Below are positions 1-64,000 of a stretch of 64,000 bases of DNA, one piece after another. A model generated the notes under the pieces. It ran no database searches and was not told the DNA's origin. It saw only the letters and a list, made by a program, of their open reading frames with translations. This DNA is from Candidatus Omnitrophota bacterium. GTDB taxonomy: Bacteria > Omnitrophota > Gorgyraeia > Gygaellales > Profunditerraquicolaceae. Position 1 is the first letter of the stretch. Each line of letters starts with the position of its first letter. The DNA lies in contig JALOQJ010000002.1 in the NCBI GenBank assembly GCA_025453445.1, positions 6,249-70,248 on the forward strand, read 5' to 3'. A program made the position numbers and the translations under genes.

Positions 1-106
1 TAGCAGTCACTTGATTCTTATAAATATCCAGATTGATATTCTTCAGGGCGTGAGTTTTACCGTAGTAAAAATTAACATTTTGTGCTGATATTTTATTAAT
101 GTACAT
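1..106 (-). CDS. pstB: phosphate ABC transporter ATP-binding protein PstB, 5' end only (runs off window start)
   Basis: Minus-strand translation from ATG (plus cat ~104-106): [35 protein letters not shown], a typical PstB N-terminus. Overlaps the pstA stop by ~11 nt. Confidence 0.6.
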
Positions 107-950
107 AAATAATCCTTTGTCTTTGCCTGACAATTATTGCCAGTATTGAAATTACCAGGACCAGAAACACGAGAACCAAAGCACTGCCATAAGCAATCTC
201 CGTTTGCCTTATAGGATGCGTCCCTTCAGTCATTAACGCATATATGTGATAGGGGAGAGCCATGACTTCACTAAAGACAGAATCAGGATAACCTTTTTTA
301 TAGAAGGTTGCCGCAGTAAATAAAATCGGGGCGGTTTCTCCGGCGACACGGCCAATACTTAATATTACGCCGGTAAGGATTCCCGGTAATGCCGAAGGCA
401 AAACTATCTTTTTTATAGTCTGCCAGTGCGTGGCGCCGACCGCTAAAGACGCTTCCCTTAAAGATTGCGGGACAGCCAATAACGCCTCCTGAGTAGAAGA
501 GATTATTCCCGGCAATACAAGTATACCCAGCGTCAACGCGCCCGAAAGAATAGAAACCCCGAAACCGAAAAACTTAACAAAGACCGCCAAACCAAAAAGC
601 CCGAATACTACTGATGGTACACCTGCCAGGTTATTTATGCCGATCCTGATCAGATTTACGATAAAACTTTTGGGGCTGTATTCGCAGAGATAAATTGCAC
701 AAGCCAAACCTAAAGGAAGCGCGAAAATTATCGCTCCCATTGTCAAATAAATTGTCCCCACTATTGCCGGAGCAATTCCGCCTTGCGTCATAAACTGTCT
801 CGGCCCTTGAGTCAGAAATTCCCAACTTATTATCCTGATGCCTTTTGAGACAATAAAGAAAAGCAAGGCTAAGAGGAAAAATAAAGTAGTGATCATGCAT
901 ATCCAAAGCAGGAGGAATCCTAAATTTTGAGGCAAATTACTTCTTCTCAT
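96..950 (-). CDS. pstA: phosphate ABC transporter permease PstA
   Basis: Track ORF, 284 aa, multi-TM, with the ABC permease EAA-like region ([13 protein letters not shown]). Sits between pstC and pstB. Confidence 0.85.
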
Positions 951-1852
951 CTTGCCAACCCAAGTTTAATCCGGAATCTCCGACTGATAAGTTCTGCAGC
1001 AATATTAAAAATAAATGTAATAATAAAAAGAATTAAACCGATAGCAAACAACGCATGGTAATGGCTGCTTCCCATTACCGCCTCACCCATTTCTGCGGCA
1101 ATCGTTGCTGTCATCGGCCTTACCGGTTCGAAAAACGATTTTGGTATTACTGCTGCTCCGCCTGCTGCCATGAGCACAGTCATAGTCTCTCCGATTGCCC
1201 GGCTCATTCCTAAAATAACTGCAGTGGAAATACCTGAACCGGCTGCAGGAATAACAACCTGTGTCAATGTCTGCCACCTGTTAGCCCCTACAGCAAAAGA
1301 AGCTTCGCGGAATGAATTCGGCACAAATCCCAAGGCATCTTCAGCAAGGCTGCATACAGTAGGCACAGCCATGATGCCTAAAACCAAACTTGCGGTAAAA
1401 GCGCATAAACCCGTCGGTAAATTCAGTAACTTCTGCAAAAAAGGAGACATAATCGCCATAGCAAAAAATCCGTATATAATAGAAGGAATACCGGCTAAAA
1501 TTTCAATCAATGGCTTTAGAACCGCTCTTTGTTTACTGCCTGCTATTTCATGTATATACAAAGCACTCCCTATACCCAAGGGTACACAGACCAACAGGGC
1601 GCCGAAAGTAACCCAAACTGAAGCCAAAATAAGAGGCAAGATCCCGAATTCCGCAGGATCATAAGTCGGATACCAAGATTTACCAAAAATAAAATCAAAA
1701 AAATCAACCTTCTGAAAAATCGGCAAACCTTCCTTGAAGAGTATGATTGAAATGCCAACTAAAAAGAATAAAGAGGCAAAAGCAAGAATTGCAAAAATCC
1801 AATGGTATAATCTTTCTTTTTTTCGTGACATATTTTTTATTTTATATGACAA
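947..1852 (-). CDS. pstC: phosphate ABC transporter permease PstC
   Basis: Track ORF, 301 aa, multi-TM permease (AIGETMTVLMAAGG). Overlaps the pstA start by 4 nt, consistent with an operon. Confidence 0.85.
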   Translation of the reverse strand: MSYKIKNMSRKKERLYHWIFAILAFASLFFLVGISIILFKEGLPIFQKVDFFDFIFGKSWYPTYDPAEFGILPLILASVWVTFGALLVCVPLGIGSALYIHEIAGSKQRAVLKPLIEILAGIPSIIYGFFAMAIMSPFLQKLLNLPTGLCAFTASLVLGIMAVPTVCSLAEDALGFVPNSFREASFAVGANRWQTLTQVVIPAAGSGISTAVILGMSRAIGETMTVLMAAGGAAVIPKSFFEPVRPMTATIAAEMGEAVMGSSHYHALFAIGLILFIITFIFNIAAELISRRFRIKLGLAR

Positions 1853-1906
1853 GCGCGGCAGGAAAACCTGCCGCGCCTGCCTTTTGCATGAACAAACGCA
1901 CTATTG

Positions 1907-2743
1907 TTACTTTAACGCAACAAAGCCCTGCTCATTGGCAATCTTTTGCCCTTCATCGCTTTTGATAAAATCAATAAAATCCCTGACCACGCCGTCGGGT
2001 ACGCCGTTAGTATACATAAAAAGCGGCCGTCCTACAGGATATTGCCCGCTAAGCACAGTTTCTTTTGAAGGCTTTATCCCGTCTATGTCCAAAGCCTTAA
2101 CTTCCGGAGTTAAATAACCTAAACCTACATAACCAATAGCTCCCGGTGTACGGCTAACTGTAGAAGCAACTGCCTGATTTGACGCCTGCATCAAAGCATC
2201 AGGCCGGACTTTCTGGCCTTCAAGAACCAGAATTCCGAATGCTTCAAAAGTGCCGCTTGAGGTATCGCGGGAGATAGCCACAATTCTCTCAGTCTTTCCG
2301 CCTAAATCAGACCAATAAGAAATTTTTCCCGTAAATATATCACTGGCTTGCTTTCTGCTTAAAGCAGAAATAGGGTTAGACGAATTTACAATTAAACAAA
2401 TTCCATCCATTGCCACCACATGCGCCTTTGGACTAACTCCATTACCTACAGCTTTCTCAATTTCTGCCTCTTTAATTGACCTTGACGAATCCGCGATATC
2501 GCAATTTTTATCAATTAAAGATGCTATGCCAACACCTGAACCGCCCCCGCGCACAGTAACATCCGTTTCTTGATTTTGGCGCATAAAAGTCTCTGCTGCT
2601 GCTTGGGCAATCGGAAGCACAGTAGTAGAACCTTCGATAATAACTCTTCTTTTATCCACACCAAAAGGGCCGCCGGCATAAGCACTAGTTACCGCGCAAG
2701 ACACCAAAAAGCATGCCAATAATAATTTCCCGAATTTGCTCAT
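1907..2743 (-). CDS. pstS: phosphate-binding protein PstS (periplasmic, signal peptide)
   Basis: Track ORF 1907..2791. The likely true start is MSKFGKLLLACFLVSCAVTSAYAG (cat at 2741-2743) with an AGGAGG RBS upstream. PBP fold motifs are present (GSTTVLPIAQA, GAIGYVGLGY). Confidence 0.8.
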   Translation of the reverse strand: MSKFGKLLLACFLVSCAVTSAYAGGPFGVDKRRVIIEGSTTVLPIAQAAAETFMRQNQETDVTVRGGGSGVGIASLIDKNCDIADSSRSIKEAEIEKAVGNGVSPKAHVVAMDGICLIVNSSNPISALSRKQASDIFTGKISYWSDLGGKTERIVAISRDTSSGTFEAFGILVLEGQKVRPDALMQASNQAVASTVSRTPGAIGYVGLGYLTPEVKALDIDGIKPSKETVLSGQYPVGRPLFMYTNGVPDGVVRDFIDFIKSDEGQKIANEQGFVALK

Positions 2744-2772
2744 TCTCTTGCCTCCTTTAAAAATTTCAAATT

Positions 2773-4059
2773 TTACCATTTCAAATTCCAATCAACCTGA
2801 ACAACTTGCTGCGGTAAATAACTTCCTGATGCTGAGCCGCTTGTTTGCTGGGATAAAGACTTCGCCCAATAATAATCAAGACATAGGCTGGTATTTTTTC
2901 CCAAGCCATATTCAAGGATTGCTTCAACGCTCTTCATATTAGTTTTTCCGTTATAACGGTCTGAATCAGGAAAAATATCAAGGAAAGCATCCCTGCCTAA
3001 TTTGGAAAAAAGGATTCTTGACTGCCACTGCCCCCAATCTCCGACTTTCTCATGCCCGAATTTAATGCCGGCATCAAAACCGCTCTTACCGGTATCAGGA
3101 TCCGGATTATATACAAAATCACTGAACATGCCGGCATAGGGTATATATTTCGCCAAAACCGGAATGCTTGAGAAAGGATCCCTGATGCCAACTTCCAAGC
3201 TAGGGTTGACTACATTATAATGGTATTTATACTGATTGTTACGAGTAAGTGAATTAGTGGATTGTTTGGCAAATTTCCCCACTCCGGTAATATTAGAAAA
3301 ATAATAACCGGTAACTGCAGCTCTCAAGTCAACTTTATCACGCCAGTTATATTTGATACCGGGTTGGAAAGCCCACATCAATGAATTCAATCCTTTAGCA
3401 TCATCATAACCTAAAACAAACATTTCAGTATTTAGAAACAGCCCTAAAGATGGGTTTAACCGGTAATCCATCTGCATATTAAGGCCTTCAGGATTTAAAT
3501 CAGTATCCCAAAGCAAATCCGTAGGCTGCCAAATAGGATTTTTGAATTTACCGCCGGTTAAGGTCAACCAAGTAGTAGGAGAATACGAACCGTAAGCATA
3601 ATCCAATATTACGGTTTTGGAAGCGCCGGGAGTCGTAGGATCATTACCAAGGGTTACATTTGTTGAACGCGGGTCACTTGTGCTGCCGGTAGCAAGCCCC
3701 AAGCCAACTTTCATCTGGTCATTAACTTTAGCTTCCGCACCCAGCCTTACCCTGATCCTTGCCTGGTTAGTATCATCTTTAGCTCTTTGCCTTGTATACT
3801 GATAACGCATCCTGAAATCACCTTTAAACTTAAGCCTCTGCACCCACTCCGGCAATAATTCATATTTTGCCGATACGATTTCTTTCCTGATTTCTTCTTT
3901 GGTTTCGGTTTTTACCTGCTGCGCTTCTCCCGGTGTTAAAACACCTTTTTCTACAAGTTTCTGTAAAAGCAGGTCTATCTCGCCTGCATAAGCCTTATTA
4001 AAATTAAAACACATGAGACTAAACATAGAGATTAAAAATACCCCTAAAAACCTCCTCAT
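2773..4059 (-). CDS. outer-membrane porin, possibly phosphate-selective (OprO/OprP-like)
   Basis: Signal peptide MRRFLGVFLISMFSLMCFNFNKAYAG with an AGGAGG RBS. Coiled N-terminal segment followed by a long beta-rich, Y/F-rich barrel-like region. The ORF ends ...DWNLKW without the classical terminal aromatic residue. Placed directly upstream of pstS. The family assignment is inference. Confidence 0.5.
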   Translation of the reverse strand: MRRFLGVFLISMFSLMCFNFNKAYAGEIDLLLQKLVEKGVLTPGEAQQVKTETKEEIRKEIVSAKYELLPEWVQRLKFKGDFRMRYQYTRQRAKDDTNQARIRVRLGAEAKVNDQMKVGLGLATGSTSDPRSTNVTLGNDPTTPGASKTVILDYAYGSYSPTTWLTLTGGKFKNPIWQPTDLLWDTDLNPEGLNMQMDYRLNPSLGLFLNTEMFVLGYDDAKGLNSLMWAFQPGIKYNWRDKVDLRAAVTGYYFSNITGVGKFAKQSTNSLTRNNQYKYHYNVVNPSLEVGIRDPFSSIPVLAKYIPYAGMFSDFVYNPDPDTGKSGFDAGIKFGHEKVGDWGQWQSRILFSKLGRDAFLDIFPDSDRYNGKTNMKSVEAILEYGLGKNTSLCLDYYWAKSLSQQTSGSASGSYLPQQVVQVDWNLKW

Positions 4060-4126
4060 TTCTCTTCCCTCCTTTTTGTTTAATTGTTTGCAAAAAATTC
4101 CCAAATATCCTTCCCTCCTTTCAGTT

Positions 4127-4546
4127 TTACTTCATTGAACACTTCTCAACTAAAAATTCCTTATCCGACAATACAGCCATTTCCCTGATAATACCAATCA
4201 GTACTCCTATATTAAATGGTTTGCTAAGGTAATAATCCGCCCCTAAAATATGGGCATAGAGCTTATCCTGCATATCACACTTCGCACTTATAACAACTAC
4301 AAAAGTATTGAATGCCTTGGGATTATCTTTCAATGCTTTACAGATGTTAAAACCATCAAGACCGGGCAGCATGATATCCAAAACCACAATATCAAAATGC
4401 TCAAGATGCAATGTTTCCTTAGCTGCAATCCCATCGTAAGCAGAAGTCACTGCAAACCCCTCTTTAACAAGATTATAAGAAATGAGTTCATTTATATCCC
4501 TGTCATCTTCAACTACTAAAATCTTCTTCTTATTTTCCATATCCAT
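4127..4546 (-). CDS. single-domain response regulator (CheY-like receiver)
   Basis: ILVVEDDRDINELI...DIVVLDIMLPGLDGF...K receiver signature with no output domain. Confidence 0.75.
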   Translation of the reverse strand: MDMENKKKILVVEDDRDINELISYNLVKEGFAVTSAYDGIAAKETLHLEHFDIVVLDIMLPGLDGFNICKALKDNPKAFNTFVVVISAKCDMQDKLYAHILGADYYLSKPFNIGVLIGIIREMAVLSDKEFLVEKCSMK

Positions 4547-4770
4547 TTTCCTTTTAGATTATTACTTATTCTATTCAGGCGTATTGCCCGTAGAATCTAT
4601 CCATGCTCTCAATCTCTGATTCGATTAACGCATCGAAATACCGGACGATTCTTGTAATGATTTTTTTAGCTCTCTTGAACATGCCTCACCTTTATCCTTT
4701 CCTCAGGACAAAGTATAGAATATGGGCATTAAATTGATTTGAAGGAGGTGTAAAATGTAGGTAAACAAAA

Positions 4771-4850
4771 GTAGGGACGGTTCTCAAGCCAAAGCAGAAG
4801 TGTCCCCTTTAAAGGGGACACTTCTAGAACAAATTGAGAACCGTCCCTAC
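4771..4850. repeat. REP doublet: two inverted REP units (GTAGGGACGGTTCTCAA-N8-AGAAGTGTCCC) joined at TTTAAA, forming an ~80-bp near-perfect palindrome
   Basis: Seen directly in sequence. The element abuts the phoR stop codon. The same REP unit flanks the RAYT transposase at 11569 and 12158. Confidence 0.65.
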
Positions 4851-6632
4851 TTATATAGGAAGGTTAAACCAGAATTTTGATCCGAGGCCTTCAACGCTCT
4901 CGACGCCAACAGAGCCTTTGTGCAATTCAATAATATGTTTTACAATTGAAAGCCCAAGGCCAGTGCCGCCGAGTTCGCGCGAGCGCGCTTTATCAACACG
5001 ATAGAAACGTTCAAAGATCCGAGGAAGATCTTTTGTAGGGATACCAATTCCTGAGTCTTCTACAATAACCTTAGTTTTGCCTGTTAGATCCTGAGAATAG
5101 ATTTTAACAAAACCGTTATCTCTATTGAATTTAATGGCATTAGCCAGCAAATTTGTAATCACTTGTTCGATCTTATCCTTATCTGCCAGAATCATTAAGC
5201 CTGATTGCAAATTATTTTCAATCTTAATATTCTTCTTATTTAATTGTGATGTAAATCCTAAAATCACCTTATTGAATAAATCGCGCAGCTTGATTTCTTG
5301 GGAATCCAATTCTATCTCCCGCGATTCAATACGAGAAAGTTCAAGCAAATCATTAATCAGGTTATCCAAACGGTTTGTGTGCTCATGGACAATTTCTAAG
5401 AAATGAAGGCTATTTTCCTTATCATTAAGCGCCCCCTCTAAAAGAGTTTCAACAAACCCTTTTATCGAAGTAAGCGGAGTCTTCAGCTCATGCGAAACAT
5501 TTGCCACGAAATCCCGGCGCATAGTTTCCAATTTCCTTATCTCGGTAATATCATGTAAAACCAGCAGGCTGCCATTGATCATGCCTTGCTTTTCATAAAT
5601 AGGCGCGACATTGACCTGAAAAACCCCCTGCACAGGCCAAGATAGGATAAGCTCCCTGGAAACAGATTCTCCCTTTTTTAGCGCCCTGCTTATCTCTTCT
5701 GCAATATCGCTATTGCGTATAACTTCTAAAAATAATTTTCCTTGTGCTTCTTTCTTTTTAATAGCAAATATCTTTTCTATGGCAGAATTAATAGAAACAA
5801 TCCGGCTTTCTTTATCTAAAACAACTACGCCTTCTATCATGCTGTTGAAAACCGCTGTCAGCTGCTGGCTTTGAATTGTAATTTCCCTTACTTTCTCTTC
5901 TATATCTTCTGCCATCTTATTTAAAGTCCGGGCAAGTTCACCAATTTCATCTTGAGAATCATGCAGTATCTTTCGGCTGAAGTCGCCTAAGGAAAACCTG
6001 CGCGAAGCATGGATGATTTTATTCACCGGCTTAATTATAGTGCCGGCTAACATAGAACCGAAAACAAAAGCAAGGCCTAAAGCAAACAAGAAACCCAAAG
6101 TAACTGCTTTTCTAATAACTAATAAATTCCTCCTGACATTCTCAAGCGGAAGCGCTACTCTTATTGCTCCGATCACCGCCTTTTTATAGCGAAGCGGTAT
6201 AGCCACATAAAGCATGTCTATCCTGAGGGTAGAAGAATACCTGATGGATTCTCCCGTACTCCCGACTAAAGCTTGTTTAAATTCCGGGCGCGAGGCATGA
6301 TTTTCCATACCTTGCAGATCAGTTTGAGATTTTTCAGAATCCGCCAAAACCTTGCCTGAAAGCCCTATTATCGTTAAGCGAGCATTATTCTTTTGGCTAA
6401 AATTTTTTACCAGCTCAGACAAATAAAGTAAAGACTCGTTTTGGATAGCCTCTGTAGAAATCTGAGTTTCAATAAGATTAGCCTGATTAATAAGGGAAGA
6501 TTTTAAATCCTGAAGGGAATTTTCTTCCAGTTTTTTATCCAGAAAAAAAGCAACCAAACCAAAAGAAAATAAAACTACCAAAAAATACGAAAAAATCAGC
6601 TTAAATTTAAAACTTTGCTTCTTAAATATCAT
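4851..6632 (-). CDS. phoR: sensor histidine kinase, PhoR-like (2 TM, HAMP, PAS, HisKA, HATPase_c)
   Basis: H-box SHELKTPLTSIKGF, N/G boxes (NLLANAIKF, GGTGLGLSIV) and an N-terminal TM pair. Lies inside the Pho cluster next to a PhoB-like regulator. Confidence 0.75.
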   Translation of the reverse strand: MIFKKQSFKFKLIFSYFLVVLFSFGLVAFFLDKKLEENSLQDLKSSLINQANLIETQISTEAIQNESLLYLSELVKNFSQKNNARLTIIGLSGKVLADSEKSQTDLQGMENHASRPEFKQALVGSTGESIRYSSTLRIDMLYVAIPLRYKKAVIGAIRVALPLENVRRNLLVIRKAVTLGFLFALGLAFVFGSMLAGTIIKPVNKIIHASRRFSLGDFSRKILHDSQDEIGELARTLNKMAEDIEEKVREITIQSQQLTAVFNSMIEGVVVLDKESRIVSINSAIEKIFAIKKKEAQGKLFLEVIRNSDIAEEISRALKKGESVSRELILSWPVQGVFQVNVAPIYEKQGMINGSLLVLHDITEIRKLETMRRDFVANVSHELKTPLTSIKGFVETLLEGALNDKENSLHFLEIVHEHTNRLDNLINDLLELSRIESREIELDSQEIKLRDLFNKVILGFTSQLNKKNIKIENNLQSGLMILADKDKIEQVITNLLANAIKFNRDNGFVKIYSQDLTGKTKVIVEDSGIGIPTKDLPRIFERFYRVDKARSRELGGTGLGLSIVKHIIELHKGSVGVESVEGLGSKFWFNLPI

Positions 6633-7300
6633 TATTTTGATTTAATAGCTAATACCTTAATCAAATCTGCAGCATCCTCTATCTTATCAGTTACTCCTTC
6701 CAGATATTCAGCAAGCTGATAAGTCAAAAGTAAAATAGTCGGCTCCAGCTTCTCATGTATTATTGCCCCAATTAAAACTTTTTTCTGATCATCTGCTTCA
6801 TGCTCCAGCTTATCAATCTCTTCGCAGTCAGAAAGGGCTGTCTTTAAATCGCTCTTTGCCAATGCCTGAATTGCCTCTCTTAATTTGGAAACTGAAGCAG
6901 AAATCAGCTCTGTTGCGCTGGAAATGTTTTTCACAATGTTCTCCGGAGGCTTCGCTTCAATAAAACCCAGAAGCCGGGCTGCGCCGTTTGTCCAGTCTGC
7001 AATTTTATCCAAAGTCTTTACAAAATGCATTAAATCTTCTCTATCCGGAGGCATTAATAACCCTTCGGAAAGTTCCTTTACCATCTTTGAACGCAATAAA
7101 TCTGCCTGATGCTCACCCTCCCTGACTTTCTCGATGGCAATGCTTTTGCCATTAGTATCGCCCTGAGCAAATGCACGCACAGCTTCGGAAAACGAGATTA
7201 CTGTTTTATAAGTTTCCTCGACGTGCTTAAGCGCATCCTTTATGATTGAATGTTCTTCTTCCATCGCAAGCCAGCCTAAGATATTCCTGATTTCTTTCAT
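6632..7300 (-). CDS. PhoU-like / DUF47 (Pit accessory, COG1392-type) protein
   Basis: 222 aa, all-helical two-repeat architecture. Located immediately downstream of a PiT transporter gene, the classic Pit-DUF47 pairing. Confidence 0.6.
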   Translation of the reverse strand: MKEIRNILGWLAMEEEHSIIKDALKHVEETYKTVISFSEAVRAFAQGDTNGKSIAIEKVREGEHQADLLRSKMVKELSEGLLMPPDREDLMHFVKTLDKIADWTNGAARLLGFIEAKPPENIVKNISSATELISASVSKLREAIQALAKSDLKTALSDCEEIDKLEHEADDQKKVLIGAIIHEKLEPTILLLTYQLAEYLEGVTDKIEDAADLIKVLAIKSK

Positions 7301-7313
7301 TGCAATACCCTCC

Positions 7314-8291
7314 TTATACTTTTAGGAAAAACCTTATTCCTTTAAAAATTATAAAACTGATTACTCCTGAAATAAATGGCGTTGCTAACCAGCATAAGAC
7401 GATATCCTTCATAATCCGCAAATTCAGAACCCGCGTGCCTCTGACTAACCCAACCCCGCAGATTGCACCTACGATAGAATGGCTGGTTGAAACAGGAATG
7501 CCAAATATCGTATAGACATGGACGTTAATCGCACTTGCCAACTGAGCAGCAAGCGCCATAATCGGTAAGAGCTGGGTAATCTCTGTGCCGATAGTTTCAA
7601 TAACTTTATAACCCCAAGTCATAATGCCTAGAATAATTGCCAAGCCGCCGAAAACCACACTTACCTTAGGCGTTAGAACTCCTGCTCCGGCAATTACGCC
7701 AGTGGCATTAGCAACATCATTTGCGCCCCAAGTATAGGCAACGTAACAACCGCTGATAATAATCAAAGGAGTAATCACAAATTTCAGGTATTTACGCGGA
7801 ATAATCCTATAGAATAAATTTTTTAAAAGCCGATAAATTATATAACCTAATATTGCCGCACCCACAGGAGTAAAAATCCAACAGATAAATATATCCGACA
7901 GTGCTTTCCATCTCACCGGTGCACCAATACTTAAACCTGCACCGGCAACTGCGCCGACAATCGAATGGCTGGTTGAAATCGGCATTTTCCAGTAAGTTGC
8001 TAAAACTACCCAAGCGCAGGCTGAGAACATTGCAACTACTGCCAAATACAGGCCTAAGTCCTTGCTTAGCTGATCTATAGGTACGATCCCTTTACCGATG
8101 GTTTTGGTCACATATGCACCCTGCAAAAATGCGCCCAAAAAACCGAAGACCACAATTAAAATAATTGCCTGACGCAGAGTTAATGCTTTTGATCCAACAG
8201 CTGTGCCTAAGGAATTAGCTGCATCATTCGCACCAATTGACCAACCGATAGCAGCAGCCATTAATAATACTAAGAGAATTAAAAATACCAT
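7314..8291 (-). CDS. pit: inorganic phosphate transporter, PiT family
   Basis: Duplicated PiT signature GANDAANSLGTAVG ... GANDVANATGVIAG. About 10 TM segments. Confidence 0.85.
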   Translation of the reverse strand: MVFLILLVLLMAAAIGWSIGANDAANSLGTAVGSKALTLRQAIILIVVFGFLGAFLQGAYVTKTIGKGIVPIDQLSKDLGLYLAVVAMFSACAWVVLATYWKMPISTSHSIVGAVAGAGLSIGAPVRWKALSDIFICWIFTPVGAAILGYIIYRLLKNLFYRIIPRKYLKFVITPLIIISGCYVAYTWGANDVANATGVIAGAGVLTPKVSVVFGGLAIILGIMTWGYKVIETIGTEITQLLPIMALAAQLASAINVHVYTIFGIPVSTSHSIVGAICGVGLVRGTRVLNLRIMKDIVLCWLATPFISGVISFIIFKGIRFFLKV

Positions 8292-8980
8292 TATTCTAAC
8301 TCAAATCTGTAACCGTAATTCTTTACCGTAACGATATACTCTGCTGCCCTCTTTAATTTCTTGCGTAATGTCCTGATATGCACATCAACAGTCCGTGTTT
8401 GAATTTCAATGGCATGGTCAAAACCCCAGATAGTATCCAGAAGATAATCGCGTGAAAGCACTCTTCCCTTGGCTTTAATTAATGTTTTCAATAATTCAAA
8501 TTCTTTGCTGGTTAATTCTACTGGTTTTCCGCCTACGCTTACTTGAATTTTAGAAAAATCAATCGAGAGCATCCCTATTTTAAGAATTTCCGGCAAATCG
8601 CCTTTTTCTTTCACACGGCGCAAAACAGCTTTTATGCGGGCAATTAGTTCGCGTGGGCTAAAAGGCTTGGTAATATAATCATCTGCTCCTAATTCAAGCC
8701 CGACGATTTTATCTGCCTCCTGTGCCTTGGCAGTCAGCATGATAATCGGAATATTAGCAGTTTTATTTTCTTTTTTTATAGTTTTACAGACCTCTAATCC
8801 GTCAAGCCCGGGAAGCATCAAATCTAAAACAATCAAATCAGGACGTTCTTTCAGCGCTGAATCAATAGCATCTTCGCCGTCATATGCTGAAATTACCCTG
8901 AAACCTTCTTTCTTCAAGTTATAATCAAGCATTTTGATAATATCGCGCTCATCATCAACAATTAAAATTTTTTCTTTCAC
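8291..8980 (-). CDS. phoB: OmpR/PhoB-family response regulator (receiver + winged helix)
   Basis: ILIVDDERDI...LDLMLPGLDG receiver, and a C-terminal trans_reg_C domain ending YGYRFE. Confidence 0.8.
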   Translation of the reverse strand: MKEKILIVDDERDIIKMLDYNLKKEGFRVISAYDGEDAIDSALKERPDLIVLDLMLPGLDGLEVCKTIKKENKTANIPIIMLTAKAQEADKIVGLELGADDYITKPFSPRELIARIKAVLRRVKEKGDLPEILKIGMLSIDFSKIQVSVGGKPVELTSKEFELLKTLIKAKGRVLSRDYLLDTIWGFDHAIEIQTRTVDVHIRTLRKKLKRAAEYIVTVKNYGYRFELE

Positions 8981-9038
8981 CCCGCCCTTCTTTCTCTCTA
9001 ATTATCCCCACCCTAATGCTTAAGAAGGGCGTGGTTCA

Positions 9039-9710
9039 TTATTTTTTACCTTTACAAACATTCACGCAAACACCGCAAATATATTGATCCACAAAGCGCA
9101 GCTTCTGAAACTCTTTTAATTTTTCAAAACATTTAATATGATCAAAATCTTCCGGCCTATCTTTAATTGCTCCTGCCGGACATATTTTAACACAAATCGA
9201 ACAATTACCGCAATCTTCTTTTAGCGGCTTATCGATTTGAAGCGGCATATCAGTAAGAATAGTGCTCAGACGGAATTGGCTGCCGATTTTTTTATTAATT
9301 AATAAATTATTCCTGCCAATCCAGCCTAAACCAGCTAAGACGCCGATTTTTTTATGCGATAGATGCGCAGTTTGTTTCTGCCAGTCAACGATTTGCGAAG
9401 CAGGAATGGAAACAGTAAGAAAACCTTTTTGCTGAATATAATTGCTCACCCTGAAAGTTAACTGATCCAACAGGGCATTGGCTGTTTTGTAGTGATGGAA
9501 ATACAGCCGGGTGGGAGAATTCTCTATATCGCTTAAAATGCCGGGCGAAAGCCGCAGGCCTAAACTTACGGCTTTATCGATCTTATTTAAAATTTTTTCT
9601 GAAAGGTTAAAATCATTTTTAAGTGCCTTAATATCACCGACGCCGAATAATTCTATGCCTAAGCTTTGCGCAAGTTTTTTTAAGGCGAGATAATTCTTTT
9701 TTTTATCCAT
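9039..9710 (-). CDS. queG: epoxyqueuosine reductase QueG-like (4Fe-4S)
   Basis: GLGWIGRNNLLINKKIGSQFRLSTILTD plus a C-terminal CGNCSICVKICPAGAI ferredoxin motif. Adjacent to tRNA-modification gene mnmG. Confidence 0.5.
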   Translation of the reverse strand: MDKKKNYLALKKLAQSLGIELFGVGDIKALKNDFNLSEKILNKIDKAVSLGLRLSPGILSDIENSPTRLYFHHYKTANALLDQLTFRVSNYIQQKGFLTVSIPASQIVDWQKQTAHLSHKKIGVLAGLGWIGRNNLLINKKIGSQFRLSTILTDMPLQIDKPLKEDCGNCSICVKICPAGAIKDRPEDFDHIKCFEKLKEFQKLRFVDQYICGVCVNVCKGKK

Positions 9711-11562
9711 GAATTTTCTTTAAGTAAACCATTAATATCGAAATCGCAGCCGGCGTAACCCCTGAGATACGTGATGCCTGCCCTAAATTAAGCGGTTTAA
9801 ATTTATCTAACTTTTCCTTAATTTCCCGGGAAAGCCCGTTGACTTGTCTGTAATCTAAATTTAAAGGCAGGCGGATTTTTTCCAGATTCTTAAAGCGCTC
9901 CACCTCTTTTAGCTGCCTTTCTATAAACCCAGCATATTTTACCTCAATTTCCACCTGCTTCAAAGCAATTTCAGATAATGGAAAATTATTCTTGCTGATT
10001 TTTTTTAGCTCCTTGATGCTCACTTGCGGCCTTCTTAAGATTTCTTCCAGTGTAGCCGGTTTTTTTATTGCCGCAGTACCCAATGCCTCAAGGCCTTGAT
10101 TAATTTCTTCTGTTGGCTTCAAGCGCTGAATTTTAAGAAAATTTATTCCTTTTTTAATTGCTTCTTTTTTCGCCTCAACTTTTACAAAATCTCGTTTGTG
10201 CACCAGCCCCAGTTTAAAACCAAGCTCGCTTAAACGTAAATCAGCGTTATCTTCTCTAATAATCAGGCGGTATTCAACGCGGGAAGTAAACATCCGATAT
10301 GGCTCAGCAGTGCCTTTTGTGGTTAAATCATCAATTAAAACTCCAATATAGCTACTTGCACGATCAAGAATAAAAGGCTCTTTATTTTTTGCCCGTAAGC
10401 TGGCGTTAATACCGGCAATCAAGCCTTGCGCTGCAGCTTCTTCATAACCGGTTGTACCGTTAATTTGGCCGGCTAAATACAAATTTTTAATTAACTTTGT
10501 TTCCAGTGTCGGATAAATCTGCGTCGGCTCAATCACATCATGCTCAATACCATAGCCAAAACGAATTACCTTTGCTTTTTCAAGGCCTTCTATAGAATGA
10601 ATTATATCAAGCTGCACTTTTTCCGGAAGGCTGGTCGATAAACCATTAGGATAAATTGAATTTGTTTTTAAGCCCTCAGGCTCTAAAAATACCTGATGCC
10701 TCGCTCGATCGGAAAATTTCACTACTTTATCTTCTATAGAAGGGCAATAGCGCACGCCAGTGGCTTTAATAATCCCGGCATAAAGCGGAGATTGATCAAG
10801 GTTTTTGCGGATAATTTCATGCGTATTTGGATTTGTATAAGTGATAGCACAGGGAACTTGTTTTTGCCTGATGCGTTTAGTTAAAAAAGAAAATGGCTGA
10901 GCCGGAATGTCTCCACCTTGCAGGGATAATTTTGCAAAATCAATCGTATTTTTATCCAGGCGCGCACAAGTTCCGGTTTTAAAACGCAGGATATTAAATC
11001 CCAGCTGCTTCAGCTGCTCAGGCAAACCTTTTACTGCCGGCTCATCAATCCTGCCTGCCTCAAAATGTTTTAAGCCAAGATGTATTAAACCGTTAAAAAA
11101 AGTCCCGCAGGCAATAACTACGCAAGTAGAATGAATCTCTTCTTTTCTAGATGTAATAACGCCTTTAACGGTATTGCCTTTGATAATCAAACTATCAACA
11201 GTTGCTTCTTTTATGACAAGATTTTTCTGATCTTTCAAGGTACGTTGCATATATTTGGCATAGAACGCCATATCAATTTGCGCTCTGGATGATTGCACTG
11301 CCGCACCCTTAGAAGCATTTAAAATCCTAAATTGTATTCCGCAGGCATCTGCAGCCTGCGCCATTTCACCGCCCAAAGCATCAATTTCTTTTACTAACTG
11401 GCCTTTGCCTACGCCGCCGATAGCAGGATTACAACTCATCAGGCCTATAGTTTCTTTCTTGAGGGTCAAGATTAAAACCTTACAGCCCATGCGCGCCGAG
11501 GCTAATGCCGCCTCAATTCCTGCATGGCCAGCGCCAATAACTATAACATCGTAATTATTCAT
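9703..11562 (-). CDS. mnmG: tRNA uridine 5-carboxymethylaminomethyl modification enzyme MnmG (GidA)
   Basis: MNNYDVIVIGAGHAGIEAALASARMG FAD-binding N-terminus, 619 aa, full-length GidA architecture. Confidence 0.9.
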   Translation of the reverse strand: MNNYDVIVIGAGHAGIEAALASARMGCKVLILTLKKETIGLMSCNPAIGGVGKGQLVKEIDALGGEMAQAADACGIQFRILNASKGAAVQSSRAQIDMAFYAKYMQRTLKDQKNLVIKEATVDSLIIKGNTVKGVITSRKEEIHSTCVVIACGTFFNGLIHLGLKHFEAGRIDEPAVKGLPEQLKQLGFNILRFKTGTCARLDKNTIDFAKLSLQGGDIPAQPFSFLTKRIRQKQVPCAITYTNPNTHEIIRKNLDQSPLYAGIIKATGVRYCPSIEDKVVKFSDRARHQVFLEPEGLKTNSIYPNGLSTSLPEKVQLDIIHSIEGLEKAKVIRFGYGIEHDVIEPTQIYPTLETKLIKNLYLAGQINGTTGYEEAAAQGLIAGINASLRAKNKEPFILDRASSYIGVLIDDLTTKGTAEPYRMFTSRVEYRLIIREDNADLRLSELGFKLGLVHKRDFVKVEAKKEAIKKGINFLKIQRLKPTEEINQGLEALGTAAIKKPATLEEILRRPQVSIKELKKISKNNFPLSEIALKQVEIEVKYAGFIERQLKEVERFKNLEKIRLPLNLDYRQVNGLSREIKEKLDKFKPLNLGQASRISGVTPAAISILMVYLKKIHG

Positions 11563-11568
11563 ATTTAA

Positions 11569-11604
11569 TCAGGGACGGTTCTCAACTCAAGGCAGAAGTG
11601 TCCC
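11569..11604 (+). repeat. REP element (left flank of RAYT)
   Basis: tcaGGGACGGTTCTCAActcaaggcAGAAGTGTCCC matches the REP unit at 4771-4850. Confidence 0.6.
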
Positions 11605-11672
11605 TTAATCTCTTCAATTTTTCAAAATTCTTTGTTAGAAATTCAAGATTTAATCGTCTATTTATATAGGAG

Positions 11673-12158
11673 GTGATAGATATGCCTAGAGTAGCAAGGA
11701 TTACTATCGAGAATGCTTATTATCATGTTATCACAAGAGGCAATCAAAAACAATTGGTTTTCATGGAACAGAGTGATTACGACAAATATTTATTAATATT
11801 AAAAAAGTATAAGAAAAAATATAACTTTAAACTATACGCCTTTTGTTTAATGCCAAACCACGTTCATCTGATCCTAGAGATTAAGAATCCTAAGCATGTA
11901 AGCAAAATTATGAAATGCTTGAATTTAAGTTATACCTTATACTTTAATTTAAAATATAAAAAAGTTGGACATCTTTGGCAGGACAGGTTTAAAAGCAAGA
12001 TTATCGAAGATGGTACATATTTATTAGAATGCATAAACTATATCGAGACTAACCCCATAAGAGCCTCTTTGGTACCTCATTTAACAGCTTATCAATGGAG
12101 TAGTTATAATTATAGAGGTACCAATAATGAAATACTAGACCGATTGTTTGCTCTTTAG
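11673..12158 (+). mobile_element. tnpA: IS200/IS605-family Y1 transposase of the REP-associated (RAYT / TnpA_REP) type
   Basis: 161 aa with an HuH motif (MPNHVHLILE) and a catalytic Tyr region (YQWSSYNY). Flanked by inverted REP copies rather than IS ends. Confidence 0.8.
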
Positions 12159-12196
12159 GGGGACACTTCCCGAACGGATTGAGAACCGTCCCTGGT
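12158..12196 (-). repeat. REP element (right flank of RAYT, inverted)
   Basis: Reverse complement reads CCAGGGACGGTTCTCAAtccgttcgGGAAGTGTCCCCC. Confidence 0.6.
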
Positions 12197-13479
12197 TAAG
12201 ATTGGGCTGTCTTTACAAGCAAGGACATTATTTCCCGTCCGAGAATTGCTCCCAGCGATCCTTTGGCAGCGGCTTTTTCGGAAAAACTTAAACTGCCATC
12301 AGGCTTAACATTGCCGCCCGAAATTAAAAGCGGAACAGGATCTGCAGAATGGGCTTTAATTGCGCAAACTGTAGAATGATCAGCAGTAACTGCTATAAGC
12401 GTATTCTTTATATCAAGGTTCGCCAGAAGATTAGTGAAGAAATATTTGTCAATTGCCTCGATGCTTTCTTTTTTCTTCTGAAAATTCCCGTCGTGAGCCG
12501 GCTCATCCGGGCCTTTGATATGTATGTAAATACCATCGTAATTCTTAATTGAATCCAAAGCAATTTTTGCCCAAACAGGATAATCCACATCCACATGGCC
12601 CGTAGAAGAAGGCACATCAATAATCTCAATTCCGGTTAAAAGGGCAATGCCTTTTTCCACCGGCATCTCGACAAACGAGCCGAATTTCATATTTAATACA
12701 GCCTTAATCTGGGGGAATTTCGGAAGATGATCCCCGGCATCGCGCGACAAAATTACATTAGCAGGGAGTTTTCCTTCAGAAATTCTTTTTTTATTTATTG
12801 CTGACTCATTTAATATTTTATTGGACTTAACGGTAAATTCATTTAAGGCTACTGCAGCTGCCTTTGCCTCCAGCAAATTTTCATAACCCGCCATAGGCAC
12901 TGATTCAACAACGAATTTATCAAACTTTTCCAAAGCTACTCCAAAAACACCTTCTCTGCCGTATGCAGGATCAGTATTAGTAATCCATCCGGATAATTTA
13001 TTATGCATCCCCCGGATTACCAGCACACCGCGATGGCCAATGGTATTTTTAAATTCAAAAGTAGCATTAGTCAGGGTAACTTTAGAATTAATTTCTTTGG
13101 AAAGATTTGTTGCTTCTTCAGTCGTCAGATTCCGGCCTACCCTACGGTCTTTAATCGTGCGGCCGTCATCTTCAACAGTGGCAAAATTTACCCGAAAAGC
13201 AACATCGCCGTCATGGATATCCAAGCCTTCGGCAAAACTTTCCAAGGGGCCGCGGCCAGTATAATATTTATGCGCGTCATACCCTAAGAGGCTGATTACA
13301 GCAATATCTGATTCCGGAGCAATGCCAATTTCGACCGGATAAACAATGCCGGTTTTGCCCTGCTGTGCAAGGCGGTCCAAGTTAGGCGTTAAAGCAGCCT
13401 CCAGCGGCGTCTTATTGTTTAATTCTTTAAGCGGTAAATCTCCCAACCCGTCAAGAACGATATAAAGTATTTTTTTCAT
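12196..13479 (-). CDS. apgM: 2,3-bisphosphoglycerate-independent phosphoglycerate mutase, archaeal-type (ApgM family)
   Basis: MKKILYIVLDGLGDLP... metalloenzyme-domain N-terminus, 427 aa, typical of ApgM-type iPGM. Confidence 0.75.
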   Translation of the reverse strand: MKKILYIVLDGLGDLPLKELNNKTPLEAALTPNLDRLAQQGKTGIVYPVEIGIAPESDIAVISLLGYDAHKYYTGRGPLESFAEGLDIHDGDVAFRVNFATVEDDGRTIKDRRVGRNLTTEEATNLSKEINSKVTLTNATFEFKNTIGHRGVLVIRGMHNKLSGWITNTDPAYGREGVFGVALEKFDKFVVESVPMAGYENLLEAKAAAVALNEFTVKSNKILNESAINKKRISEGKLPANVILSRDAGDHLPKFPQIKAVLNMKFGSFVEMPVEKGIALLTGIEIIDVPSSTGHVDVDYPVWAKIALDSIKNYDGIYIHIKGPDEPAHDGNFQKKKESIEAIDKYFFTNLLANLDIKNTLIAVTADHSTVCAIKAHSADPVPLLISGGNVKPDGSLSFSEKAAAKGSLGAILGREIMSLLVKTAQS

Positions 13480-13493
13480 AATTTATCCTATCT

Positions 13494-15779
13494 TTAACAC
13501 TTTGAATAACCGCAATGGCACTTAACACAACCTTCTTCATGCCGGAGTGTACCGCCACAATCAGGGCAAACTCCCACGATATCTCCGCGCGTCGAGGCAT
13601 TAAGCGGTTCTTCATGTGAATGCTTCATCGCGCCTATTGATGCTTCGATTTCAGCCTCACTTAACTTAGCAGTATTTAGCAGGCGTTTCTCAATTACCCT
13701 GGCAATCGCATCAGCACAAGAAAATATGCGCTGGCCCTTTTCCCATGAGGGACTGGGGCAGCGGATATTACGCAGCTGCTCGATAATGGATTTTACTTCT
13801 ATTCCGGAACGAAAACCTAAAGACACCAACCTGCCGATAGCCTCAAGCTGCGATGCAGCACAGCCGCCAGCCTTACCCATCTGGGTAAAAAGTTCAAACG
13901 GCCTTTCCTGTTCATCTACATTTATTGTGACATATAAATTACCGCAGCCTGTAGCAACTTTAGTAGTAGTGCCTGTAATTACTTCCGGCCGCGGCCGAGG
14001 AATAATTTTTCCCGGCTCAGAATTATTCTGCTGCCCGGGTTTTGCATCTTTAGTCCCGACATTCAAAACCTGCTCCTCGCGGCTATTATCACGGTAAATC
14101 GTCAGGCCTTTACAGTCTAAATCATAAGCCAAAAGATACGCTTTTTTTACATCTTCTATCGTCGCATCATGAGGGAAATTAATCGTTTTTGAAGTAGCAT
14201 TATGGACATATTTCTGAAATGCCGCTTGCATTTTAACATGCCATTCAGGCGCGATATCATGCGCAGTGACAAAAGCTCTTTTCATCTCTTGCGGGATTTC
14301 TTCGATATCTTTTAAGGAGGTGCCTTCGGCGATTTTCTCCATCAACGCGCGGCTGTAAATTCCTTTTTCCTTGGCAGCTGCTTCAAATAACGGCTCAACC
14401 TCTACCAACTTATCATTATCCATGACATTACGGTAATATGAAATGGCAAACAAAGGCTCTATACCAGAAGAGCATGGCCCGGCGATAATGCTGATTGTGC
14501 CGGTGGGCGCGATAGTAGTCAATGTAGCATTGCGCAGCCTAAGCCCTCCCTCTTTTAAATCATATATACTTCCTGTAAATGCTGGGAATACTCCTTTTTC
14601 CTGCGCTAAGCTTTGTGACTCCTTGGTTGCTTCTTCTAAAATAAAAGACATTACTTTTTCCGCCAGGGCAACCGCTTCCTCTGAATTATAAGCTATGCCT
14701 AAACGAATCAGCATGCTCGCCCAGCCCATTACCCCAAGCCCGATTTTGCGCGTTGCCTTTGTAGCTTCCTCTATCTGCGGTAAGGGAAATTTATTTACAT
14801 CTATCAGGTTGTCAAGAAAACGCACTGCAAGGTGTGTAACTTTCTTTAATCTCTCCCAGTCTACTTCACAGCGTCGAGTTCCGGTTGTTTTACAAAGTTT
14901 ATCTAAATTAATCGAACCCAAATCACAGCTCTCATAAGGCAGGAGCGGCTGCTCACCGCAAGGATTAGTACTTTCAATCTCACCTAATTTCGGCGTAGGA
15001 TTATACTGATTAATCCGGTCGATAAAAATAACCCCCGGCTCGCCGTTCTTATGCGCCTGCTTGACGATTAAATCAAATACTTCTTTTGTATTAAGACGGT
15101 TTACTATTTTCCTTGAGCGCGGCTCGACAACATCATAATCCGTACTTTCTTTATATTTGCGCATGAACTCGTCGGTAATCGCCACGGAAATATTAAAATT
15201 ATTGATTTGCTTATTATCTTCTTTGCAGGTAATGAATTCCATAATATCCGGATGATCAACGCGCAAAATACCCATATTCGCCCCGCGGCGTGTCCCGCCC
15301 TGCTTGACTGCTTCGGTCGCCGAATCATAAACCTTCATAAAAGAAACAGGGCCTGAAGCAACCCCGCCGGTAGTCTTAACTACGGAATTTTTCGGGCGCA
15401 GCCTAGAAAATGAAAAACCCGTGCCTCCACCGCTCTTATGAATCATTGCTGTTGCCTTTAAAGTCTCAAAAATTGACTCCATAGAATCGCCGATAGGCAA
15501 AGTAAAACAGGCGCTTAATTGGCCAAGGTCGCGGCCGGCATTCATTAAACACGGCGAGTTCGGAATGAATTCCAGTGCCGTCATGATCTCGAAAAAAGAC
15601 TGCTCTATTGCAGCGATTTCTTTTTCGCTCTTGCCATAGGCTTTGTCTGCCGAAGCAATCGCATTAGCCACCCTGCGAAACATTTCTTCGGGCGTTTCTA
15701 CAATTTTCCCGGATTCATCTTTTTTGAGATACCGCCTTTCCAGCACTTTCATTGCGTTGTCCGATAGTTTCAGCGTCAT
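13494..15779 (-). CDS. nrdJ: class II (adenosylcobalamin-dependent) ribonucleotide reductase NrdJ with C-terminal Zn-ribbon
   Basis: 761 aa. RNR barrel motifs (NPCGEQPL, thiyl-radical Cys region) and a terminal CPDCGGT...CVKCHCG Zn-ribbon. Confidence 0.85.
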   Translation of the reverse strand: MTLKLSDNAMKVLERRYLKKDESGKIVETPEEMFRRVANAIASADKAYGKSEKEIAAIEQSFFEIMTALEFIPNSPCLMNAGRDLGQLSACFTLPIGDSMESIFETLKATAMIHKSGGGTGFSFSRLRPKNSVVKTTGGVASGPVSFMKVYDSATEAVKQGGTRRGANMGILRVDHPDIMEFITCKEDNKQINNFNISVAITDEFMRKYKESTDYDVVEPRSRKIVNRLNTKEVFDLIVKQAHKNGEPGVIFIDRINQYNPTPKLGEIESTNPCGEQPLLPYESCDLGSINLDKLCKTTGTRRCEVDWERLKKVTHLAVRFLDNLIDVNKFPLPQIEEATKATRKIGLGVMGWASMLIRLGIAYNSEEAVALAEKVMSFILEEATKESQSLAQEKGVFPAFTGSIYDLKEGGLRLRNATLTTIAPTGTISIIAGPCSSGIEPLFAISYYRNVMDNDKLVEVEPLFEAAAKEKGIYSRALMEKIAEGTSLKDIEEIPQEMKRAFVTAHDIAPEWHVKMQAAFQKYVHNATSKTINFPHDATIEDVKKAYLLAYDLDCKGLTIYRDNSREEQVLNVGTKDAKPGQQNNSEPGKIIPRPRPEVITGTTTKVATGCGNLYVTINVDEQERPFELFTQMGKAGGCAASQLEAIGRLVSLGFRSGIEVKSIIEQLRNIRCPSPSWEKGQRIFSCADAIARVIEKRLLNTAKLSEAEIEASIGAMKHSHEEPLNASTRGDIVGVCPDCGGTLRHEEGCVKCHCGYSKC

Positions 15780-15864
15780 CTTGGCACTCCGAGTTAAAAT
15801 GTTAGTAAGATTATTTTATAGTTATCAAAGTATAACACCGGCAAAATTTTCTGTCAACAAAAAA

Positions 15865-15911
15865 ATACAATATGTAGTATGCCGATTATTTTTATATACC
15901 ATAAATTGTAT
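15865..15911. promoter_or_regulatory. candidate tandem NrdR boxes upstream of nrdJ
   Basis: atacaatatgtagtat (15865-15880) and ataccataaattgtat (15896-15911) resemble the acaCwAtATaTwGtgt consensus. Their centres are 31 bp apart. They lie 85-130 bp upstream of the nrdJ start. Confidence 0.3.
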
Positions 15912-15927
15912 TAAAGCTAATTACCCT

Positions 15928-16956
15928 TTAAACAGCGGCGGGGGGTTTGGCAGACTCCCTGATAATTAATTCTGTCGGCAGAACAACTTTTTTTGCTGCC
16001 TCATTTTTTTTATCGTTCATCAAAGAATTTAATCTTTCTAAACCCATCTGTGCCATCTTCACCAGCGGCTGCCTTACCGTAGTGAGCGCTACCGGGCCGT
16101 AAAGCCCTGAAGGATTGTCATCAAAACCTACAATCGAAAGATCGCCGGGAATATTCCGGCCCATTTCTTTTGCTACTGCCATAACTTCCAGTGCCATCGA
16201 GTCTGATGCCACAAATACCGCAGTCGGCGCATCCTGTATTTTCAATAATGCCTCAGCTGCCTGCCGCGCCTGCCCTCTTGAGTAATCTGTTTTAATAATA
16301 TAATCTTCGCGCAACGGAATATTATTTTTCTTTAATGCCTGTTTATAACCTTCAAGGCGCTGCATTGCTGCCTGAGTAATAACATCTCCGGAAATGTGGC
16401 CGATTTTTTTATGGCCTAAATTTACCAGGTACTGCACTGCATCTTCTGCGCCCTTAGCATTATCTATAGCAATATAATTTACTTCCGGGCCCTCAATACA
16501 ATGATTAATCACAACCATGGGTATTCTATTTTTTAATGCTTCGTCGAATTGTTTGCGGTTGCCGATAATATCGGCAAAAATCACCCCGCTTGCGCCTCTT
16601 AAATTAAGTATGGCAGAACTATCCGTAAGATGCAGCAATAAATCTATTTTTAGCACTTCGCAGAGTGTCCCGATTCCCCGGATTAATTCCAGAAGATAAA
16701 AAGAATAGAACATCCCTTCGTAACGCGGCACGACCAAGGCTACTGTATTGCTCCTGCCGGTAGCCAAACGCTGAGCCAGTATTGAAGGCTGAAAATCAAG
16801 CTGCTTAACCGCATCAGCAACCTTCGAGCGGTTCTTGTCTTTTACTGAAGGTAATTTATTGATTACGCGGGAAACTGTAGCAACTGACACACCGGCAAGC
16901 CGGGCAACGTCTTCGATGGAAACAACGCGGGATGAGGCTTTTTTAGTACGCACCAT
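15928..16956 (-). CDS. LacI-family transcriptional regulator
   Basis: N-terminal HTH (VSIEDVARLAGVSVATVSRVIN) plus a periplasmic-binding-fold sugar domain. Confidence 0.8.
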   Translation of the reverse strand: MVRTKKASSRVVSIEDVARLAGVSVATVSRVINKLPSVKDKNRSKVADAVKQLDFQPSILAQRLATGRSNTVALVVPRYEGMFYSFYLLELIRGIGTLCEVLKIDLLLHLTDSSAILNLRGASGVIFADIIGNRKQFDEALKNRIPMVVINHCIEGPEVNYIAIDNAKGAEDAVQYLVNLGHKKIGHISGDVITQAAMQRLEGYKQALKKNNIPLREDYIIKTDYSRGQARQAAEALLKIQDAPTAVFVASDSMALEVMAVAKEMGRNIPGDLSIVGFDDNPSGLYGPVALTTVRQPLVKMAQMGLERLNSLMNDKKNEAAKKVVLPTELIIRESAKPPAAV

Positions 16957-16987
16957 GGAATAGAAAAACGGCTTTTATAAAGCTGCT

Positions 16988-18142
16988 TTAGCGGGATACG
17001 CTATCGCCTATCTGTATCGGGGAAATTTCTTTTTTAATATCGCAGGCAGAGATTGCTTTACGCACCTGAATAACCTCTACCGTAGCAATTACATTGCTGC
17101 CTCTGGTGATGTTAAAAGCATTGCCAATTTTGATGCCGGCATCCTGCCCGGCGTCAATAACCACAAAATTATTTTCTTTATTTATTGCCAGAACCCTGCC
17201 TGTGGCACTAACAGCTCCGGTGCCTGCTGATTCTTTCTGCGGCCGCACAACTATCGTGGGCAGCTCTACGGATGAATTTCTCAAGCCGTCATCAGCAGTT
17301 ACTACAGCAGACGTCTGTTTCTTTAAACTATCTATCTGCAGCAACCTATCCTTCAATAGCACATCCATTTCGCTGAATCTTTTTTCAAAACGTGCGTTGT
17401 CTTCCTGCAAACCCTGGATTTTTTTATCCAGGTTAACTTTACGGCTGGACAAATTCTTCAGCTGCCTTCTTAAAACCAGATTTTCATTCTTTAACGCCCG
17501 GAAAGTATCAGTTATCTGCGACTTATCGTTCTTTTCCCCTACTAACTCTAAAGTAACGTTATCAACTATCTTCTGATTATAAACCAGCTGTTTCTGACTG
17601 TATTCCAGCTGGCGCTTCAGATCCTGCCTTTCAAAGCCAAGATTATTGATTTCTACCTCTAAAGAACTCTTCTCCCGCTGCAGTTGCTCGTTATTTATTT
17701 GTAGTGTTTTTAATTCGGACTTTATATTATCTAACTGCAATTCCAGCGTAGTCTTGGTTTTTAAAATTCCCGCCCAATAGCTATCTTGCGGCTCAAAAGA
17801 AGCTGGTTCGCTTTTGGCCACAGACTTGAATTGCAGCGATTTCACGCGCTCTTCCAGTTCATCTTTAAGCTTAGTTAAAGCATCATATTTAACCTGAATA
17901 TCTTCCTTCTCTTTGCCGGCCTTTTCCAGGTCCTTAGTCAGCAGCCCGGCTTTTTCGTCGAGACGCTGATAATCCCGGGAAACCTTATCTAATTTTTCAT
18001 TTAAACCGGTGTTTTCCTTGCTCAACCGTTCTTTTTCCCGCTGAATCGCTGCTTTCGAATTAAGAGTTTGTAAATTTGTAAAAATACTTATTACCAGAAA
18101 AGCAATCAGGCCGATAATAATAAATTTTATTTTCTGCTCCAT
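16988..18142 (-). CDS. membrane-anchored coiled-coil protein with C-terminal SAF/FlgA-like beta domain (hypothetical)
   Basis: N-terminal TM, ~250 aa of heptad-rich coiled coil, then a C-terminal beta-rich domain. Function unknown. Confidence 0.45.
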   Translation of the reverse strand: MEQKIKFIIIGLIAFLVISIFTNLQTLNSKAAIQREKERLSKENTGLNEKLDKVSRDYQRLDEKAGLLTKDLEKAGKEKEDIQVKYDALTKLKDELEERVKSLQFKSVAKSEPASFEPQDSYWAGILKTKTTLELQLDNIKSELKTLQINNEQLQREKSSLEVEINNLGFERQDLKRQLEYSQKQLVYNQKIVDNVTLELVGEKNDKSQITDTFRALKNENLVLRRQLKNLSSRKVNLDKKIQGLQEDNARFEKRFSEMDVLLKDRLLQIDSLKKQTSAVVTADDGLRNSSVELPTIVVRPQKESAGTGAVSATGRVLAINKENNFVVIDAGQDAGIKIGNAFNITRGSNVIATVEVIQVRKAISACDIKKEISPIQIGDSVSR

Positions 18143-18151
18143 TACCCCTCC

Positions 18152-19393
18152 TTACAATAACCGGGCGAAGACCTTCTGCATTACCAGGCTTGCCGCGCCC
18201 TGCGCCACTGCGTTCTCACGTAATTGAGAATAAATAATCTCCAGGTCCTGAGTTGTTTCCCTGAAAGCCCAGTCCCTGACAGTGGAATTTACTTTATTCA
18301 AAAACTCATCTCCCGCCTCTTCCATGCCGCCGCCGATAATCACTATCTGCGGGTTAAGTAAATTCGCCAGGGATGCGATTTTTATCCCCAGCCTTTTAGC
18401 CGCCATTTCCAGCGCTGCGCCGGCAATCGGATCCTGGGCGCGGTTAGCAATAAAAACGCTCTTTAAATCTACGTTGTTAATATTACTTGCGGTTAATTTG
18501 AAAAAATTGGCTGCAGCAGTTTTATCCTTGGCCAATAAAGATTTAACGTCACCGGTAATACCCAAATCCAATTCCCAGCGCTTTAAGAAACAATCTTTGC
18601 CTGCCTCGCAGTTAAAAGCATCCTGCTCTTTAAAATTATAAACCGCTACTTCTCCGGCATAACCTTGAGTTCCGGTATAGACCTCGCCGTTAATCATAAT
18701 CCCGCAGCCTACACCGGAAAACATATAAATCACATTTTTATATTCGCGTTTTAAATCCAGCCAATGTTCGCCGAAACAGGCAGCTGTAGCGTCATTCTCA
18801 ATTAATGTAGGAAGATTAAATTCATTTTCGATAAGGTTCTTTAATGGGAGGTCAACCGAGGCATAGGCATAATAATGATCCATCTTCTGCGGCCAATGAA
18901 TAGAGCCGTCTTTTTTGTTCACCAGGCCTGCAATCCCTACTCCTATACCTTTTATGTTATTGGTGTATTCTTTCGAACGCCGCAATATCTCCCGGACAAT
19001 TTCCAGCACGCATTCAGTGATATCTTTTACCGATGCCTTAGGCCGGGCGATCTGGGTCTTGGTAATAATATTGCCCTTAAGATCAACCAAAAGCCCAACC
19101 ATATTCATCAGGTTAAGGCCTACGCCGATTACATAGCCGGCGCGCTGGTTTAAATCCAATAACGTCGGCCGCCTGCCGCCTTCGGAAATATCCAATTCCT
19201 TCTCGTAAACCAACTTATGCTTTATAAAGTCATCGATATAATTGGAAATAGTCACCACATTTATGCCTATTTCCTTGGCGATTTCCGGCCTGCTCACCGG
19301 CCCGCGCCTCCTTAATATATCAAGGATATTAACATTGCGCTTCTCTTTCTCGTTCAATTCTTCTTTTTTAAAATCTGCTGTATGCATGCTCAA
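18152..19393 (-). CDS. ROK-family transcriptional regulator (NagC/XylR-like)
   Basis: N-terminal winged HTH followed by an ROK sugar-kinase fold with glycine-rich ATPase-like motifs (GIGVGIAGLV). Confidence 0.75.
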   Translation of the reverse strand: MSMHTADFKKEELNEKEKRNVNILDILRRRGPVSRPEIAKEIGINVVTISNYIDDFIKHKLVYEKELDISEGGRRPTLLDLNQRAGYVIGVGLNLMNMVGLLVDLKGNIITKTQIARPKASVKDITECVLEIVREILRRSKEYTNNIKGIGVGIAGLVNKKDGSIHWPQKMDHYYAYASVDLPLKNLIENEFNLPTLIENDATAACFGEHWLDLKREYKNVIYMFSGVGCGIMINGEVYTGTQGYAGEVAVYNFKEQDAFNCEAGKDCFLKRWELDLGITGDVKSLLAKDKTAAANFFKLTASNINNVDLKSVFIANRAQDPIAGAALEMAAKRLGIKIASLANLLNPQIVIIGGGMEEAGDEFLNKVNSTVRDWAFRETTQDLEIIYSQLRENAVAQGAASLVMQKVFARLL

Positions 19394-19489
19394 TTATCCC
19401 GCTTAATAAAACTATTTTTATTGTTTTATTTATACTACCAAAGCAGCCACAAGTCAAGTATTTTTAATTATTAAGCGGCAAAAAAAATG

Positions 19490-19690
19490 GCTTGACAAAA
19501 TTATTCACTATATTAATATATACTCAGCTATATTAAGCTATATCATTATATAGTGCGTTATATTAAGGTATATTAAAGTATAGTAATAATTTTTTACTTG
19601 ACAAATATAATTAATATAGTACCATATACCTAAATACATCAGATTATAGTGCTCTATATTAAGGTATAGTAAGGTATATTAAAGTATATT
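19490..19690 (+). promoter_or_regulatory. AT-rich control region with two TTGACA -35 elements and two copies of a ~25-bp direct repeat (TATATTAAGGTATA-N-TAARGTAT)
   Basis: TTGACA at 19492 and 19598. Repeats at ~19557-19585 and ~19650-19690. Lies upstream of the HTH gene and the pilN-pilM operon. Confidence 0.35.
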
Positions 19691-19692
19691 AA

Positions 19693-19881
19693 ATGGACGA
19701 AAAGTTTATTACAACTAAAGATGTCATAAAAAGGGTGGGAATTTCGCGCTCTACCCTTTTCTTATGGATTTGGAACAATAAAGTGCCTGAAGTAAAAAAA
19801 GACCGCAATGGCCACAGGATATTTACTAAAGAAGACGTAGATAGAATCTTAAGTTATAAAAATAAATTAATATTACCTTAA
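19693..19881 (+). CDS. small helix-turn-helix DNA-binding protein (MerR/AlpA-excisionase-like)
   Basis: 62 aa. TTKDVIKRVGISRSTLFLWI HTH followed by a basic tail. Confidence 0.5.
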   Translation: MDEKFITTKDVIKRVGISRSTLFLWIWNNKVPEVKKDRNGHRIFTKEDVDRILSYKNKLILP

Positions 19882-19888
19882 AAAGACT

Positions 19889-20584
19889 ATGTCCCTGATA
19901 AATTTATTGCCTACTATCGTGAAAAAAACCAAACCAACTGCTAAAGAGAGGAAAATTGCTACCCCCTCCTCCCCTGGCGCCTCAATGAAAATTCCCGGCA
20001 TCTGGCCGGTTTTCGTGGCTGGAGCGGCATTTGCGGCAATTTTAGTAATACAGTTAAGCCAGTTAGCAGTAAATGCCAAGTCCTTATCTTCTTTAGAGAA
20101 AAAAATGCTGGCGTTTAAATCCGTCTATAAACAAATCGATGATATGAGTAAGAAAAAAATCAGCTTAGGCGAAACACTCTCATTCCTCCAGAGGGCTTCT
20201 GCTGAGCAGACGTCATGGTCAGAAAAGTTTTATATAATTAATAAATCCCTGCCCCCGCAAATTTGGCTGACGAATATTACTATTGAATCAAAAACCAGTG
20301 CTAGGGCATTACCAGCTGCTGCTCAGGCTAAACAAAAGAATAACGCCCTAGCCACACAGACAGAAATAAGCAAAACTTTAATCTTGTCCATAAGAGGCGC
20401 GGCTACTTCGCTCATTGAAGCAGATATTATCGGTTCGATAACGCAATACGTGGATACGCTGAAAAAGAATTCAACCTTTAACCAGGAATTCAGCGATATC
20501 AAGCTCGGGCCATTACAGTCAGATAAAAAAGGCAACCTTACGGTAATGAAATTTGTTATTTATTGTAAGGCGGTTAAACTATGA
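19889..20584 (+). CDS. pilN: type IV pilus assembly protein PilN-like
   Basis: Starts MSLINLLP (the PilN INLLP motif). Single TM plus periplasmic domain. First gene of the pilNOPQM block. Confidence 0.6.
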   Translation: MSLINLLPTIVKKTKPTAKERKIATPSSPGASMKIPGIWPVFVAGAAFAAILVIQLSQLAVNAKSLSSLEKKMLAFKSVYKQIDDMSKKKISLGETLSFLQRASAEQTSWSEKFYIINKSLPPQIWLTNITIESKTSARALPAAAQAKQKNNALATQTEISKTLILSIRGAATSLIEADIIGSITQYVDTLKKNSTFNQEFSDIKLGPLQSDKKGNLTVMKFVIYCKAVKL

Positions 20585-21162
20585 CAAAAATTAATGAATT
20601 AATTAAAAATCCCCGGGTAAAAATTGCAGGAATCGCGCTTTTGATAATCCTCTTAAGCCTGATTTTCCTGAAATTTTCCGGAGCGCTCTGGGCAAAAAAT
20701 AACAGCCTCAAAGAGCAGATAAAAAAGGCCGGAGAGGAAATTAACCGCGCAGCAAAAATATCCTCCACGCAAGAAACGTTAGATTCAGAGGTGCAAAAAC
20801 TGAACGAACAAATCGCTCTTGCTCAGGATAATTTCTTTCAAAACGTAGAAGATATCTTCAGCAGCCTGAATCACTTTGCGCAGGAAACTAAACTGAGCAT
20901 GCAAAGCATTAATCCCGAGGAAAGAACGCGCACAGAAGTACCTAATCGTAATGATATGTATTTAGAAATATTGCCACTGACATTAAAATTAAACTGTGAT
21001 TTCCGGCAGCTATTGGCATTCCTTGGATTGATTGAAAAATCTAAAAAAAATATCTCAGTAACCAGTATTAACATACAAAATAACCCACAGGATATCTGGA
21101 ACCACAGAATTGATATAGAACTAAAAACGCCATTGTTAATTTATGCCAAAACTAATGAATAA
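20581..21162 (+). CDS. pilO: type IV pilus assembly protein PilO-like
   Basis: N-terminal TM, coiled coil, then a periplasmic domain. 4-nt overlap with pilN. Confidence 0.5.
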   Translation: MTKINELIKNPRVKIAGIALLIILLSLIFLKFSGALWAKNNSLKEQIKKAGEEINRAAKISSTQETLDSEVQKLNEQIALAQDNFFQNVEDIFSSLNHFAQETKLSMQSINPEERTRTEVPNRNDMYLEILPLTLKLNCDFRQLLAFLGLIEKSKKNISVTSINIQNNPQDIWNHRIDIELKTPLLIYAKTNE

Positions 21163-21520
21163 ATATGGGGTATATATTATTATGATTTTAGCTGTACTCA
21201 ACTTACATGCAAATTCAAAAGTATTCGGGCAAGAGGCAGATATAACACCTGACCGTGACCCCTTCATTCCTCTGCTTGACGACAAAGGAAACTTAAGAAA
21301 ACAATTTACCAAGCCATCACTGCAAACAAGCGCGCCGCAGGTTATTCTTATGGGAATCAGCAAGGTGGGAAATACCTTCTACGCCATGATTGACACAGAA
21401 TTGGTAAAAGAAGGCCAGGTATTTAAAGATATGACGATAGAAAAAATTTACGCTGACCGGGTGATTGTGTTGTATGGGGATAAAACTTTCGAATTAAAAT
21501 GGGAAACAGAGCAAAAATAA
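21143..21520 (+). CDS. pilP: PilP-like pilot lipoprotein
   Basis: Small protein with a signal/anchor and an RDPFIPL motif. Located between pilO and the secretin. Confidence 0.45.
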   Translation: MPKLMNKYGVYIIMILAVLNLHANSKVFGQEADITPDRDPFIPLLDDKGNLRKQFTKPSLQTSAPQVILMGISKVGNTFYAMIDTELVKEGQVFKDMTIEKIYADRVIVLYGDKTFELKWETEQK

Positions 21521-22899
21521 TGAAATTGAATAGATTAACCAGGTTGATTATTATTTTACTGCTGACACTGCATATGCCGTTTTCTTTGTATTCAGAGGAA
21601 AAATACGCCTCTAACTTGATCAGTTTGAACTTAAAAGACGTCAACATTGAAGATGCCTTAAAGATCATTTCCGAAGCAAGCGGCCTGAATGTAATTTTAG
21701 ATAAAGACGTCAAAGCAAAAATCAGTATCAGCCTCAAAGACGTTACCTGGCAGACGGCGTTGAATAATATCCTTAAAACCAATGAACTGACTTATAAAAT
21801 CGACAGCAATATTATCCGCGTAATGAGCCTGACTACTCTGAAAAAAGAAGATGAAACTCTTCCTTTGACTACTAAAATAATTACTTTAAGTTTTGCCAAG
21901 GCAGAAGATATCCAAAAATCATTGACTAAGATAATTTCCGCCCGCGGGAGCATAGAAATTAATATTCCAACCAACTCCCTGATTATTACCGATTCACCCG
22001 AAATACTGACGAAGATCGAAGAAGTAGTGGGAAGGCTGGATACCCGCACACCGCAGGTATTAATTGAAGCATTAATTGTCAGTGTAAAACTCACAGATGC
22101 ATTCCATTCCGGGATGAATTATACTATCACCGACAAGAAAAAAGGCGCCACGCATTTCAACCAGGTTCTCTATGCAACAGATGCAATTTTTGATTTTTAT
22201 TACGGCAAAACTATCCTCCCCGGATGGAATTTCGATGCGCGCATAAACTTCCTTGCTTCAGATGAACGGGTAACTATTTTAGCCAGCCCAAAGGTCCTGA
22301 CTCTGGATAACCTGGCTGCCCAGATAGAAATTACCGAACAAGTCCCCTATACTTATATCTCCACTAGCACACAAAGCAGCACTTCAGTTACCTCTACCCA
22401 GTTTAAAGATGTAGGTATAAAATTATACGTCACCCCGCATATTACCAAAGACAAAATTATTTCACTTAGCGTCAGAGGCGAACAAAGCTTTAAAGCCGGG
22501 CTTGTAGGGACCAGCAACGAACCGTCTATAGACTCGCGTAAAGTAGAAACTAATTTCATGCTTAAAGACGGCGATACTGCGGTAATCGGCGGGTTAAAGA
22601 CAAAGAATGTCACTAACACCATAACTAAAGTTCCGATATTGGGAGATATACCTTATATAGGGAAACTTCTCTTCAGCCAGGTGAAAAAAGATACGGTGGA
22701 AAATGAATTGATTATTTTTATTACCCCGCGCGTGATAGATGACGATTTCCTCCTCACTAAAAAAGAACAACGTAACCTGCAGGATGCTCAGGAAGAATTG
22801 GCAGGGCTTGATAAAAACAAAAAGAAAGTATTAAAAAGCATGCGGGATGCGGCTATTTACCGCGCCCTGAATCAGCCAAAACAACCCCGCTCTAAATAA
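21499..22899 (+). CDS. pilQ: secretin PilQ / GspD family
   Basis: Secretin C-domain motifs (VLTLDNLAAQIEITEQVPY, AVIGGL, VPILGDIPYIGKLF) with N0/N1-like N-terminal domains. Confidence 0.85.
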   Translation: MGNRAKIMKLNRLTRLIIILLLTLHMPFSLYSEEKYASNLISLNLKDVNIEDALKIISEASGLNVILDKDVKAKISISLKDVTWQTALNNILKTNELTYKIDSNIIRVMSLTTLKKEDETLPLTTKIITLSFAKAEDIQKSLTKIISARGSIEINIPTNSLIITDSPEILTKIEEVVGRLDTRTPQVLIEALIVSVKLTDAFHSGMNYTITDKKKGATHFNQVLYATDAIFDFYYGKTILPGWNFDARINFLASDERVTILASPKVLTLDNLAAQIEITEQVPYTYISTSTQSSTSVTSTQFKDVGIKLYVTPHITKDKIISLSVRGEQSFKAGLVGTSNEPSIDSRKVETNFMLKDGDTAVIGGLKTKNVTNTITKVPILGDIPYIGKLLFSQVKKDTVENELIIFITPRVIDDDFLLTKKEQRNLQDAQEELAGLDKNKKKVLKSMRDAAIYRALNQPKQPRSK

Positions 22900-22901
22900 T
22901 T

Positions 22902-23927
22902 ATGAAATTTAATCTGCCTGTTTTCAAAATAAAACCTAAGAAAAAAATAATTGGGCTGGACATCGGCAGCAATAACCTGAGAGTGGTTGAGCTGGAAGCA
23001 AAAAGCGATTGCCTTGAAATTACTAATTTCGGGATCAAGGATATCCGCACTGCCAAGGATATGCCGGAAGCAATCATGCAGCTAATGGCAGAAGCACAGA
23101 TCACCACCAAAGAAATAAACATTGGCCTCTCCGGAGAAAGCGTTGTAGCACGGCATCTATCCATGCCAAAGATGAATGAGGAAGAACTCCGTAAGGCAAT
23201 TGTCTATGAATTAGAAGATCATATTCCATTCAAGCCTGAAGAGGTCTACCTTGATTTCCATATTGTCGGGGATGACCCTAATTCTCCGAATAAGATGCGC
23301 GTATTTTTAGTAGCAACTAAAAAAGACGTTCTGGACAGCCGGGTAGAACTCCTGCAAAAGGCAGGGCTGGAGCCAAAAATCATCACCATGGATGCGCTGG
23401 CTTTAATGAACGCCCTTTATTTTAATTACTCTGCGAAAGAAAAAACCAATATCACCCTGCTTAATGTAGGCGACAAAATAACCAACCTTTTAATCTGCCG
23501 GGAAAAAATCCCTTATTTTGTCCGCGATACGCGTTTCGGCGGCGAAGCAATTACAACACTCCTGGAAACAAAATTAGAGCTGGATAAGAAAGCGGCAGAA
23601 GAATTGAAATATAAACTTAAAGATGCACCGGAAGAAACTTCCAAATTAATTAAAACTACCCTGGCAACCTTATTAAACGAAATTTTTGTTTCGATTGATT
23701 TTTTTGAAAACCTGACTGAGCAAAAAATTGACGAGATTTATATCACCGGGGGCTCATCCCAGCTCTGGGGGTTAAGAGAGTTCCTTGGAGGGTACCTGGG
23801 CCTTGAAATTATCTACCTTGATCCGCTGAAAAACTTTTCTTTCTCCCCAAATATCCCGCGGGAAGAAATCGCAAAATTCTCACCGTATCTGTCCGTAGCT
23901 ATCGGCCTTGCCTTAGAAGAAGTTTAA
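22902..23927 (+). CDS. pilM: type IV pilus assembly ATPase-fold protein PilM
   Basis: Actin-like fold. IGLDIGSNNLRVVELE N-terminus. 341 aa. Confidence 0.8.
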   Translation: MKFNLPVFKIKPKKKIIGLDIGSNNLRVVELEAKSDCLEITNFGIKDIRTAKDMPEAIMQLMAEAQITTKEINIGLSGESVVARHLSMPKMNEEELRKAIVYELEDHIPFKPEEVYLDFHIVGDDPNSPNKMRVFLVATKKDVLDSRVELLQKAGLEPKIITMDALALMNALYFNYSAKEKTNITLLNVGDKITNLLICREKIPYFVRDTRFGGEAITTLLETKLELDKKAAEELKYKLKDAPEETSKLIKTTLATLLNEIFVSIDFFENLTEQKIDEIYITGGSSQLWGLREFLGGYLGLEIIYLDPLKNFSFSPNIPREEIAKFSPYLSVAIGLALEEV

Positions 23928-23939
23928 ATTCAGTTTTTT

Positions 23940-25154
23940 CTATTTGCTGATTATCTGGCTCAACTTGAATATCGGCAGGAACATTGCCACAACGATAAAG
24001 CCGATAGTAACGCCTAAGAAAGAAATAATAATCGGCTCAATAAGGGAAGTAAGTTCATTCAGGGAATCGTTTACCTGTGCTTCGTAATAATCGGAAATTT
24101 TAGTAAGCATCCTCTCCAGTTCTCCGGTTTGCTCTCCGACAGCAATCATCTTCACGACAAAAGGAGGGAACTTTCCGGTTTCTTCCATCGGCCCGGAAAT
24201 ATTCTCTCCGGCGCGCAGATTGGTCCTGATTTGGTCCGTAGCTATCTCTATTACCTTATTACCGGCAACCTTACCGGCTATTTCAAAGGCATCCAGGATA
24301 CTGACTCCGCTCTTTACCAGTGTTGCCAGAGTCCGGGCAAACCGGCTGATACAAATTTTGTTTATAATCGGGCCAAAAATCGCTAGTTTAAGCTTAAATT
24401 TATCAAAATTTAACTTGCCTTGTTCGGTACTGAGGTACTTTTTAAAAGATACAATTATAATTACCACCGCCAATACCAAGAAAGGGAAAAATTTCACGCT
24501 CATATCGCTGACAAAAATTAATATCTGCGTCGGCGCGGGGAGCTGGCCTCCCAAGCTGGCAAAAATATTCTTAAAAGTAGGGATGACTTTTAAAATTAAA
24601 AAAGCAATTATCAGCGCCGCCATGCCGACGATTAAAATCGGGTAAGTCAGGCTTGATTTTATCTTGCGGCTTAAGTTTTCCGTCTTTTCCAGATAATCGG
24701 CAACCCTGTCCAAGATTTCATTAAGGCTGCCGCTGGATTCGCCGGCCCGGATCATATTGGAAAAAATGGACGGAAATGCCTCAGGATACTTGGCAAAAGA
24801 AGCAGAAAGGCTGTTGCCGGCTTCTATATCATTTTTAATACTTAAAATTATTTTTTTCAGGTATTGATTTTCTACCTGATCATGCAGAATATTCAGCCCG
24901 GTAATCAGGGATACACCGGAATCAATCAGGGTTGCCAGCTGCCGGGAAAAAACCACCAGATCCATCGGTTTGACTTTACCGCGGTTCCTATGCTGGACAA
25001 CCTTTTTTTCCTTAATATCCTCCTGAATAATATCAATGATGGTTAAATTTCTTTTTTTTAGTTCTTTGATAATAAAAGATTTATCCTGCGCCTCCAGCGT
25101 GCCACTGATTAAGCGCGAATCCCTGTCTCTGGCAGTATAATTAAATTTGGCCAT
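23940..25154 (-). CDS. pilC: type IV pilus / T2SS platform protein PilC/GspF
   Basis: Two T2SSF domains, 3 TM, 404 aa. Confidence 0.85.
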   Translation of the reverse strand: MAKFNYTARDRDSRLISGTLEAQDKSFIIKELKKRNLTIIDIIQEDIKEKKVVQHRNRGKVKPMDLVVFSRQLATLIDSGVSLITGLNILHDQVENQYLKKIILSIKNDIEAGNSLSASFAKYPEAFPSIFSNMIRAGESSGSLNEILDRVADYLEKTENLSRKIKSSLTYPILIVGMAALIIAFLILKVIPTFKNIFASLGGQLPAPTQILIFVSDMSVKFFPFLVLAVVIIIVSFKKYLSTEQGKLNFDKFKLKLAIFGPIINKICISRFARTLATLVKSGVSILDAFEIAGKVAGNKVIEIATDQIRTNLRAGENISGPMEETGKFPPFVVKMIAVGEQTGELERMLTKISDYYEAQVNDSLNELTSLIEPIIISFLGVTIGFIVVAMFLPIFKLSQIISK

Positions 25155-25171
25155 TGTTTCCTCTTTTAAAC

Positions 25172-25627
25172 CTAATAATTTTCCTTAAGTGCGCTTTCTA
25201 TCTGAATCTTTGTGCCGATCATACAAACAAGCTTATGCTGAGTTAATCTCTCTATTTCATCTATCGCATCCTGATCAAGCGGATTAACCATTACCACTGC
25301 CAAAATACCGCCCAATTTTTCTAAAGGCAGGCATTGATATTTAAGAGCCAGCTCTTTAGGGATTGCATTTAACGCATCTTTGGAAACCTTGTATTTTTCT
25401 ATCGGCAGATAAACAGCTTCCATCTGGCTGGCGAGAGTCATGCTTAATGCTTCCTGAGAAATAAAACCCAGCTGGGTAAGCACATCGCCAAGCATGCCGC
25501 CCTTGGTTTTCTGAATATTCAAAGCCTTATCTAATTGTTCCTGATTAATCAGGCCGTTTTTGATTAAAATCTGGCCGAGTAAATTTGCCTTTCCTACCAG
25601 CCTCTGGCTGCTACGATCTTTTTCCAT
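25172..25627 (-). CDS. standalone T2SSE_N / MshEN-like domain protein
   Basis: 151 aa with two LG..L...G.I...QL..AL..Q-type repeats, as found at the N-termini of GspE/MshE ATPases. No ATPase domain. Confidence 0.5.
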   Translation of the reverse strand: MEKDRSSQRLVGKANLLGQILIKNGLINQEQLDKALNIQKTKGGMLGDVLTQLGFISQEALSMTLASQMEAVYLPIEKYKVSKDALNAIPKELALKYQCLPLEKLGGILAVVMVNPLDQDAIDEIERLTQHKLVCMIGTKIQIESALKENY

Positions 25628-25669
25628 GCCCTGCCCTCATTCAAACTCCTAAGTTAGCTAATTATAATA

Positions 25670-28600
25670 TCATATTTCTCTGCGGATATCATCAGTTAAA
25701 TTTTTATCTTCTTTAGCAGCTTTAAGCGCATCTGCGGCAAAATGATCCTTCCTTGCTTTTAACGCGGATAGAGACTCTCTGGCAATTTTTGTATCTGTAT
25801 CCTTCAGGGTTTCCGTTAGAAGCAAAGCACTCTCCTGTCCTTTCATTTTACTGAGCGCAAAAACAGCCTTCCTACGGATGATAATATTAGGGCTATGCAG
25901 GGGAATCCTTAAAATCCCCACTATCTCTTCATGCTCCATCGCTCCGACGATTTCAATTAAATTTTTTAGCATATAATCCGGTGAATCAGCGGGTATCTCC
26001 TTTATCATTATACTTAAAATGCTTTCTTTGGAAATATGCGCAAGGATCCTGCCGATAGTCCGCCTTCTTAAATATGCTTCGAAATATTTCCCTTCAGAGA
26101 TGCCTTTTTCAAATAACGCCTTATCAATCAGAAGTTTCACTGCCTGATCCTTAAGCAAAATAAAGCTTTCCGATAATTCAGTCCAATCAAGGTTTAAATC
26201 AATCCTCCTGATTAATTCTTCCACCAGATGCGAAGCAATCGGGTTCAGGGCATCGGAGAGAATCAAGGTATTTTGCGCATCTCCCTCATATGCCCGCATG
26301 ATTCCCTGCATTAGTGAAAATTTTCTGGAATTAATCATGATTTGCGCTATTTTTTCCAGAAAAGGATTGAAGCAGGAAAAAAATATTGGCACAAATCCCT
26401 TATCTTCAGCAAAAAATTTTAATAATTTAATAATAAATTCCGGCAGTAATTTATCCGGGGAAACTTGAATAAAACTACTTAACATCTCCCTCAAATGGAT
26501 ACCTAGATTTTCCCCGGTAATGCTCTTTTCCTGCCAGGCCCTGATAAACTTCTCACCAAGAGCCTCTATCTCTTTCTCTTTGCCTGAAGAAAAAAATTCT
26601 TTTATCAGCGTAGAAACCTTCATCATCGGCAATACTTTCAGGAAACTTTGAGTGTTGGCCTGAGAAATGCTTTTAGCCTTATCTTCTAAAGAAAGCTGTT
26701 CCCAATTTTTCTCCTCAAATATCAAATCGCATTCATCATCACTGGCGCCTAATTGTTTAAATTGTTCCCTTAATATAGGCGTAAGTCTCGCCTTTTTCTC
26801 AGGAGTAGCCAGAAACCGCGCAACCATGGCCTTCATTTTTGCCCAATCCGTATCTTTCTGTGTATATTGTTTGACCAAAACATCGCTAATCACTTCATCA
26901 GGAAGCTCAAGGCCTATCTCTTTTATAATGTCTGTTTTTCCTTTGCCCCCGGGCCCTCCTTTATCTTCTTTATCTCTTGCTTCTCTGGGCAGCTCCTGAG
27001 AAAATACGCTCGCACGCAATTGCGGTTCCATTGATAGAATAGTTTTAGCCAGGCCTTCCCTGTATTTTGACCAATCTTCGCCTTTATCCAAAAACTGCCT
27101 TCCTATTTTCTGGATGCTTTTTGCCATAATTTCCGCCTTGACTGCTTCTTTATCTTTACCGGTCTTCGCGCTTACTTGTTCGCCAAGTTTTTCCAGCTTC
27201 TCGGCAATTTCCTGCGCATGTGTGACAATGTTTCCGGATAAATCTGCCTTATTATCAGCGGATGGCAATTTGCCCAGAAGATAATCCATCAGCATAATCT
27301 CTTCCAGGCTTTCTTTCTCTTTAAATTTTCTTTTGGAAACATCATAGGTTATTTCATTTAGCTGGATATGCACAGAATTTTGTTTCTGCCATAATTCAGC
27401 AATGGCCATGTCTTTTAATTCCGGCATGCTGATTACGCCGATTAATTTATTTAATTCATCTATATCTGTTCCCTTTTGAATGGTGATACTTTCAATGTTT
27501 AAATTTTTTAAAGCAGAAATAAACGACCCGACATAGAAACTCGGGAGTTCTTTGCCGACTTTTTTATTATTTACGATAATGCCTGACTCAATCACCGCGA
27601 TATTCAATATTTCCGCCTCGGTAAGAATATCGGACAATTTTTTATACGCATCTTCCACAGACTGAATCCTCATTTTGTTTTGCGCCGGGTAAAGCGTATA
27701 ATTTACGGCGGCTAATGATATGCTCCTGATTAAAGCGGGAATCGCCGCCCAGTTTTTTTTGCTTAAAGGCAGGAGTATTTTATCCTGCACTACCTCCTCA
27801 AGCAAAGACTGGGCGTATTGTATGGTGCGGTCATAAAGCGCCCCCTTGCCTTCCCTGACAATCTTTGCATATTGCTCGGCGCGAACCTGATCTTCAGCTT
27901 TTTTAAAATTATAATACAGCTCTCCGGCGATACTGTTTAAATTTTCAGGATGCAGCTTCTCTTGGATTTCCCCTACGCGGCCGTAGAGATGCCTGGTGCG
28001 CTCTCCGCCCATTGCCTCAAAAAGAATGTTTCTGATTTCATTAGTGGCAAAACCAAATTCGCCTTTCTCAGCAGACCCCTTTTCATAAATTAAGCCGATT
28101 TTTTTCCCGGCTTCGATCAGATCGAGAACATAGCCCCTGTCCTCGCTGTCAATTTTCTGCAACAGGTCGACCTGAAAATTTTCCCCGATAACCGCGGCCT
28201 TGGCAATCATCTCTTTTGTCTCTTCGTCCAATCCTTCAAGGCGCATCTTTATCGTACCTTCCAGCGAAGAAGGAAGCTTTGTTTCATCGATCTCCTGCTG
28301 CAGCCACCTGCCATTACGAAAAGAGATATAATCCTTTTCAATCATATATTTCAGCAGTTCTTCCACAAAAAGCGGATTGCCCCTGGCTTTGTTATAAACC
28401 GCATCAAAGAAAACAGAAGTGAGGGGAATATTTAAAAGGATGTTTGAAATTAATTCCACCACAGCATCCTTTGGCAAAGGGGATAAAGCTAAAGGCTGTA
28501 TATATTTCGGCGGCTCTTTAAGGAACACTGCCAGAGGAGATTCTTCCATATCAGGCACAACTAGTTCATCCTGCGAAAATGCAGCAGCAACCATGACGCG

Positions 28601-29698
28601 GGCATCGCGGTTTTCCTGAATCAACCGGGTAATTATTTTTAAGCTCTTCTCATCTATATAATGCAGCTCATCGAGGATAAAACAAAGCGGGGAGTGACGG
28701 GAAATATTCAGCAGCAGTTTAATCAGGCCGGGAGTTAAAAAATCATCCGAGATTGCTTCCTCTTGCAGGGTGCCGGATGAAGCGATATCTTTTAACACGG
28801 GCATAAAAGCAGCAAGTGAGCCTATTTCATTTTCAGGAATACCTGCTAAAAAATCAGCAGGGATATTATCCAATCCAATCAAGTGCCTGTTTAACGGCTC
28901 ACCCACAGCATAAAACGGCTGATTAAGAAATTTATCTTCGCATCGTAACGAGAGTATAACCGCGTGTTCTTCTGAAGCCGCGTGTTCGAATTCAATTAAG
29001 AGTCGGCTCTTGCCGATTCCCAATTCTCCGCTTGCCAGTATAAAGGAAGATGCGTTGCCAAACACCTGCTTAAGCGTTTCATTCAACTTACGCAGCTCAT
29101 TATTCCTGCCCACCAGCACCGGGCAGGGAAATCTTTCCAAAAGGCCTTTTTTCCAGAAGAGTTCCGGAGTAATTTCAGAAACAACCGAAAAGCAATTTTT
29201 TCCTTTTTGTTTTGAAATATACAGCGCCTTATCAGCAAGATTGATTAATTCAATAGGATCTGATGTATCCTGAGGATAACCGGCAATGCCTACGCTGACA
29301 GTAACATGCATTTCTTTTCCCGAATGTTTCTCTTTAAAGTGCCGCTCGTTTATTCTTGTGACTAATCTATTGGCTATGCTGATAACGTCTTTACTCTCAA
29401 TACCGGGCAGGATAACAGTAAATTCGTCCCCGGCATACCTGATCCTTTTATCATTGCTCTTGGTATTTTCTTTTATGGCAACCGCCACTTCTTTAATCAG
29501 GTCGTCACCGCTTAAATGGCCAAAGGTATCATTAATCATTTTAAAATTATCAATATCCAGCATGAATAACCAAAGTTTGCTCTTATTGGCCTGCGCCTCT
29601 TCCAGCTCCCTGGGCAGCTGGCTATAAAGATACCGACGGTTATAAAGGCCGGTCAAATCATCGCTAAAAATTAAATTTTCTTGTCCTTCGATGGGCAT
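25670..29698 (-). CDS. multidomain signalling protein: GGDEF-like (AGDEF) + STAND/AAA NTPase + TPR-like + C-terminal PBS-lyase HEAT repeats
   Basis: N-terminal LTGLYNRRYL...RYAGDEF (degenerate GGDEF). Walker A GELGIGKSRLL. C-terminal HEAT repeats (IIRRKAVFALSKM...). The likely start is MPIEGQ (cat at 29696-29698), 5 nt after the pilB stop. Confidence 0.7.
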   Translation of the reverse strand: MPIEGQENLIFSDDLTGLYNRRYLYSQLPRELEEAQANKSKLWLFMLDIDNFKMINDTFGHLSGDDLIKEVAVAIKENTKSNDKRIRYAGDEFTVILPGIESKDVISIANRLVTRINERHFKEKHSGKEMHVTVSVGIAGYPQDTSDPIELINLADKALYISKQKGKNCFSVVSEITPELFWKKGLLERFPCPVLVGRNNELRKLNETLKQVFGNASSFILASGELGIGKSRLLIEFEHAASEEHAVILSLRCEDKFLNQPFYAVGEPLNRHLIGLDNIPADFLAGIPENEIGSLAAFMPVLKDIASSGTLQEEAISDDFLTPGLIKLLLNISRHSPLCFILDELHYIDEKSLKIITRLIQENRDARVMVAAAFSQDELVVPDMEESPLAVFLKEPPKYIQPLALSPLPKDAVVELISNILLNIPLTSVFFDAVYNKARGNPLFVEELLKYMIEKDYISFRNGRWLQQEIDETKLPSSLEGTIKMRLEGLDEETKEMIAKAAVIGENFQVDLLQKIDSEDRGYVLDLIEAGKKIGLIYEKGSAEKGEFGFATNEIRNILFEAMGGERTRHLYGRVGEIQEKLHPENLNSIAGELYYNFKKAEDQVRAEQYAKIVREGKGALYDRTIQYAQSLLEEVVQDKILLPLSKKNWAAIPALIRSISLAAVNYTLYPAQNKMRIQSVEDAYKKLSDILTEAEILNIAVIESGIIVNNKKVGKELPSFYVGSFISALKNLNIESITIQKGTDIDELNKLIGVISMPELKDMAIAELWQKQNSVHIQLNEITYDVSKRKFKEKESLEEIMLMDYLLGKLPSADNKADLSGNIVTHAQEIAEKLEKLGEQVSAKTGKDKEAVKAEIMAKSIQKIGRQFLDKGEDWSKYREGLAKTILSMEPQLRASVFSQELPREARDKEDKGGPGGKGKTDIIKEIGLELPDEVISDVLVKQYTQKDTDWAKMKAMVARFLATPEKKARLTPILREQFKQLGASDDECDLIFEEKNWEQLSLEDKAKSISQANTQSFLKVLPMMKVSTLIKEFFSSGKEKEIEALGEKFIRAWQEKSITGENLGIHLREMLSSFIQVSPDKLLPEFIIKLLKFFAEDKGFVPIFFSCFNPFLEKIAQIMINSRKFSLMQGIMRAYEGDAQNTLILSDALNPIASHLVEELIRRIDLNLDWTELSESFILLKDQAVKLLIDKALFEKGISEGKYFEAYLRRRTIGRILAHISKESILSIMIKEIPADSPDYMLKNLIEIVGAMEHEEIVGILRIPLHSPNIIIRRKAVFALSKMKGQESALLLTETLKDTDTKIARESLSALKARKDHFAADALKAAKEDKNLTDDIRREI

Positions 29699-29702
29699 AT
29701 TT

Positions 29703-31421
29703 TTAATCGTTGGCAGTAACGCGATAAATCTCTTCGATAGTAGTGATCCCGGCTGCAGCCTTAATAATACCGTCACTTCTTAAAGTAATTAACCTTCCTT
29801 CTTTAATCGCCATTTCCCTGATTTCCTCCAGAGGCTTCTCCTGAATTACCATACTTCTGATAATATCATCAACCAGAAATGCCTCCAGAAGCGCTATCCT
29901 GCCTTTATAGCCAGTATTGTAACAAACCGAACAGCCCCGGCCGGCATAAAATTTCATTTCTTGGCTTTGGGCGATTCCCAATTCTTTCAATATATTTGCC
30001 GGGGGTGTTTCCACAGGTTCTTTACAATTAGAGCAGATTTTACGGCAGAGCCTCTGGGCGCAAATCAGGATTAATGATGAAGCGACGAGGTAACGCTCAA
30101 CGCCCATATCAATCAGGCGGGCAAAGGCACTTACTGAATCATTGGTATGCAGGGTACTTAAGATTAACTGGCCGATCAGCGATGCCTTAATGGCGATGTC
30201 GGCAGTTTCCGCGTCACGGATTTCGCCGACCATGATAATATCCGGGCTCTGCCTTAAAATACCGCGCAAAGCAGTGGCAAAAGTAAAATCTATATCCGAC
30301 CTGATCTGTGTTTGTCCTATACCATCGAGCTGATATTCTACCGGATCTTCGACAGTCACGATGTGGCGATGAATTTTATTCAGCTCGTTCAGGACAGCAT
30401 AAAGAGTGGTAGATTTTCCGCTGCCCGTAGGCCCGGTAACCAGGATCATTCCATGATCTTTAGAAATACCCTCTTTCAATAAATTAAAGGAATGCTCGGA
30501 AAACCCTAAATCCTGCAATTTAACCGTAATGCTGGATTTATCAAGGATTCTTAAAACAAATTTTTCCCCATAGATGGTTGGCAGGGATGAAACCCGGAAG
30601 TCTAACTGCTTTCCTTTGGTATTCAGCGAAAACCTTCCGTCCTGCGGTATATAGAATCTGGTGATATCAAGGTTGGAGAGGATTTTAATACGCGCGGCAA
30701 TACCCCTCTGGGTTTTTTTTGGCAAAGAATAAATTTTATGCAGGATGCCGTCAATGCGGTAACGGATAGTTAAATCCTCGTCCCCCGGCTCAAGGTGTAT
30801 ATCGGAAGCGCGTTTGGCAATCGCTTCACCAACAATCCGGTTTACCGCTTCAATAATCGGCTCTTTCTGGCTTTCCTGAATAAGATCTGCCGATTCTTCA
30901 TCTTCAGTTTTCTTTACACGGATGATTTCCAGGGCCTCCTCCTGATCGCCTTCGTATTTTAATATCCCAGGCAGGCTCTGAGTTCCCGTATCCGAATAAA
31001 ATGTATTGATACAGTCTGAAATTATTTGCTCTTTAGCTAAAACCTGCTTGACTTCGCATCCCAGCGAAAGGCGCAAGTTATCGATAGTCAAGATATCCAA
31101 TGGCTCGGCCACGGCAATCAAAAGGGTTTTGCCTATTTTATATAAAGGGAAAAATACATGCTTACGCGCCAAGTCCTCGGGGATAGTGGCAATAATTTTA
31201 GGGTCGATTTCATACCTGGAAGGATCAACAAACGGAATATTCAGATGGTAGGAAATTACAGAAAGCAGTTCATCTTCAGACAAAATGCCTTCATTAATAA
31301 GGATTTCTTTTAACTCGCGGCCGGCCTTTCTCTGAATAAACAAAGCCTTTTCCAGCTGTTCAGCCGTGATTTTACCGGAATCAATTAAAACCTTGCTTAA
31401 GTTTAGCTTACTCCTCGGCAT
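29703..31421 (-). CDS. pilB: GspE/PilB-family secretion ATPase (with T2SSE_N domain and C-terminal tetra-Cys Zn site)
   Basis: Walker A GPTGSGKST, Asp and His boxes, CSNCKEP...CSVCYNTGYKGR, 572 aa. Confidence 0.85.
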   Translation of the reverse strand: MPRSKLNLSKVLIDSGKITAEQLEKALFIQRKAGRELKEILINEGILSEDELLSVISYHLNIPFVDPSRYEIDPKIIATIPEDLARKHVFFPLYKIGKTLLIAVAEPLDILTIDNLRLSLGCEVKQVLAKEQIISDCINTFYSDTGTQSLPGILKYEGDQEEALEIIRVKKTEDEESADLIQESQKEPIIEAVNRIVGEAIAKRASDIHLEPGDEDLTIRYRIDGILHKIYSLPKKTQRGIAARIKILSNLDITRFYIPQDGRFSLNTKGKQLDFRVSSLPTIYGEKFVLRILDKSSITVKLQDLGFSEHSFNLLKEGISKDHGMILVTGPTGSGKSTTLYAVLNELNKIHRHIVTVEDPVEYQLDGIGQTQIRSDIDFTFATALRGILRQSPDIIMVGEIRDAETADIAIKASLIGQLILSTLHTNDSVSAFARLIDMGVERYLVASSLILICAQRLCRKICSNCKEPVETPPANILKELGIAQSQEMKFYAGRGCSVCYNTGYKGRIALLEAFLVDDIIRSMVIQEKPLEEIREMAIKEGRLITLRSDGIIKAAAGITTIEEIYRVTAND

Positions 31422-31424
31422 AAA

Positions 31425-33095
31425 TTAATCCGCAGGCGTAACCCGCAGCACCTCTTCTATGGTCGTGATACCAGCGCGGGCCAAAGCCTCTCCTTCTTCC
31501 CTGAGCGTCTTCATTCCCTCGGAACGGGAAATTTCCTTGATTTTTTTCTCTTCCATTTTTAGAGATGCAATAGAAGTTTTAATTTTCGGGGAGATATATA
31601 AAATTTCGGCAAGCAGCACCCTGCCTTTATAGCCTGAGTCCATGCATTCGTTGCACCCGTGCCCGCGAAAATAAGGCTGGTTGGGAATTTTTTCCTTACA
31701 ATGGATACAGATCCTGCGCACTAATCTTTGCGAAATAATACAGAGCACTGAAGCATTAATTAAAAACGGCTCCACCCCCATATCAAGGAGCCGCACTACA
31801 GAGCCTGCGGCAGTAGTAGTATGCAAAGTGCTCAAAACCAAGTGGCCGGTTAAAGCAGCTTTAATCGCAATATCCACGGTCTCAAAATCACGGATTTCTC
31901 CGACCATGATAATATCCGGATCCTGCCTTAAAATAGAACGCAGGCAGCGGCTGAAAGTAAGCCCGGTTTTTAGATTCACCGCGACCTGATTAATACCTTT
32001 AATCTGATATTCGACGGGATCTTCTACGGTAATGATATTTTGTTCCGGGGTGTGGATATATTTTAAGACCGAATAAAGCGTTGAGGTTTTTCCTGACCCT
32101 GCAGGCCCGCAAACCAAAATCATCCCGTGCGGCATATGGGAAACTTTTTTTAAACCTGCCACTGCTTCTTCTTTTAAGCCTAATTTATCAACATCCAAAA
32201 GCCCGGTAGTCTTATCAAGAATCCTGATTGCCGCTTTCTCGCCGGTAATCAGCGGGAAAATCGAAACACGGAAATCTACTTCCCGGTCCCTTAATTTTAT
32301 TTTAAACTGCCCGTCCTGAGGGAAGCGGTGTTCGGCAATATCAAGGTCAGAGATAACCTTAATACGTGAAATGATAAATGGATGAAACGAACGCGGCAGG
32401 CTCTCTATCTGGCGGTACAGCCCGTCGATGCGGAAACGGATACGCGTTGATTCTTCCAGCGGCTCGATAAGTATATCGCTTGCTTTTGATTCAATGGCTT
32501 TATCGAGAATAAAATTGGTGGCTTTAACAATCGGCATCTCCTGCGTAATCTGAGCAAGCTCAGTTAGCTCTACTTCTCCGCGGGTCTTCACCGAAATATC
32601 GGCAAATGCGCTGCCTAAAATATCCTCCATATTCTGCTCTTCGCGGCCGCCGCCACTTTCATTGACAGCATAATAGGTCCTGATTAAAGCCAGCAATTCT
32701 GCTTCCGGTGCAAGCACCGGGTTAATCTGCTGCCCGTGCAATTCTTTGATATCGTCTAAATCAAGGATGGTTACCGGATCAGCCAGCCCAAGAGTAATAC
32801 CAGCTTCGCTTTTCATTAAGGGAAAAATGTTATGCTTACGCGCAACTTCCGTAGGGATGAGTGCCGTGACATCCGAACTGATCTTCAGCTGAGAGGTATC
32901 GACATGCGGGATATTAAGATGGACGTTGATAAATTCAAGCAGGGCTTCCTTAGGGATAAAATTCTTCCCGATTAACAGGCTGCTGAGTTTGCCGCCTTCT
33001 TTTTTCTGGGTGCTGAGGATCTCCTCGGTATGCTGCAAAGTCAAAAAACCCTTTTGCACCAACAGCTGGATTATCTGCCGCTTAGAATAATACAT
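31425..33095 (-). CDS. second GspE/PilB-family secretion ATPase (paralogue)
   Basis: Walker A GPAGSGKTST, CIHCKEK...CNECMDSGYKGR, N-terminal T2SSE_N domain, 556 aa. Confidence 0.85.
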   Translation of the reverse strand: MYYSKRQIIQLLVQKGFLTLQHTEEILSTQKKEGGKLSSLLIGKNFIPKEALLEFINVHLNIPHVDTSQLKISSDVTALIPTEVARKHNIFPLMKSEAGITLGLADPVTILDLDDIKELHGQQINPVLAPEAELLALIRTYYAVNESGGGREEQNMEDILGSAFADISVKTRGEVELTELAQITQEMPIVKATNFILDKAIESKASDILIEPLEESTRIRFRIDGLYRQIESLPRSFHPFIISRIKVISDLDIAEHRFPQDGQFKIKLRDREVDFRVSIFPLITGEKAAIRILDKTTGLLDVDKLGLKEEAVAGLKKVSHMPHGMILVCGPAGSGKTSTLYSVLKYIHTPEQNIITVEDPVEYQIKGINQVAVNLKTGLTFSRCLRSILRQDPDIIMVGEIRDFETVDIAIKAALTGHLVLSTLHTTTAAGSVVRLLDMGVEPFLINASVLCIISQRLVRRICIHCKEKIPNQPYFRGHGCNECMDSGYKGRVLLAEILYISPKIKTSIASLKMEEKKIKEISRSEGMKTLREEGEALARAGITTIEEVLRVTPAD

Positions 33096-33164
33096 TTATA
33101 TGCCTTTGGAAAAAATTATAGCTAAGACCTGAGGATAAGTCAAGGAGTGTTTTGAAAAGGCGGA

Positions 33165-34880
33165 TTATTTAATATCTATGAGGCTGAGGTCTTTGCCAAT
33201 CACCCCGGAAGAAGACATCACTACGAGGCCGATAACTTTCGTCCCCGGGTCTGCATATTGAGCAGTAAAAGACGCCTGTTGGCCTGAAGGCATATCTTTG
33301 CCTGTATCTCCGGACCAAAGATATTGCATCTCAACCGACATACACCCGCTTGCTCCGGAGAAACCAGAAGCAATAATCTGCACCGGAGAGCCTGCCCCTG
33401 CTCCGGAAGGATTCACATTTAAATCCACCCTAGATGTCTCGGGGCTTAAGGGGCCCGGCTTTAAAGCAGCGTCCAAAAATGATTTTAAATTATATTCCAT
33501 CGGCTTAGCTGCGTTAATTTCTTTTATCCTCTCGTTGGCAAAAAATACAGACTCTCCAAAATTGGCTCCTGCTAAATCGATTAATTTATTAAAATATGTT
33601 TTCGCTGCTTCATAATTATTAACCCATTCTGCCAGAATTCCAAGCTGATAAAGCCCGGAAATTACCTGCGGGCTTACTGAATCTTTTTTTGCTAATTTTT
33701 CAAAATAACTTTTCGCTTCATCAAGATCAGTTAATATATAAGCTGCGATAATCCCTGCCTTAAAACAGGCTTCATCAGCATGAGGGCCTTGCGGAAAACG
33801 AGTAGCTAAATCATCATAGAATCTTTTAGCTAAACCATATTCTTTTATTTTTTCAGAATTTATCGCGCGCAGGTACAAGAGGTCTTCGCTAAAAGCATCC
33901 TTACCGCCTATTTCTTCAATTTTTTCAAATATTTTTTCCGCGTATACCGGACTAGACGGGCCTTTAACCTTTCCGCCGTAGGCGGATCCGCCTTCGGCGG
34001 AGTAAGCAAATGCTTTGGCGATTTCAATCAAAAGCGGCAGGGATTTATCCTTTGGGTATTGGATAATTTTTGCCGTATAAATATCATAAATGCTTTGTGC
34101 TAAATCCATACTGCCCTGTTGATAAAATCCCGCGGCAATTTCCTTTAGCCTATCGTCGCTGGTTTCCGAAGAAACCGTTCGGTCCAGATAAATTTTATAG
34201 AATTGTTTTGCCTTAGCTTTTTCTCCCGCAGCGGATAATTCATCGGCAAGGCTCTTCAGCGGCTCTGCATCATTAGTTTCCTTTGCATAGGAAGAAGCAA
34301 AATCCATCAGGTCAACCAACGCAGCCTCGGCCTGAGAACCCTGCTGTTCATAATGGAATTTCCATAAAAGAATACGCGCATAAATTCCCAAGGGATCAGA
34401 GGCATCAATTTGGCTGATTGATTTCTTAAGAGACCCGGTTAACTCATCACGATAAACATTGCCCTGATTAAAATATTCTTCCCAAAGCTGAGCTTCTTCC
34501 AAATGCTCCAGTTGATAATAGCGGCTCAGAGCAATGTAATAGCCTGCTGCCGCAGCAAGCTCTTTTTTTTGCTCCGCCAAAGATTTTAGAAATTCAATAT
34601 ATTCATTATATTTATTTTCCTTGAAATATAAATCGGTTAAATTTTCCAAAGCCGGATAAAGCTCTTTATTGGACTTGGCCTCCATAACCTGCTTAGTCAA
34701 GTCGGCTAACTTTGCATTATCCTGAGCATACGCTAAATGACAAATACCAAAGCACAAAATCCAAAATAAGCACAAATGGCAAATGATAAATGACAAAACG
34801 TTTTGTTTTGAAATTTGAAATTTGAAATTTTGATTTATTTTGTCATTTGAATTTTGATATTTGTCATTAATTTTTCTCAT
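33165..34880 (-). CDS. exported TPR-repeat protein with C-terminal beta domain (hypothetical)
   Basis: Signal peptide ...ICHLCLFWILCFGICHLAYA|QD, TPR-like helices, then a C-terminal beta-rich domain. Confidence 0.55.
   Translation of the reverse strand: MRKINDKYQNSNDKINQNFKFQISKQNVLSFIICHLCLFWILCFGICHLAYAQDNAKLADLTKQVMEAKSNKELYPALENLTDLYFKENKYNEYIEFLKSLAEQKKELAAAAGYYIALSRYYQLEHLEEAQLWEEYFNQGNVYRDELTGSLKKSISQIDASDPLGIYARILLWKFHYEQQGSQAEAALVDLMDFASSYAKETNDAEPLKSLADELSAAGEKAKAKQFYKIYLDRTVSSETSDDRLKEIAAGFYQQGSMDLAQSIYDIYTAKIIQYPKDKSLPLLIEIAKAFAYSAEGGSAYGGKVKGPSSPVYAEKIFEKIEEIGGKDAFSEDLLYLRAINSEKIKEYGLAKRFYDDLATRFPQGPHADEACFKAGIIAAYILTDLDEAKSYFEKLAKKDSVSPQVISGLYQLGILAEWVNNYEAAKTYFNKLIDLAGANFGESVFFANERIKEINAAKPMEYNLKSFLDAALKPGPLSPETSRVDLNVNPSGAGAGSPVQIIASGFSGASGCMSVEMQYLWSGDTGKDMPSGQQASFTAQYADPGTKVIGLVVMSSSGVIGKDLSLIDIK
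34736..34880. repeat. ~140-bp palindromic element overlapping the start codon and signal-peptide coding region (copy A)
   Basis: ATGACAAATA...TATTTGTCAT-type inverted arms. Paralogous to 39711-39845. Confidence 0.6.
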
Positions 34881-36133
34881 TTGGATTTTACCTTTCCTTT
34901 TTTATCGAATTGACTTATGCTCGGGTTTTTCCAAAACTCTCTGATTATATAATAACTTTTTTTAGGAATACGTTTATGCAGGCCGTTTTCCAAATCTTGT
35001 GAAAGAGAAACAATCCCAAACCACTCCTCATTCATATTTTTATTGCCCGGCACTTGTATATCAGAATAATAACTGCCATTGGACCAGTTTGATTCGGTAT
35101 CGTGCACAAGCCAACCTTCAGCATAAGCATCATTATGCTTCCACCATTCATCAGTCCACTCGAACATAAACCCGCCGAGGCAATTACCTTCGCCTTCCTT
35201 GCCATTGGCAAGATTATCAAAAATCTGCCGCCACTGAGACTCCAGGAAAAATGCCTGGATATTCTGGTCTTCTTTATTTAAATAAGCATCGTAGCTGTCC
35301 GCACCGAATTCCGCAATCACTATCGGCCGGTTAAAAGTTGCTTTCAAGGATTTAAACAACGGCCCGAACGTTTTGCCTCGATAAATAATGCAAGCGACTA
35401 AATCTATGTCCGGGCAAAATTGCCCGGCAGTATCCAAGCCTACTAATTCACCGTTTCCCAAAGCAACCGGATGATTCCTATCAAGCATATGGATTTCTTT
35501 GGCAATATTATTTACATAAGAATAATAAATTTTTGCGCGCATAAATTGCTGGGTGCGCGGGTTTATCTCTTTATCTATTTCGTCGGTTGACCAGGGATTT
35601 ACCCGTCCAAGGCAGGAATAATTATTTTCATTGCCTAATATCCAGAAAATGACCCCCGGTTCGTCTTTGTACAGGCGGACCATTTCCAGAATTTCTTTTT
35701 TAATCCGCTCTTCAAACTGTTTATTGCCGTAGAGCGGGCAAGGGTATTCCCAAAAGCCCAGCCAATGCCCTAAAGCAGTGCGGATACCATAAAGATTATA
35801 TAAATCACGGATGGCTTGTTTTACCTTTTCCGGATCCTGCCCTGCCTGATAGATCCTGACGGTGTTGATCCCCATTTCCTGCATTAATTTTCCGTCTACT
35901 AACCACGGCTTGGCAGAATCTGACCACCAGTCGTATTCATGGTTTGCTCCGATAGGTGCGGGGTTATAACAAACGCCCTTGATAATATAAGGTTTATTAT
36001 TAATGATTAATTGATAATGGCCGGTTTTTAATTTATTTATATAAACGCAAGGTTTCTTAGGCTTAACAAGAGAAAAAATTAGGATAAAAACTATTATTGC
36101 GGCAAGTACAGAAAAAAATATTTTCTTGAGCAT
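34877..36133 (-). CDS. clan GH-A-like TIM-barrel glycoside hydrolase (family not assignable)
   Basis: N-terminal anchor. GINTVRIY, ILGNENN (acid/base region) and VIAEFG (nucleophile region). Paralogous to the C-terminal half of 37489..39843. Confidence 0.5.
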   Translation of the reverse strand: MLKKIFFSVLAAIIVFILIFSLVKPKKPCVYINKLKTGHYQLIINNKPYIIKGVCYNPAPIGANHEYDWWSDSAKPWLVDGKLMQEMGINTVRIYQAGQDPEKVKQAIRDLYNLYGIRTALGHWLGFWEYPCPLYGNKQFEERIKKEILEMVRLYKDEPGVIFWILGNENNYSCLGRVNPWSTDEIDKEINPRTQQFMRAKIYYSYVNNIAKEIHMLDRNHPVALGNGELVGLDTAGQFCPDIDLVACIIYRGKTFGPLFKSLKATFNRPIVIAEFGADSYDAYLNKEDQNIQAFFLESQWRQIFDNLANGKEGEGNCLGGFMFEWTDEWWKHNDAYAEGWLVHDTESNWSNGSYYSDIQVPGNKNMNEEWFGIVSLSQDLENGLHKRIPKKSYYIIREFWKNPSISQFDKKGKVKSK

Positions 36134-36146
36134 ATCTCTAGTTTGA

Positions 36147-36180
36147 GCAGGTAGGCGAGGTTTAAACCTCGCCTACCTGC
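36147..36180. repeat. 34-bp perfect palindrome GCAGGTAGGCGAGGTTTAAACCTCGCCTACCTGC
   Basis: Seen directly in sequence. Intergenic, 14 nt upstream of the 34877..36133 start. Its core GAGGTTTAAACCTC is shared with the four palindromes inside the giant ORF. Confidence 0.8.
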
Positions 36181-36210
36181 AAGACTTCCCCCTACCTACT
36201 ACCTACTAGT

Positions 36211-37431
36211 TTATTCGTACCTTATTTCATCCAGATAGAACGTGGCACCTTCCGGATTAGCGTCTAAATTCGATGACCAGCAAAAACCACCGATAATATA
36301 GGAAGCATCTTTACCTTTTAAATCGATAGTATATTGCGTCCACTCTTTGTTTAAAATCACAGGGCCGATAGTGGCAGTATCTGAATCAGAATACTCCCCC
36401 ATAATCCCGCCGATTTTAAACTCTTCGATTCTCTCGCCGCCATTTGCGCCTTTAGCCCAAAAGGTAAGCTTAGTAGCCTTGGAAAGATCGAAGCCGCCGT
36501 CAACTGTTCCCCAGTTATTTGCCGGGTTCAGCCAATAAATACCCGCCCAGCGGGAACCTTGCGTAGCTTTATTATTATAAATAAGCTTTATGCAAGTATC
36601 GCCTAAATAGGGATCTTCTTTATTGACGCCCTCATATTTAATATCGCTGTAATCACCCATGAATCCCGATGCGATAAAATGATTCTTCGGAGAGGAACTG
36701 TCGGAATAAACATAGAAAGGCATGCTTTCCTGTTTGCGGGTTTCCGGTTTCAGCCCTGTATCAACTTCGTATTTTACATCGTCGATGTAAAAAACAGCTC
36801 CGTTTGGATTCTGATCTGCCGAAGCAACCCAGCCAAAACCGCCGCTGATAAAGGAAAGATCCTTGCCTGCAAGATTAATTGTATATTCTTTCCATGTATC
36901 AGTTAATTCAACCGGCCCCATTTCTACCAAAGTCGAATCAGGATAAGCGCCCTTGATTCCGCCAACGACAAACTTCTGAATTACCTCGCCGCCTTTAGCG
37001 CCTCTGGCCCAAAAGGTAAGCTTGGTCATACCGGTTAAATCAAATCCGCCTTTTTTAGAACCCCAGTTATTCGCCGGATTTTGCCAATACATACCTGCCC
37101 AACCTTGGCCTTGGGATTTTTTCGCACTGTAGCTAAATTGCAGGCAGGTTGTGCCGCCATGCGGATTTTCCATAAATTGATCGTTTAATTTGAGATCTCC
37201 GGAATCACCCATCCAACCTGAAGGTATAAAATGATTATCCGCAGAACGCTTATCCGTATAAACATTAAACGCCTTCTGTCCGGCAGGTTGTGCCGCTACC
37301 GCTGCTTCTTCGGCAAAAGCAAAACCTGCAAACGATATAACGCAGGCAAGCGCTAATGCCATGATACCTATTTTTTTCATTTGTTTCCCTCCTTTTATTT
37401 TAGCTGCTTCTAACAAGTAAAAAAATTTCAT
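36211..37431 (-). CDS. secreted protein with two tandem ~170-aa beta-sandwich (CBM-like) domains
   Basis: Signal peptide and an internal duplication (FNVYTDKRSADNHFIPSGWMGD... / FYVYSDSSSPKNHFIASGFMGD...). W- and G-rich. Confidence 0.5.
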   Translation of the reverse strand: MKFFYLLEAAKIKGGKQMKKIGIMALALACVISFAGFAFAEEAAVAAQPAGQKAFNVYTDKRSADNHFIPSGWMGDSGDLKLNDQFMENPHGGTTCLQFSYSAKKSQGQGWAGMYWQNPANNWGSKKGGFDLTGMTKLTFWARGAKGGEVIQKFVVGGIKGAYPDSTLVEMGPVELTDTWKEYTINLAGKDLSFISGGFGWVASADQNPNGAVFYIDDVKYEVDTGLKPETRKQESMPFYVYSDSSSPKNHFIASGFMGDYSDIKYEGVNKEDPYLGDTCIKLIYNNKATQGSRWAGIYWLNPANNWGTVDGGFDLSKATKLTFWAKGANGGERIEEFKIGGIMGEYSDSDTATIGPVILNKEWTQYTIDLKGKDASYIIGGFCWSSNLDANPEGATFYLDEIRYE

Positions 37432-37488
37432 ATCTGTTTTTATTGTACTGCCTCCTTTCTACCTCCTCATTGAGCCCGCTATTACAAA

Positions 37489-39843
37489 TTATTTCCACAT
37501 CTTTTTATATGTATAATAACTTTGCCGTAATTGCCTTAAGAAAGGGCTCAATTTACCGTCGCCCTGTGAATTTAAACCAAACCATTCCTCATGATAGTAT
37601 CCATCAGGAAACGGCCCCATGGCCACACCCCGCGTATCATGAATAAACGGCTCATACTGTTTCCACCATTCATCAAGCCATTCAAAAACAACGCCGCCTA
37701 AAGAATTGCCTGCGCCTGTTTTAAAAGCCATGTTATCTTCGATATCTTCCCATGAGCCTCTATAATATTCTGCTTGCAAAGATTCTGATTCTTCTGTATT
37801 TTTGCCTTGGGCATAAGCAGGGCAGCCAAATTCAGTAACCACCACCGGAATATCTGCTGCTTCTTTTGCCTGCCGCCATAAAAATCCGAATCCGTAATTA
37901 CCGCGGTAGGCATTAACTCCCACAATATCTATATTGGGTGCATCTTTGCCTAATTTATCGAGGAATAAAATATCTCCGTTACCGATAGCTACAGGATGAT
38001 CCGTGTCAATTGCCTTAATTGCCAGCGCTACTTCATCGGCAAATTTGAAAAAAGCATCCGGTTCTTTGTCGGCATTGCAGGCATAGCCATAGACATTTTC
38101 ATTGCCTAAAAGCCAGAATAAAACATACGGCTCGCCTTTAAATTCCTCAACCATCCCCAGCACTGATTTTTTCATCTTCTTTTTCTGCTCGTCATCGGTA
38201 TAATCCGTGCCGGGATTCCATTGGGCGCCTGAGCCAATAGCATACTTGCCGAAAAAATCGCCCATGATTACCATTATACCATATTTTTCGTACATGTCCC
38301 TGAGGAGTTCTTTGTCCACTTTAAAGGGCTGATGATAAAGCCGAATAGTATTGACGCCCATTTCTTTCATTAATTTAAAATCACCTACTGCCGGCTCATC
38401 TTTATCCTGCAGATTATTCATATTTCTGTCCACAAAAGCCTCGTAAGGCCCGTCGATTATGCCGTTCTGATTAAAATCGTCTTCCATCCAGTTGGTTTGC
38501 GTGCCATTATCCGGAGACTGGCCTACTTTGGTAGGAGTATATGTCACTCCTTTGACTACATAAGGCTTACCATGGACAATCAACTCCCAATCACCGGTTT
38601 CATATTGAAGCAGATGTACTTTGCCTTTGCCGCGGCGTTTTTTCACACTTAATAGATTCCTGTCCGGCTTGGATTTTAATTTCTCAAGCGGTTTAATTTT
38701 AATAAATGCCCCCGGATTAACTACTGCAATATCATTGGAAACATCATTATCAAAACCATTGATAATTTTAATATCCGCATCAGCTAATTTATAGCCTATC
38801 TGCGGATTGTTTTTCAGCAAATAATTTATTTTGGCAACTGCTGCTTGGCCTAGGTACCAAGGGGTATGCCAATAAGTCCAGCCATAACTGCCGGGGAAAT
38901 GCACGACAATAGCATAGTAACATTTAATCGCATGCTTGATCAGGCCGGATTTTTCAAGCATTTGCGCAGTATAAAAAAGCCGCACACCCTGTGGCTCAGA
39001 GGAAGTTGCCCATTTTAAGAATGCTGCTTCCAAGTCAGGTGAATGCAGAAAATCCCAGTGTGTACCTTCAAGCCTTTTTTCTTTTAATGCCTTTTTGAAT
39101 TCCGGATCCCAGCGTATCGAGGTAGTGTTAGGAAAAATCCCTTCCCCAACAGCAGCGCTTAAACCCTCCTGATCATTAATTGCGTATTTATAATCTTTGG
39201 TCCCCACATTCTGAAATTCACCGTATTTTTCATAATTCACAATGTCTTCTTTGCCCGGGTCATATAAAACTATTTTTGTGGAAAGCTGGCTTACTTTTGG
39301 CAGAACCTGTTTAGGCGGCGTTTGGCTGGTGCGGCCCTCTAGCTTATCAATACTTTCTTGGGCAGTCTTGGAAATTTGCCAAAACCAGCCGCGCTGATCC
39401 CAAGCTTGCGCATAATTATATTTATCAATGATAATTTTAAAAGTTTTAACTGCTTCTTCTTTCATCTGGCGCTGCATGTAAGACTCAGCCTGAATAAAAT
39501 AAGCAGTGGCAACGTCATTTAAAACTTCCACCGCTTCAATTTCCCGCTTACCTTTAGGCAGCTCTTTTAACGAAGCTTGTTCCTTATCAGCCTCTAAGCT
39601 ATATAGATTAATGCACTCTTGGGTATATTTAAAGGTAGCCTCAATATCACCCTGACCATGTACCGCCCAGGCCTTAGTGATTAACTCACCGGAAGATGGC
39701 TTAGCATCTTCAGCGTATAAATGACAAATACCAAAGCACAAATGACAAAATAACACCAAAACACAAATACCAAATAACAAAACTTTAGTTTTGATATTTG
39801 GTATTTGAAATTTGGATTTATTTTGTGCTTTGAATTTTGTCAT
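37489..39843 (-). CDS. exported TPR-like + clan GH-A-like hydrolase fusion protein
   Basis: Signal peptide ...FCHLCFGICHLYA|ED. C-terminal half carries GVNTIRLY, LLGNEN and VVTEFG motifs paralogous to 34877..36133. Confidence 0.55.
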   Translation of the reverse strand: MTKFKAQNKSKFQIPNIKTKVLLFGICVLVLFCHLCFGICHLYAEDAKPSSGELITKAWAVHGQGDIEATFKYTQECINLYSLEADKEQASLKELPKGKREIEAVEVLNDVATAYFIQAESYMQRQMKEEAVKTFKIIIDKYNYAQAWDQRGWFWQISKTAQESIDKLEGRTSQTPPKQVLPKVSQLSTKIVLYDPGKEDIVNYEKYGEFQNVGTKDYKYAINDQEGLSAAVGEGIFPNTTSIRWDPEFKKALKEKRLEGTHWDFLHSPDLEAAFLKWATSSEPQGVRLFYTAQMLEKSGLIKHAIKCYYAIVVHFPGSYGWTYWHTPWYLGQAAVAKINYLLKNNPQIGYKLADADIKIINGFDNDVSNDIAVVNPGAFIKIKPLEKLKSKPDRNLLSVKKRRGKGKVHLLQYETGDWELIVHGKPYVVKGVTYTPTKVGQSPDNGTQTNWMEDDFNQNGIIDGPYEAFVDRNMNNLQDKDEPAVGDFKLMKEMGVNTIRLYHQPFKVDKELLRDMYEKYGIMVIMGDFFGKYAIGSGAQWNPGTDYTDDEQKKKMKKSVLGMVEEFKGEPYVLFWLLGNENVYGYACNADKEPDAFFKFADEVALAIKAIDTDHPVAIGNGDILFLDKLGKDAPNIDIVGVNAYRGNYGFGFLWRQAKEAADIPVVVTEFGCPAYAQGKNTEESESLQAEYYRGSWEDIEDNMAFKTGAGNSLGGVVFEWLDEWWKQYEPFIHDTRGVAMGPFPDGYYHEEWFGLNSQGDGKLSPFLRQLRQSYYTYKKMWK

Positions 39844-39845
39844 TT
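39711..39845. repeat. ~135-bp palindromic element overlapping the start codon and signal-peptide coding region (copy B)
   Basis: ATGACAAATACCAAAGCACAAATGACAAAA ... TTTTGTGCTTTGAATTTTGTCATTTGTCAT. The arms are reverse complements of each other. Confidence 0.6.
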
Positions 39846-39857
39846 GTCATTAACCTG

Positions 39858-41357
39858 CTATTGACCTTCCCGTCTTTCTCCTTTTCGCCTTTCTTCTTCT
39901 ACCCGTATTTCTTCATTGCGTCTTTCTGTTCTTCTGCGCTCTACCTGCGCACGGATGTCATAGGCTTTAGCTTCTGAAATATCGAAAGTCATAATAATAA
40001 AAATAGCAATTATAGAAGTCACAATCGGGATGCCGATATCGCACAGGCGCATATACAGTAAAGCTTGCGGTGTCTGGCTGGCGCCTAATGCAATATTGAA
40101 GCCGGTTACATTCAGAAGGATGCCGGAGAGAATCGATGCACCTGCTTGTCCGAGTTTTTGTATCCACCAGTAAATACCGCTAAACATACCTTCTCTGCGG
40201 GTACCGCAGCATAACTCATCTAAATCGCAGACATCAGCGACCATAGAAGGAACCATAGTGAAGAGCGCTCCCAGATGAAATGCCAAAAACGGAACAGCGA
40301 TCATCAATAAATAGGGATGTTGAGGATTATACCCTATCCATTTCAAGGCATAACCGACAATAGCAAGGCACATGGCAATTAAAAAAGTTTTCCGCTTTCC
40401 AATCTTTGTGGAGACCCAGGTGGTTAAGGAAATTGCAATTAAAGTACAAACAGAACTTGCCGTTCCGAACCAACCAAGCAATGTGCCACCCTTCCCCCAA
40501 TCGCCACCATAAACATAGTAGACAATAACATAAAGTGTAAAGGCAGAAGCAAGCATGAACCCGTTAAAAATTAAAAATGTTACTGCGATAAGCTTAACAA
40601 AAGGGAGGCATTTTAAAGAGGTTGCGCAATTGCTCAAGAGGTTTTTTATAACATTCCAATAGCCCTTTTCTCTTTTAGCCCTCGGCAAGTTAGCAAAGAG
40701 CTCTTTGCTAAAGATAGCGGGAAGTATGCCGCCGACTACGATAAAGACTCCGACCATGATAGCAATGGAGCGTGCTCCATGAACAATATCGGTAAACATA
40801 GTCTTATTGTTCATTATTTTAAAGAACCATGGCGCGACAAGCCAGGCAATCTGAGCGAAAAAGTTGCTGAATCCCTGCAACCGGGTCCGCTCATGGTAGT
40901 CAGGAGTCATTTCATAGCCGAGCGCGATCCAGGGGATCGAATAACAGGCAAAGGAAACAACAAAGAAACATTGGATGATTAAAAAATACCAAAAATAGAA
41001 ACTTTCCACTTGCCCTTTGTGGAGATTAAACATTAATGCAAATAAAATTCCGGAAGAAAGAGCTCCAAAGAATATCCAAGGTTTACGCCGTCCCCAACGG
41101 GTCCGGGTATTATCTGAACTGTGGCCGATTAATGGGTCTGAAAAAGCATCAATAAGACGGGGGATGGCACCGATTAAACCGACTAAAGCCGGATTCATGC
41201 CTAATCCTAAGTTTAAAACAATGACAAGCGATCCAATCGCAGCAGCCTGAAATTGATTAACAAGCCCTCCTATACTATATGCGATTTTTTGAAAAATAGG
41301 GATACGATCTGCGCGGGCTGTAATATGGTGTCCTGACTGGCCTTTTGATTGTTCCAT
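39858..41357 (-). CDS. MFS transporter, glycoside-pentoside-hexuronide (GPH/MelB-like) symporter family, with charged C-terminal tail
   Basis: 12 TM segments, MFS_2-like organisation, and an RR/EE-rich C-terminus. Confidence 0.7.
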   Translation of the reverse strand: MEQSKGQSGHHITARADRIPIFQKIAYSIGGLVNQFQAAAIGSLVIVLNLGLGMNPALVGLIGAIPRLIDAFSDPLIGHSSDNTRTRWGRRKPWIFFGALSSGILFALMFNLHKGQVESFYFWYFLIIQCFFVVSFACYSIPWIALGYEMTPDYHERTRLQGFSNFFAQIAWLVAPWFFKIMNNKTMFTDIVHGARSIAIMVGVFIVVGGILPAIFSKELFANLPRAKREKGYWNVIKNLLSNCATSLKCLPFVKLIAVTFLIFNGFMLASAFTLYVIVYYVYGGDWGKGGTLLGWFGTASSVCTLIAISLTTWVSTKIGKRKTFLIAMCLAIVGYALKWIGYNPQHPYLLMIAVPFLAFHLGALFTMVPSMVADVCDLDELCCGTRREGMFSGIYWWIQKLGQAGASILSGILLNVTGFNIALGASQTPQALLYMRLCDIGIPIVTSIIAIFIIMTFDISEAKAYDIRAQVERRRTERRNEEIRVEEERRKGERREGQ

Positions 41358-41393
41358 TAATGAACCTTTCTCCTTTATTAGGCTTTATCTAAT

Positions 41394-41509
41394 TGACGGG
41401 TGTGCATAATTGCACACCCGTCATTGCGAGGAGCAAAGCGACGAAGCAATCACAAAAAAAGATTGCTTAACTCCTGCTTCGACTGCGTCTCGCAGTCGCT
41501 CGCAATGAC
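41394..41509. promoter_or_regulatory. highly structured intergenic region (nested hairpins)
   Basis: A 13-bp stem hairpin TGACGGGTGTGCA-taat-TGCACACCCGTCA. GTCATTGCGAG / CTCGCAATGAC inverted pair 70 bp apart. An internal CGACTGCG-tct-CGCAGTCG hairpin. Confidence 0.4.
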
Positions 41510-41572
41510 AATAGAGGTTGCATTATAACAAATATATCTAGTGTAAGCAATATTATTGTCTGCCGTTTCGCC

Positions 41573-42442
41573 TTACACATTAAACAATTTTTTCATCCGA
41601 ATACCGCTTCCGGAAGTCACCCCATTAACAATATACTTCTGCATAAACAAATAGACTAATATTATAGGCAAGGCAGTAATCGTAAGGCCTGCCATCAATA
41701 ACGGATAATTGGTGACAAATTCTCCCTGAAATGTCTTTAACGCCACCTGCAGCGGCATAAACTTGCGGGAATCAAAAATAATCAAAGCCAGAATATATTC
41801 ATTCCAGACACTTAACGCATTAAATACTACCACAACTGCCAAAACCGGCTTTGCCAAAGGAAGCGCTACATGCCACCAGATTCCCAGTTTTGAACATCCG
41901 TCAATACGCGCAGCGTCTTCCAGCTCCTTAGGCAACTTATCAAAAAATGTTTTCAATAAAAATATGCTGGTCGATAAGCCTACATTAATCATACAGAGAA
42001 TATAGCCGATTGGCGTGTTCCTTAAATGCAATTTATTCAAAAGCACATACAGCGCAACAAAACTTCCCGGAATAGGAATCATCATCGCTGCCATAAACAT
42101 AATAAAGAGCAAATTACGGCCCGGAAAACGCAAACGCGCAAAAGCATAAGCTGCTAAAGATGAAATTATCACAATTCCGAAAACTACGGAAGCGGTATAA
42201 ATTATGCTGTTTAAAAAATTGCGGCCAAACCCGCCTTCGCGCCAGGCATTGATATAATTCTCAAAATGAAAGTGGCGCGGGATAAGTGAAATATCGCTAA
42301 AAATTATATCCTGTGTCTTAAAGCTGGAGGAAATCATCCATAATAAAGGGTACAAACAGGTAATCGCGACGCTGATTAAAAATAAATGAATCAGTATATT
42401 CAGGGTAATTTTTTTGCTTTTATAATAGAGTTCGCTTTTCAC
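41573..42442 (-). CDS. carbohydrate ABC transporter permease (MalG-like)
   Basis: 6 TM, with an EAA loop (LEDAARIDGCSKLGIWWHVALPLAKP). Confidence 0.8.
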   Translation of the reverse strand: MKSELYYKSKKITLNILIHLFLISVAITCLYPLLWMISSSFKTQDIIFSDISLIPRHFHFENYINAWREGGFGRNFLNSIIYTASVVFGIVIISSLAAYAFARLRFPGRNLLFIMFMAAMMIPIPGSFVALYVLLNKLHLRNTPIGYILCMINVGLSTSIFLLKTFFDKLPKELEDAARIDGCSKLGIWWHVALPLAKPVLAVVVVFNALSVWNEYILALIIFDSRKFMPLQVALKTFQGEFVTNYPLLMAGLTITALPIILVYLFMQKYIVNGVTSGSGIRMKKLFNV

Positions 42443-42512
42443 CCCGCACCTTCTCCTTATTTAATTTTAAACGTCATCCCCACGTCTTCTGAATTTTTTG
42501 AAGGTGCGGGGT

Positions 42513-43400
42513 TCATTCTTTAGCTTTCTTAGAAAATCTGTATTGGATAAAAGAAATTACGACCAGCACCATGCCAAAAGTAATCCCCTGCGCGCAAGCA
42601 TAACCAAATCTCGATGAACCGCGCATAGAAGCAAGAATGCGCAAGACCGGCACAGAAGTATGCCCGGCAAATTCTCCGCCGACAAGCCCGATAATCAGGG
42701 CAAACGCCTGCATTGTCCCCAATATCGTCAGAATTGCCACCAGCACAATTACCGGAATCATCAATGGTATGGTAATTTTACGAAAAGAATCCCATGCGCT
42801 TGCACCATCTACGCGCGCTGCTTCATACAGTTCACGCGGGATAGTCTGCAGGCCTGCCAGAAAAATTAAAAATCCCCAACCAAAACCCTTCCAACAATGC
42901 ACCAGCGCCACCGTAGTCAGGGCGGTATTCGGATCAGAAAGCCAATTATGCATTAAATTAGGAAAACCAATACCGGCAAGCATACGGTTAATTATATTAG
43001 CTCCGTCAATATCATTAATAATAAATCTCCAGCTCATCCCCACGACAATTTCTGATAATACCGGCGGGATAAAAAAGATTACCCGGTAAAAATTCTTCAT
43101 GCGGATTTCGCGGTCGCATGCCCAAGCCAATAAAAACGCCAGAATATTCTGAAAAGTAAGGGCGATAAGCGTAATATAGCCGGCATTACGCATTGCCTGC
43201 CACCAGCTGGGGTCCTGAAAAAGTATTTCTTTAAAATTTCCCCAGCCCAAAGGAATAGCATCCTTAAAAGGAATGATGCCGTCCCAATCAAAAAAACTTA
43301 AATGGAAAATCTGAATAAAAGGATAGATATAGAATACAGAAAAAATCAAAACTGCCGGTAAGACAAATATGTAATTTTCTAAGGTAGATTTAAATCTCAT
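42513..43400 (-). CDS. carbohydrate ABC transporter permease (MalF/UgpA-like)
   Basis: 6 TM, with an EAA loop (YEAARVDGASAWDSFRKITIPLMIP). Confidence 0.8.
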   Translation of the reverse strand: MRFKSTLENYIFVLPAVLIFSVFYIYPFIQIFHLSFFDWDGIIPFKDAIPLGWGNFKEILFQDPSWWQAMRNAGYITLIALTFQNILAFLLAWACDREIRMKNFYRVIFFIPPVLSEIVVGMSWRFIINDIDGANIINRMLAGIGFPNLMHNWLSDPNTALTTVALVHCWKGFGWGFLIFLAGLQTIPRELYEAARVDGASAWDSFRKITIPLMIPVIVLVAILTILGTMQAFALIIGLVGGEFAGHTSVPVLRILASMRGSSRFGYACAQGITFGMVLVVISFIQYRFSKKAKE

Positions 43401-44698
43401 GAACGCTTCTTAGCTTGCTCCCGCTCTTTAACCTTCTGGACATCAGCTGCCACTTGCTCGGGAGTTTTCTCGCCGATAACGATTGACTGGATCCCTCTGT
43501 CCAATGTTTCAGTTACCAAAGGAAATTCAGAAACCCCCCAGATATTCGGGTGAGTGGCCAGTTCCATATCATCAGCGAACTGCGCCAAAATCGGAGAAAT
43601 TTTTTCCAAACAATCTTTATTCGCCGGTAAATTTGAAGTTACTTCAGCCAAATACACCTGCTGTTCACCATCAGTAAGCCATTTAAGAAATTTTACTGCT
43701 TCTTCTTTATTTTTTGAACGGGCATTAACCATAAAAGAACTGCCTGCGCCTTCCCAAATGCTCATCGGATGTTTGTCTGAGGCCTTAGGAGGAAGCATTA
43801 CTGCATAATTCAAAACAGGGTTCATGCCTTTATAAACGTTTACGCACCAGGAGCCGTTAAAAGCAAAAACCGCTTTATTTGTTGCAAAAAGCTGCTCTGC
43901 GGTTTTATTCACCATTGTAACTGTGCCATTGGCTAAAACGCCTGATTCCCGCATTTCTTTAAAAAGGCCTAAAACTGTAATCCAATCAGGATCAGTATAT
44001 GGGACTTCGCCTCTGATTGTTGCTAAAACTTTATCTTCGCCCATAATATTAAAGGCGTAATTATTGGCAAGGCAATCAATCATCCAGACCTCGCTCCATC
44101 CGGAAACCAAACCCTGCATATTTTTGGCTTTGAGCAGCTTTCCGATTTCAATAAATTCTTTAAAGGTTGCCGGGGGACGGTTAGGATCCAATCCCAACTT
44201 TTTGAATAAATCTTTATTATAAAGCATCTCGATAGTCATGATATCTATGGGCACGCCATAAATACCCGGGACAACCTTATAAATATTACCATCGGGGAAT
44301 TCATTGACAGCAAGAGCCTTGGCAAAAAACCTGTTTTTCCAGGAACCAAGCAAATCATTCATGTAGGGGGTTAAATTTAAAACATGGCCTGCTTTGACGA
44401 AAGAAGCAAAATCTCTTTTCTCGCCTAAGATACCATAGACATCAGGAAGAGTCGCGCCTTGCGCAGCAGCGTGCACTTTTTGCGCATAAGCATCCGAGGG
44501 AGCGTAAAGCTCAAAATTCACTTTTATTCCGGTTTTGGCAACGTATCTCTTGGCTAATTCCTGAAAAGCCGGCTCGCGGTCAGTCATCCAATGCCAGATA
44601 GTAATAGTAGATTTGTCTGTCTCTTGATTACCTTGGCCGCATCCAGCCAACAGAATCCCCAATACCAAACACCAGGCTACCTTACGCATTTTTCTCAT
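43397..44698 (-). CDS. extracellular solute-binding lipoprotein (sugar ABC, SBP family 1)
   Basis: Lipobox LLAGCGQG and an SBP_bac_1-like fold, 433 aa. 4-nt overlap with the permease. Confidence 0.75.
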   Translation of the reverse strand: MRKMRKVAWCLVLGILLAGCGQGNQETDKSTITIWHWMTDREPAFQELAKRYVAKTGIKVNFELYAPSDAYAQKVHAAAQGATLPDVYGILGEKRDFASFVKAGHVLNLTPYMNDLLGSWKNRFFAKALAVNEFPDGNIYKVVPGIYGVPIDIMTIEMLYNKDLFKKLGLDPNRPPATFKEFIEIGKLLKAKNMQGLVSGWSEVWMIDCLANNYAFNIMGEDKVLATIRGEVPYTDPDWITVLGLFKEMRESGVLANGTVTMVNKTAEQLFATNKAVFAFNGSWCVNVYKGMNPVLNYAVMLPPKASDKHPMSIWEGAGSSFMVNARSKNKEEAVKFLKWLTDGEQQVYLAEVTSNLPANKDCLEKISPILAQFADDMELATHPNIWGVSEFPLVTETLDRGIQSIVIGEKTPEQVAADVQKVKEREQAKKRS

Positions 44699-44796
44699 AA
44701 AATTATCTAAAAATAGGACGTTTCAAACTGCTGAAGACATAGTATTAAAATTTAACATATCTTTACCTATAATTCAAGGCTTTTTCTCTTCTAAAC

Positions 44797-45512
44797 TTAA
44801 ACCCTTAAAACCCGTGCCAGGCCCATTAAATCCGCTCTTTCCAGATTGATGCCGCAGCGAAATGCATTACCAGCTGCAGCTTGCGACCAAGCCACTTCTC
44901 CGCGGGTATAAAGCGGCTCGCCCTGATCCGGGATATCCAGCCAAAGCTCTACTGGGGTATGTGCAGGTAATTCCGCGCCTAAAACCAAACCCACGCCTTT
45001 GGCGCTGACATCACAGGCCGTAGCGCGGCCTTCTTTGTTGGAACTGGCATCAAGGAACCTTGCAGGAAAATGAGCAGGGAAACGTGCAAAAATCCTTCTG
45101 TCCTTAAGCCTATCTTTTTCCATTGCTTCTCCTCCTTTCTCCAGATTTTTTATCTCTTTATCCGGCCACCACGTGCTTTGCACCTGCCGGGAAAAATCAT
45201 TGTGAATAAATTGATACATTTTTTCTTTGTCTTTATCGGTAATTTTAATGAAATAAACTCCATATATAGAATAGCCGTTGATTACCTGCTGCCAGGCGAC
45301 CTTTCCCTCGATATCCAGAACAATATCGCTGGTCAAGCTGAGGCTAAAATGGAATGGCAGGCCCTGCGCAGGAAATTTGATCTTGGTAATAACCTGCATC
45401 CCGCGGAAACCGAGGTTTTTTAAATTGCAATCGGCAAAAGCATACGCGCCAGCAAGTTTTATCTTTGCCTGCCGATTCACTTCCCATCTTCCTGCTCGAC
45501 GGTGATTGGGCA
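44797..45512 (-). CDS. tandem PilZ-domain (c-di-GMP-binding) protein
   Basis: Two RxxxR ... D-x-S-x-x-G sets (RRAGRWEV / RRIFARF ... DVSAKGVG). The likely start is MPNHRR with a GGAGGAG RBS. Confidence 0.5.
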
Positions 45513-45523
45513 TATTTACTCCT

Positions 45524-45934
45524 CTAAACCATAATAAGAATAAGTACAATAATATCCATAACCATAAGAAATAATCTCAATAATAAAGAGACTGCTATAT
45601 CTGTGATCCCCATTCCATTGGGAGCAAATAATAACGGTCCTGCCAAAAACCCCATTTGCAGGAAGAATGAAATTATAGCTGCTGCCTGAAACATTGTTTT
45701 TAAAATAATCCCTATGGCTACAATCGAATCTACCCATCTAACTGGCGGAACGCCTTTTAACATATATAGGCCTGAGATAACCATAAAGAAATAAATTATG
45801 AACCAAAAGAAAATATAGCTGAGCAGATCAACCGGCGTATTAATAAGCTCGGTGAGATTAAAAATTATCCCATGTAAACCGATTAATAAGAAAATTACGC
45901 CATAAATAATAACTAAAATTGCGCGTTGTTTCAT
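45524..45934 (-). CDS. small 4-TM membrane protein (hypothetical)
   Basis: Track ORF, strongly hydrophobic, no recognisable motifs. Confidence 0.4.
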   Translation of the reverse strand: MKQRAILVIIYGVIFLLIGLHGIIFNLTELINTPVDLLSYIFFWFIIYFFMVISGLYMLKGVPPVRWVDSIVAIGIILKTMFQAAAIISFFLQMGFLAGPLLFAPNGMGITDIAVSLLLRLFLMVMDIIVLILIMV

Positions 45935-45937
45935 TTT

Positions 45938-46909
45938 TTACTCCGCCCAAGACATACCGAAAATTGCCTGATTATCGGTGCCGATTCTAATTTGCTGTTT
46001 TGGATTATTTATTGGAGTTACATAAATACCTGCTATGCCATACCAAAGTTCTTTAGCATAAACTAAGTACTTTCCGTCGGGTGACCATCTAACAGGAAAA
46101 GACCCTCCAATACCAATAAGAGCTTTTTTGACAGGAATAATTAACTGGACTGTTTGCCTTGTTTTATCAAAAACATCCATAATATGATACCCGCCTATTC
46201 CTTCAAAAGCTAATTTAGCTCCATCCGGAGACCAAGCTGGCTGCATAGCTAAATCAATGTAATTCTCTATATTACCGGTAGCTATATCAACAACACAAAC
46301 ACCACTCATATTTCTTTCTTCCCTAAGGCCATTGCTTAGATACCTGCTAACTTTATTTTCATAGGTAAAAGCTATTTTTTTACTATCCGGAGACCAACTT
46401 GGCTGATCTTGTTCTGGTCTCATGCTGCTGACACGAGTAATTGCACGAGTATGACGATCGATAACATACAGCCCCTCTTTATTAGTATTTTGCATTATGA
46501 AAGCGATTTTTTTACCATCCGGAGACCAGGAAGGACATACCACGTTTGTTTCTTCACCTAAATCCAAAAACAATTTTACATTTGCGCCGTTTGAGTCCAT
46601 AATAAATAATCTGTTGGCCGAACTTTCATCTCGACTAAAAACTACCATACTGCCGTCAGGTGAAAAATAAGGATCCATTAAACCAAAATTATCTCCTGCA
46701 TTTTTTGAATATACTGTAATGTCTCTTTGTGAAGGTAATTCTATAACTTTAATAGTATGACCACCTAAACCATAAACAATCTCTCCCCGGAGGTCTTTTT
46801 TCATAAAAAAAGAGGTTACTACATCTTTATAAACTAAGAAATAGAAAATAAAATTACCTCCGATAATAAGAACTAAAAAAACAGCTAATATAATTTTTAA
46901 TATTTTCAT
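45938..46909 (-). CDS. TolB-like WD40/PD40 beta-propeller protein with N-terminal TM anchor
   Basis: Repeated [FW]SPDG[SK]x[IL][AV][FY] PD40 motifs (five copies). The start overlaps the end of the giant ORF, with a GGAGG RBS inside its last codons. Confidence 0.7.
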   Translation of the reverse strand: MKILKIILAVFLVLIIGGNFIFYFLVYKDVVTSFFMKKDLRGEIVYGLGGHTIKVIELPSQRDITVYSKNAGDNFGLMDPYFSPDGSMVVFSRDESSANRLFIMDSNGANVKLFLDLGEETNVVCPSWSPDGKKIAFIMQNTNKEGLYVIDRHTRAITRVSSMRPEQDQPSWSPDSKKIAFTYENKVSRYLSNGLREERNMSGVCVVDIATGNIENYIDLAMQPAWSPDGAKLAFEGIGGYHIMDVFDKTRQTVQLIIPVKKALIGIGGSFPVRWSPDGKYLVYAKELWYGIAGIYVTPINNPKQQIRIGTDNQAIFGMSWAE

Positions 46910-46912
46910 CTT

Positions 46913-49900
46913 TTACCTCCCAAAATTTGGCGGCGGCTGATACTTAGGTAGCTGTATCTGTGGCATTGGCTGATATTTTGGCATTGTCATCGGCTGAAAT
47001 TTTGGTAAATCAAATTTCATTGGCGGCGAATAAAAATTCGGCGTCTGAAATACCGGCTGTTGGAATCTCAACTGTTGAAAATCAACACGTGGCATTGAAA
47101 TATACATCGGCTGAGAAAATGGGTGCGTCTCATAATGAGTCCAGATTTGTGTTTCTCTGGTGCGCGTAGATAAATCAGGGTAGCTTATTTTTTGCTGCAT
47201 TTTAAATGAATAATTAAAATACGGATCTGATATAGCCCCGGACATGGAACGAGAAAATGCCATATTCGGCACTAATGGCTGCCATGGTAAATCAGTAATT
47301 GGAGTATTAATACCTATATCTTTAAGAAAACTATTGCGTCCACTATAACAATTTTTCCCTAAGCCGGGGATATTGAACATATTATATGATTCGATCTTAC
47401 CACGATAATTAGCTATATTATCAAAAACTTGCTTTGTGGCTATAGGATCAACTGTCAAGGTCCTATATATAACCAATCCATCCAAGATCTTTTTGTCTAC
47501 TGAATTATATATCCCCTCAGTTGCAATAAGTTTAGAAATATTTTTATCTTTAGGATTAAAATCTATTGTTTTTGTGAAATTATTGTAAGTAACGCTTATA
47601 AAGGTATGATCTTGGCCTGCTATTATAGGGCTATATCCTATTTCTACCCCCATATTTGGCCTAGACAACTCCTTCATCGACCAACCACTAATACGCGTAT
47701 TAGGTATTAATGAATTCTGGATCAAATCCTCTCCAATAAAACCAGCCCGATCAGGAAGATTTCTTAAAGCTGAAGCAAAAACATGTTTAGTAAAAGGATC
47801 CTGTTCCTGCTTCAAAGATTGGGCAAAAGTTTTTGTTAAATCAGGATTACCTGGTAATCTTCCGCCCAAAGACAAAGCTGAGCTTTGACGGATGCCAACA
47901 AAGTTGTCATGAAGGCCGGCAGAAAGTATCGGCATCATTTTAGGTGAATCAATTTTGCCTGCAACATCAATAGCACTCTGGCGCAACAAAGAATTATTGC
48001 TACGAAAATTATTCTCCACAATATTGATTATTTCCGGCGACTTAATTTTATCCAAATAGATAGTAGCGGTTGCCTGAACCATAGGAGTAGGGCCCTGACG
48101 AGCTAACCTTAGAAAAGAATCGCTTATAGCCGGATCTATGCCTACCCTACTATTTGTTACCCGCATTGCTGCTATCTGTAATTCCGGAGCAGAGCTAGAT
48201 AAAAAAGGCCTGCCCATCTCAATCGCCTTCGGGCAACTTGATTGGCTTAATCCTGACAAAATCCCCAACTGAGTATTCAACTCCCTTTCTTTTAACATCC
48301 GGCTAATCGGCTCTTCTAACCTAGGATAATCCCCGATATGTCCTGATAAAATACCTGCCGCTGTAGAAGACACATCCGGAGATGGATCGCTTAATTTCTG
48401 AAATGCTTTATCAAATACGACTGGATTCTCCTTAAACCAACCCGGCACAGGCAATAATGCTGCCTGCCGCACAGCAGGCTCTGGATCATCTAAAGCCCCG
48501 ATAATGATTTCTTTAGCCTGCGGTTCATTAAAATCTGCCAAACCATAAATTACCACAGAACGAACCTCTACATCAGGATCTTTAGCCATCCCTACTAACA
48601 CATCCAATACCTCTTTACCGCCGATTTGCGCCAATGCTACCGCTATCCTTGTCTTAGTTTCTTTTTCTATGCCCGGCTGTTGCAACACATCTTTTAGATG
48701 AGACACTGCCCGCACATCACCTAATTTACCCAAAGCTGTGATTGCCTCGTTGACGATATTTTGATTTTTACTATTCAAAAACGAAACAAACAACTCAAAG
48801 GTACGTGAATCATCCATATTCCCCAGTGCCCAAATAGATACACAACTCAATTTCTCGTCGCTGTCATAGGCTGATTTCATCAGCGCATCTGTTACTTTTA
48901 CTTCGGAGAATTGTCCCAAACGAGACGCCACATAAACTCGCATCTCTGAATTGTAGTTCTTCGCATCAGAAAGAATAGTAATAAGCTGATCTATGCATTC
49001 CGGCTCACCCAGCTCTGCCAAAGCCAATGCGGCATATATAGAGACATATTTTTGTATTTTGTCCTTACTATCCCGCGAATAGTTATTGGCGTATATTGGT
49101 AGTTTATACTGAACTTTTTGCTTCACAATTTCTTCTTGCGATAAAGCAAAGGAAAGAAATCCGGGATTAGATATTTTATATTGGCCCCTAAGGCCAGTAA
49201 TCAGAATATCTCTACCTGCAGGATTACCTGCTAATCCCAGATTCATTGCTGCGTAGAATGAAATTTTAAAATCATCATTCTTTAAGGCCCTTAAGTACCC
49301 TTGAATTAAATCATCTTTTGTAATACCGATTTTTTCATAAAAACTACCCTGAGGATCTAGAAATACCGGGTTGTATGTATTAAATCCTAAAGACGTCTGA
49401 TAATCCACTAACCCTTGTTTAGCTCTTTCATCAAAGGCATTTGATGATGGAAAAATCTCTGGATAGTACTGATAGATAAGACAATATTTAGAGAATGCAG
49501 CCATATAATTTCCTTTACTAATATTTACTTCTGCCAGCCTGCGGCTTTCCAAAGCATCTTCTAACGAGAAACCAATAAAACGGATATACTCATTACTATA
49601 AGTCTGTGTCTTGCTGTTTTTAGCTTTAGCGATAGGCAAATTCTCATAATCGATATCATGCATACACCCACCGGTTGTACTTATAAACCCTATTATCAAT
49701 GCTATTATAACTCCTTTTTGCGTAAATCGGAATAACTTAATTACTTTATTGGCAACGAGTTGCAGAGCTGGCCAAACTTGGCTGATTCCGGAAAATAACC
49801 AAGGGCATATTGAAAATATGATGAGAATTATTGGTGGGGCAAGGCTAAAAATACATTCCCCCACTTGCCCCAAGGCGCCGAAGTTATCCACATTGTAGCG

Positions 49901-52900
49901 GAGGTTTAAACCTCCGCTACATGCGGCAGAGGCGAATGAAGGCAGTAGCGTTGCGCCGATTACCAAACCAAAGCAAGCTACGCCCAGCATTGTGCAAACT
50001 TCGCTGATGCCTTTTTTGCCGCCGCCCCTGTCCGGGCCAGCGCCGGGATTTTGTTGTGTGAATTGTAAAGGCTCAAAAGATTCGGAACGCGGGTCATATT
50101 TTGTTATTTTATTATCGCAGTAATGAAAAAAGGTGGGGAAGTTCCCAAGCGGGAAAGATATCTCCGTTCTTTGCTTTGAGGTAAATTGAGCTAAGTCGTA
50201 TTCTTCAGAAGCAAATACCATAATAAACGACTTATCTCCTCTGGCTCCAGACGTCTGGTAAGTCCCCCTCAATAAACCCAAAGCGCCTAAAGCTTTTTCC
50301 TGCGTGTATGAATCTTTTATAAACGGATAATAGCCAAATACAAAAATTTGCTTATATTTTTCTGTTAATAATTCTGAAAAGTAATAAGGGCGTTGTTTTA
50401 TTAAATCGGCAAAGTTAATAACAAGGGTTTCTTGAGCATCATACCCTTCCTTTATTTTCTCTATATAAAGTTTGGCTACCTCATCAGGGACTCCAGAAAT
50501 GAAAACTGGCATTACATCTGAAATGGCCTTTTGGAAATCAGCGCATTTATGTAAGGCTAATTCTAATTTTTCAGCACTGCTTGACGAAGCGCCCCCGCCC
50601 GCGCCTCCGTCAATATTGTTATTTTGGGACACTTCTGGCATAACAAGGCTTTTAGCATTAGATTTAGTCTTAGGCCAAACTAATCCTATTTCATAGAATA
50701 GTTTTTTCAACTGAGAAGGCATATTCCTTAGAAGATATTTATATCCATTTATTGCGTTCGTAATTTCCAAACTCTCTGTTCCGATTATTTCAAAAGCTAA
50801 TTCTCCAGAGAAAAACTTTGAAATAAATTCTTTAAGTGCATTTTGTGGAGTATCAACTACAGACGATCCGAAAGTAACGCTGAAATATGCCAAAGAAAAT
50901 TTCTGATTTTTATTATTAAGCGCTTGTGTTTGATCTACTAATTGCCTAAATAAATCTTCATGATCTTGAGATGCTAATTCAATATAATCATGCAAAAGCT
51001 CATGACGGATATTTGGTTCTGTAGTTTCTTTCGGAACAACTACTACCCGCTCAAGATGTTTATTGAACTTACCATCAAAATATTCAAATACTCGTAAATA
51101 AAATTCTCTAATCTTTGGTTTATTAGAATTCTCTACACAATGCCTATTCAAATATACGCCCTTAGCCCAGAAAGCGTCCGGAGTATATTTTGATGCTATC
51201 TCCATAATATCCCTGAAGGATTCATCATCCGAAATCACCTCAACGCCCGGGATTATAAATCCATCCCTAATAATTCCCTTGGGGAGAATTGGGGACGTTT
51301 CTATTTTTCCGCCTTGTCGCATTTCCCTATCTTCCGGAATATGCTGAAATAACCGCCTGCCCCCGAACAAATCAAGTAACTTCTGCGACGGATAGACATC
51401 GCCCATTCCCCGCGGCTGGATAGGATTCTTATCTGGCCAACGCATATCAACATAATGCGGATTGCCCTTTTGAAACCCTTTCCCGCCCGCGCCGCCGCCG
51501 CGCGGAAATAGGCCTTCCGCCATTATCGCTGCGAATAATTTTGAGGTTTCAATTGCTGTCTCCAAAATAGAATCTCTGATATACTCTGCGTCCCTGCGGT
51601 ATGTATACACTGACAGGCCGAGTTTCTGCATAATTTCCCTTAACTCTTTCTTAAATTTCGGCCTTTCGCTTAATGACTGGAAACGCCAAAGGTATGCCCG
51701 AAGCAGATAATGGTACGGCGTCTCTGCGTAAGCATTATATATATTCGGACCACGCGTGGCCTTATCGCATACTTGAATTATATGCTCCGCATCCGAGTGG
51801 AAAGCCGATTTTCTTACTGCCGCTATTTTTTGATAAACACGCATCCAGCTCAATACTGCAATTTCGTCCTCTGTAATTTTAGGGATAACAACTTGGCCAA
51901 ATAGGACTTTCGTATCATGCGGTTTCATATACGCGCTTAAACTACCCTTAATATATTCGGGCGCAATATCCACAGGCACAAGATGTATATGAATAGGAAG
52001 ACCCTTGTATTCAAGAGGCACTCGCCATAAGGTTAAACTTCCGTAGGCCTTTCTCATATCTTCTACAACAACATAAGTGTCGTAATCATTAAAAGTATCA
52101 TTTTCCCCAGCGTAAACAGCTGAACCGTATGCGATTATTGCCTGTAAATTTGTTGCGCCAAATAAATCTATAATAGATTGTGTATAACCAAATTTTTTCT
52201 GCTCTTCTGTACTCAATTCTGCCCGGCGGGCTAAAGCAGCTACTCTTGCGCTTCCCGGAAATAACGCCTTCAAATAATCTATTAATTTAAGTTTTATTTC
52301 CATAAGCGCTTCTCTGGGAGAGAAAGAAGAGATATCCAGAAGCTCATCTTTCTCTATTTTTCCTTCAGTTATCAGTAAATTTCTTATTTTTAGATATTTC
52401 TCATATTTCTCCTGCGCCCGGGCTTTGTTAATTTCTTTTTCGTGTATTATCTCATCATCTAGTGGCCCAATTATCCTGTTTATCCCATTTTGTAAATCAA
52501 GTAACTCAAAATCAACCAAAGGTATTCCCGCAACCTCTGCTCCCATCAAACCTGTGGTTGTCCCACTACCTAAGATTTCTTCTGCTTCTCTATAATGAGA
52601 CCGGTCAAAATACCTTAACCACTTTAGCTCATCCACGGACCAAACTGTAAGTTCTATGTCCTTGGGCAACTGCTGCAATTGCGCATCTACAAAAGCCCAC
52701 GTCAAAGGCCCATTGACGATTATGCATTTATGCGTTACATTCTCTATTTTCTTTTTACCTTGCGCTAGTATAGAAACATCTGTATCAACTGGTATTTTAA
52801 GATTAATTGGAAGACTGTCTTTGTGCCGAGCCGAGCTAGTGACCCCACCCCCGCCCGCGGCGCGGACACCATCTTGAGCGTGCGCCGGGCTGCCGGCGGT

Positions 52901-55900
52901 TTCGCCCCTGCCTCTTTTCTTGCCTAACGCCCCCATATTCCTATGATGCGCTAACCGAAAATCAAGGATATTCCCCCCTAAAGGAAATTCCCTGCCCATT
53001 AGCTCAGGCCAAGTTATTCCATCAAATCCGCCTAGCGATGGAATATCCTTATAATGCATATCCTGATTTATCCTGTCCCTATTGCCACCAGCACCGCCGC
53101 CAGATACCAGATATTCTAGCGTTAAAGAATATACTGCGTGATTTTCGATACTTATACAGCCACCGACAAACTTAATAATAAAAGGAGCGGACTCTTGAAT
53201 CGTTTCTTCGGTATACCCCCTGGCCTCAACTGGATTAAAGCTAACCCCATCTTCTCCTTTTAATATATCCCTAACAAATAATTTCTCTTCATGTCCGTCA
53301 AAATCTAAAATCTCAACATCTACTTCTTGCTTACCAGCGCAACTATGGAACCAAAATTCAAAATGCCTATTTTCACCTGAAAGCTGCTTCTCCACTGGGC
53401 CTTCTTCTACGATAATGCGCGATATAAGTCGATACGGAACTATTGCTACATCAAGCGTTTTATTAACATAAGGCCGGATTTCTCGCTTCTGAAAGAAATG
53501 AGAACAATCTTCTATCGCTTCATAATCCTGTCTTATTTTACCAAGGCCAATTTTTTGTTCTTTATATGAACGCTTAAATTTTAAGACGTTTATAATATAG
53601 TAAATAGCCGCGACCGCCCAAAACAATACAAGCGTAGAAGCTACGCCAAGCCCAGAAGCAGCTTTCCTATCATCTAAAACAAAATAAAATAATATACCCG
53701 GGCAACTTAAAGTCGCGATACTGACTAAGTAAACTACCCAGCGAAAGGATACCCTGCGTTCTTTTTCAGCTTTATATATTGAAGCTATCTTGTCTTGGCA
53801 TAAACGCAGCTTATTCCCAACGCGAATTTTCTGAAAGTGCCGCTCTATTTTTCCGCTAGGATATGGTTGTTTGTTCTCTAGTGCGCCAGAACTATGATGT
53901 TTTATATTGAAAGCTCGAATACTACTTTGAGGATATTCATTGGGATTGTAACCTGGCATATCACAAGAGACTGCGGATAATTTATTTTTAGCATCAAGAA
54001 AATATAAAATCGCTATGACGAGTAAAATAATTACGATGACCTCCGGTGGAGCAAAACTGAAGATACATTCTTTAATCTGCGCCAAGGCGCCGGAGTTATC
54101 CACATCGTAGCGGAGGTTTAAACCTCCGCTACATGCGGCAGAGGCAAATGAAGGCAGGATTGTTGCGCCGATTACAAGAGCAAAACAAATTAAACCCAAC
54201 ATTGTGCAAACTTCGCCGATGCCTTTTTTGGCGCCCCCGCCCGCGCCGCCCCTTTTATTTTTGGTCCCAGTTGATTTCTGCAAAATATCGTATTTGTTCA
54301 ACATGGCTACCATACAATTTAGGATTTCGTTCGCAAAAACCTTGGATTGCTGATAAACCATATAAGAAGAGGACCTGCATATAAAGACGGCACTGAACCT
54401 AAAGGAAAGACCTTGTAATATTTGCATGAAATTCTGGATTTCTTCTTCAAACCGATAGGCCGGCATCTCATTGAAAGCATCCAAATCAAGGCTTAATACG
54501 TATTGCCCATTATCCTGAGGCCATATCAGCGCGTTTAACCCATTCTCAGGAACAATATTAAATGTCATGTTTGCTGTTTTTCGTATTCTTTTCACAGGGC
54601 TGTCGTAGGAAACTAAATAATATCCTTTTGCCGTTTTTGCATCGAAGGGAATTCCAACCCCGGGTCCTCTCGGCCCTCTATGTGTACTGACGTGTTCTTC
54701 ATAAGCAACTTTCAAAACCGGTGAGGATTTATTAAAATAAACAAATCTACCAAACAGCGATCTTAGGCTTGGTATCCAGAATAATTCGCTCAAGTCGTTT
54801 TCTCTGACCAGTGCGGTAAAAATACCGCCTTCATGCATTGTCTTTTCGGCATAGCGCATGACTGTCTCAAGCGACGGACGCAACGGTATTCCCGTTTTAT
54901 AATCCGGCATCACTGTTGCCCCGGTATCATCATGAAAATCATTGTTTAAAACGATCAACCTGTTCCCGAGTTTATTTTGCCGCTGCAGTATTTTCACAAC
55001 CGGAAGCAAAAGCTGATGATCTTCCGCGACATACAGAGGAACATTTTGTGCGCCTGAAACTGTTATTTGGAATAACCCGCCTCCCGGATAATCGAACCGA
55101 CCATCTTGTTGCGCGGCAATGAGTTTAACCGTGTCACCTTCTATCTTAATTTCAGCGGCTTTTTGGCATCGCATAACGGCATATTTTTTCTTCCAAACAA
55201 GAAGCCGTTGCCATTTTTCAAGAAGATATTGTCGATACCATCTTCGATCATTATCATTTTTGATAGTGATGGCGTATTGTAATTTTTTAACCAATACTTC
55301 CTTCGAAAGTCCTGTCTCGTTAAAAACACTTACCATCTGCTTAATAGCAGCATCCTGATCGTTTTTATGACACAAAATCTCATTAAGCAATTCCTGCATC
55401 CTTTTTTCCTGCTCGCCCTTGTTGGATGTCCATCTTTGATCTTCATTAATTGAAGTTATGCGTTCCAGATAATGTTTTTTTCCTTCTTTAAGCAAATGCT
55501 TCTCGCGCCGAACTGCCTCCGGTGAATGAAAGCGGCTGCTGTTCTTTATTTCCTGTTCAACAATCTGTAAAATTTGCCTGTGCCATTCAGGATGATATTT
55601 TTCTGATACCGGTATTTCGTCATGGTGTCGGGCAGTGTTCCGATCTCCGGCGTGATATCCTTCTTCTTCCAGGATAACAGCTAACGTCTCTACGCTTAAC
55701 ACTTCAAACAACTGGCGTGTCATATATATATTTTCTTCCAAACGCCCTGCGGTTCCGGCATGGGCCAAAACATATTCATCGCCATCCTTGATGATATAAT
55801 ACGGATGCATTTCATCTCCCTCCAAAAGCACAAGATTGTGCCTCTCCATAAAGGGCGGGTATGTTCTTGTCATTAAATTCTCAATAGCTGCCAATTTTAA

Positions 55901-58900
55901 CAAAATCGATTCAGGCGTTCCTTTTGGTAAGAAGACTAGATGCAGGTCCGTTATTTTGATAGTGTTCTTAAGTCCAATTTGGTCTGCAATAAATTTATTA
56001 ATACGGTCATGGAAGGCAGGGGTGTACGTCCCTTGAGTTCCTAAATTATTGGGCGAACTTTGTATAATAATGGGGACGGTTCTATTTTTTGCCCGCCAGA
56101 GGAATGTGGCAACTCCCACAAGGGAAAATAATGCGAGGATAGGCAATAGGTATGAAGAGAAAGCGGCTGTCTGCATTTCCTGTCCCGGCGGGGCGAGTGA
56201 GAAAATACATTCCCTAACCTGCCCCAAGAAGGCGCCAAAGTTATCCACATCGTAGCGGAGGTTTAAACCTCCGCTACATACGGCAGAGGCAATCGAAGGC
56301 AGGATTGTTGCGCCGATCGACGCGCCAAGGCAAGCTACGCCCAGCATTGTGCAAACTTCGCCGAGGCCTTTTTCTTTCCCGCCCGCGTTGCCGGCTTGAG
56401 CAACCTCTCTGATATCTTCATCGGTTCTTCTCCTAAAGGAAAAATATTCGAAACTATCCCGAATTACTAATAATTTTTTACTCAGTATTACAAAATCATT
56501 CATTACAGAATTAGTGAAAAAACTCTTTGGTACTTGGTTCCTTATCGTATTCAGTTTTGCTATCGAGCCTTCGCCTTTTGTTTCGACTTTAGGCTTAGCG
56601 TAAAATGTCTCAATATTTTCTTTGCTAGAGAAAATAGCCATTAATTCAGGTTGCCCTGTCAATAGTCGCACAAGTTCCTCAGATTCTGCTTTTAATGCAA
56701 TTAGTTGTTTCCTCTGAGATTTTCCTTTACGATATCCACTAAAAATGTCTTGAAGCGAACATTCAAGAGAAAGTAACTTATTCTCTAAATCGTGCAAGTA
56801 AATATATTCTCTAATAACTTTTTGGGCTTCGTAAGATAGCAATTGGCCTTCTATCTTCTTATTAAAATAAGTTTCAAAAAGCCGATTTTCCATTACAGAA
56901 ATACAGTTATTACAATACGACTGATAGGCATCAAAAGCCTGAAGTAAATCAATCCGTAATAATATATATTCGAGGGCTGCGGGTTCCTTATCTTGAAAAT
57001 ATTTTCTGATTTGATTATAAGCCTGTAGCCTATTCGCTAAATCAAATGGCTGTTCTGTGTTTTGCCTGACTTCGTTCATTACAAGATTCTTTAGTTTCTG
57101 CGGCAGACCGCATTTCCATGCAACCGGCACTTGTTCGGGGATATTTTTAATTTCTATTATTTTCATAATTGCTTGTTTAAAAACTTTTAACCTGCTTCCG
57201 CTCCCTCGCGGCCCTAGGTTACTTTTATAAAACCTCCAGCCCATAAAGCCGCTTCTCCCAAAAGGAAACGCCAACTCCATCGGGTCAAAACTCCTTAGCA
57301 GGTCGCCTTTCGCTGAGAATAACGAACTGTCATTATAACGAACACCGGGGCCTATTTTGCCACCCCCGCCCGCGCCGTTGGCCCGCGAACCGATCAAAGA
57401 GTCATCAGAATAGCCCACCCCATAGAGCGTACAGCCCTTCCAGGGTGCGAAGTCACCCTCTTCTTTCCGATCATCCAGCTCCACGTAATACCGGCGGGAA
57501 CCCTTAGGATCCTCTACCAGATAAACACTTTCCTCAAAACGTTTTGTCTCTGTTGCATCCATCACGGCGAAAAGGGCCTCCCGGATGATGGATGCGGGCA
57601 AAAATGGTGCCGCGTATCCTTTCACAACCACGGCCATGGCTGTGTCGAGATGGCGCAAAAATACTATAGCCCGTTCAGAAGACATTCTCCGGATAATCTC
57701 CAAAATCGCGTCATTCCTTTCTACCTCCGGAGCCAACTCGGCAATCAGTTTCTGCGCAGCCGCGTTACGAAGAACTTCATCCGGACGCGTAATCATCCGC
57801 GTCATGCTCATGATTTGCCTGTTATCAATACTATCGACCTTCATACATTTTTCGATATTCGGCATCTGCTCTTCGAGCCAATCCCGGGGCCAATAAAATC
57901 TCGGAGGAACTGCCAGCCCTTCCCGGAGAAAATCGCGCTGCAGTATCCTTAACTTTTTACCCGCCTCTTCCCGAGCATAACCCATTGCCTGAAGGCGGGC
58001 ATGGATCAATGGCAAATAATACCAAAACATGTTGAAAGCAGTCGTCTCACTTTCGTAAAGATACTTTCCCGCTTCCAAAGCTTCGACGGGATTAATACCT
58101 TCCAAGAAAGAAAGCATAGCCTCGCGGCTCTTTCGTCCGGCCAAAAGCGCGGCAACCGGTGAGGCAATGCAGTGATGCATTAACAAATCCCGCCCCTTTT
58201 CCTTTATAATCAAACCTTTAATTCCAACTAAAACATCGTCAGAGAGAAGAAGAGCCAGACGCAAGTCTCGATCATCAAGGTCAGCGCGATGAACGTCCGC
58301 CAATAAAGACGCGATCTTAGCTTCAGAGAGAATCTTCCGGGCCCGCTCTTCCATCCCGGACAACGACAGCCGCGAGAGAAATGCCGGACGTAAGACGCCC
58401 CAAGGATAGGAACTCTCAGGGAACCCTACCAATTCCACTAATGCAGGATACTGCTGCGCGTAATTAACAACTCCAATCTTTCCGTTTTGTACGGCCCTTC
58501 CAATAATATTATCCACTTCCACTGTAGTCAGATGGCTTGGAACTACCTGCAAGAGATCCCTAGTCAGCTTCTCCAGAGAATCCGCTCGCCCGACGGCGTC
58601 CTCTAACAGTACCAATCCTAAAGAACTCCATCCCGCGCATGTAAGAATCTCCTTAACACTAAAATTATGGTCGCAGAGAAATACATCATTAGGATAAATA
58701 TGATGCGCCTCATGATTGATAATCTGCCACATTAACTCTCCAATGTCATAGAGATGCTCCGTATTAAGGAAGGACGCCCGATAAAGAGGAAGGAATGACG
58801 CGCGATAAAGAAGCTTGAAAAGATGCGCCGGTAGAAGGGCTTCACCCTGAGCGGGCAGGGCAGCGGCCACGATGAATTTATTAGGGCCTTCGTAAGCCAG

Positions 58901-61900
58901 ATACATGTCGCGGGCATCCGGCTCTCTGCCCGAAGGATAATAAAACCGGTATCGTGTCCGGTGCATACTTTCAATTTCTTTCTTCGCATACTCCGGGTTA
59001 GAATAATGATGCTTACGGACATACTGTTCGACCATAGAAAAAATATTCGCAAGCTCGGGATCGCTGGACGCTTCGACAAAACGGCCCGTCTTTAAAAGAC
59101 CTTCGATTGTCCAATTCAATTCCTCTCTGCCATACCCGCGTGAAATGCCTTCGGCGCCCTGATCGCCGCCCCCGCCCGCGCCGCCGTCATCTATAGGCTG
59201 CATCAGGCTGCCTAAATTGACATCTGAATCATTCTTTCCTACTCCTATTGGCTGTAATAATATCGAGCGAGGCTGTCTAAATACGCAGGCATAAGCAAAC
59301 TGAACAGGATTAAAATGGTTTAAATAATAACCGACGAGCAACAATATGATGATACCAATTTCTACTTGACTTAGGGGCAAGCATAGTATATTCTTAAATG
59401 AAGGGAGGAAATATATGCATAAGAAACAATATATGGTGATTATTGAAAGGGACGAGGACGGTATGCTGGTAGGTACTGTTCCCAGCCTGAAAGGGTGCCA
59501 TAGCCAAGCTAAGAATATGCCAACTTTACTTGAACGAATTAAAGAGGCGATCCAGCTCTGCTTAGAGGTAGAAAATCCTAAAATTCCGTCTTTAGAATTT
59601 GTCGGGCTGCAAGAAGTTGAAGTTAATTGATGTCGAGGCTCACTCCCCTTAGGCCAACCGAAGCCATCCGCATTTTGACCCACTTGGGTTTTGAACGTAT
59701 CCGCCAAAAAGGCAGCCACATTTATTTTCGCCATCCTGACGGCCGCTCTACGGTAGTACCTTTTCACAAAGGCGAAGACTTGAGCAAAGGCCTTTTGAGC
59801 GCAATCCTTAGGGATATTGAGTTGCCGTGGGACGAATTTATTGCCGCTAAGTGAGTTCCTACAAACCCTGCAAGCCACCCAAATAAAAATCGTAACAGGT
59901 AAAATTAAAATCGCCGGATAAGCGAGCCTGTAAATATACTCTCCAACTTGCCCCAAGGCGCCGAAGTTATCCACATTGTAGCGGAGGTTTAAACCTCCGC
60001 TACATGCGGCAGAGGCAAATAAAGGCAGGATTGTTACGCCGATTACAAGAGCAAAACAAATTAAACCCAACATTGTGCAAACTTCGCCGATGCCTTTTTT
60101 GGCGCCCCCGCCCGAATTCTTTAACATTGGTCCCACGGCGCTATCTTTGACGAATCTTTCAAAATATCTAGTGAAATCAAAAATTCCTGATTTTGAAAGC
60201 GCTTCGGTAATACTGGTTTTAAAAATATTCCCTACTACCGCATATTTATTTCCCTTGGGAATCATAATATCTCCGCGAAAATCTACAAGAACACAGGTAC
60301 TTCTTTCGTCTGATTTTAGGCATGCTATTTTTAATCTACCAACGTATGGCAAATTAAAAAGACTCTGGGTAACTTCCTGAAAATCCTGGTCGCTGACAAA
60401 ATAGTCATTTGCAATAGCAGAAGTCGCTACTCTCCCAGCAGTAACATATTGCCTTATGCCCCACTCGGCGACACCCGCATCGGCAAGCTGTCGACCCAAC
60501 AAAGGCAAATCAGCTATATTCTTTTTTGTAGCCACAGTAGATACAGCTAATACAAATTTACGCCTGATTAATCTTGAGAATAGTTTCCAAACATTTCTGT
60601 ATTGCGCCCTAGATCTCTCTCCTCTTACAGCAACGTGGACATCTTCAGTAGAGCCTTCTATTGGGATAGACAATGTATCAAGATAAAGTTCAAGTTTATC
60701 AATTATATTTTCATCTAACAGATCACCAGAAATCTGCAGACAAACTAAAATTCTCTGCTCATAAATATATTTTATTATTTCAATAATATCGGGGATCAAC
60801 AAAGCGTCTCCTCCGGTGATAACCATAGACCTGATCCCTTGTTCCTTTAATTTATCTATAATGCGCTTTGCTTCTTCAAAAGTAATTTCTCTTTTGGAGC
60901 ACGAAGCTTTTCTCCGGAAACAAATCGGACAGTTCACTTCACAGGAATCAGTGGCATAAAATGCTATATGAATAATTTTCGGATTCTGTTGGTGCAGTTT
61001 TCCTATCTGCCCCCCGCCCGCGCCGCGGAGGTTTTTGTCAAACACTGGTCTGCTGTAGCCGGAAAGCAACTTGACATTTATCGTTGGAGGTGGTATGGTT
61101 ATATTGTGAGGTGAAAAACTATGAATAAAAATGCCCGGGAAGCCAAAAAACATTTGCAAAGACTGCGCAAACTTACTGCCAACACTCCATCCCCTTTCAA
61201 AGGGATGACTCTTGAAGAGGCAATCACGAAGATGCGAAAAGTTAGGGAACAGTTGTGGGAGGAAAAGCTTGCATTTCGTCCTTGATACAAATGAATTTGT
61301 GGGCGCGATAGGGTTAGTCAGGAACCCACCTTCGGAAATCCTTTTTAATATTCTCATAGAATCATCACCGCGGCATACCATCCATGTCCCCCGGCTGATA
61401 ATTAACGAAGTAAAACGCAATATTCCTCCTAATATTTTCACGGAATTCATAAAGATTGTCATACCGATTGTTATTATTGACGAAGATATCTTTGTGCCTT
61501 TTGAGATAGGCATAAAATATGAATCTGCCGGCCTAAAACCCGCGGACGCATTTATCGCCGCATACGCCGAATGGACGGGCGCTGAAGTATTAGCGACTGA
61601 AAACAGGCATTTTCTCTCCCGGCAAACCAATCTTCCTTTTAAGGTCATGAATGCCGAACACTGTCTTAAAATTTTAGGCAAATAATACCAAACCTTACCA
61701 ATCTTTCTTGACATCCACCATATTCCCTTTATTAGCTTATACACCGGCCCGGTAGGAAAATTGTAGAGAACAGACCCGCCCCCGCCCGCGCCGCCGCGTG
61801 GAGTTTTACTCTGCAATGCTTCATAAACATCAATCGCCTTTATGCCTAATTCTTTCCCTGCCTGAAAATCAGTAAACCTTCCGTTTATAACACTCATCCC

Positions 61901-63970
61901 TTCTGCGAATCCTGCGTCCCTATAAACAGCTCCTTCTGTTCCATACAACATCAAAAGCTCCAAATAAGGAAGCATCGCTATTTCAAGCATGGTTGAAGCC
62001 AAATGAGCAATTTTACCCGGTTGAGCAGGCATATTTGGTATCAAGTAGAAAATCGACTCTCCATAACCGACTCTTACCGGTTTATCATAAGAAGTTACTT
62101 TTTCATCTAACCCAACAACCACAGTTTTATCCGGCCTGACAAATTCAAAATTTCCACCGGCGTTAATCGCTACATCCACAAATACGCGGCGCTTGGGAGA
62201 TCTATCACTTATTTCTATAATTAATTCTTTATTGATGGTAACGGGCGCTTTCCTGCCGGGAAGTGATGCCGCTCCGACAACTGCGTCAGCCTTTATCAGG
62301 GCATCTTTTATCTTCCGCTGCTGGGAATCCGAGAGAACCTCTAATCTGCCGCTAGCTATTTCTTCCCTAAATATCTCCCGGATATCATCCAAGTTTTCGG
62401 ATAGATCAGTAAGCGTAACCGTAGCGCCCAAGAAAAACGCTGCTCCACAGGCAGCCAAACCAACGGTGCCTGCTCCGGTAATCAACAGGTGTTTTCCTTT
62501 AAGGTTTTCATCATCCAGAGAATAACTATAATGCATAATGTTAATGTGTAAAATCCCTTCCCTGCGCTTAACATCCCCTATAACATCACTGCCGGAAACT
62601 CTCTCTTCGTTCTCATTCAGATAAATCAACGCCTGAAAAACTGCCTCAATACCGGAAACAATATTCATTGCGTCTAAACAGACGCGGGTTTTCCCCTTGC
62701 GCACTTTTATTCGGCTGATCCAGTGAGGAATAATATTAAGCCCCCAAGAATCCATAAAATTTGGATTAAATAATAAGCAGGTATGCGCGTCTGCCTCAAT
62801 TTCCTCTAAGGCAAGGCAGCTTACTTTTGACTTGAGGATCTTTTCAGTCATCTCTTTATCAGAAGCAAAATTAAAATAACTAGCCAGGATTTTACCTGCC
62901 CCAAGATAGGCTAATTCATTATCCATAGGTGCATTGACTTTTAAAATTATAACTTCTTTGCCCTCTTCAACTGCTCCTTCTCCTATCTTATCCAACTGTT
63001 CCCTGTCTGCTGCTATTTTCGCTCCGAGCCTTTCATAATAATCATCATTTATCCCGCTTAAGGATCCGGCCTTAGACTCAACATAAATTTCCAATTTGAT
63101 ATTTTTTTCTTTAGCAAATTTCAGAAGTTTATCCACAGCAAGAGACAGCCCGACCCTTCCTTCATTAGGCCTAATTTCCCGCGGCACAAGAATTACTGTG
63201 CCGGTTTTTTTAACAGTTTCAAAAGTGGGTACGAGTAATTTACGGCTACCGGAAGAAATCAATCTTTCTAACTGGCTGGGGGTGCCGTCTTTCTTTTTTG
63301 TCACTATTGCGCCAAGTGTCCTGCATTCCTCAATTATTCTAAGAAGAGTTCGAAGGCAAGCCTCAGGCAAATCTTTCCGCGAAACATCCTGTGCAGTAAC
63401 AAAAGATTCTCGCCGCCATAAATGCGCACCATACGTCCCAGCTACTTTAAAAAGCCCCTGCAAATTTTCTCCTAGTATAGAGATAACTTCTCGGTTAAGA
63501 TGGTTGCCGGCAATACAAAAAAGAATATCCCACTGAATCTTGCCAACAGGAGCGGGTAATCTTAATACATGAAAGCCCCATCCCGTCTCATTATTAAATG
63601 GCGCTAAGGCTTCTAAAATCGGCCTTAAGAATTCCGCTTCTTCTAATGAAGGCGCTTTGCCAATTGAAAGCAAGTGCGGACGGCCGGTAGAATCAAGCCC
63701 GGTTACTACCGGGTCATCAGCTGCTATACAAATAGATATACCGGATATATTTGAAGGCCCTTCCTTTGCCACCAACTGGCCCGGAGCATCTACTTTCACT
63801 ATAGCTTTACCCGGTGGGCCTGCCGGCTTGCCCGCGCCCGCGCTGGCGGGATTTTCCCGCGCCGAGCTGTTTGAGGTTTCGGAATTAGCCGGCTCCGGTA
63901 GTAAACACTGTTGTGTATCTCCTAATAGATCTTCATCCTTTATAATATCGATATGGTCAAAATCTATCAT
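46913..63970 (-). CDS. giant 5,685-codon open reading frame. A modular polyprotein-like fusion of ~13 unrelated cassettes joined by GGAGGG-encoding GC-rich motifs. The N-terminus is still open at the window edge.
   Basis: No stop codon for 17,058 nt on the minus strand, and the frame remains open to nt 64000. Module order N-to-C (higher to lower coordinates): unknown N-terminal region + AlaDH/PNT-like Rossmann domain (LLITGAGTVGLAACG); antisense of the PIN toxin-antitoxin cassette; radical SAM domain (CEVNCPIC, GGDALL); TM-anchor repeat; antisense of the hicBA cassette; unknown; unknown; TM repeat; unknown; TM repeat + extra TMs; mini-module; NTase-like (GS...DYD); HExxH (HELLH); unknown; TM repeat + HEAT repeats + Pro/Gln-rich tail. 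Whether it is translated as one product is not established. Confidence 0.5.
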   Translation of the reverse strand: MIDFDHIDIIKDEDLLGDTQQCLLPEPANSETSNSSARENPASAGAGKPAGPPGKAIVKVDAPGQLVAKEGPSNISGISICIAADDPVVTGLDSTGRPHLLSIGKAPSLEEAEFLRPILEALAPFNNETGWGFHVLRLPAPVGKIQWDILFCIAGNHLNREVISILGENLQGLFKVAGTYGAHLWRRESFVTAQDVSRKDLPEACLRTLLRIIEECRTLGAIVTKKKDGTPSQLERLISSGSRKLLVPTFETVKKTGTVILVPREIRPNEGRVGLSLAVDKLLKFAKEKNIKLEIYVESKAGSLSGINDDYYERLGAKIAADREQLDKIGEGAVEEGKEVIILKVNAPMDNELAYLGAGKILASYFNFASDKEMTEKILKSKVSCLALEEIEADAHTCLLFNPNFMDSWGLNIIPHWISRIKVRKGKTRVCLDAMNIVSGIEAVFQALIYLNENEERVSGSDVIGDVKRREGILHINIMHYSYSLDDENLKGKHLLITGAGTVGLAACGAAFFLGATVTLTDLSENLDDIREIFREEIASGRLEVLSDSQQRKIKDALIKADAVVGAASLPGRKAPVTINKELIIEISDRSPKRRVFVDVAINAGGNFEFVRPDKTVVVGLDEKVTSYDKPVRVGYGESIFYLIPNMPAQPGKIAHLASTMLEIAMLPYLELLMLYGTEGAVYRDAGFAEGMSVINGRFTDFQAGKELGIKAIDVYEALQSKTPRGGAGGGGSVLYNFPTGPVYKLIKGIWWMSRKIGKVWYYLPKILRQCSAFMTLKGRLVCRERKCLFSVANTSAPVHSAYAAINASAGFRPADSYFMPISKGTKISSSIITIGMTIFMNSVKILGGILRFTSLIISRGTWMVCRGDDSMRILKRISEGGFLTNPIAPTNSFVSRTKCKLFLPQLFPNFSHLRDCLFKSHPFERGWSVGSKFAQSLQMFFGFPGIFIHSFSPHNITIPPPTINVKLLSGYSRPVFDKNLRGAGGGQIGKLHQQNPKIIHIAFYATDSCEVNCPICFRRKASCSKREITFEEAKRIIDKLKEQGIRSMVITGGDALLIPDIIEIIKYIYEQRILVCLQISGDLLDENIIDKLELYLDTLSIPIEGSTEDVHVAVRGERSRAQYRNVWKLFSRLIRRKFVLAVSTVATKKNIADLPLLGRQLADAGVAEWGIRQYVTAGRVATSAIANDYFVSDQDFQEVTQSLFNLPYVGRLKIACLKSDERSTCVLVDFRGDIMIPKGNKYAVVGNIFKTSITEALSKSGIFDFTRYFERFVKDSAVGPMLKNSGGGAKKGIGEVCTMLGLICFALVIGVTILPLFASAACSGGLNLRYNVDNFGALGQVGEYIYRLAYPAILILPVTIFIWVACRVCRNSLSGNKFVPRQLNIPKDCAQKAFAQVFAFVKRYYRRAAVRMAKINVAAFLADTFKTQVGQNADGFGWPKGSEPRHQLTSTSCSPTNSKDGILGFSTSKQSWIASLIRSSKVGIFLAWLWHPFRLGTVPTSIPSSSLSIITIYCFLCIYFLPSFKNILCLPLSQVEIGIIILLLVGYYLNHFNPVQFAYACVFRQPRSILLQPIGVGKNDSDVNLGSLMQPIDDGGAGGGGDQGAEGISRGYGREELNWTIEGLLKTGRFVEASSDPELANIFSMVEQYVRKHHYSNPEYAKKEIESMHRTRYRFYYPSGREPDARDMYLAYEGPNKFIVAAALPAQGEALLPAHLFKLLYRASFLPLYRASFLNTEHLYDIGELMWQIINHEAHHIYPNDVFLCDHNFSVKEILTCAGWSSLGLVLLEDAVGRADSLEKLTRDLLQVVPSHLTTVEVDNIIGRAVQNGKIGVVNYAQQYPALVELVGFPESSYPWGVLRPAFLSRLSLSGMEERARKILSEAKIASLLADVHRADLDDRDLRLALLLSDDVLVGIKGLIIKEKGRDLLMHHCIASPVAALLAGRKSREAMLSFLEGINPVEALEAGKYLYESETTAFNMFWYYLPLIHARLQAMGYAREEAGKKLRILQRDFLREGLAVPPRFYWPRDWLEEQMPNIEKCMKVDSIDNRQIMSMTRMITRPDEVLRNAAAQKLIAELAPEVERNDAILEIIRRMSSERAIVFLRHLDTAMAVVVKGYAAPFLPASIIREALFAVMDATETKRFEESVYLVEDPKGSRRYYVELDDRKEEGDFAPWKGCTLYGVGYSDDSLIGSRANGAGGGGKIGPGVRYNDSSLFSAKGDLLRSFDPMELAFPFGRSGFMGWRFYKSNLGPRGSGSRLKVFKQAIMKIIEIKNIPEQVPVAWKCGLPQKLKNLVMNEVRQNTEQPFDLANRLQAYNQIRKYFQDKEPAALEYILLRIDLLQAFDAYQSYCNNCISVMENRLFETYFNKKIEGQLLSYEAQKVIREYIYLHDLENKLLSLECSLQDIFSGYRKGKSQRKQLIALKAESEELVRLLTGQPELMAIFSSKENIETFYAKPKVETKGEGSIAKLNTIRNQVPKSFFTNSVMNDFVILSKKLLVIRDSFEYFSFRRRTDEDIREVAQAGNAGGKEKGLGEVCTMLGVACLGASIGATILPSIASAVCSGGLNLRYDVDNFGAFLGQVRECIFSLAPPGQEMQTAAFSSYLLPILALFSLVGVATFLWRAKNRTVPIIIQSSPNNLGTQGTYTPAFHDRINKFIADQIGLKNTIKITDLHLVFLPKGTPESILLKLAAIENLMTRTYPPFMERHNLVLLEGDEMHPYYIIKDGDEYVLAHAGTAGRLEENIYMTRQLFEVLSVETLAVILEEEGYHAGDRNTARHHDEIPVSEKYHPEWHRQILQIVEQEIKNSSRFHSPEAVRREKHLLKEGKKHYLERITSINEDQRWTSNKGEQEKRMQELLNEILCHKNDQDAAIKQMVSVFNETGLSKEVLVKKLQYAITIKNDNDRRWYRQYLLEKWQRLLVWKKKYAVMRCQKAAEIKIEGDTVKLIAAQQDGRFDYPGGGLFQITVSGAQNVPLYVAEDHQLLLPVVKILQRQNKLGNRLIVLNNDFHDDTGATVMPDYKTGIPLRPSLETVMRYAEKTMHEGGIFTALVRENDLSELFWIPSLRSLFGRFVYFNKSSPVLKVAYEEHVSTHRGPRGPGVGIPFDAKTAKGYYLVSYDSPVKRIRKTANMTFNIVPENGLNALIWPQDNGQYVLSLDLDAFNEMPAYRFEEEIQNFMQILQGLSFRFSAVFICRSSSYMVYQQSKVFANEILNCMVAMLNKYDILQKSTGTKNKRGGAGGGAKKGIGEVCTMLGLICFALVIGATILPSFASAACSGGLNLRYDVDNSGALAQIKECIFSFAPPEVIVIILLVIAILYFLDAKNKLSAVSCDMPGYNPNEYPQSSIRAFNIKHHSSGALENKQPYPSGKIERHFQKIRVGNKLRLCQDKIASIYKAEKERRVSFRWVVYLVSIATLSCPGILFYFVLDDRKAASGLGVASTLVLFWAVAAIYYIINVLKFKRSYKEQKIGLGKIRQDYEAIEDCSHFFQKREIRPYVNKTLDVAIVPYRLISRIIVEEGPVEKQLSGENRHFEFWFHSCAGKQEVDVEILDFDGHEEKLFVRDILKGEDGVSFNPVEARGYTEETIQESAPFIIKFVGGCISIENHAVYSLTLEYLVSGGGAGGNRDRINQDMHYKDIPSLGGFDGITWPELMGREFPLGGNILDFRLAHHRNMGALGKKRGRGETAGSPAHAQDGVRAAGGGGVTSSARHKDSLPINLKIPVDTDVSILAQGKKKIENVTHKCIIVNGPLTWAFVDAQLQQLPKDIELTVWSVDELKWLRYFDRSHYREAEEILGSGTTTGLMGAEVAGIPLVDFELLDLQNGINRIIGPLDDEIIHEKEINKARAQEKYEKYLKIRNLLITEGKIEKDELLDISSFSPREALMEIKLKLIDYLKALFPGSARVAALARRAELSTEEQKKFGYTQSIIDLFGATNLQAIIAYGSAVYAGENDTFNDYDTYVVVEDMRKAYGSLTLWRVPLEYKGLPIHIHLVPVDIAPEYIKGSLSAYMKPHDTKVLFGQVVIPKITEDEIAVLSWMRVYQKIAAVRKSAFHSDAEHIIQVCDKATRGPNIYNAYAETPYHYLLRAYLWRFQSLSERPKFKKELREIMQKLGLSVYTYRRDAEYIRDSILETAIETSKLFAAIMAEGLFPRGGGAGGKGFQKGNPHYVDMRWPDKNPIQPRGMGDVYPSQKLLDLFGGRRLFQHIPEDREMRQGGKIETSPILPKGIIRDGFIIPGVEVISDDESFRDIMEIASKYTPDAFWAKGVYLNRHCVENSNKPKIREFYLRVFEYFDGKFNKHLERVVVVPKETTEPNIRHELLHDYIELASQDHEDLFRQLVDQTQALNNKNQKFSLAYFSVTFGSSVVDTPQNALKEFISKFFSGELAFEIIGTESLEITNAINGYKYLLRNMPSQLKKLFYEIGLVWPKTKSNAKSLVMPEVSQNNNIDGGAGGGASSSSAEKLELALHKCADFQKAISDVMPVFISGVPDEVAKLYIEKIKEGYDAQETLVINFADLIKQRPYYFSELLTEKYKQIFVFGYYPFIKDSYTQEKALGALGLLRGTYQTSGARGDKSFIMVFASEEYDLAQFTSKQRTEISFPLGNFPTFFHYCDNKITKYDPRSESFEPLQFTQQNPGAGPDRGGGKKGISEVCTMLGVACFGLVIGATLLPSFASAACSGGLNLRYNVDNFGALGQVGECIFSLAPPIILIIFSICPWLFSGISQVWPALQLVANKVIKLFRFTQKGVIIALIIGFISTTGGCMHDIDYENLPIAKAKNSKTQTYSNEYIRFIGFSLEDALESRRLAEVNISKGNYMAAFSKYCLIYQYYPEIFPSSNAFDERAKQGLVDYQTSLGFNTYNPVFLDPQGSFYEKIGITKDDLIQGYLRALKNDDFKISFYAAMNLGLAGNPAGRDILITGLRGQYKISNPGFLSFALSQEEIVKQKVQYKLPIYANNYSRDSKDKIQKYVSIYAALALAELGEPECIDQLITILSDAKNYNSEMRVYVASRLGQFSEVKVTDALMKSAYDSDEKLSCVSIWALGNMDDSRTFELFVSFLNSKNQNIVNEAITALGKLGDVRAVSHLKDVLQQPGIEKETKTRIAVALAQIGGKEVLDVLVGMAKDPDVEVRSVVIYGLADFNEPQAKEIIIGALDDPEPAVRQAALLPVPGWFKENPVVFDKAFQKLSDPSPDVSSTAAGILSGHIGDYPRLEEPISRMLKERELNTQLGILSGLSQSSCPKAIEMGRPFLSSSAPELQIAAMRVTNSRVGIDPAISDSFLRLARQGPTPMVQATATIYLDKIKSPEIINIVENNFRSNNSLLRQSAIDVAGKIDSPKMMPILSAGLHDNFVGIRQSSALSLGGRLPGNPDLTKTFAQSLKQEQDPFTKHVFASALRNLPDRAGFIGEDLIQNSLIPNTRISGWSMKELSRPNMGVEIGYSPIIAGQDHTFISVTYNNFTKTIDFNPKDKNISKLIATEGIYNSVDKKILDGLVIYRTLTVDPIATKQVFDNIANYRGKIESYNMFNIPGLGKNCYSGRNSFLKDIGINTPITDLPWQPLVPNMAFSRSMSGAISDPYFNYSFKMQQKISYPDLSTRTRETQIWTHYETHPFSQPMYISMPRVDFQQLRFQQPVFQTPNFYSPPMKFDLPKFQPMTMPKYQPMPQIQLPKYQPPPNFGR
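49850..50046 (-). repeat. TM-anchor/linker repeat copy 4 (~190 bp), containing a 26-bp perfect palindrome at 49895-49920 and a degenerate linker motif at 50018-50046
   Basis: Encodes GAGPDRGGGKKGISEVCTMLGVACFGLVIGATLLPSFASAACSGGLNLRYNVDNFGALGQVGECIFSLAPP. More than 85% nucleotide identity to copies 1-3. Confidence 0.85.
50591..50607 (-). repeat. linker motif copy (CCCCCGCCCGCGCCTCC), encodes DGGAGGGAS
   Basis: GC island in AT-rich DNA. Same orientation and frame as the other copies. Confidence 0.8.
51482..51505 (-). repeat. linker motif copy (CCCGCCCGCGCCGCCGCCGCGCGG), encodes PRGGGAGGKG
   Basis: As above. Confidence 0.8.
52848..52865 (-). repeat. linker motif copy (CCCCCGCCCGCGGCGCGG), encodes RAAGGGGV
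   Basis: As above. Confidence 0.8.
53086..53104 (-). repeat. degenerate linker motif copy (CCACCAGCACCGCCGCCAG), encodes SGGGAGGN
   Basis: The protein-level linker is conserved while the DNA is more diverged. It bounds a ~70-aa mini-module between this copy and the one at 52848. Confidence 0.6.
54063..54252 (-). repeat. TM-anchor/linker repeat copy 3, containing a palindrome at 54106-54131 and a full linker motif at 54234-54252
   Basis: Encodes KRGGAGGGAKKGIGEVCTMLGLICFALVIGATILPSFASAACSGGLNLRYDVDNSGALAQIKECIFSFAPP. Confidence 0.85.
56205..56386 (-). repeat. TM-anchor/linker repeat copy 2, containing a palindrome at 56252-56277 and a partial motif at 56377-56386
   Basis: Encodes AGNAGGKEKGLGEVCTMLGVACLGASIGATILPSIASAVCSGGLNLRYDVDNFGAFLGQVRECIFSLAPP. 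Confidence 0.85.
57363..57377 (-). repeat. linker motif copy (CCCCCGCCCGCGCCG), encodes ANGAGGGGK
   Basis: As above. Confidence 0.8.
59169..59185 (-). repeat. linker motif copy (CCCCCGCCCGCGCCGCC), encodes DDGGAGGGGDQ
   Basis: As above. Forms the boundary of the inverted hicBA cassette. Confidence 0.8.
59415..59630 (+). CDS. hicB: HicB-family antitoxin (UPF0150)
   Basis: MHKKQYMVIIERDEDGMLVGTVPSLKGCHSQAKNMPTLLERIKEAIQLCLE is the canonical HicB N-domain. GAAGGGAGG RBS and a TTGACT-type promoter upstream. Encoded antisense within the giant ORF. Confidence 0.8.
   Translation: MHKKQYMVIIERDEDGMLVGTVPSLKGCHSQAKNMPTLLERIKEAIQLCLEVENPKIPSLEFVGLQEVEVN
59627..59854 (+). CDS. hicA: HicA-family mRNA interferase toxin
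   Basis: LTHLGFERIRQKGSHIYFRHPDGRSTVVPFHKGEDLSKGLLSAILRDIEL is the YcfA/HicA fold signature. 4-nt overlap with hicB. Confidence 0.8.
   Translation: MMSRLTPLRPTEAIRILTHLGFERIRQKGSHIYFRHPDGRSTVVPFHKGEDLSKGLLSAILRDIELPWDEFIAAK
59932..60114 (-). repeat. TM-anchor/linker repeat copy 1, containing a palindrome at 59978-60003. The linker motif is truncated after CCCCCGCCCG, followed by GAATTC, at 60105-60114.
   Basis: Encodes NSGGGAKKGIGEVCTMLGLICFALVIGVTILPLFASAACSGGLNLRYNVDNFGALGQVGE, then runs into the antisense of hicA. Confidence 0.85.
61021..61036 (-). repeat. linker motif copy (CCCCCGCCCGCGCCGC), encodes LRGAGGGQIG. The radical SAM module begins immediately after it.
   Basis: As above. Confidence 0.8.
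61120..61286 (+). CDS. small putative antitoxin partner of the PIN toxin
   Basis: ATG preceded by GAGGTG RBS. A TTGACA-17-TATGGT promoter lies ~40 nt upstream. 54 aa, basic and helical (MNKNAREAKKHLQRLRKL...). The stop overlaps the PIN ORF. Antitoxin role inferred from gene order only. Confidence 0.45.
61267..61685 (+). CDS. vapC: PIN-domain toxin (VapC-like)
   Basis: HFVLDTNEFV ... IDEDIF ... ADAFIAAYAEWTGAEVLATENRHF are the PIN acidic-residue motifs. The track ORF starts at 61212 (TTG), but a start near LHFVLD is more likely. Antisense within the giant ORF. Confidence 0.75.
61779..61796 (-). repeat. linker motif copy (CCCCCGCCCGCGCCGCCG), encodes PRGGAGGGGSV
   Basis: As above. Forms the boundary between the AlaDH-like module and the inverted PIN cassette. 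Confidence 0.8.
63831..63850 (-). repeat. degenerate linker motif copy (CCCGCGCCCGCGCTGGCGGG), encodes SAGAGKPAGP
   Basis: The N-most copy, ~40 codons into the track ORF. Confidence 0.5.
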
Positions 63971-64000
63971 AGAAAAACCATCAAGGTCCTTCCTGTTTAT

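Follow-up and report, generated by a model that had tools for sequence, protein, structure and literature searches.

A hicBA toxin-antitoxin operon nested antisense in a giant Omnitrophota open reading frame, with both strands probably kept readable

How can a complete toxin-antitoxin (TA) operon lie antisense inside a much longer open reading frame without interrupting it, and is this openness due to chance or to selection? The question is raised by a 64,000-nt stretch of DNA from a Candidatus Omnitrophota bacterium (contig JALOQJ010000002.1, positions 6,249 to 70,248; hereafter the window), where a hicB-hicA pair on the plus strand is enclosed by a giant frame on the minus strand. The relevant features are as follows.

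46913..64000, minus strand: giant multi-module ORF, partial; stop-free up to the window end, stop codon 46913-46915 included
59165..59185, minus strand: linker GGAGGGG, which limits the cassette slot C-terminally in the giant frame
59169-59182: linker DNA motif GGCGCGGGCGGGGG, within the GGAGGGG linker
59186..59365, minus strand: stretch from the linker to the hicBA promoter; not conserved across species, stop-free in the giant frame
59366..59394, plus strand: hicBA promoter, with -35 TTGACT (59366-59371), a 17-nt spacer and -10 TATTCT (59389-59394)
59400..59408, plus strand: ribosome-binding site GAAGGGAGG, 6 nt upstream of the hicB ATG; AGGAGG-type, conserved
59415..59630, plus strand: hicB antitoxin of the short type (71 aa, no DNA-binding domain); one base off the giant frame
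59630..59854, plus strand: hicA toxin, 74 aa when counted from the ATG; antisense to the giant frame, with codons in register
59914..60114, minus strand: TM repeat copy 1, adjoining the cassette on the N-terminal side in the giant frame

Both plus-strand products belong to known TA families. HicA matches Pfam HicA_toxin (PF07927) with 72.2 bits (E = 3.9e-20) and the solved structure 1WHZ at 1.4e-13. Residues G28, S29 and H30 of its G-S-H catalytic region are invariant across 32 homologues; its toxicity is assumed from family membership. HicB barely exceeds the threshold of Pfam HicB_lk_antitox (27.4 bits, cut-off 27) and matches PDB 2YZT at 6.2e-10. The N-terminal domain of HicB (PF15919 / UPF0150 fold) is present, and in nested cassettes its partner is always hicA. 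The RHH/HTH C-terminal DNA-binding domain of canonical long HicB is absent from the 71-aa protein in Pfam searches, which excludes the canonical long subtype and not the family, since short HicB proteins exist (2YZT). The absence of this domain also makes autoregulation, and hence classic post-segregational behaviour, uncertain. An NCBIfam search with four TA proteins returned nothing useful.

The hicA ATG and the hicB TGA overlap by one base, and an alternative TTG start of hicA at 59627 shares its frame with the ATG at 59630. Adjacent, co-oriented and equipped with their own promoter and ribosome-binding site, the two genes form one operon whose signals are conserved in the clade. In most of 34 compared cassette upstream regions, the pattern CTTGACTT, about 17 nt and TAnnAT keeps a constant distance to hicB, and a clear -35 element is missing in a few of the most divergent of these. 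The first-pass annotation had described a complete, self-promoted hicB-hicA pair, and every element of it was located. These features identify the region as an apparently functional, independently transcribed hicBA type II TA operon of ∼0.5 kb from promoter to hicA stop.

On the opposite strand, all modules within the window are fused in one open frame that exceeds 17 kb. The modules include AlaDH/PNT, radical SAM and C-terminal HEAT repeats (Pfam domains), and four TM repeats that are hydrophobic and predicted to be transmembrane. A start at 63970 is incorrect, as the frame continues past the window end. On JGI contig Ga0392394_0000319 the ORF is called at 9,533 aa (28.6 kb), which is probably a minimum because the call is cut by the contig end. 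The window sequence itself was recovered by the Logan assembly of SRR12684589 (100% identity) and by the JGI assembly (99.995%). The AlaDH-containing N-terminal module (735 aa) gave a single, unrelated match of 30% in metagenomes and no significant homologue among 8,000 candidates in a protein search, and an Rfam search of 58500-62500 returned zero matches.

Within this frame, TA cassettes fill slots between repeated linkers. The hicBA pair had been described as bounded by a linker copy and TM repeat copy 1, and both were located (59165-59185 and 59914-60114). Seven copies of the linker motif deviate at no more than one position, and every one lies within the giant ORF; with at most two mismatches, the window contains 10 matches, compared to 0.23 expected by chance. 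TM repeat copy 1 holds a perfect palindrome at 59977-60004. The linker motif and the 26-nt palindrome are both missing in other species and are thus lineage-specific; the cassette-boundary linkers of other lineages are Ser-rich. An invertible segment with flanking inverted repeats was also considered and rejected, as the 13-nt and 18-nt pairs are at chance level by a hand estimate.

Over 59186-59934, the giant frame contains no stop codon, compared to 16 and 15 in the other two minus-strand frames, which bears out the earlier claim that it runs as a stop-free, codon-aligned antisense of hicA. As a consequence of this alignment, antisense stops can arise only from TTA, CTA and TCA, each of which has synonymous alternatives. 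HicA was said to avoid these codons, and its 5 Ser and 10 Leu codons (nine Leu if the TTG at 59627 is excluded) include none of them. The codon count likewise agrees with the description of hicB as offset by one nucleotide and containing three TTA. In this offset register, stops arise only across codon boundaries (NNT/TAN, NNC/TAN and NNT/CAN), and most of them can be avoided via the third base of the preceding codon. Neighbouring genes are rich in TTA and TCA, as had been noted: across 37 further window genes, TTA accounts for 31.7% of Leu codons, CTA for 3.4% of Leu codons and TCA for 17.7% of Ser codons. The probability of a stop-free hicA under synonymous-codon resampling, a calculation proposed by the first-pass annotation, is 0.0075; the corresponding value for hicB is 0.145. 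Shuffling gave 0.006 for the 229-nt upstream stretch (59186-59414) and 0.25 for the downstream stretch, and the joint chance of a stop-free cassette in the giant frame is ∼2e-6.

A second antisense cassette lies in the same giant frame and has the following components.

61025..61774, plus strand: PIN-type antisense TA cassette, exactly 750 nt, with linkers at 61010-61024 and 61775-61795
61121-61285, plus strand: putative antitoxin of the PIN cassette, codon-aligned with the giant frame
61212-61685, plus strand: PIN toxin ORF (Pfam PIN, 1.2e-5)

This cassette also has no stop in the giant frame, compared to 18 and 14 in the other minus-strand frames, with a chance of ∼1e-4, and PIN homologues are nested at two further loci (L024 and L054). 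Among the 145 longest antisense ORFs in giant frames, all Pfam matches are of TA type (PIN, DUF5615/Mut7-C, DUF433, PemK/MazF, HicA/HicB and retropepsin-like). At least four TA families besides hicBA are nested in the same way in Omnitrophota giant genes. Additionally, two contigs of one MAG share a 596-nt unit at 96% identity between unrelated flanks; cassettes are capable of duplicating as discrete ∼600-nt units.

The hicBA arrangement recurs widely. The 37 closest HicA loci were drawn from species-representative genomes, mostly labelled Omnitrophota; these taxon labels are those of MAG records, and some read Planctomycetia or 'uncultured bacterium'. At 32 of the 37, hicBA lies antisense in open frames of 737 to >6,738 codons. 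The stop-free antisense frames of the other five (L017, L026, L035, L038 and L048) span only 119-303 codons, so nesting is not obligatory. Two of the enclosing ORFs, of 4,876 aa (L022) and 2,744 aa (L016), each surround hicB at 9786-10001 and hicA at 10001-10225 and bear real domains (deaminase, sigma-70, GNAT and HEAT). JGI samples (L011-L014) provide an independent second case with different flanking modules (DnaJ and sigma-70 r4). DNA similarity between the window and other loci is confined to 59403-59862, and no homology of the flanking giant-gene modules was found between species beyond hicBA, at either the protein or the DNA level; consequently, no orthologous empty site was found. A search of viral contigs for the HicA clade gave a single 59% match and thus no sign of a phage vector. 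Antisense nesting is therefore a property of the whole hicBA cassette clade, across more than 30 related species. The first-pass annotation had attributed the open frame to selection or design. Design, like a synthetic origin, is ruled out, as independent public assemblies contain the locus and show the same arrangement in many species; selection is upheld by the comparative codon data that follow.

A total of 33 nested hicA genes, among them the window's own and those of 31 other loci, contain no TTA or CTA among 255 Leu codons and no TCA among 132 Ser codons, compared to 118 of 351 and 10 of 113, respectively, in the partner hicB genes of 34 nested cassettes. In the offset register that the giant ORF uses over hicB, 10 stops occur in total across the hicB genes; the same offset in hicA gives 101. 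The proposed comparison with related hicA genes thus separates nested copies, which are free of the three codons, from homologues of other phyla, which use them freely: these carry 1-5 of these codons unless hicA is at least 57% GC, with one exception (L065). One locus (L004) is a natural loss-of-constraint control. There, a 17,550-aa ORF enters in the aligned frame and ends just beyond the hicA stop codon, and this hicA has three antisense-stop codons.

Substitution patterns distinguish the two strands. The dN/dS of hicA is ∼0.12, with a third-position identity of 41%, and amino-acid identity is 69% for HicA compared to 37% for the antisense peptide, whose pseudo-dN/dS is 1.27. Judged from these values, HicA is under purifying selection, and the last two reject a conserved third protein antisense to hicA. 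Both frames appear to be selected, HicA for its sequence and the giant frame against stops, while the giant-frame peptide itself is unconserved. In sequence terms, complete hicBA ORFs lying within and antisense to another ORF constitute an embedded antisense overlapping pair, and the absence of stops suggests that the giant frame is translated through the cassette.

Taken as a whole, we consider it probable that hicBA lies antisense in a translated giant gene with both strands kept readable, and that the two are mutually locked in. A giant gene built of modules parted by repeated linkers would be prone to in-frame deletion by recombination. A TA operon may be the sole kind of gene able to persist there, being small and self-promoted, and its loss would kill or arrest the cell. 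In the inverted orientation, it would retain its own stop codons and leave the giant frame unbroken. With stops avoidable in both registers, the HicA and HicB protein sequences are retained, and the giant ORF acquires a spacer of ∼250 residues, free to vary by drift as long as it stays free of stops. Removal of the cassette would then endanger the giant gene, and deletion of the giant-gene segment would forfeit the antitoxin. We infer a deletion-resistant addiction role in a modular giant gene.

A broader version is tentative, possible rather than probable: giant genes would be recombining module arrays with lineage-specific linkers, in which at least five TA families serve as mobile, frame-neutral antisense guards of 0.6-0.75 kb against deletion. 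If so, the nested cassettes would do the work of integron TA cassettes, though within a reading frame that is translated; sizeable parts of record-length 'proteins' would be read-through spacers without a selected sequence, and processing at the linkers, as in a polyprotein, would be the probable fate of the giant products.

The strongest rival, which we think somewhat unlikely, is that giant ORFs are a refuge for selfish elements. The TA cassettes would benefit neither host nor giant gene, and would survive where their imprecise deletion is fatal to a strongly selected gene; only frame-neutral antisense variants would then persist in giant ORFs. Several observations agree with this reading, since the cassette moves or is duplicated as a self-contained unit between unrelated flanks, the recognisable nested genes are all of TA families, the read-through peptide is unconserved and the flanking modules vary between species. 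However, the sequence evidence for a stabiliser is identical, and both would account for retention across over 30 species and for the presence of several cassettes in one gene.

It is less likely still that the cassette is a regulatory device, whose strong convergent promoter tunes the giant gene by transcriptional interference or antisense RNA, or in which transcription of the giant gene silences hicBA and frees HicA, so that growth arrest would be coupled to production of the giant protein. The near-consensus promoter is conserved within the ORF, the orientation is convergent in every case, and the short HicB lacks a DNA-binding domain, such that control could come from elsewhere. The similar nesting of several unrelated TA families nevertheless finds a simpler account in a property that TA systems share.

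It is very improbable that site-specific recombination built an integron-like array here, comparable to the Vibrio superintegrons and their inverted TA cassettes. The module slots are flanked by repeated boundary sequences, the TA cassettes have their own promoters, and such cassettes are typical of chromosomal integrons (PMC13108822). However, all modules here are fused in one frame instead of being separate promoterless genes under Pc. The cassette boundaries are GC-rich direct repeats of 14-21 nt encoding Gly/Ala; no attC-like imperfect inverted repeats (∼60-140 nt) were found at them, and flanking inverted repeats are at chance level. A scan of the window's 30 largest ORFs besides the giant gene, whose 5' end lies beyond the window, identified no integrase or recombinase. 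The integron parallel drawn by the first-pass annotation thus stands as an analogy, that of self-promoted TA cassettes in an array, and fails as an identity.

We regard it as similarly remote that the giant frame is untranslated across the cassette, with two or more genes present and its openness incidental. Gene callers do divide the region on short contigs, where one 1,015-aa gene terminates before hicB. Against this, the chance of openness is as small as given above for both the hicBA and the PIN cassettes, the pattern is repeated at 32 loci, and antisense stops are present in hicA at L004, where the giant ORF truly ends at the cassette. To our knowledge, translation is the only force that clears stops from one frame alone, which also counts against this reading.

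A decaying relic, with hicBA captured by the giant ORF and its plus-strand genes no longer functional, is scarcely credible: we see no specific point in its favour, 33-34 nested cassettes retain the two ORFs undamaged, the low dN/dS and invariant G-S-H motif of hicA oppose it, and the promoter, ribosome-binding site and overlapping stop/start are all conserved. General codon bias, by which TTA, CTA and TCA would be merely rare, can be dismissed: the 59-60 kb segment with hicA is somewhat GC-richer than the window (45.5% versus ∼41% overall), but TTA is the commonest Leu codon of the window, contrary to the general rarity that the first-pass annotation had allowed for, hicB of the same operon uses the three codons freely here and across the clade, and 15-16 stops occur in the remaining two minus frames.

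The preferred reading, a TA operon locked into a translated giant gene, bears on whether giant genes are translated from end to end and whether the whole ORF is a functional protein. The data favour ribosomal read-through of the giant ORF, in which some segments need only stay open. Annotation pipelines keep the giant ORF and discard nested genes, so that TA operons are missed. For TA biology, a stabiliser role in repetitive arrays would be extended to a new setting, and engineers could take from the arrangement a rule, set by nature, for concealing an independent gene within another ORF. As overlapping genes, the pair is valuable because both partners are identifiable, the constraint is legible in codon usage and more than 30 evolutionary replicates exist.

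We know of no overlap of the hicAB genes of Thermus thermophilus with another ORF, and their genomic setting differs. The proteins themselves are the best solved-structure matches to the window's HicA and HicB (1WHZ and 2YZT, respectively, at the values given above), and the T. thermophilus HicB (2YZT) is likewise a ∼70-aa antitoxin that lacks a DNA-binding domain.

In chromosomal integrons, self-promoted TA cassettes stabilise the array (PMC13108822). The Vibrio cholerae superintegron resembles the present locus in carrying small self-promoted type II TA operons among promoterless repeat-bounded units, with a proposed role in preventing array loss (PMC13108822, PMC11023631). It differs in having an integrase, attI and attC, none of which was found here in the window ORFs and cassette boundaries scanned. 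In contrast to that array, the present locus is one continuous reading frame, such that the antisense strand of a cassette must be stop-free, and its boundaries are peptide-linker repeats.

The giant ORF shares with published Omnitrophota giant ORFs (10.1101/2023.11.21.568195; 10.64898/2026.06.07.730766; PMC10066038) its many unrelated Pfam domains, its repeated TM segments and the poor conservation of its sequence across species; the published sets comprise ORFs of >20 kb or at least 10,000 aa. West-Roberts et al. 2023 (10.1101/2023.11.21.568195), Nielsen & Lui 2026 (10.64898/2026.06.07.730766) and Seymour et al. 2023 (PMC10066038) make no mention of nested or antisense genes or of HicA in giant ORFs, and, unlike here, treat the entire giant ORF as protein. 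Selection-kept two-strand coding of hicBA in a giant gene has apparently been unreported until now.

The closest parallels in overlapping coding are pop/ompA in EHEC (PMC7103648) and the long antisense genes of Pseudomonas aeruginosa (PMC8850804), where a complete gene also lies antisense within an ORF and both frames are open over hundreds of bases. In cases of this type, the embedded gene is young, taxonomically restricted and overprinted on an old gene. In contrast, the embedded hicBA genes belong to families that are old and well known and on which purifying selection is strong (dN/dS 0.12), the unconstrained partner is the host frame, and more than 30 species share the arrangement and its clean signature in codon use. 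Among natural examples of long antisense overlapping coding in bacteria, it is perhaps the clearest so far.

The toxin-antitoxin (TA) cassette, comprising a promoter, hicB and hicA, is a compact operon on the plus strand (59366–59854 of the window) that lies antisense within a giant open reading frame (ORF). It contains the following elements.

59366–59371, plus strand, −35 element (TTGACT) of the predicted hicBA promoter, with a 17-nt spacer to the −10 element
59389–59394, plus strand, −10 element (TATTCT) of the predicted hicBA promoter
59400–59408, plus strand, ribosome-binding site (RBS) GAAGGGAGG, 5′ of hicB
59415–59630, plus strand, hicB, 71 aa
59630 (ATG)–59854, plus strand, hicA, 74 aa

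The hicA ATG and the hicB TGA share one base. HicA matches Pfam HicA_toxin (3.9e-20) and PDB 1WHZ (1.4e-13). HicB is of the short type, without a DNA-binding domain, and matches PDB 2YZT (6e-10) and, barely over threshold, Pfam HicB_lk_antitox. The pair is thus complete, with its own promoter and RBS, as the first-pass annotation had described. Gene callers suppress genes nested in a giant ORF, and the HicB of this locus is recorded solely from a short contig with a truncated giant ORF.

On the minus strand, a single frame is open from 46913 past the window end. The ATG at 63970, earlier taken as its start, is not the start, since the frame remains open through 63971–64000. In a JGI assembly that reproduces the sequence, the product is called as 9,533 aa, which places ∼11.5 kb of the gene outside the window, and it probably also runs off its contig. 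The window is 99.995% identical to the JGI contig and 100% identical to a Logan contig; therefore, the sequence is no assembly oddity. The frame encodes AlaDH/PNT, radical SAM and C-terminal HEAT-repeat domains, as well as four copies of a hydrophobic, presumed transmembrane (TM), repeat of ∼200 nt each, spaced 4212, 2145 and 3726 nt from start to start, every spacing a multiple of three.

Across 59186–59934 the giant frame has no stops, compared to 16 and 15 in the other two minus frames, which confirms the claim that this frame stays open through the cassette. As this frame is codon-aligned with hicA, stops could arise there only from the sense codons TTA, CTA and TCA. None occurs among the 9–10 Leu and 5 Ser codons of hicA, while in 37 other window genes Leu is most often encoded by TTA (31.7%), and TCA makes up 17.7% of Ser codons, in agreement with the earlier remark that neighboring genes use them freely. 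When synonymous codons were resampled at window usage, hicA was stop-free with a probability of 0.0075 and hicB with a probability of 0.145. For the cassette flanks, shuffling gave 0.006 and 0.25. The joint estimate for hicA, hicB and both flanks is ∼2e-6. The open antisense frame over hicBA exceeds chance, and chance is rejected as its cause.

A second antisense TA cassette of exactly 750 nt lies between two linker copies.

61025–61774, antisense to the giant ORF, PIN cassette
61121–61285, in the PIN cassette, small putative antitoxin ORF
61212–61685, in the PIN cassette, PIN-domain toxin (Pfam 1.2e-5)

Here the giant frame has no stops, and the remaining two minus-strand frames have 18 and 14 (chance estimate ∼1e-4). 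The gene codon-aligned with the giant frame is the putative antitoxin, and it is also free of TTA, CTA and TCA.

HicA homologues (their loci carry L-numbers below) are numerous, and those with a named source come nearly all from Candidatus Omnitrophota metagenome-assembled genomes (MAGs). Scanning a HicA alignment against one genome per species gave 80 loci, 37 of which form the closest set (∼59% HicA identity or more). All 37 have a hicA without TTA, CTA or TCA, and in 32 the aligned antisense frame is open for 737 to >6,738 codons, lengths that are often lower bounds because the frames reach the end of the fetched DNA. By comparison, hicA from Chloroflexota, Clostridia, Elusimicrobia, archaea and other groups contains 1–5 such codons, apart from GC-rich hicA (at least 57%) and one locus, L065. 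Two examples proved complete by ORF calling: L022 has an ORF of 4,876 aa and L016 one of 2,744 aa, and these carry cytidine deaminase, sigma-70 r3/r4, GNAT, HEAT and HTH domains. The TA genes have the same positions in both.

9786–10001, strand opposite to the long ORF, hicB
10001–10225, strand opposite to the long ORF, hicA

An independent case is provided by JGI contigs L011–L014 (HicA 84% identical), where the ORF in which hicBA is nested encodes a sigma-70-like HTH, a DnaJ domain and a TM segment ahead of the cassette, then continues for 529 residues past it. DNA similarity between species is limited to the cassette (window 59403–59862), and the flanking giant-gene modules are unrelated. 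At five loci (L017, L026, L035, L038 and L048) hicBA is stop-free in antisense but the open segment spans just 119–303 codons; either these cassettes may have lost their nesting recently, or the giant genes may be broken. Most close HicA homologues lie on very short contigs (0.5–3 kb), which fits assembly breaks at cassette-flanking repeats and annotation that omits hicBA where the giant ORF is intact.

Codon usage provides an internal control. TTA or CTA accounts for 0/255 Leu codons and TCA for 0/132 Ser codons in 33 nested hicA genes, compared to 118/351 and 10/113, respectively, in 34 adjacent hicB genes, which lie in the offset register. The giant-frame register over hicB is itself almost stop-free (10 stops in all hicB genes, versus 101 in the same register of hicA). 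Between species, hicA identity at third codon positions is just 41%, which means that the codons concerned have been re-sampled repeatedly. These counts uphold the proposal that selection holds the inverted cassette stop-free. HicA proteins are 69% identical (dN/dS ∼0.12), while the peptide antisense to hicA is 37% identical (pseudo-dN/dS 1.27); thus, conservation lies with the TA proteins. Over the cassette, the giant frame is held open without conservation of its sequence. In most of 34 upstream regions compared, two elements are conserved at a constant distance from hicB, an AGGAGG RBS and the promoter (CTTGACTT, ∼17 nt, then TAnnAT), within DNA that is otherwise not conserved. A relic is rejected because the operon is under purifying selection. 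L004 (GCA_041643075.1; region 8508–10232) is a natural control: a 17,550-aa ORF enters in the aligned frame and terminates just past the hicA stop codon, and hicA has three antisense-stop codons. Beyond hicB, a separate 399-aa minus-strand ORF occupies another frame. This giant gene looks as if it was formerly read through and later split at the cassette.

The genetic code itself is the basis for dual coding. In the aligned register, synonyms exist for all three stop-making codons. In the hicB register, a stop needs two adjoining codons (NNT|TAN, NNC|TAN, NNT|CAN), and for most of these a change at the third position of the first codon removes it. Amino acids would be constrained in the third register, which has 181–227 stops across the clade. 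The hicB and hicA stop codons read as Ser or Leu on the opposite strand; thus, inversion lets an independent gene retain its own stops inside a continuous ORF.

The arrangement extends to other TA families. Among the 145 longest antisense ORFs within giant frames (at least 105 aa), every Pfam match was to a TA-type family: PIN/PIN_3/PIN_10, DUF5615/Mut7-C, DUF433, PemK/MazF, HicA/HicB and retropepsin-like proteases. DUF2283 was matched as well, by a nested ORF below that length. Cassettes fill slots between repeated, lineage-specific linkers. The linker is GGAGGGG in the window and 'SSSPV' in L021 and L023; L031 has a ∼34-aa repeat, and L020 has 'S-x-SGE...FSGKDVFENEPGD', with a DUF433/DUF5615 pair between two copies. 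Two contigs of one MAG (L030 and L034) share a 596-nt unit, 96% identical and with unrelated flanks, that spans the promoter region, hicBA and ∼50 nt past it; therefore, the cassette behaves as a discrete unit when it duplicates or moves. In L022, a DUF2283-family ORF (10235–10450, plus strand) immediately 3′ of hicBA and a second small ORF (10374–10595, plus strand) are nested in the same 4,876-aa frame, so TA cassettes can be side by side.

The window linkers lie between modules of the giant ORF.

50588–50608, giant frame, Gly/Ala linker
51482–51499, giant frame, Gly/Ala linker
52844–52861, giant frame, Gly/Ala linker
54230–54250, giant frame, Gly/Ala linker
57359–57376, giant frame, Gly/Ala linker
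59165–59185, giant frame, Gly/Ala linker
61010–61024, giant frame, Gly/Ala linker
61775–61795, giant frame, Gly/Ala linker

Their DNA motif, GGCGCGGGCGGGGG, has seven copies at ≤1 mismatch, all within the giant ORF, and 10 matches at ≤2 mismatches in the whole window versus 0.23 expected. The codons are identical each time (GGC GCG GGC GGG GG; genome GC 41%); thus, the linkers are conserved as DNA as well as peptide, which suggests concerted evolution or a role in recombination. They are possibly double-glycine protease sites. The motif doubles as the first part of the TM repeat, each copy of which carries a perfectly conserved 26–28-nt palindrome, (T)GTAGCGGAGGTTTAAACCTCCGCTAC(A).

49894–49921, in the giant ORF, TM-repeat palindrome
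54107–54133, in the giant ORF, TM-repeat palindrome
56252–56278, in the giant ORF, TM-repeat palindrome
59977–60004, in the giant ORF, TM-repeat palindrome

Outside it, the copies are just 68–91% identical. It translates as CSGGLNLRY in the giant frame, its GGAGG pairs with CCTCC, and it was not found in the other species examined. These features suggest an element that acts in DNA or RNA (a protein-binding site or hairpin) inside coding sequence.

Three main published accounts of Omnitrophota giant genes make no mention of antisense, nested or HicA genes, and a full-text search for such an arrangement returned general overlapping-gene and integron literature only. The integron parallel of the first-pass annotation holds only as an analogy, and an integron is rejected: no attC-like sites were found at the window cassettes, where flanking inverted repeats are at chance level, a scan of 30 window ORFs outside the giant gene found no integrase, and the array is one reading frame. 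Those ORFs encode Pst and sugar ABC transport, GidA, ribonucleotide reductase, type IV pilus proteins, PilZ and PD40. The PilZ protein and PD40 β-propeller lie immediately downstream of the giant gene. Elsewhere (25670–29776 and 29703–33095, minus strand), a 1,368-aa protein uniting GGDEF, an AAA ATPase domain and HEAT repeats adjoins a tandem pair of PilB-type ATPases and further type IV pilus genes (PilM, secretin, PilC).

Two rival explanations are live and fit the computed evidence as well: the giant gene may be a purely selfish refuge for TA cassettes, or convergent transcription of hicBA and the giant gene may have a regulatory role. We favor mutual lock-in of cassette and giant gene, which we infer from two considerations. 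In-frame direct repeats, such as the TM repeats, would invite deletions that leave the giant ORF intact, and TA operons stabilize repeat-bounded arrays in chromosomal integrons (PMC13108822).

Follow-up and report, generated by a model that had tools for sequence, protein, structure and literature searches.

A VapC-type toxin–antitoxin operon antisense within a giant Omnitrophota open reading frame, from a module family that appears to keep the antisense frame free of stop codons

In Vibrio, chromosomal integrons are known to be stabilised by toxin–antitoxin (TA) cassettes. In the Omnitrophota, giant genes of a "multi-enzyme metabolic cluster" class have been described in two studies (West-Roberts et al. 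2023, bioRxiv 10.1101/2023.11.21.568195; Nielsen & Lui 2026, bioRxiv 10.64898/2026.06.07.730766). The first of these reports single-mRNA transcription and proteomic detection of giant open reading frames (ORFs), and C39 double-glycine peptidase domains at the N-termini of giant genes; both papers leave the cleavage of the products open. A term search of the two papers returned no mention of opposite-strand genes, embedded TA modules, linkers or stop-codon avoidance. Long antiparallel overlapping ORFs are also described in prokaryotes, for example in bioRxiv 10.1101/724807.

The DNA analysed here, called the window throughout, is a stretch of 64,000 nucleotides from a Candidatus Omnitrophota bacterium (assembly GCA_025453445.1, contig JALOQJ010000002.1). 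It contains a minus-strand ORF that resembles the published Omnitrophota giant genes in its length (at least 9,533 aa), in carrying a series of unrelated Pfam domains (AlaDh_PNT, Radical_SAM and HEAT), in a PilZ gene located downstream (44797–45549) and in the presence of two PilB genes and PilQ nearby. The MnmG protein is 100% identical to one from a 'Candidatus Omnitrophica' MAG. The TA modules on the opposite strand, the linkers and the stop avoidance set the present account apart from the published ones; literature searches turned up no earlier description of TA modules embedded in giant genes or antisense to them. The features discussed below are as follows.

46913–64000, minus strand: giant multi-unit ORF, open through the window end, with about 13 units, Gly/Ala linkers and C-terminal HEAT repeats
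59415–59854, plus strand: second inverted TA module, HicB-like gene and HicA (HicA 72.2 bits, HicB_lk 27.4 bits), crossed by the same giant frame
60113–61009, minus strand: radical SAM unit (Pfam Radical_SAM, 69.3 bits), directly downstream of the TA unit in the giant frame
61010–61024, minus strand: linker GAGGG (GGCGCGGGCGGGGGG), joining the TA unit to the radical SAM unit
61025–61774, minus strand: stop-free read-through segment, giant-ORF codons 733–982, antisense to the whole TA module
61071–61099, plus strand: sigma70-type promoter with extended -10 (TTGACA at 61071–61076, 17-nt spacer, TG-n-TATGGT with TATGGT at 61094–61099)
61108–61114, plus strand: Shine–Dalgarno site GAGGTGA of the small ORF, read from the sequence and invariant in alignment A1
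61121–61285, plus strand: 54-aa basic ORF from the ORF list, presumed antitoxin, ATG start and TGA stop
61257–61263, plus strand: internal Shine–Dalgarno site GGGAGGA for the toxin gene, read from the sequence
61269–61685, plus strand: VapC-type PIN toxin of 138 aa, TTG start and TAA stop (61683–61685)
61775–61795, minus strand: linker GGAGGGG (GGCGGCGCGGGCGGGGGCGGG), joining an AlaDH/PNT-like unit to the TA unit

The giant ORF is open from 46916 to the window end, over at least 5,695 codons; the window covers all but its first ~3,800 codons, located beyond position 64000. A JGI contig from an independent assembly, 99.995% identical to the window, carries the gene call of 9,533 aa. Over the 17 kb of the giant ORF, its own frame has 0 stops, whereas the remaining minus frames have 397 and 487. 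A non-standard genetic code was rejected as an explanation, since none of the three stop codons occurs in the giant frame and the TA genes terminate at TGA and TAA.

The linker core, GGCGCGGGCGGG, occurs at about 12 unit boundaries and not outside the array. Linker copies on both sides of the TA module had been proposed in an earlier reading of the sequence alone; both are present, with their cores at 61010–61024 and 61775–61795 and not at 61021–61036 and 61779–61796. On the plus strand, a short GC hairpin is formed at 61786–61801, and a T-rich tail follows it. The radical SAM unit contains no ATG, GTG or TTG ahead of its CxxxCxxC motif and matches stand-alone proteins of 270–300 aa from end to end, so that it represents a whole gene; the units between linkers are gene-sized.

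The region 61071–61685 on the plus strand contains a complete type II TA operon, consisting of a promoter, a Shine–Dalgarno site, a small ORF and a PIN gene. The promoter matches the consensus at 10 out of 12 positions in addition to the TG and is the top-scoring promoter-like site within 58900–62100. Its TTGACA and TGGTAT sequences are unchanged across four aligned modules (alignment A1), and the Shine–Dalgarno region of the toxin gene (GTGGGAGGAAAA) is invariant in the same alignment. The promoter and the two ribosome-binding sites do not vary across four modules, whose PIN proteins show 67–70% identity to that of the window. The homology between TA modules in alignment A1 starts at the -35 hexamer, ends at the PIN stop codon and does not reach the linkers. 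The PIN gene overlaps the 54-aa ORF by 17 nt. Its start was assigned to TTG 61269, preceded by GGGAGGA at 61257–61263, and not to the TTG at 61212 of the mechanical ORF because full-length homologs are 136–140 aa long. The sequence-only reading is thereby borne out for the inverted orientation of the module (plus strand against the minus strand of the giant ORF), for the TTGACA-17 nt-TATGGT promoter, which is TG-extended and conserved, and for the GAGGTG ribosome-binding site and the 54-aa basic ORF (61108–61114 and 61121–61285); the overlapping PIN ORF that it described is also present, with the start moved from 61212 to TTG 61269 on the basis of homolog length.

The PIN ORF matches the Pfam family PIN (PF01850) with 26.3 bits (cut-off 23.6) and has 472 homologs, mostly of 136–140 aa. 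The canonical acidic residues that had been read from the sequence are present and conserved: E47, D93 and E111 do not vary among 32 homologs, D6 is conserved in at least 90% of them, and the window copy contains all four. A sequence search of the PDB with the PIN profile gave nothing meaningful, with no solved relative detectable by sequence, and a fold search was therefore needed. The best Foldseek matches of the AlphaFold model (pLDDT 87.7) are the VapC toxins 5ecw, 3zvk and 5x3t (E-values 2e-5 to 1e-4, TM ~0.65), from Shigella, Rickettsia and M. tuberculosis. The identity of the partner was sought with less success. In 133 out of 134 loci, a homolog of the 54-aa ORF immediately precedes the PIN gene, but no family in Pfam or NCBIfam matched the ORF, no AbrB, RHH, Phd/YefM or MerR domain was recognised, and a word-indexed homolog search returned 3 database homologs, all unnamed; the suggestion that it might belong to the RHH, Phd or AbrB antitoxins was thus not confirmed, while that of a PIN fold was. 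Judged from sequence and predicted fold, the data support a genuine unit of a small ORF and a VapC-type PIN gene with its own conserved promoter. The module shares with VapBC type II systems the two-gene operon with overlapping ORFs, the sigma70-type promoter of its own, a toxin with a PIN fold and conserved acidic residues, and a small gene directly upstream of the toxin. It differs from VapBC in that its 54-aa partner lacks a recognisable AbrB, RHH, Phd or MerR DNA-binding domain and in that the whole operon is under an additional family-wide constraint by which one antisense frame is kept stop-free.

The giant frame crosses the module without a stop, as had been noticed earlier: in the segment 61025–61774 the giant frame has 0 stops, and the remaining minus frames have 18 and 14. 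The giant frame is in codon register with the antitoxin gene; over the PIN gene, the third codon positions of the two strands fall on the same base pairs. Synonymous recoding of both TA genes with the codon usage of the window left the frame open in 1.3% of the trials, and shuffling of the non-coding flanks of the module left it open in 21% and 10% of the trials; the product of the three figures gives P ~3e-4 for an open TA segment by chance. None of the 9 at-risk junctions in the window PIN gene creates a stop, and the 54-aa gene contains no TTA, CTA or TCA codon.

The same antisense frame contains 0 stops in the window and in the related loci L003, L004 and L005, whereas the other two antisense frames contain 9–18. 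Overall, the frame is stop-free over the PIN gene in 78 out of 120 distinct homologous modules. Stop-creating junctions are rarer than expected, as the earlier reading had predicted: a total of 88 were observed in the 120 modules compared with 240 expected from amino-acid-matched codon use (~2 per gene). All 88 stops are confined to 42 modules, for which the expectation is 91.7, and a neighbour-joining tree requires at least 22 switches between the open and the closed state. The antitoxin genes provide an internal control. In the open modules, TTA, CTA and TCA account for 4 out of 530 codons for Leu and Ser in the antitoxin genes (0.8%); the share is 569 out of 1,816 (31%) in their PIN genes, in which the three codons do no harm. 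At least 25 modules lie inside opposite-strand open stretches of 1,000–6,800 codons and no same-strand open stretch around the modules is longer than 186 codons; the association with giant ORFs is exclusively opposite-strand. Minus-strand genes are present on both sides of 25 out of 30 open modules compared with 8 out of 19 modules with stops. Similar to the long antiparallel overlapping ORFs, the module displays a long open frame antisense to conserved genes; in contrast to them, the open frame here belongs to a host ORF of far greater length, and the openness of the frame is backed by the internal codon-usage control and by context, not by length alone.

The PIN module is not the only TA module in this position. 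In the HicBA module at 59415–59854, a stop-free frame has a chance probability of 0.0015 in the coding part and 0.0055 in the left flank. The pairs DUF433/DUF5615, PIN_3, DUF7718/DUF5647 and HicBA are embedded antisense in related giant ORFs, and the density of TA modules is 2 in 17 kb in the window and at least 3 in the 20 kb of locus L086. Five unrelated TA families share this lack of antisense stops inside giant ORFs, and stop-free antisense embedding is general.

Taken together, the most probable reading (about 0.68) is that an intact type II TA operon lies antisense inside a giant translated ORF and that its family has been selected to keep that frame free of stops. The module encodes a VapC-type PIN ribonuclease that is translationally coupled to a small basic antitoxin-like protein. 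Of this reading, the TA identity, the conserved promoter, the absence of stops in one antisense frame with selection for it across this widespread module family, and the exclusively opposite-strand association with giant ORFs are shown by the data. Ribosomes on the giant ORF could therefore run straight through the module. Read-through in the window would add ~250 residues of spacer with Gly-rich linkers on both sides, and the ribosomes would reach downstream units that lack a start codon of their own. The host frame would have to be read through since the downstream radical SAM unit is a whole gene without a canonical start, and we infer that 61025–61774 is translated. Translation of the host frame is probably the selective agent that acts on antisense stops. 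In other genomes the host may be an opposite-strand operon, going by flanking-gene orientation only. The role of the TA module for its host may be addiction or array stabilisation, defence or pure selfishness.

The open frame might alternatively encode a genuine third protein of ~200–260 aa that overlaps the whole TA operon, with the giant ORF carrying that unit; selection on this protein would then account for the stop avoidance. In 47 modules the frame is open yet the open stretch spans the module alone (~200–300 codons), and among 46 such module-sized stretches examined outside giant ORFs, ATG is the first start codon in 33. The start usually lies within a few codons of the PIN stop and a genuine antisense gene would look alike; judged from the coordinates, the coincidence of third positions over the PIN part is also the most permissive geometry for overlapping genes. 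Against this, the antisense product has no Pfam match and the 250 aa encoded antisense to the TA module have an antisense-type composition, poor in E and D (together 3.2%) and rich in S (11.2%) and F (8.4%). Five independent overprinted proteins would furthermore be less economical than one shared constraint, and the frame has decayed at a neutral rate in a third of the family while the TA genes stayed intact. A third protein is therefore considered unlikely.

A second alternative, which appears just as doubtful, is an integron-like cassette array in which the DNA motif of the Gly linker is a site-specific recombination site that bounds mobile cassettes and TA modules are kept by killing cells that lose parts of the array. 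The confinement of the linker core to the array, with copies at ~12 boundaries, the gene-sized units and the high TA density agree with it, as does a lineage-specific linker located ~10–90 nt from the PIN stop in the window, L086, L090 and L108. As in the Vibrio superintegron, TA modules with their own promoters are scattered in a long array of gene-sized units, and a stabilising role is plausible. However, the array in the window differs from the superintegron in that its units are fused in one frame, a feature common to all units that recombination alone does not require, and in that neither an attC-like structure nor an integrase was seen. Folding of nine junctions as 101-nt single-stranded DNA revealed no attC-like hairpin compared with shuffled sequences (z -1.3 to +1.1) and no common structure, and the attC idea was rejected; no integrase was seen among the scanned genes of the window, which ends before the head of the array. 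The linkers differ wholly between lineages (GGAGGGG, GHPSGGM, SSSPVE, GRDESRPY and RANAFG). The window motif is absent from L003, L004, L005 and L086, and repeat searches detected no linker in L003, L004 and L005 even though the embedded module is present. In L112 and one window copy, the linker is conserved as a peptide with different codons. The proposal that the linkers are junction sites in the integron sense is not supported, the TA homology ending at the -35 hexamer and the PIN stop and not at the linkers. A TA module in the window must, unlike an integron cassette, also be stop-free on its antisense strand.

Coincidence or artefact, that is, composition, misassembly or a non-standard code with a giant ORF that is no biological unit, is very improbable: the antisense frame is intrinsically the least stop-prone, with ~2 stops expected per PIN gene, and the window alone gives a modest P, but the stop-free 17 kb, the agreement of two independent assemblies, the recurrence of the pattern in dozens of independent MAGs and metagenomes, and the internal codon-usage control speak against it.

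The reading of an antisense TA operon inside a translated giant ORF can be extended, at somewhat less than an even chance, to the nature of the giant proteins: the "multi-enzyme" proteins may be stop-free arrays of in-frame genes that are joined by linkers, translated as one polyprotein and probably cut at the linkers, with at least five TA families adapted to lie antisense within them. Judged by their peptides, the Gly-Gly linkers would fit the C39 double-glycine peptidase domains. If the main reading is true, the genome offers selfish or addiction modules a new niche, opposite a coding sequence whose reading frame they leave intact; such modules are hard for gene callers because callers usually report the giant ORF or the small genes and not both. 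Since only translation distinguishes stops from other codons, selection against antisense stops would mean that uninterrupted translation matters, and on the extended reading it would be the first sequence-level evidence that giant ORFs need unbroken translation. This bears on the question of West-Roberts et al. of whether giant ORFs are read as one unit and whether they are cleaved, and the lineage-specific linkers at the boundaries of gene-sized units would offer concrete candidate cleavage sites for proteomic data.

The plus-strand toxin–antitoxin (TA) operon at 61071–61685 of the window carries the following features:

61071–61099, plus strand: sigma70-like promoter (TTGACA at 61071–61076, 17 nt, TATGGT at 61094–61099 with TG before it)
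61108–61114, plus strand: ribosome-binding site GAGGTGA
61121–61285, plus strand: basic ORF of 54 aa
61269–61685, plus strand: VapC-type PIN gene, TTG start

The promoter and ribosome-binding site that the sequence-only reading had described were both found, and the sigma70-like site is the top-scoring one within the surrounding 3.2 kb (10 out of 12 positions match). In the mechanical ORF list the PIN frame begins at TTG 61212; the start was instead placed at TTG 61269 behind GGGAGGA (61257–61263), giving a predicted product of 138 aa and a 17-nt overlap with the 54-aa ORF, because the matches listed among 472 database homologs, mostly 136–140 aa long, align from residue 1. The proposed PIN homology was confirmed by Pfam PF01850 (26.3 bits, cut-off 23.6), by the acidic residues (E47, D93, and E111 invariant, D6 at least 90% conserved in an alignment of 32 sequences) and by an AlphaFold model (pLDDT 87.7) whose best PDB matches are the VapC toxins 5ecw, 3zvk, and 5x3t (TM ~0.65). 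Its 54-aa partner matches no Pfam or NCBIfam family. The gene immediately 5′ of PIN nevertheless encodes a homolog of the 54-aa protein in 133 out of 134 loci examined, and the protein is a conserved partner. Overall, the TA identification is supported, and the module belongs to the VapBC kind but has an unclassified partner protein. On the plus strand 3′ of the PIN gene, the linker copy at 61786–61801 folds into a GC-rich 6-bp hairpin with AGTTTTACTC after it, a terminator-like arrangement at which the TA transcript could stop.

On the minus strand, an open frame extends from 46916 to the window end, and this giant frame passes through the TA module without a stop, as had been noted: it contains none in ~17 kb, versus 397 and 487 for the remaining minus-strand frames. 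On a 99.995% identical JGI contig it is called as a gene of 9,533 aa. The window is chromosomal Omnitrophota DNA; its MnmG is 100% identical to a protein of a “Candidatus Omnitrophica” MAG, and the neighbors include NrdJ, phosphoglycerate mutase, two PilB genes, and PilQ. A PilZ gene comes after the giant ORF, as also described for Omnitrophota giant genes (West-Roberts et al., bioRxiv 10.1101/2023.11.21.568195). An ORF of 161 aa (11673–12158, plus strand) corresponds in position to a 158-aa gene on the JGI contig that has a Y1_Tnp Pfam match (IS200/IS605-type transposase) and is flanked by the genes for phosphoglycerate mutase and MnmG.

The giant ORF consists of ~13 units joined by a Gly/Ala linker (GGAGGGG, DNA core GGCGCGGGCGGG). 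Pfam matches identify an AlaDH/PNT-like enzyme, a radical SAM enzyme, and a HEAT-repeat protein among them, a make-up that fits the “multi-enzyme” class of Nielsen and Lui (bioRxiv 10.64898/2026.06.07.730766). Its features are:

50588–61795: GGAGGGG linkers
61775–61795 and 61010–61024: linkers on either side of the TA unit (codons 733–982 of the giant ORF)
60113–61009, minus strand: radical SAM unit
53084–53101: linker reading GGGAGG, from codons (GGCGGCGGTGCTGGTGGC) unlike all other copies
52862–53083, minus strand: very short unit of 74 aa between two linkers
about 59900–60100, 56180–56377, 54040–54229, and 49830–50017, minus strand: ~60-aa post-linker module, DNA copies 83–97% identical

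The ~60-aa module, KKGIGEVCTMLG(L/V)(I/A)C...ILPSFASAACSGGLNLRY(N/D)VDNFGA, starts four units directly after the linker and resembles a signal peptide or membrane anchor despite its internal position in the giant ORF. The linkers of L086, the closest relative, are followed by an analogous [KR]G-x-x-E-[VL]-x-T-L-G-hydrophobic module. The L086 ORF (1–20409, minus strand) contains PPDK_N, a Rce1-like CAAX protease, a response-regulator receiver, sigma-70 region 4, and peptidase M50, and resembles a string of unrelated genes joined together more than a single multidomain protein.

Within the window, the predicted stop avoidance was borne out at codon level. None of the nine at-risk junctions of the PIN frame (a codon followed by TAN or CAN) creates an antisense stop, and the six Leu codons and one Ser codon of the antitoxin include no TTA, CTA, or TCA; TTA accounts for 32% of Leu codons genome-wide. 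The same three codons are harmless in the PIN gene and account for 6 out of 17 Leu and Ser codons there. Synonymous recoding of both genes with the codon usage of the window left the frame open in 1.3% of trials (mean 3.4 stops), and the shuffled noncoding flanks stayed open in 21% and 10%; the product of the three probabilities is ~3e-4. From the window alone, antisense openness modestly exceeds chance. For the other inverted TA pair, HicBA (59415–59854), the probability of no stops is 0.0015 in the coding part and 0.0055 in the left flank.

The three closest homologs with usable contigs (L003, L004, and L005; PIN proteins 67–70% identical) carry the same two genes adjoining or inside huge minus-strand ORFs, with no stops in the same antisense frame and 9–18 in the other two. 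A further 132 loci came from scans of metagenome and genome collections. Overall, 78 out of 120 distinct modules have no stop in that frame over the PIN gene. Amino-acid-matched codon use predicts ~2 stops per PIN gene (240 in total), and by a Poisson estimate only ~14% of PIN genes should have none. The 88 stops observed are all confined to the remaining 42 modules, for which the expectation is 91.7; this subset behaves neutrally and the null is therefore calibrated. Stronger still than the PIN stop counts is an internal codon control: in the stop-free (open) modules, only 4 out of 530 Leu and Ser codons of the antitoxin are TTA, CTA, or TCA (0.8%), versus 569 out of 1,816 (31%) in the PIN genes. 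The open and closed states switch at least 22 times on a neighbor-joining tree; openness is therefore not one inherited accident.

At least 25 modules lie inside opposite-strand open stretches of 1,000 to >6,800 codons, many running past both ends of 20-kb loci; no same-strand open stretch >186 codons was found around a module. Where at least 1.2 kb of flank was available, minus-strand genes occur on both sides of 25 out of 30 open modules and 8 out of 19 modules with stops. Homology between modules is limited to the stretch that starts with the −35 hexamer and finishes at the stop codon of the PIN gene; the traveling unit is the bare operon of ~615 bp. Outside giant ORFs, many modules have an antisense ORF of ~200–260 codons just covering the operon (L020 9694–10428, L050, L067, L081, L105, and others), usually with an ATG start near the PIN stop and between codirectional minus-strand genes, where it sits like an ordinary operon member. 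Such an ORF covers the operon in 46 free-standing modules (first start ATG in 33), as it would if the antisense frame encoded a genuine protein. This explanation is unlikely: the product is of antisense-type composition and matches no family, and one such protein would be required for each of five unrelated TA families. Filtering related giant ORFs by composition for antisense-looking stretches returned the known modules plus several others; the Pfam-confirmed TA-type genes, all on the opposite strand and crossed by stop-free host frames, are:

DUF433 + DUF5615 (PIN_10-like): L086, L048
DUF5615 ORFs: L048, L100
PIN_3 toxins with a small upstream ORF: L108, L087, L088
DUF7718 + DUF5647: L088
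HicB + HicA: L100
Positions of TA-type genes: L086 16922–17412; L048 14347–15511; L100 1754–2113, 14912–15360; L088 1569–2000, 8744–9239; L108 10696–11338; L087 623–1075

The sequence-only reading had treated the units as discrete cassettes bounded by a common junction site, in an array stabilized by the TA modules; this interpretation is supported only in part. The units are gene-sized: residues 10–289 of the radical SAM unit align with residues 3–280 of stand-alone proteins of 270–300 aa, end to end, and a unit therefore equals a whole gene, with a linker standing in for its stop codon, intergenic spacer, and start codon. Integron-like cassettes with linkers as recombination sites are nevertheless improbable, since the junctions do not fold in a structural test and the linkers differ between lineages. 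The giant ORF of each lineage (the window, L086, L090, L100, L108, and L112) carries a short linker of its own where units meet:

L086: (F)GHPSGGM, DNA CACCCCAGCGGCGGGATG, often ending in ATG or TTG
L108, L112, L075, L118, L129, L115: (R)SSSPV(E)
L090: GRDESRPY, DNA a perfect 8-bp hairpin GGGCGCGATGAATCGCGCCC
L100: RANAFG

No linker was detectable in the giant ORFs of L003–L005, and in L112 the Ser codons alternate between AGC and TCN, so that the peptide rather than the DNA is conserved. West-Roberts et al. raise the question of whether giant products are cleaved and describe C39 (double-glycine) and S8 peptidase domains at giant-gene N-termini; the linkers could be cleavage sites, and Gly-Gly types would suit C39 peptidases. 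Chance or artefact is very improbable given the long opposite-strand frames, the share of stop-free modules, the codon control, and the stop counts of the three minus frames.

Only translation tells a stop codon from any other codon, and the ribosome translating the host frame through the TA module would therefore be the simplest selective agent. Just downstream of the TA unit, the radical SAM unit lacks any ATG, GTG, or TTG ahead of its CxxxCxxC motif (the sole GTG sits inside the motif) and so can be made only by read-through that starts in the antisense-TA segment or above it. Selection by the ribosome fits this unit and also fits reports, to which West-Roberts et al. refer, of giant Omnitrophota ORFs being transcribed as a single mRNA and observed in proteomic data. 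The opposite orientation is the one that lets a module retain a promoter, start codons, and stop codons of its own and place no stop in the host frame. Neither a term search of West-Roberts et al. and Nielsen and Lui nor a broader literature search found mention of antisense TA operons inside giant ORFs, and TA operons lying antisense inside translated giant ORFs with the antisense frame under selection are apparently undescribed. The modules could stabilize the repeat-rich array, serve in defense, or be purely selfish. Taken together, a recurrent relationship between TA modules and giant ORFs is exposed, which is more than a TA annotation suggests.
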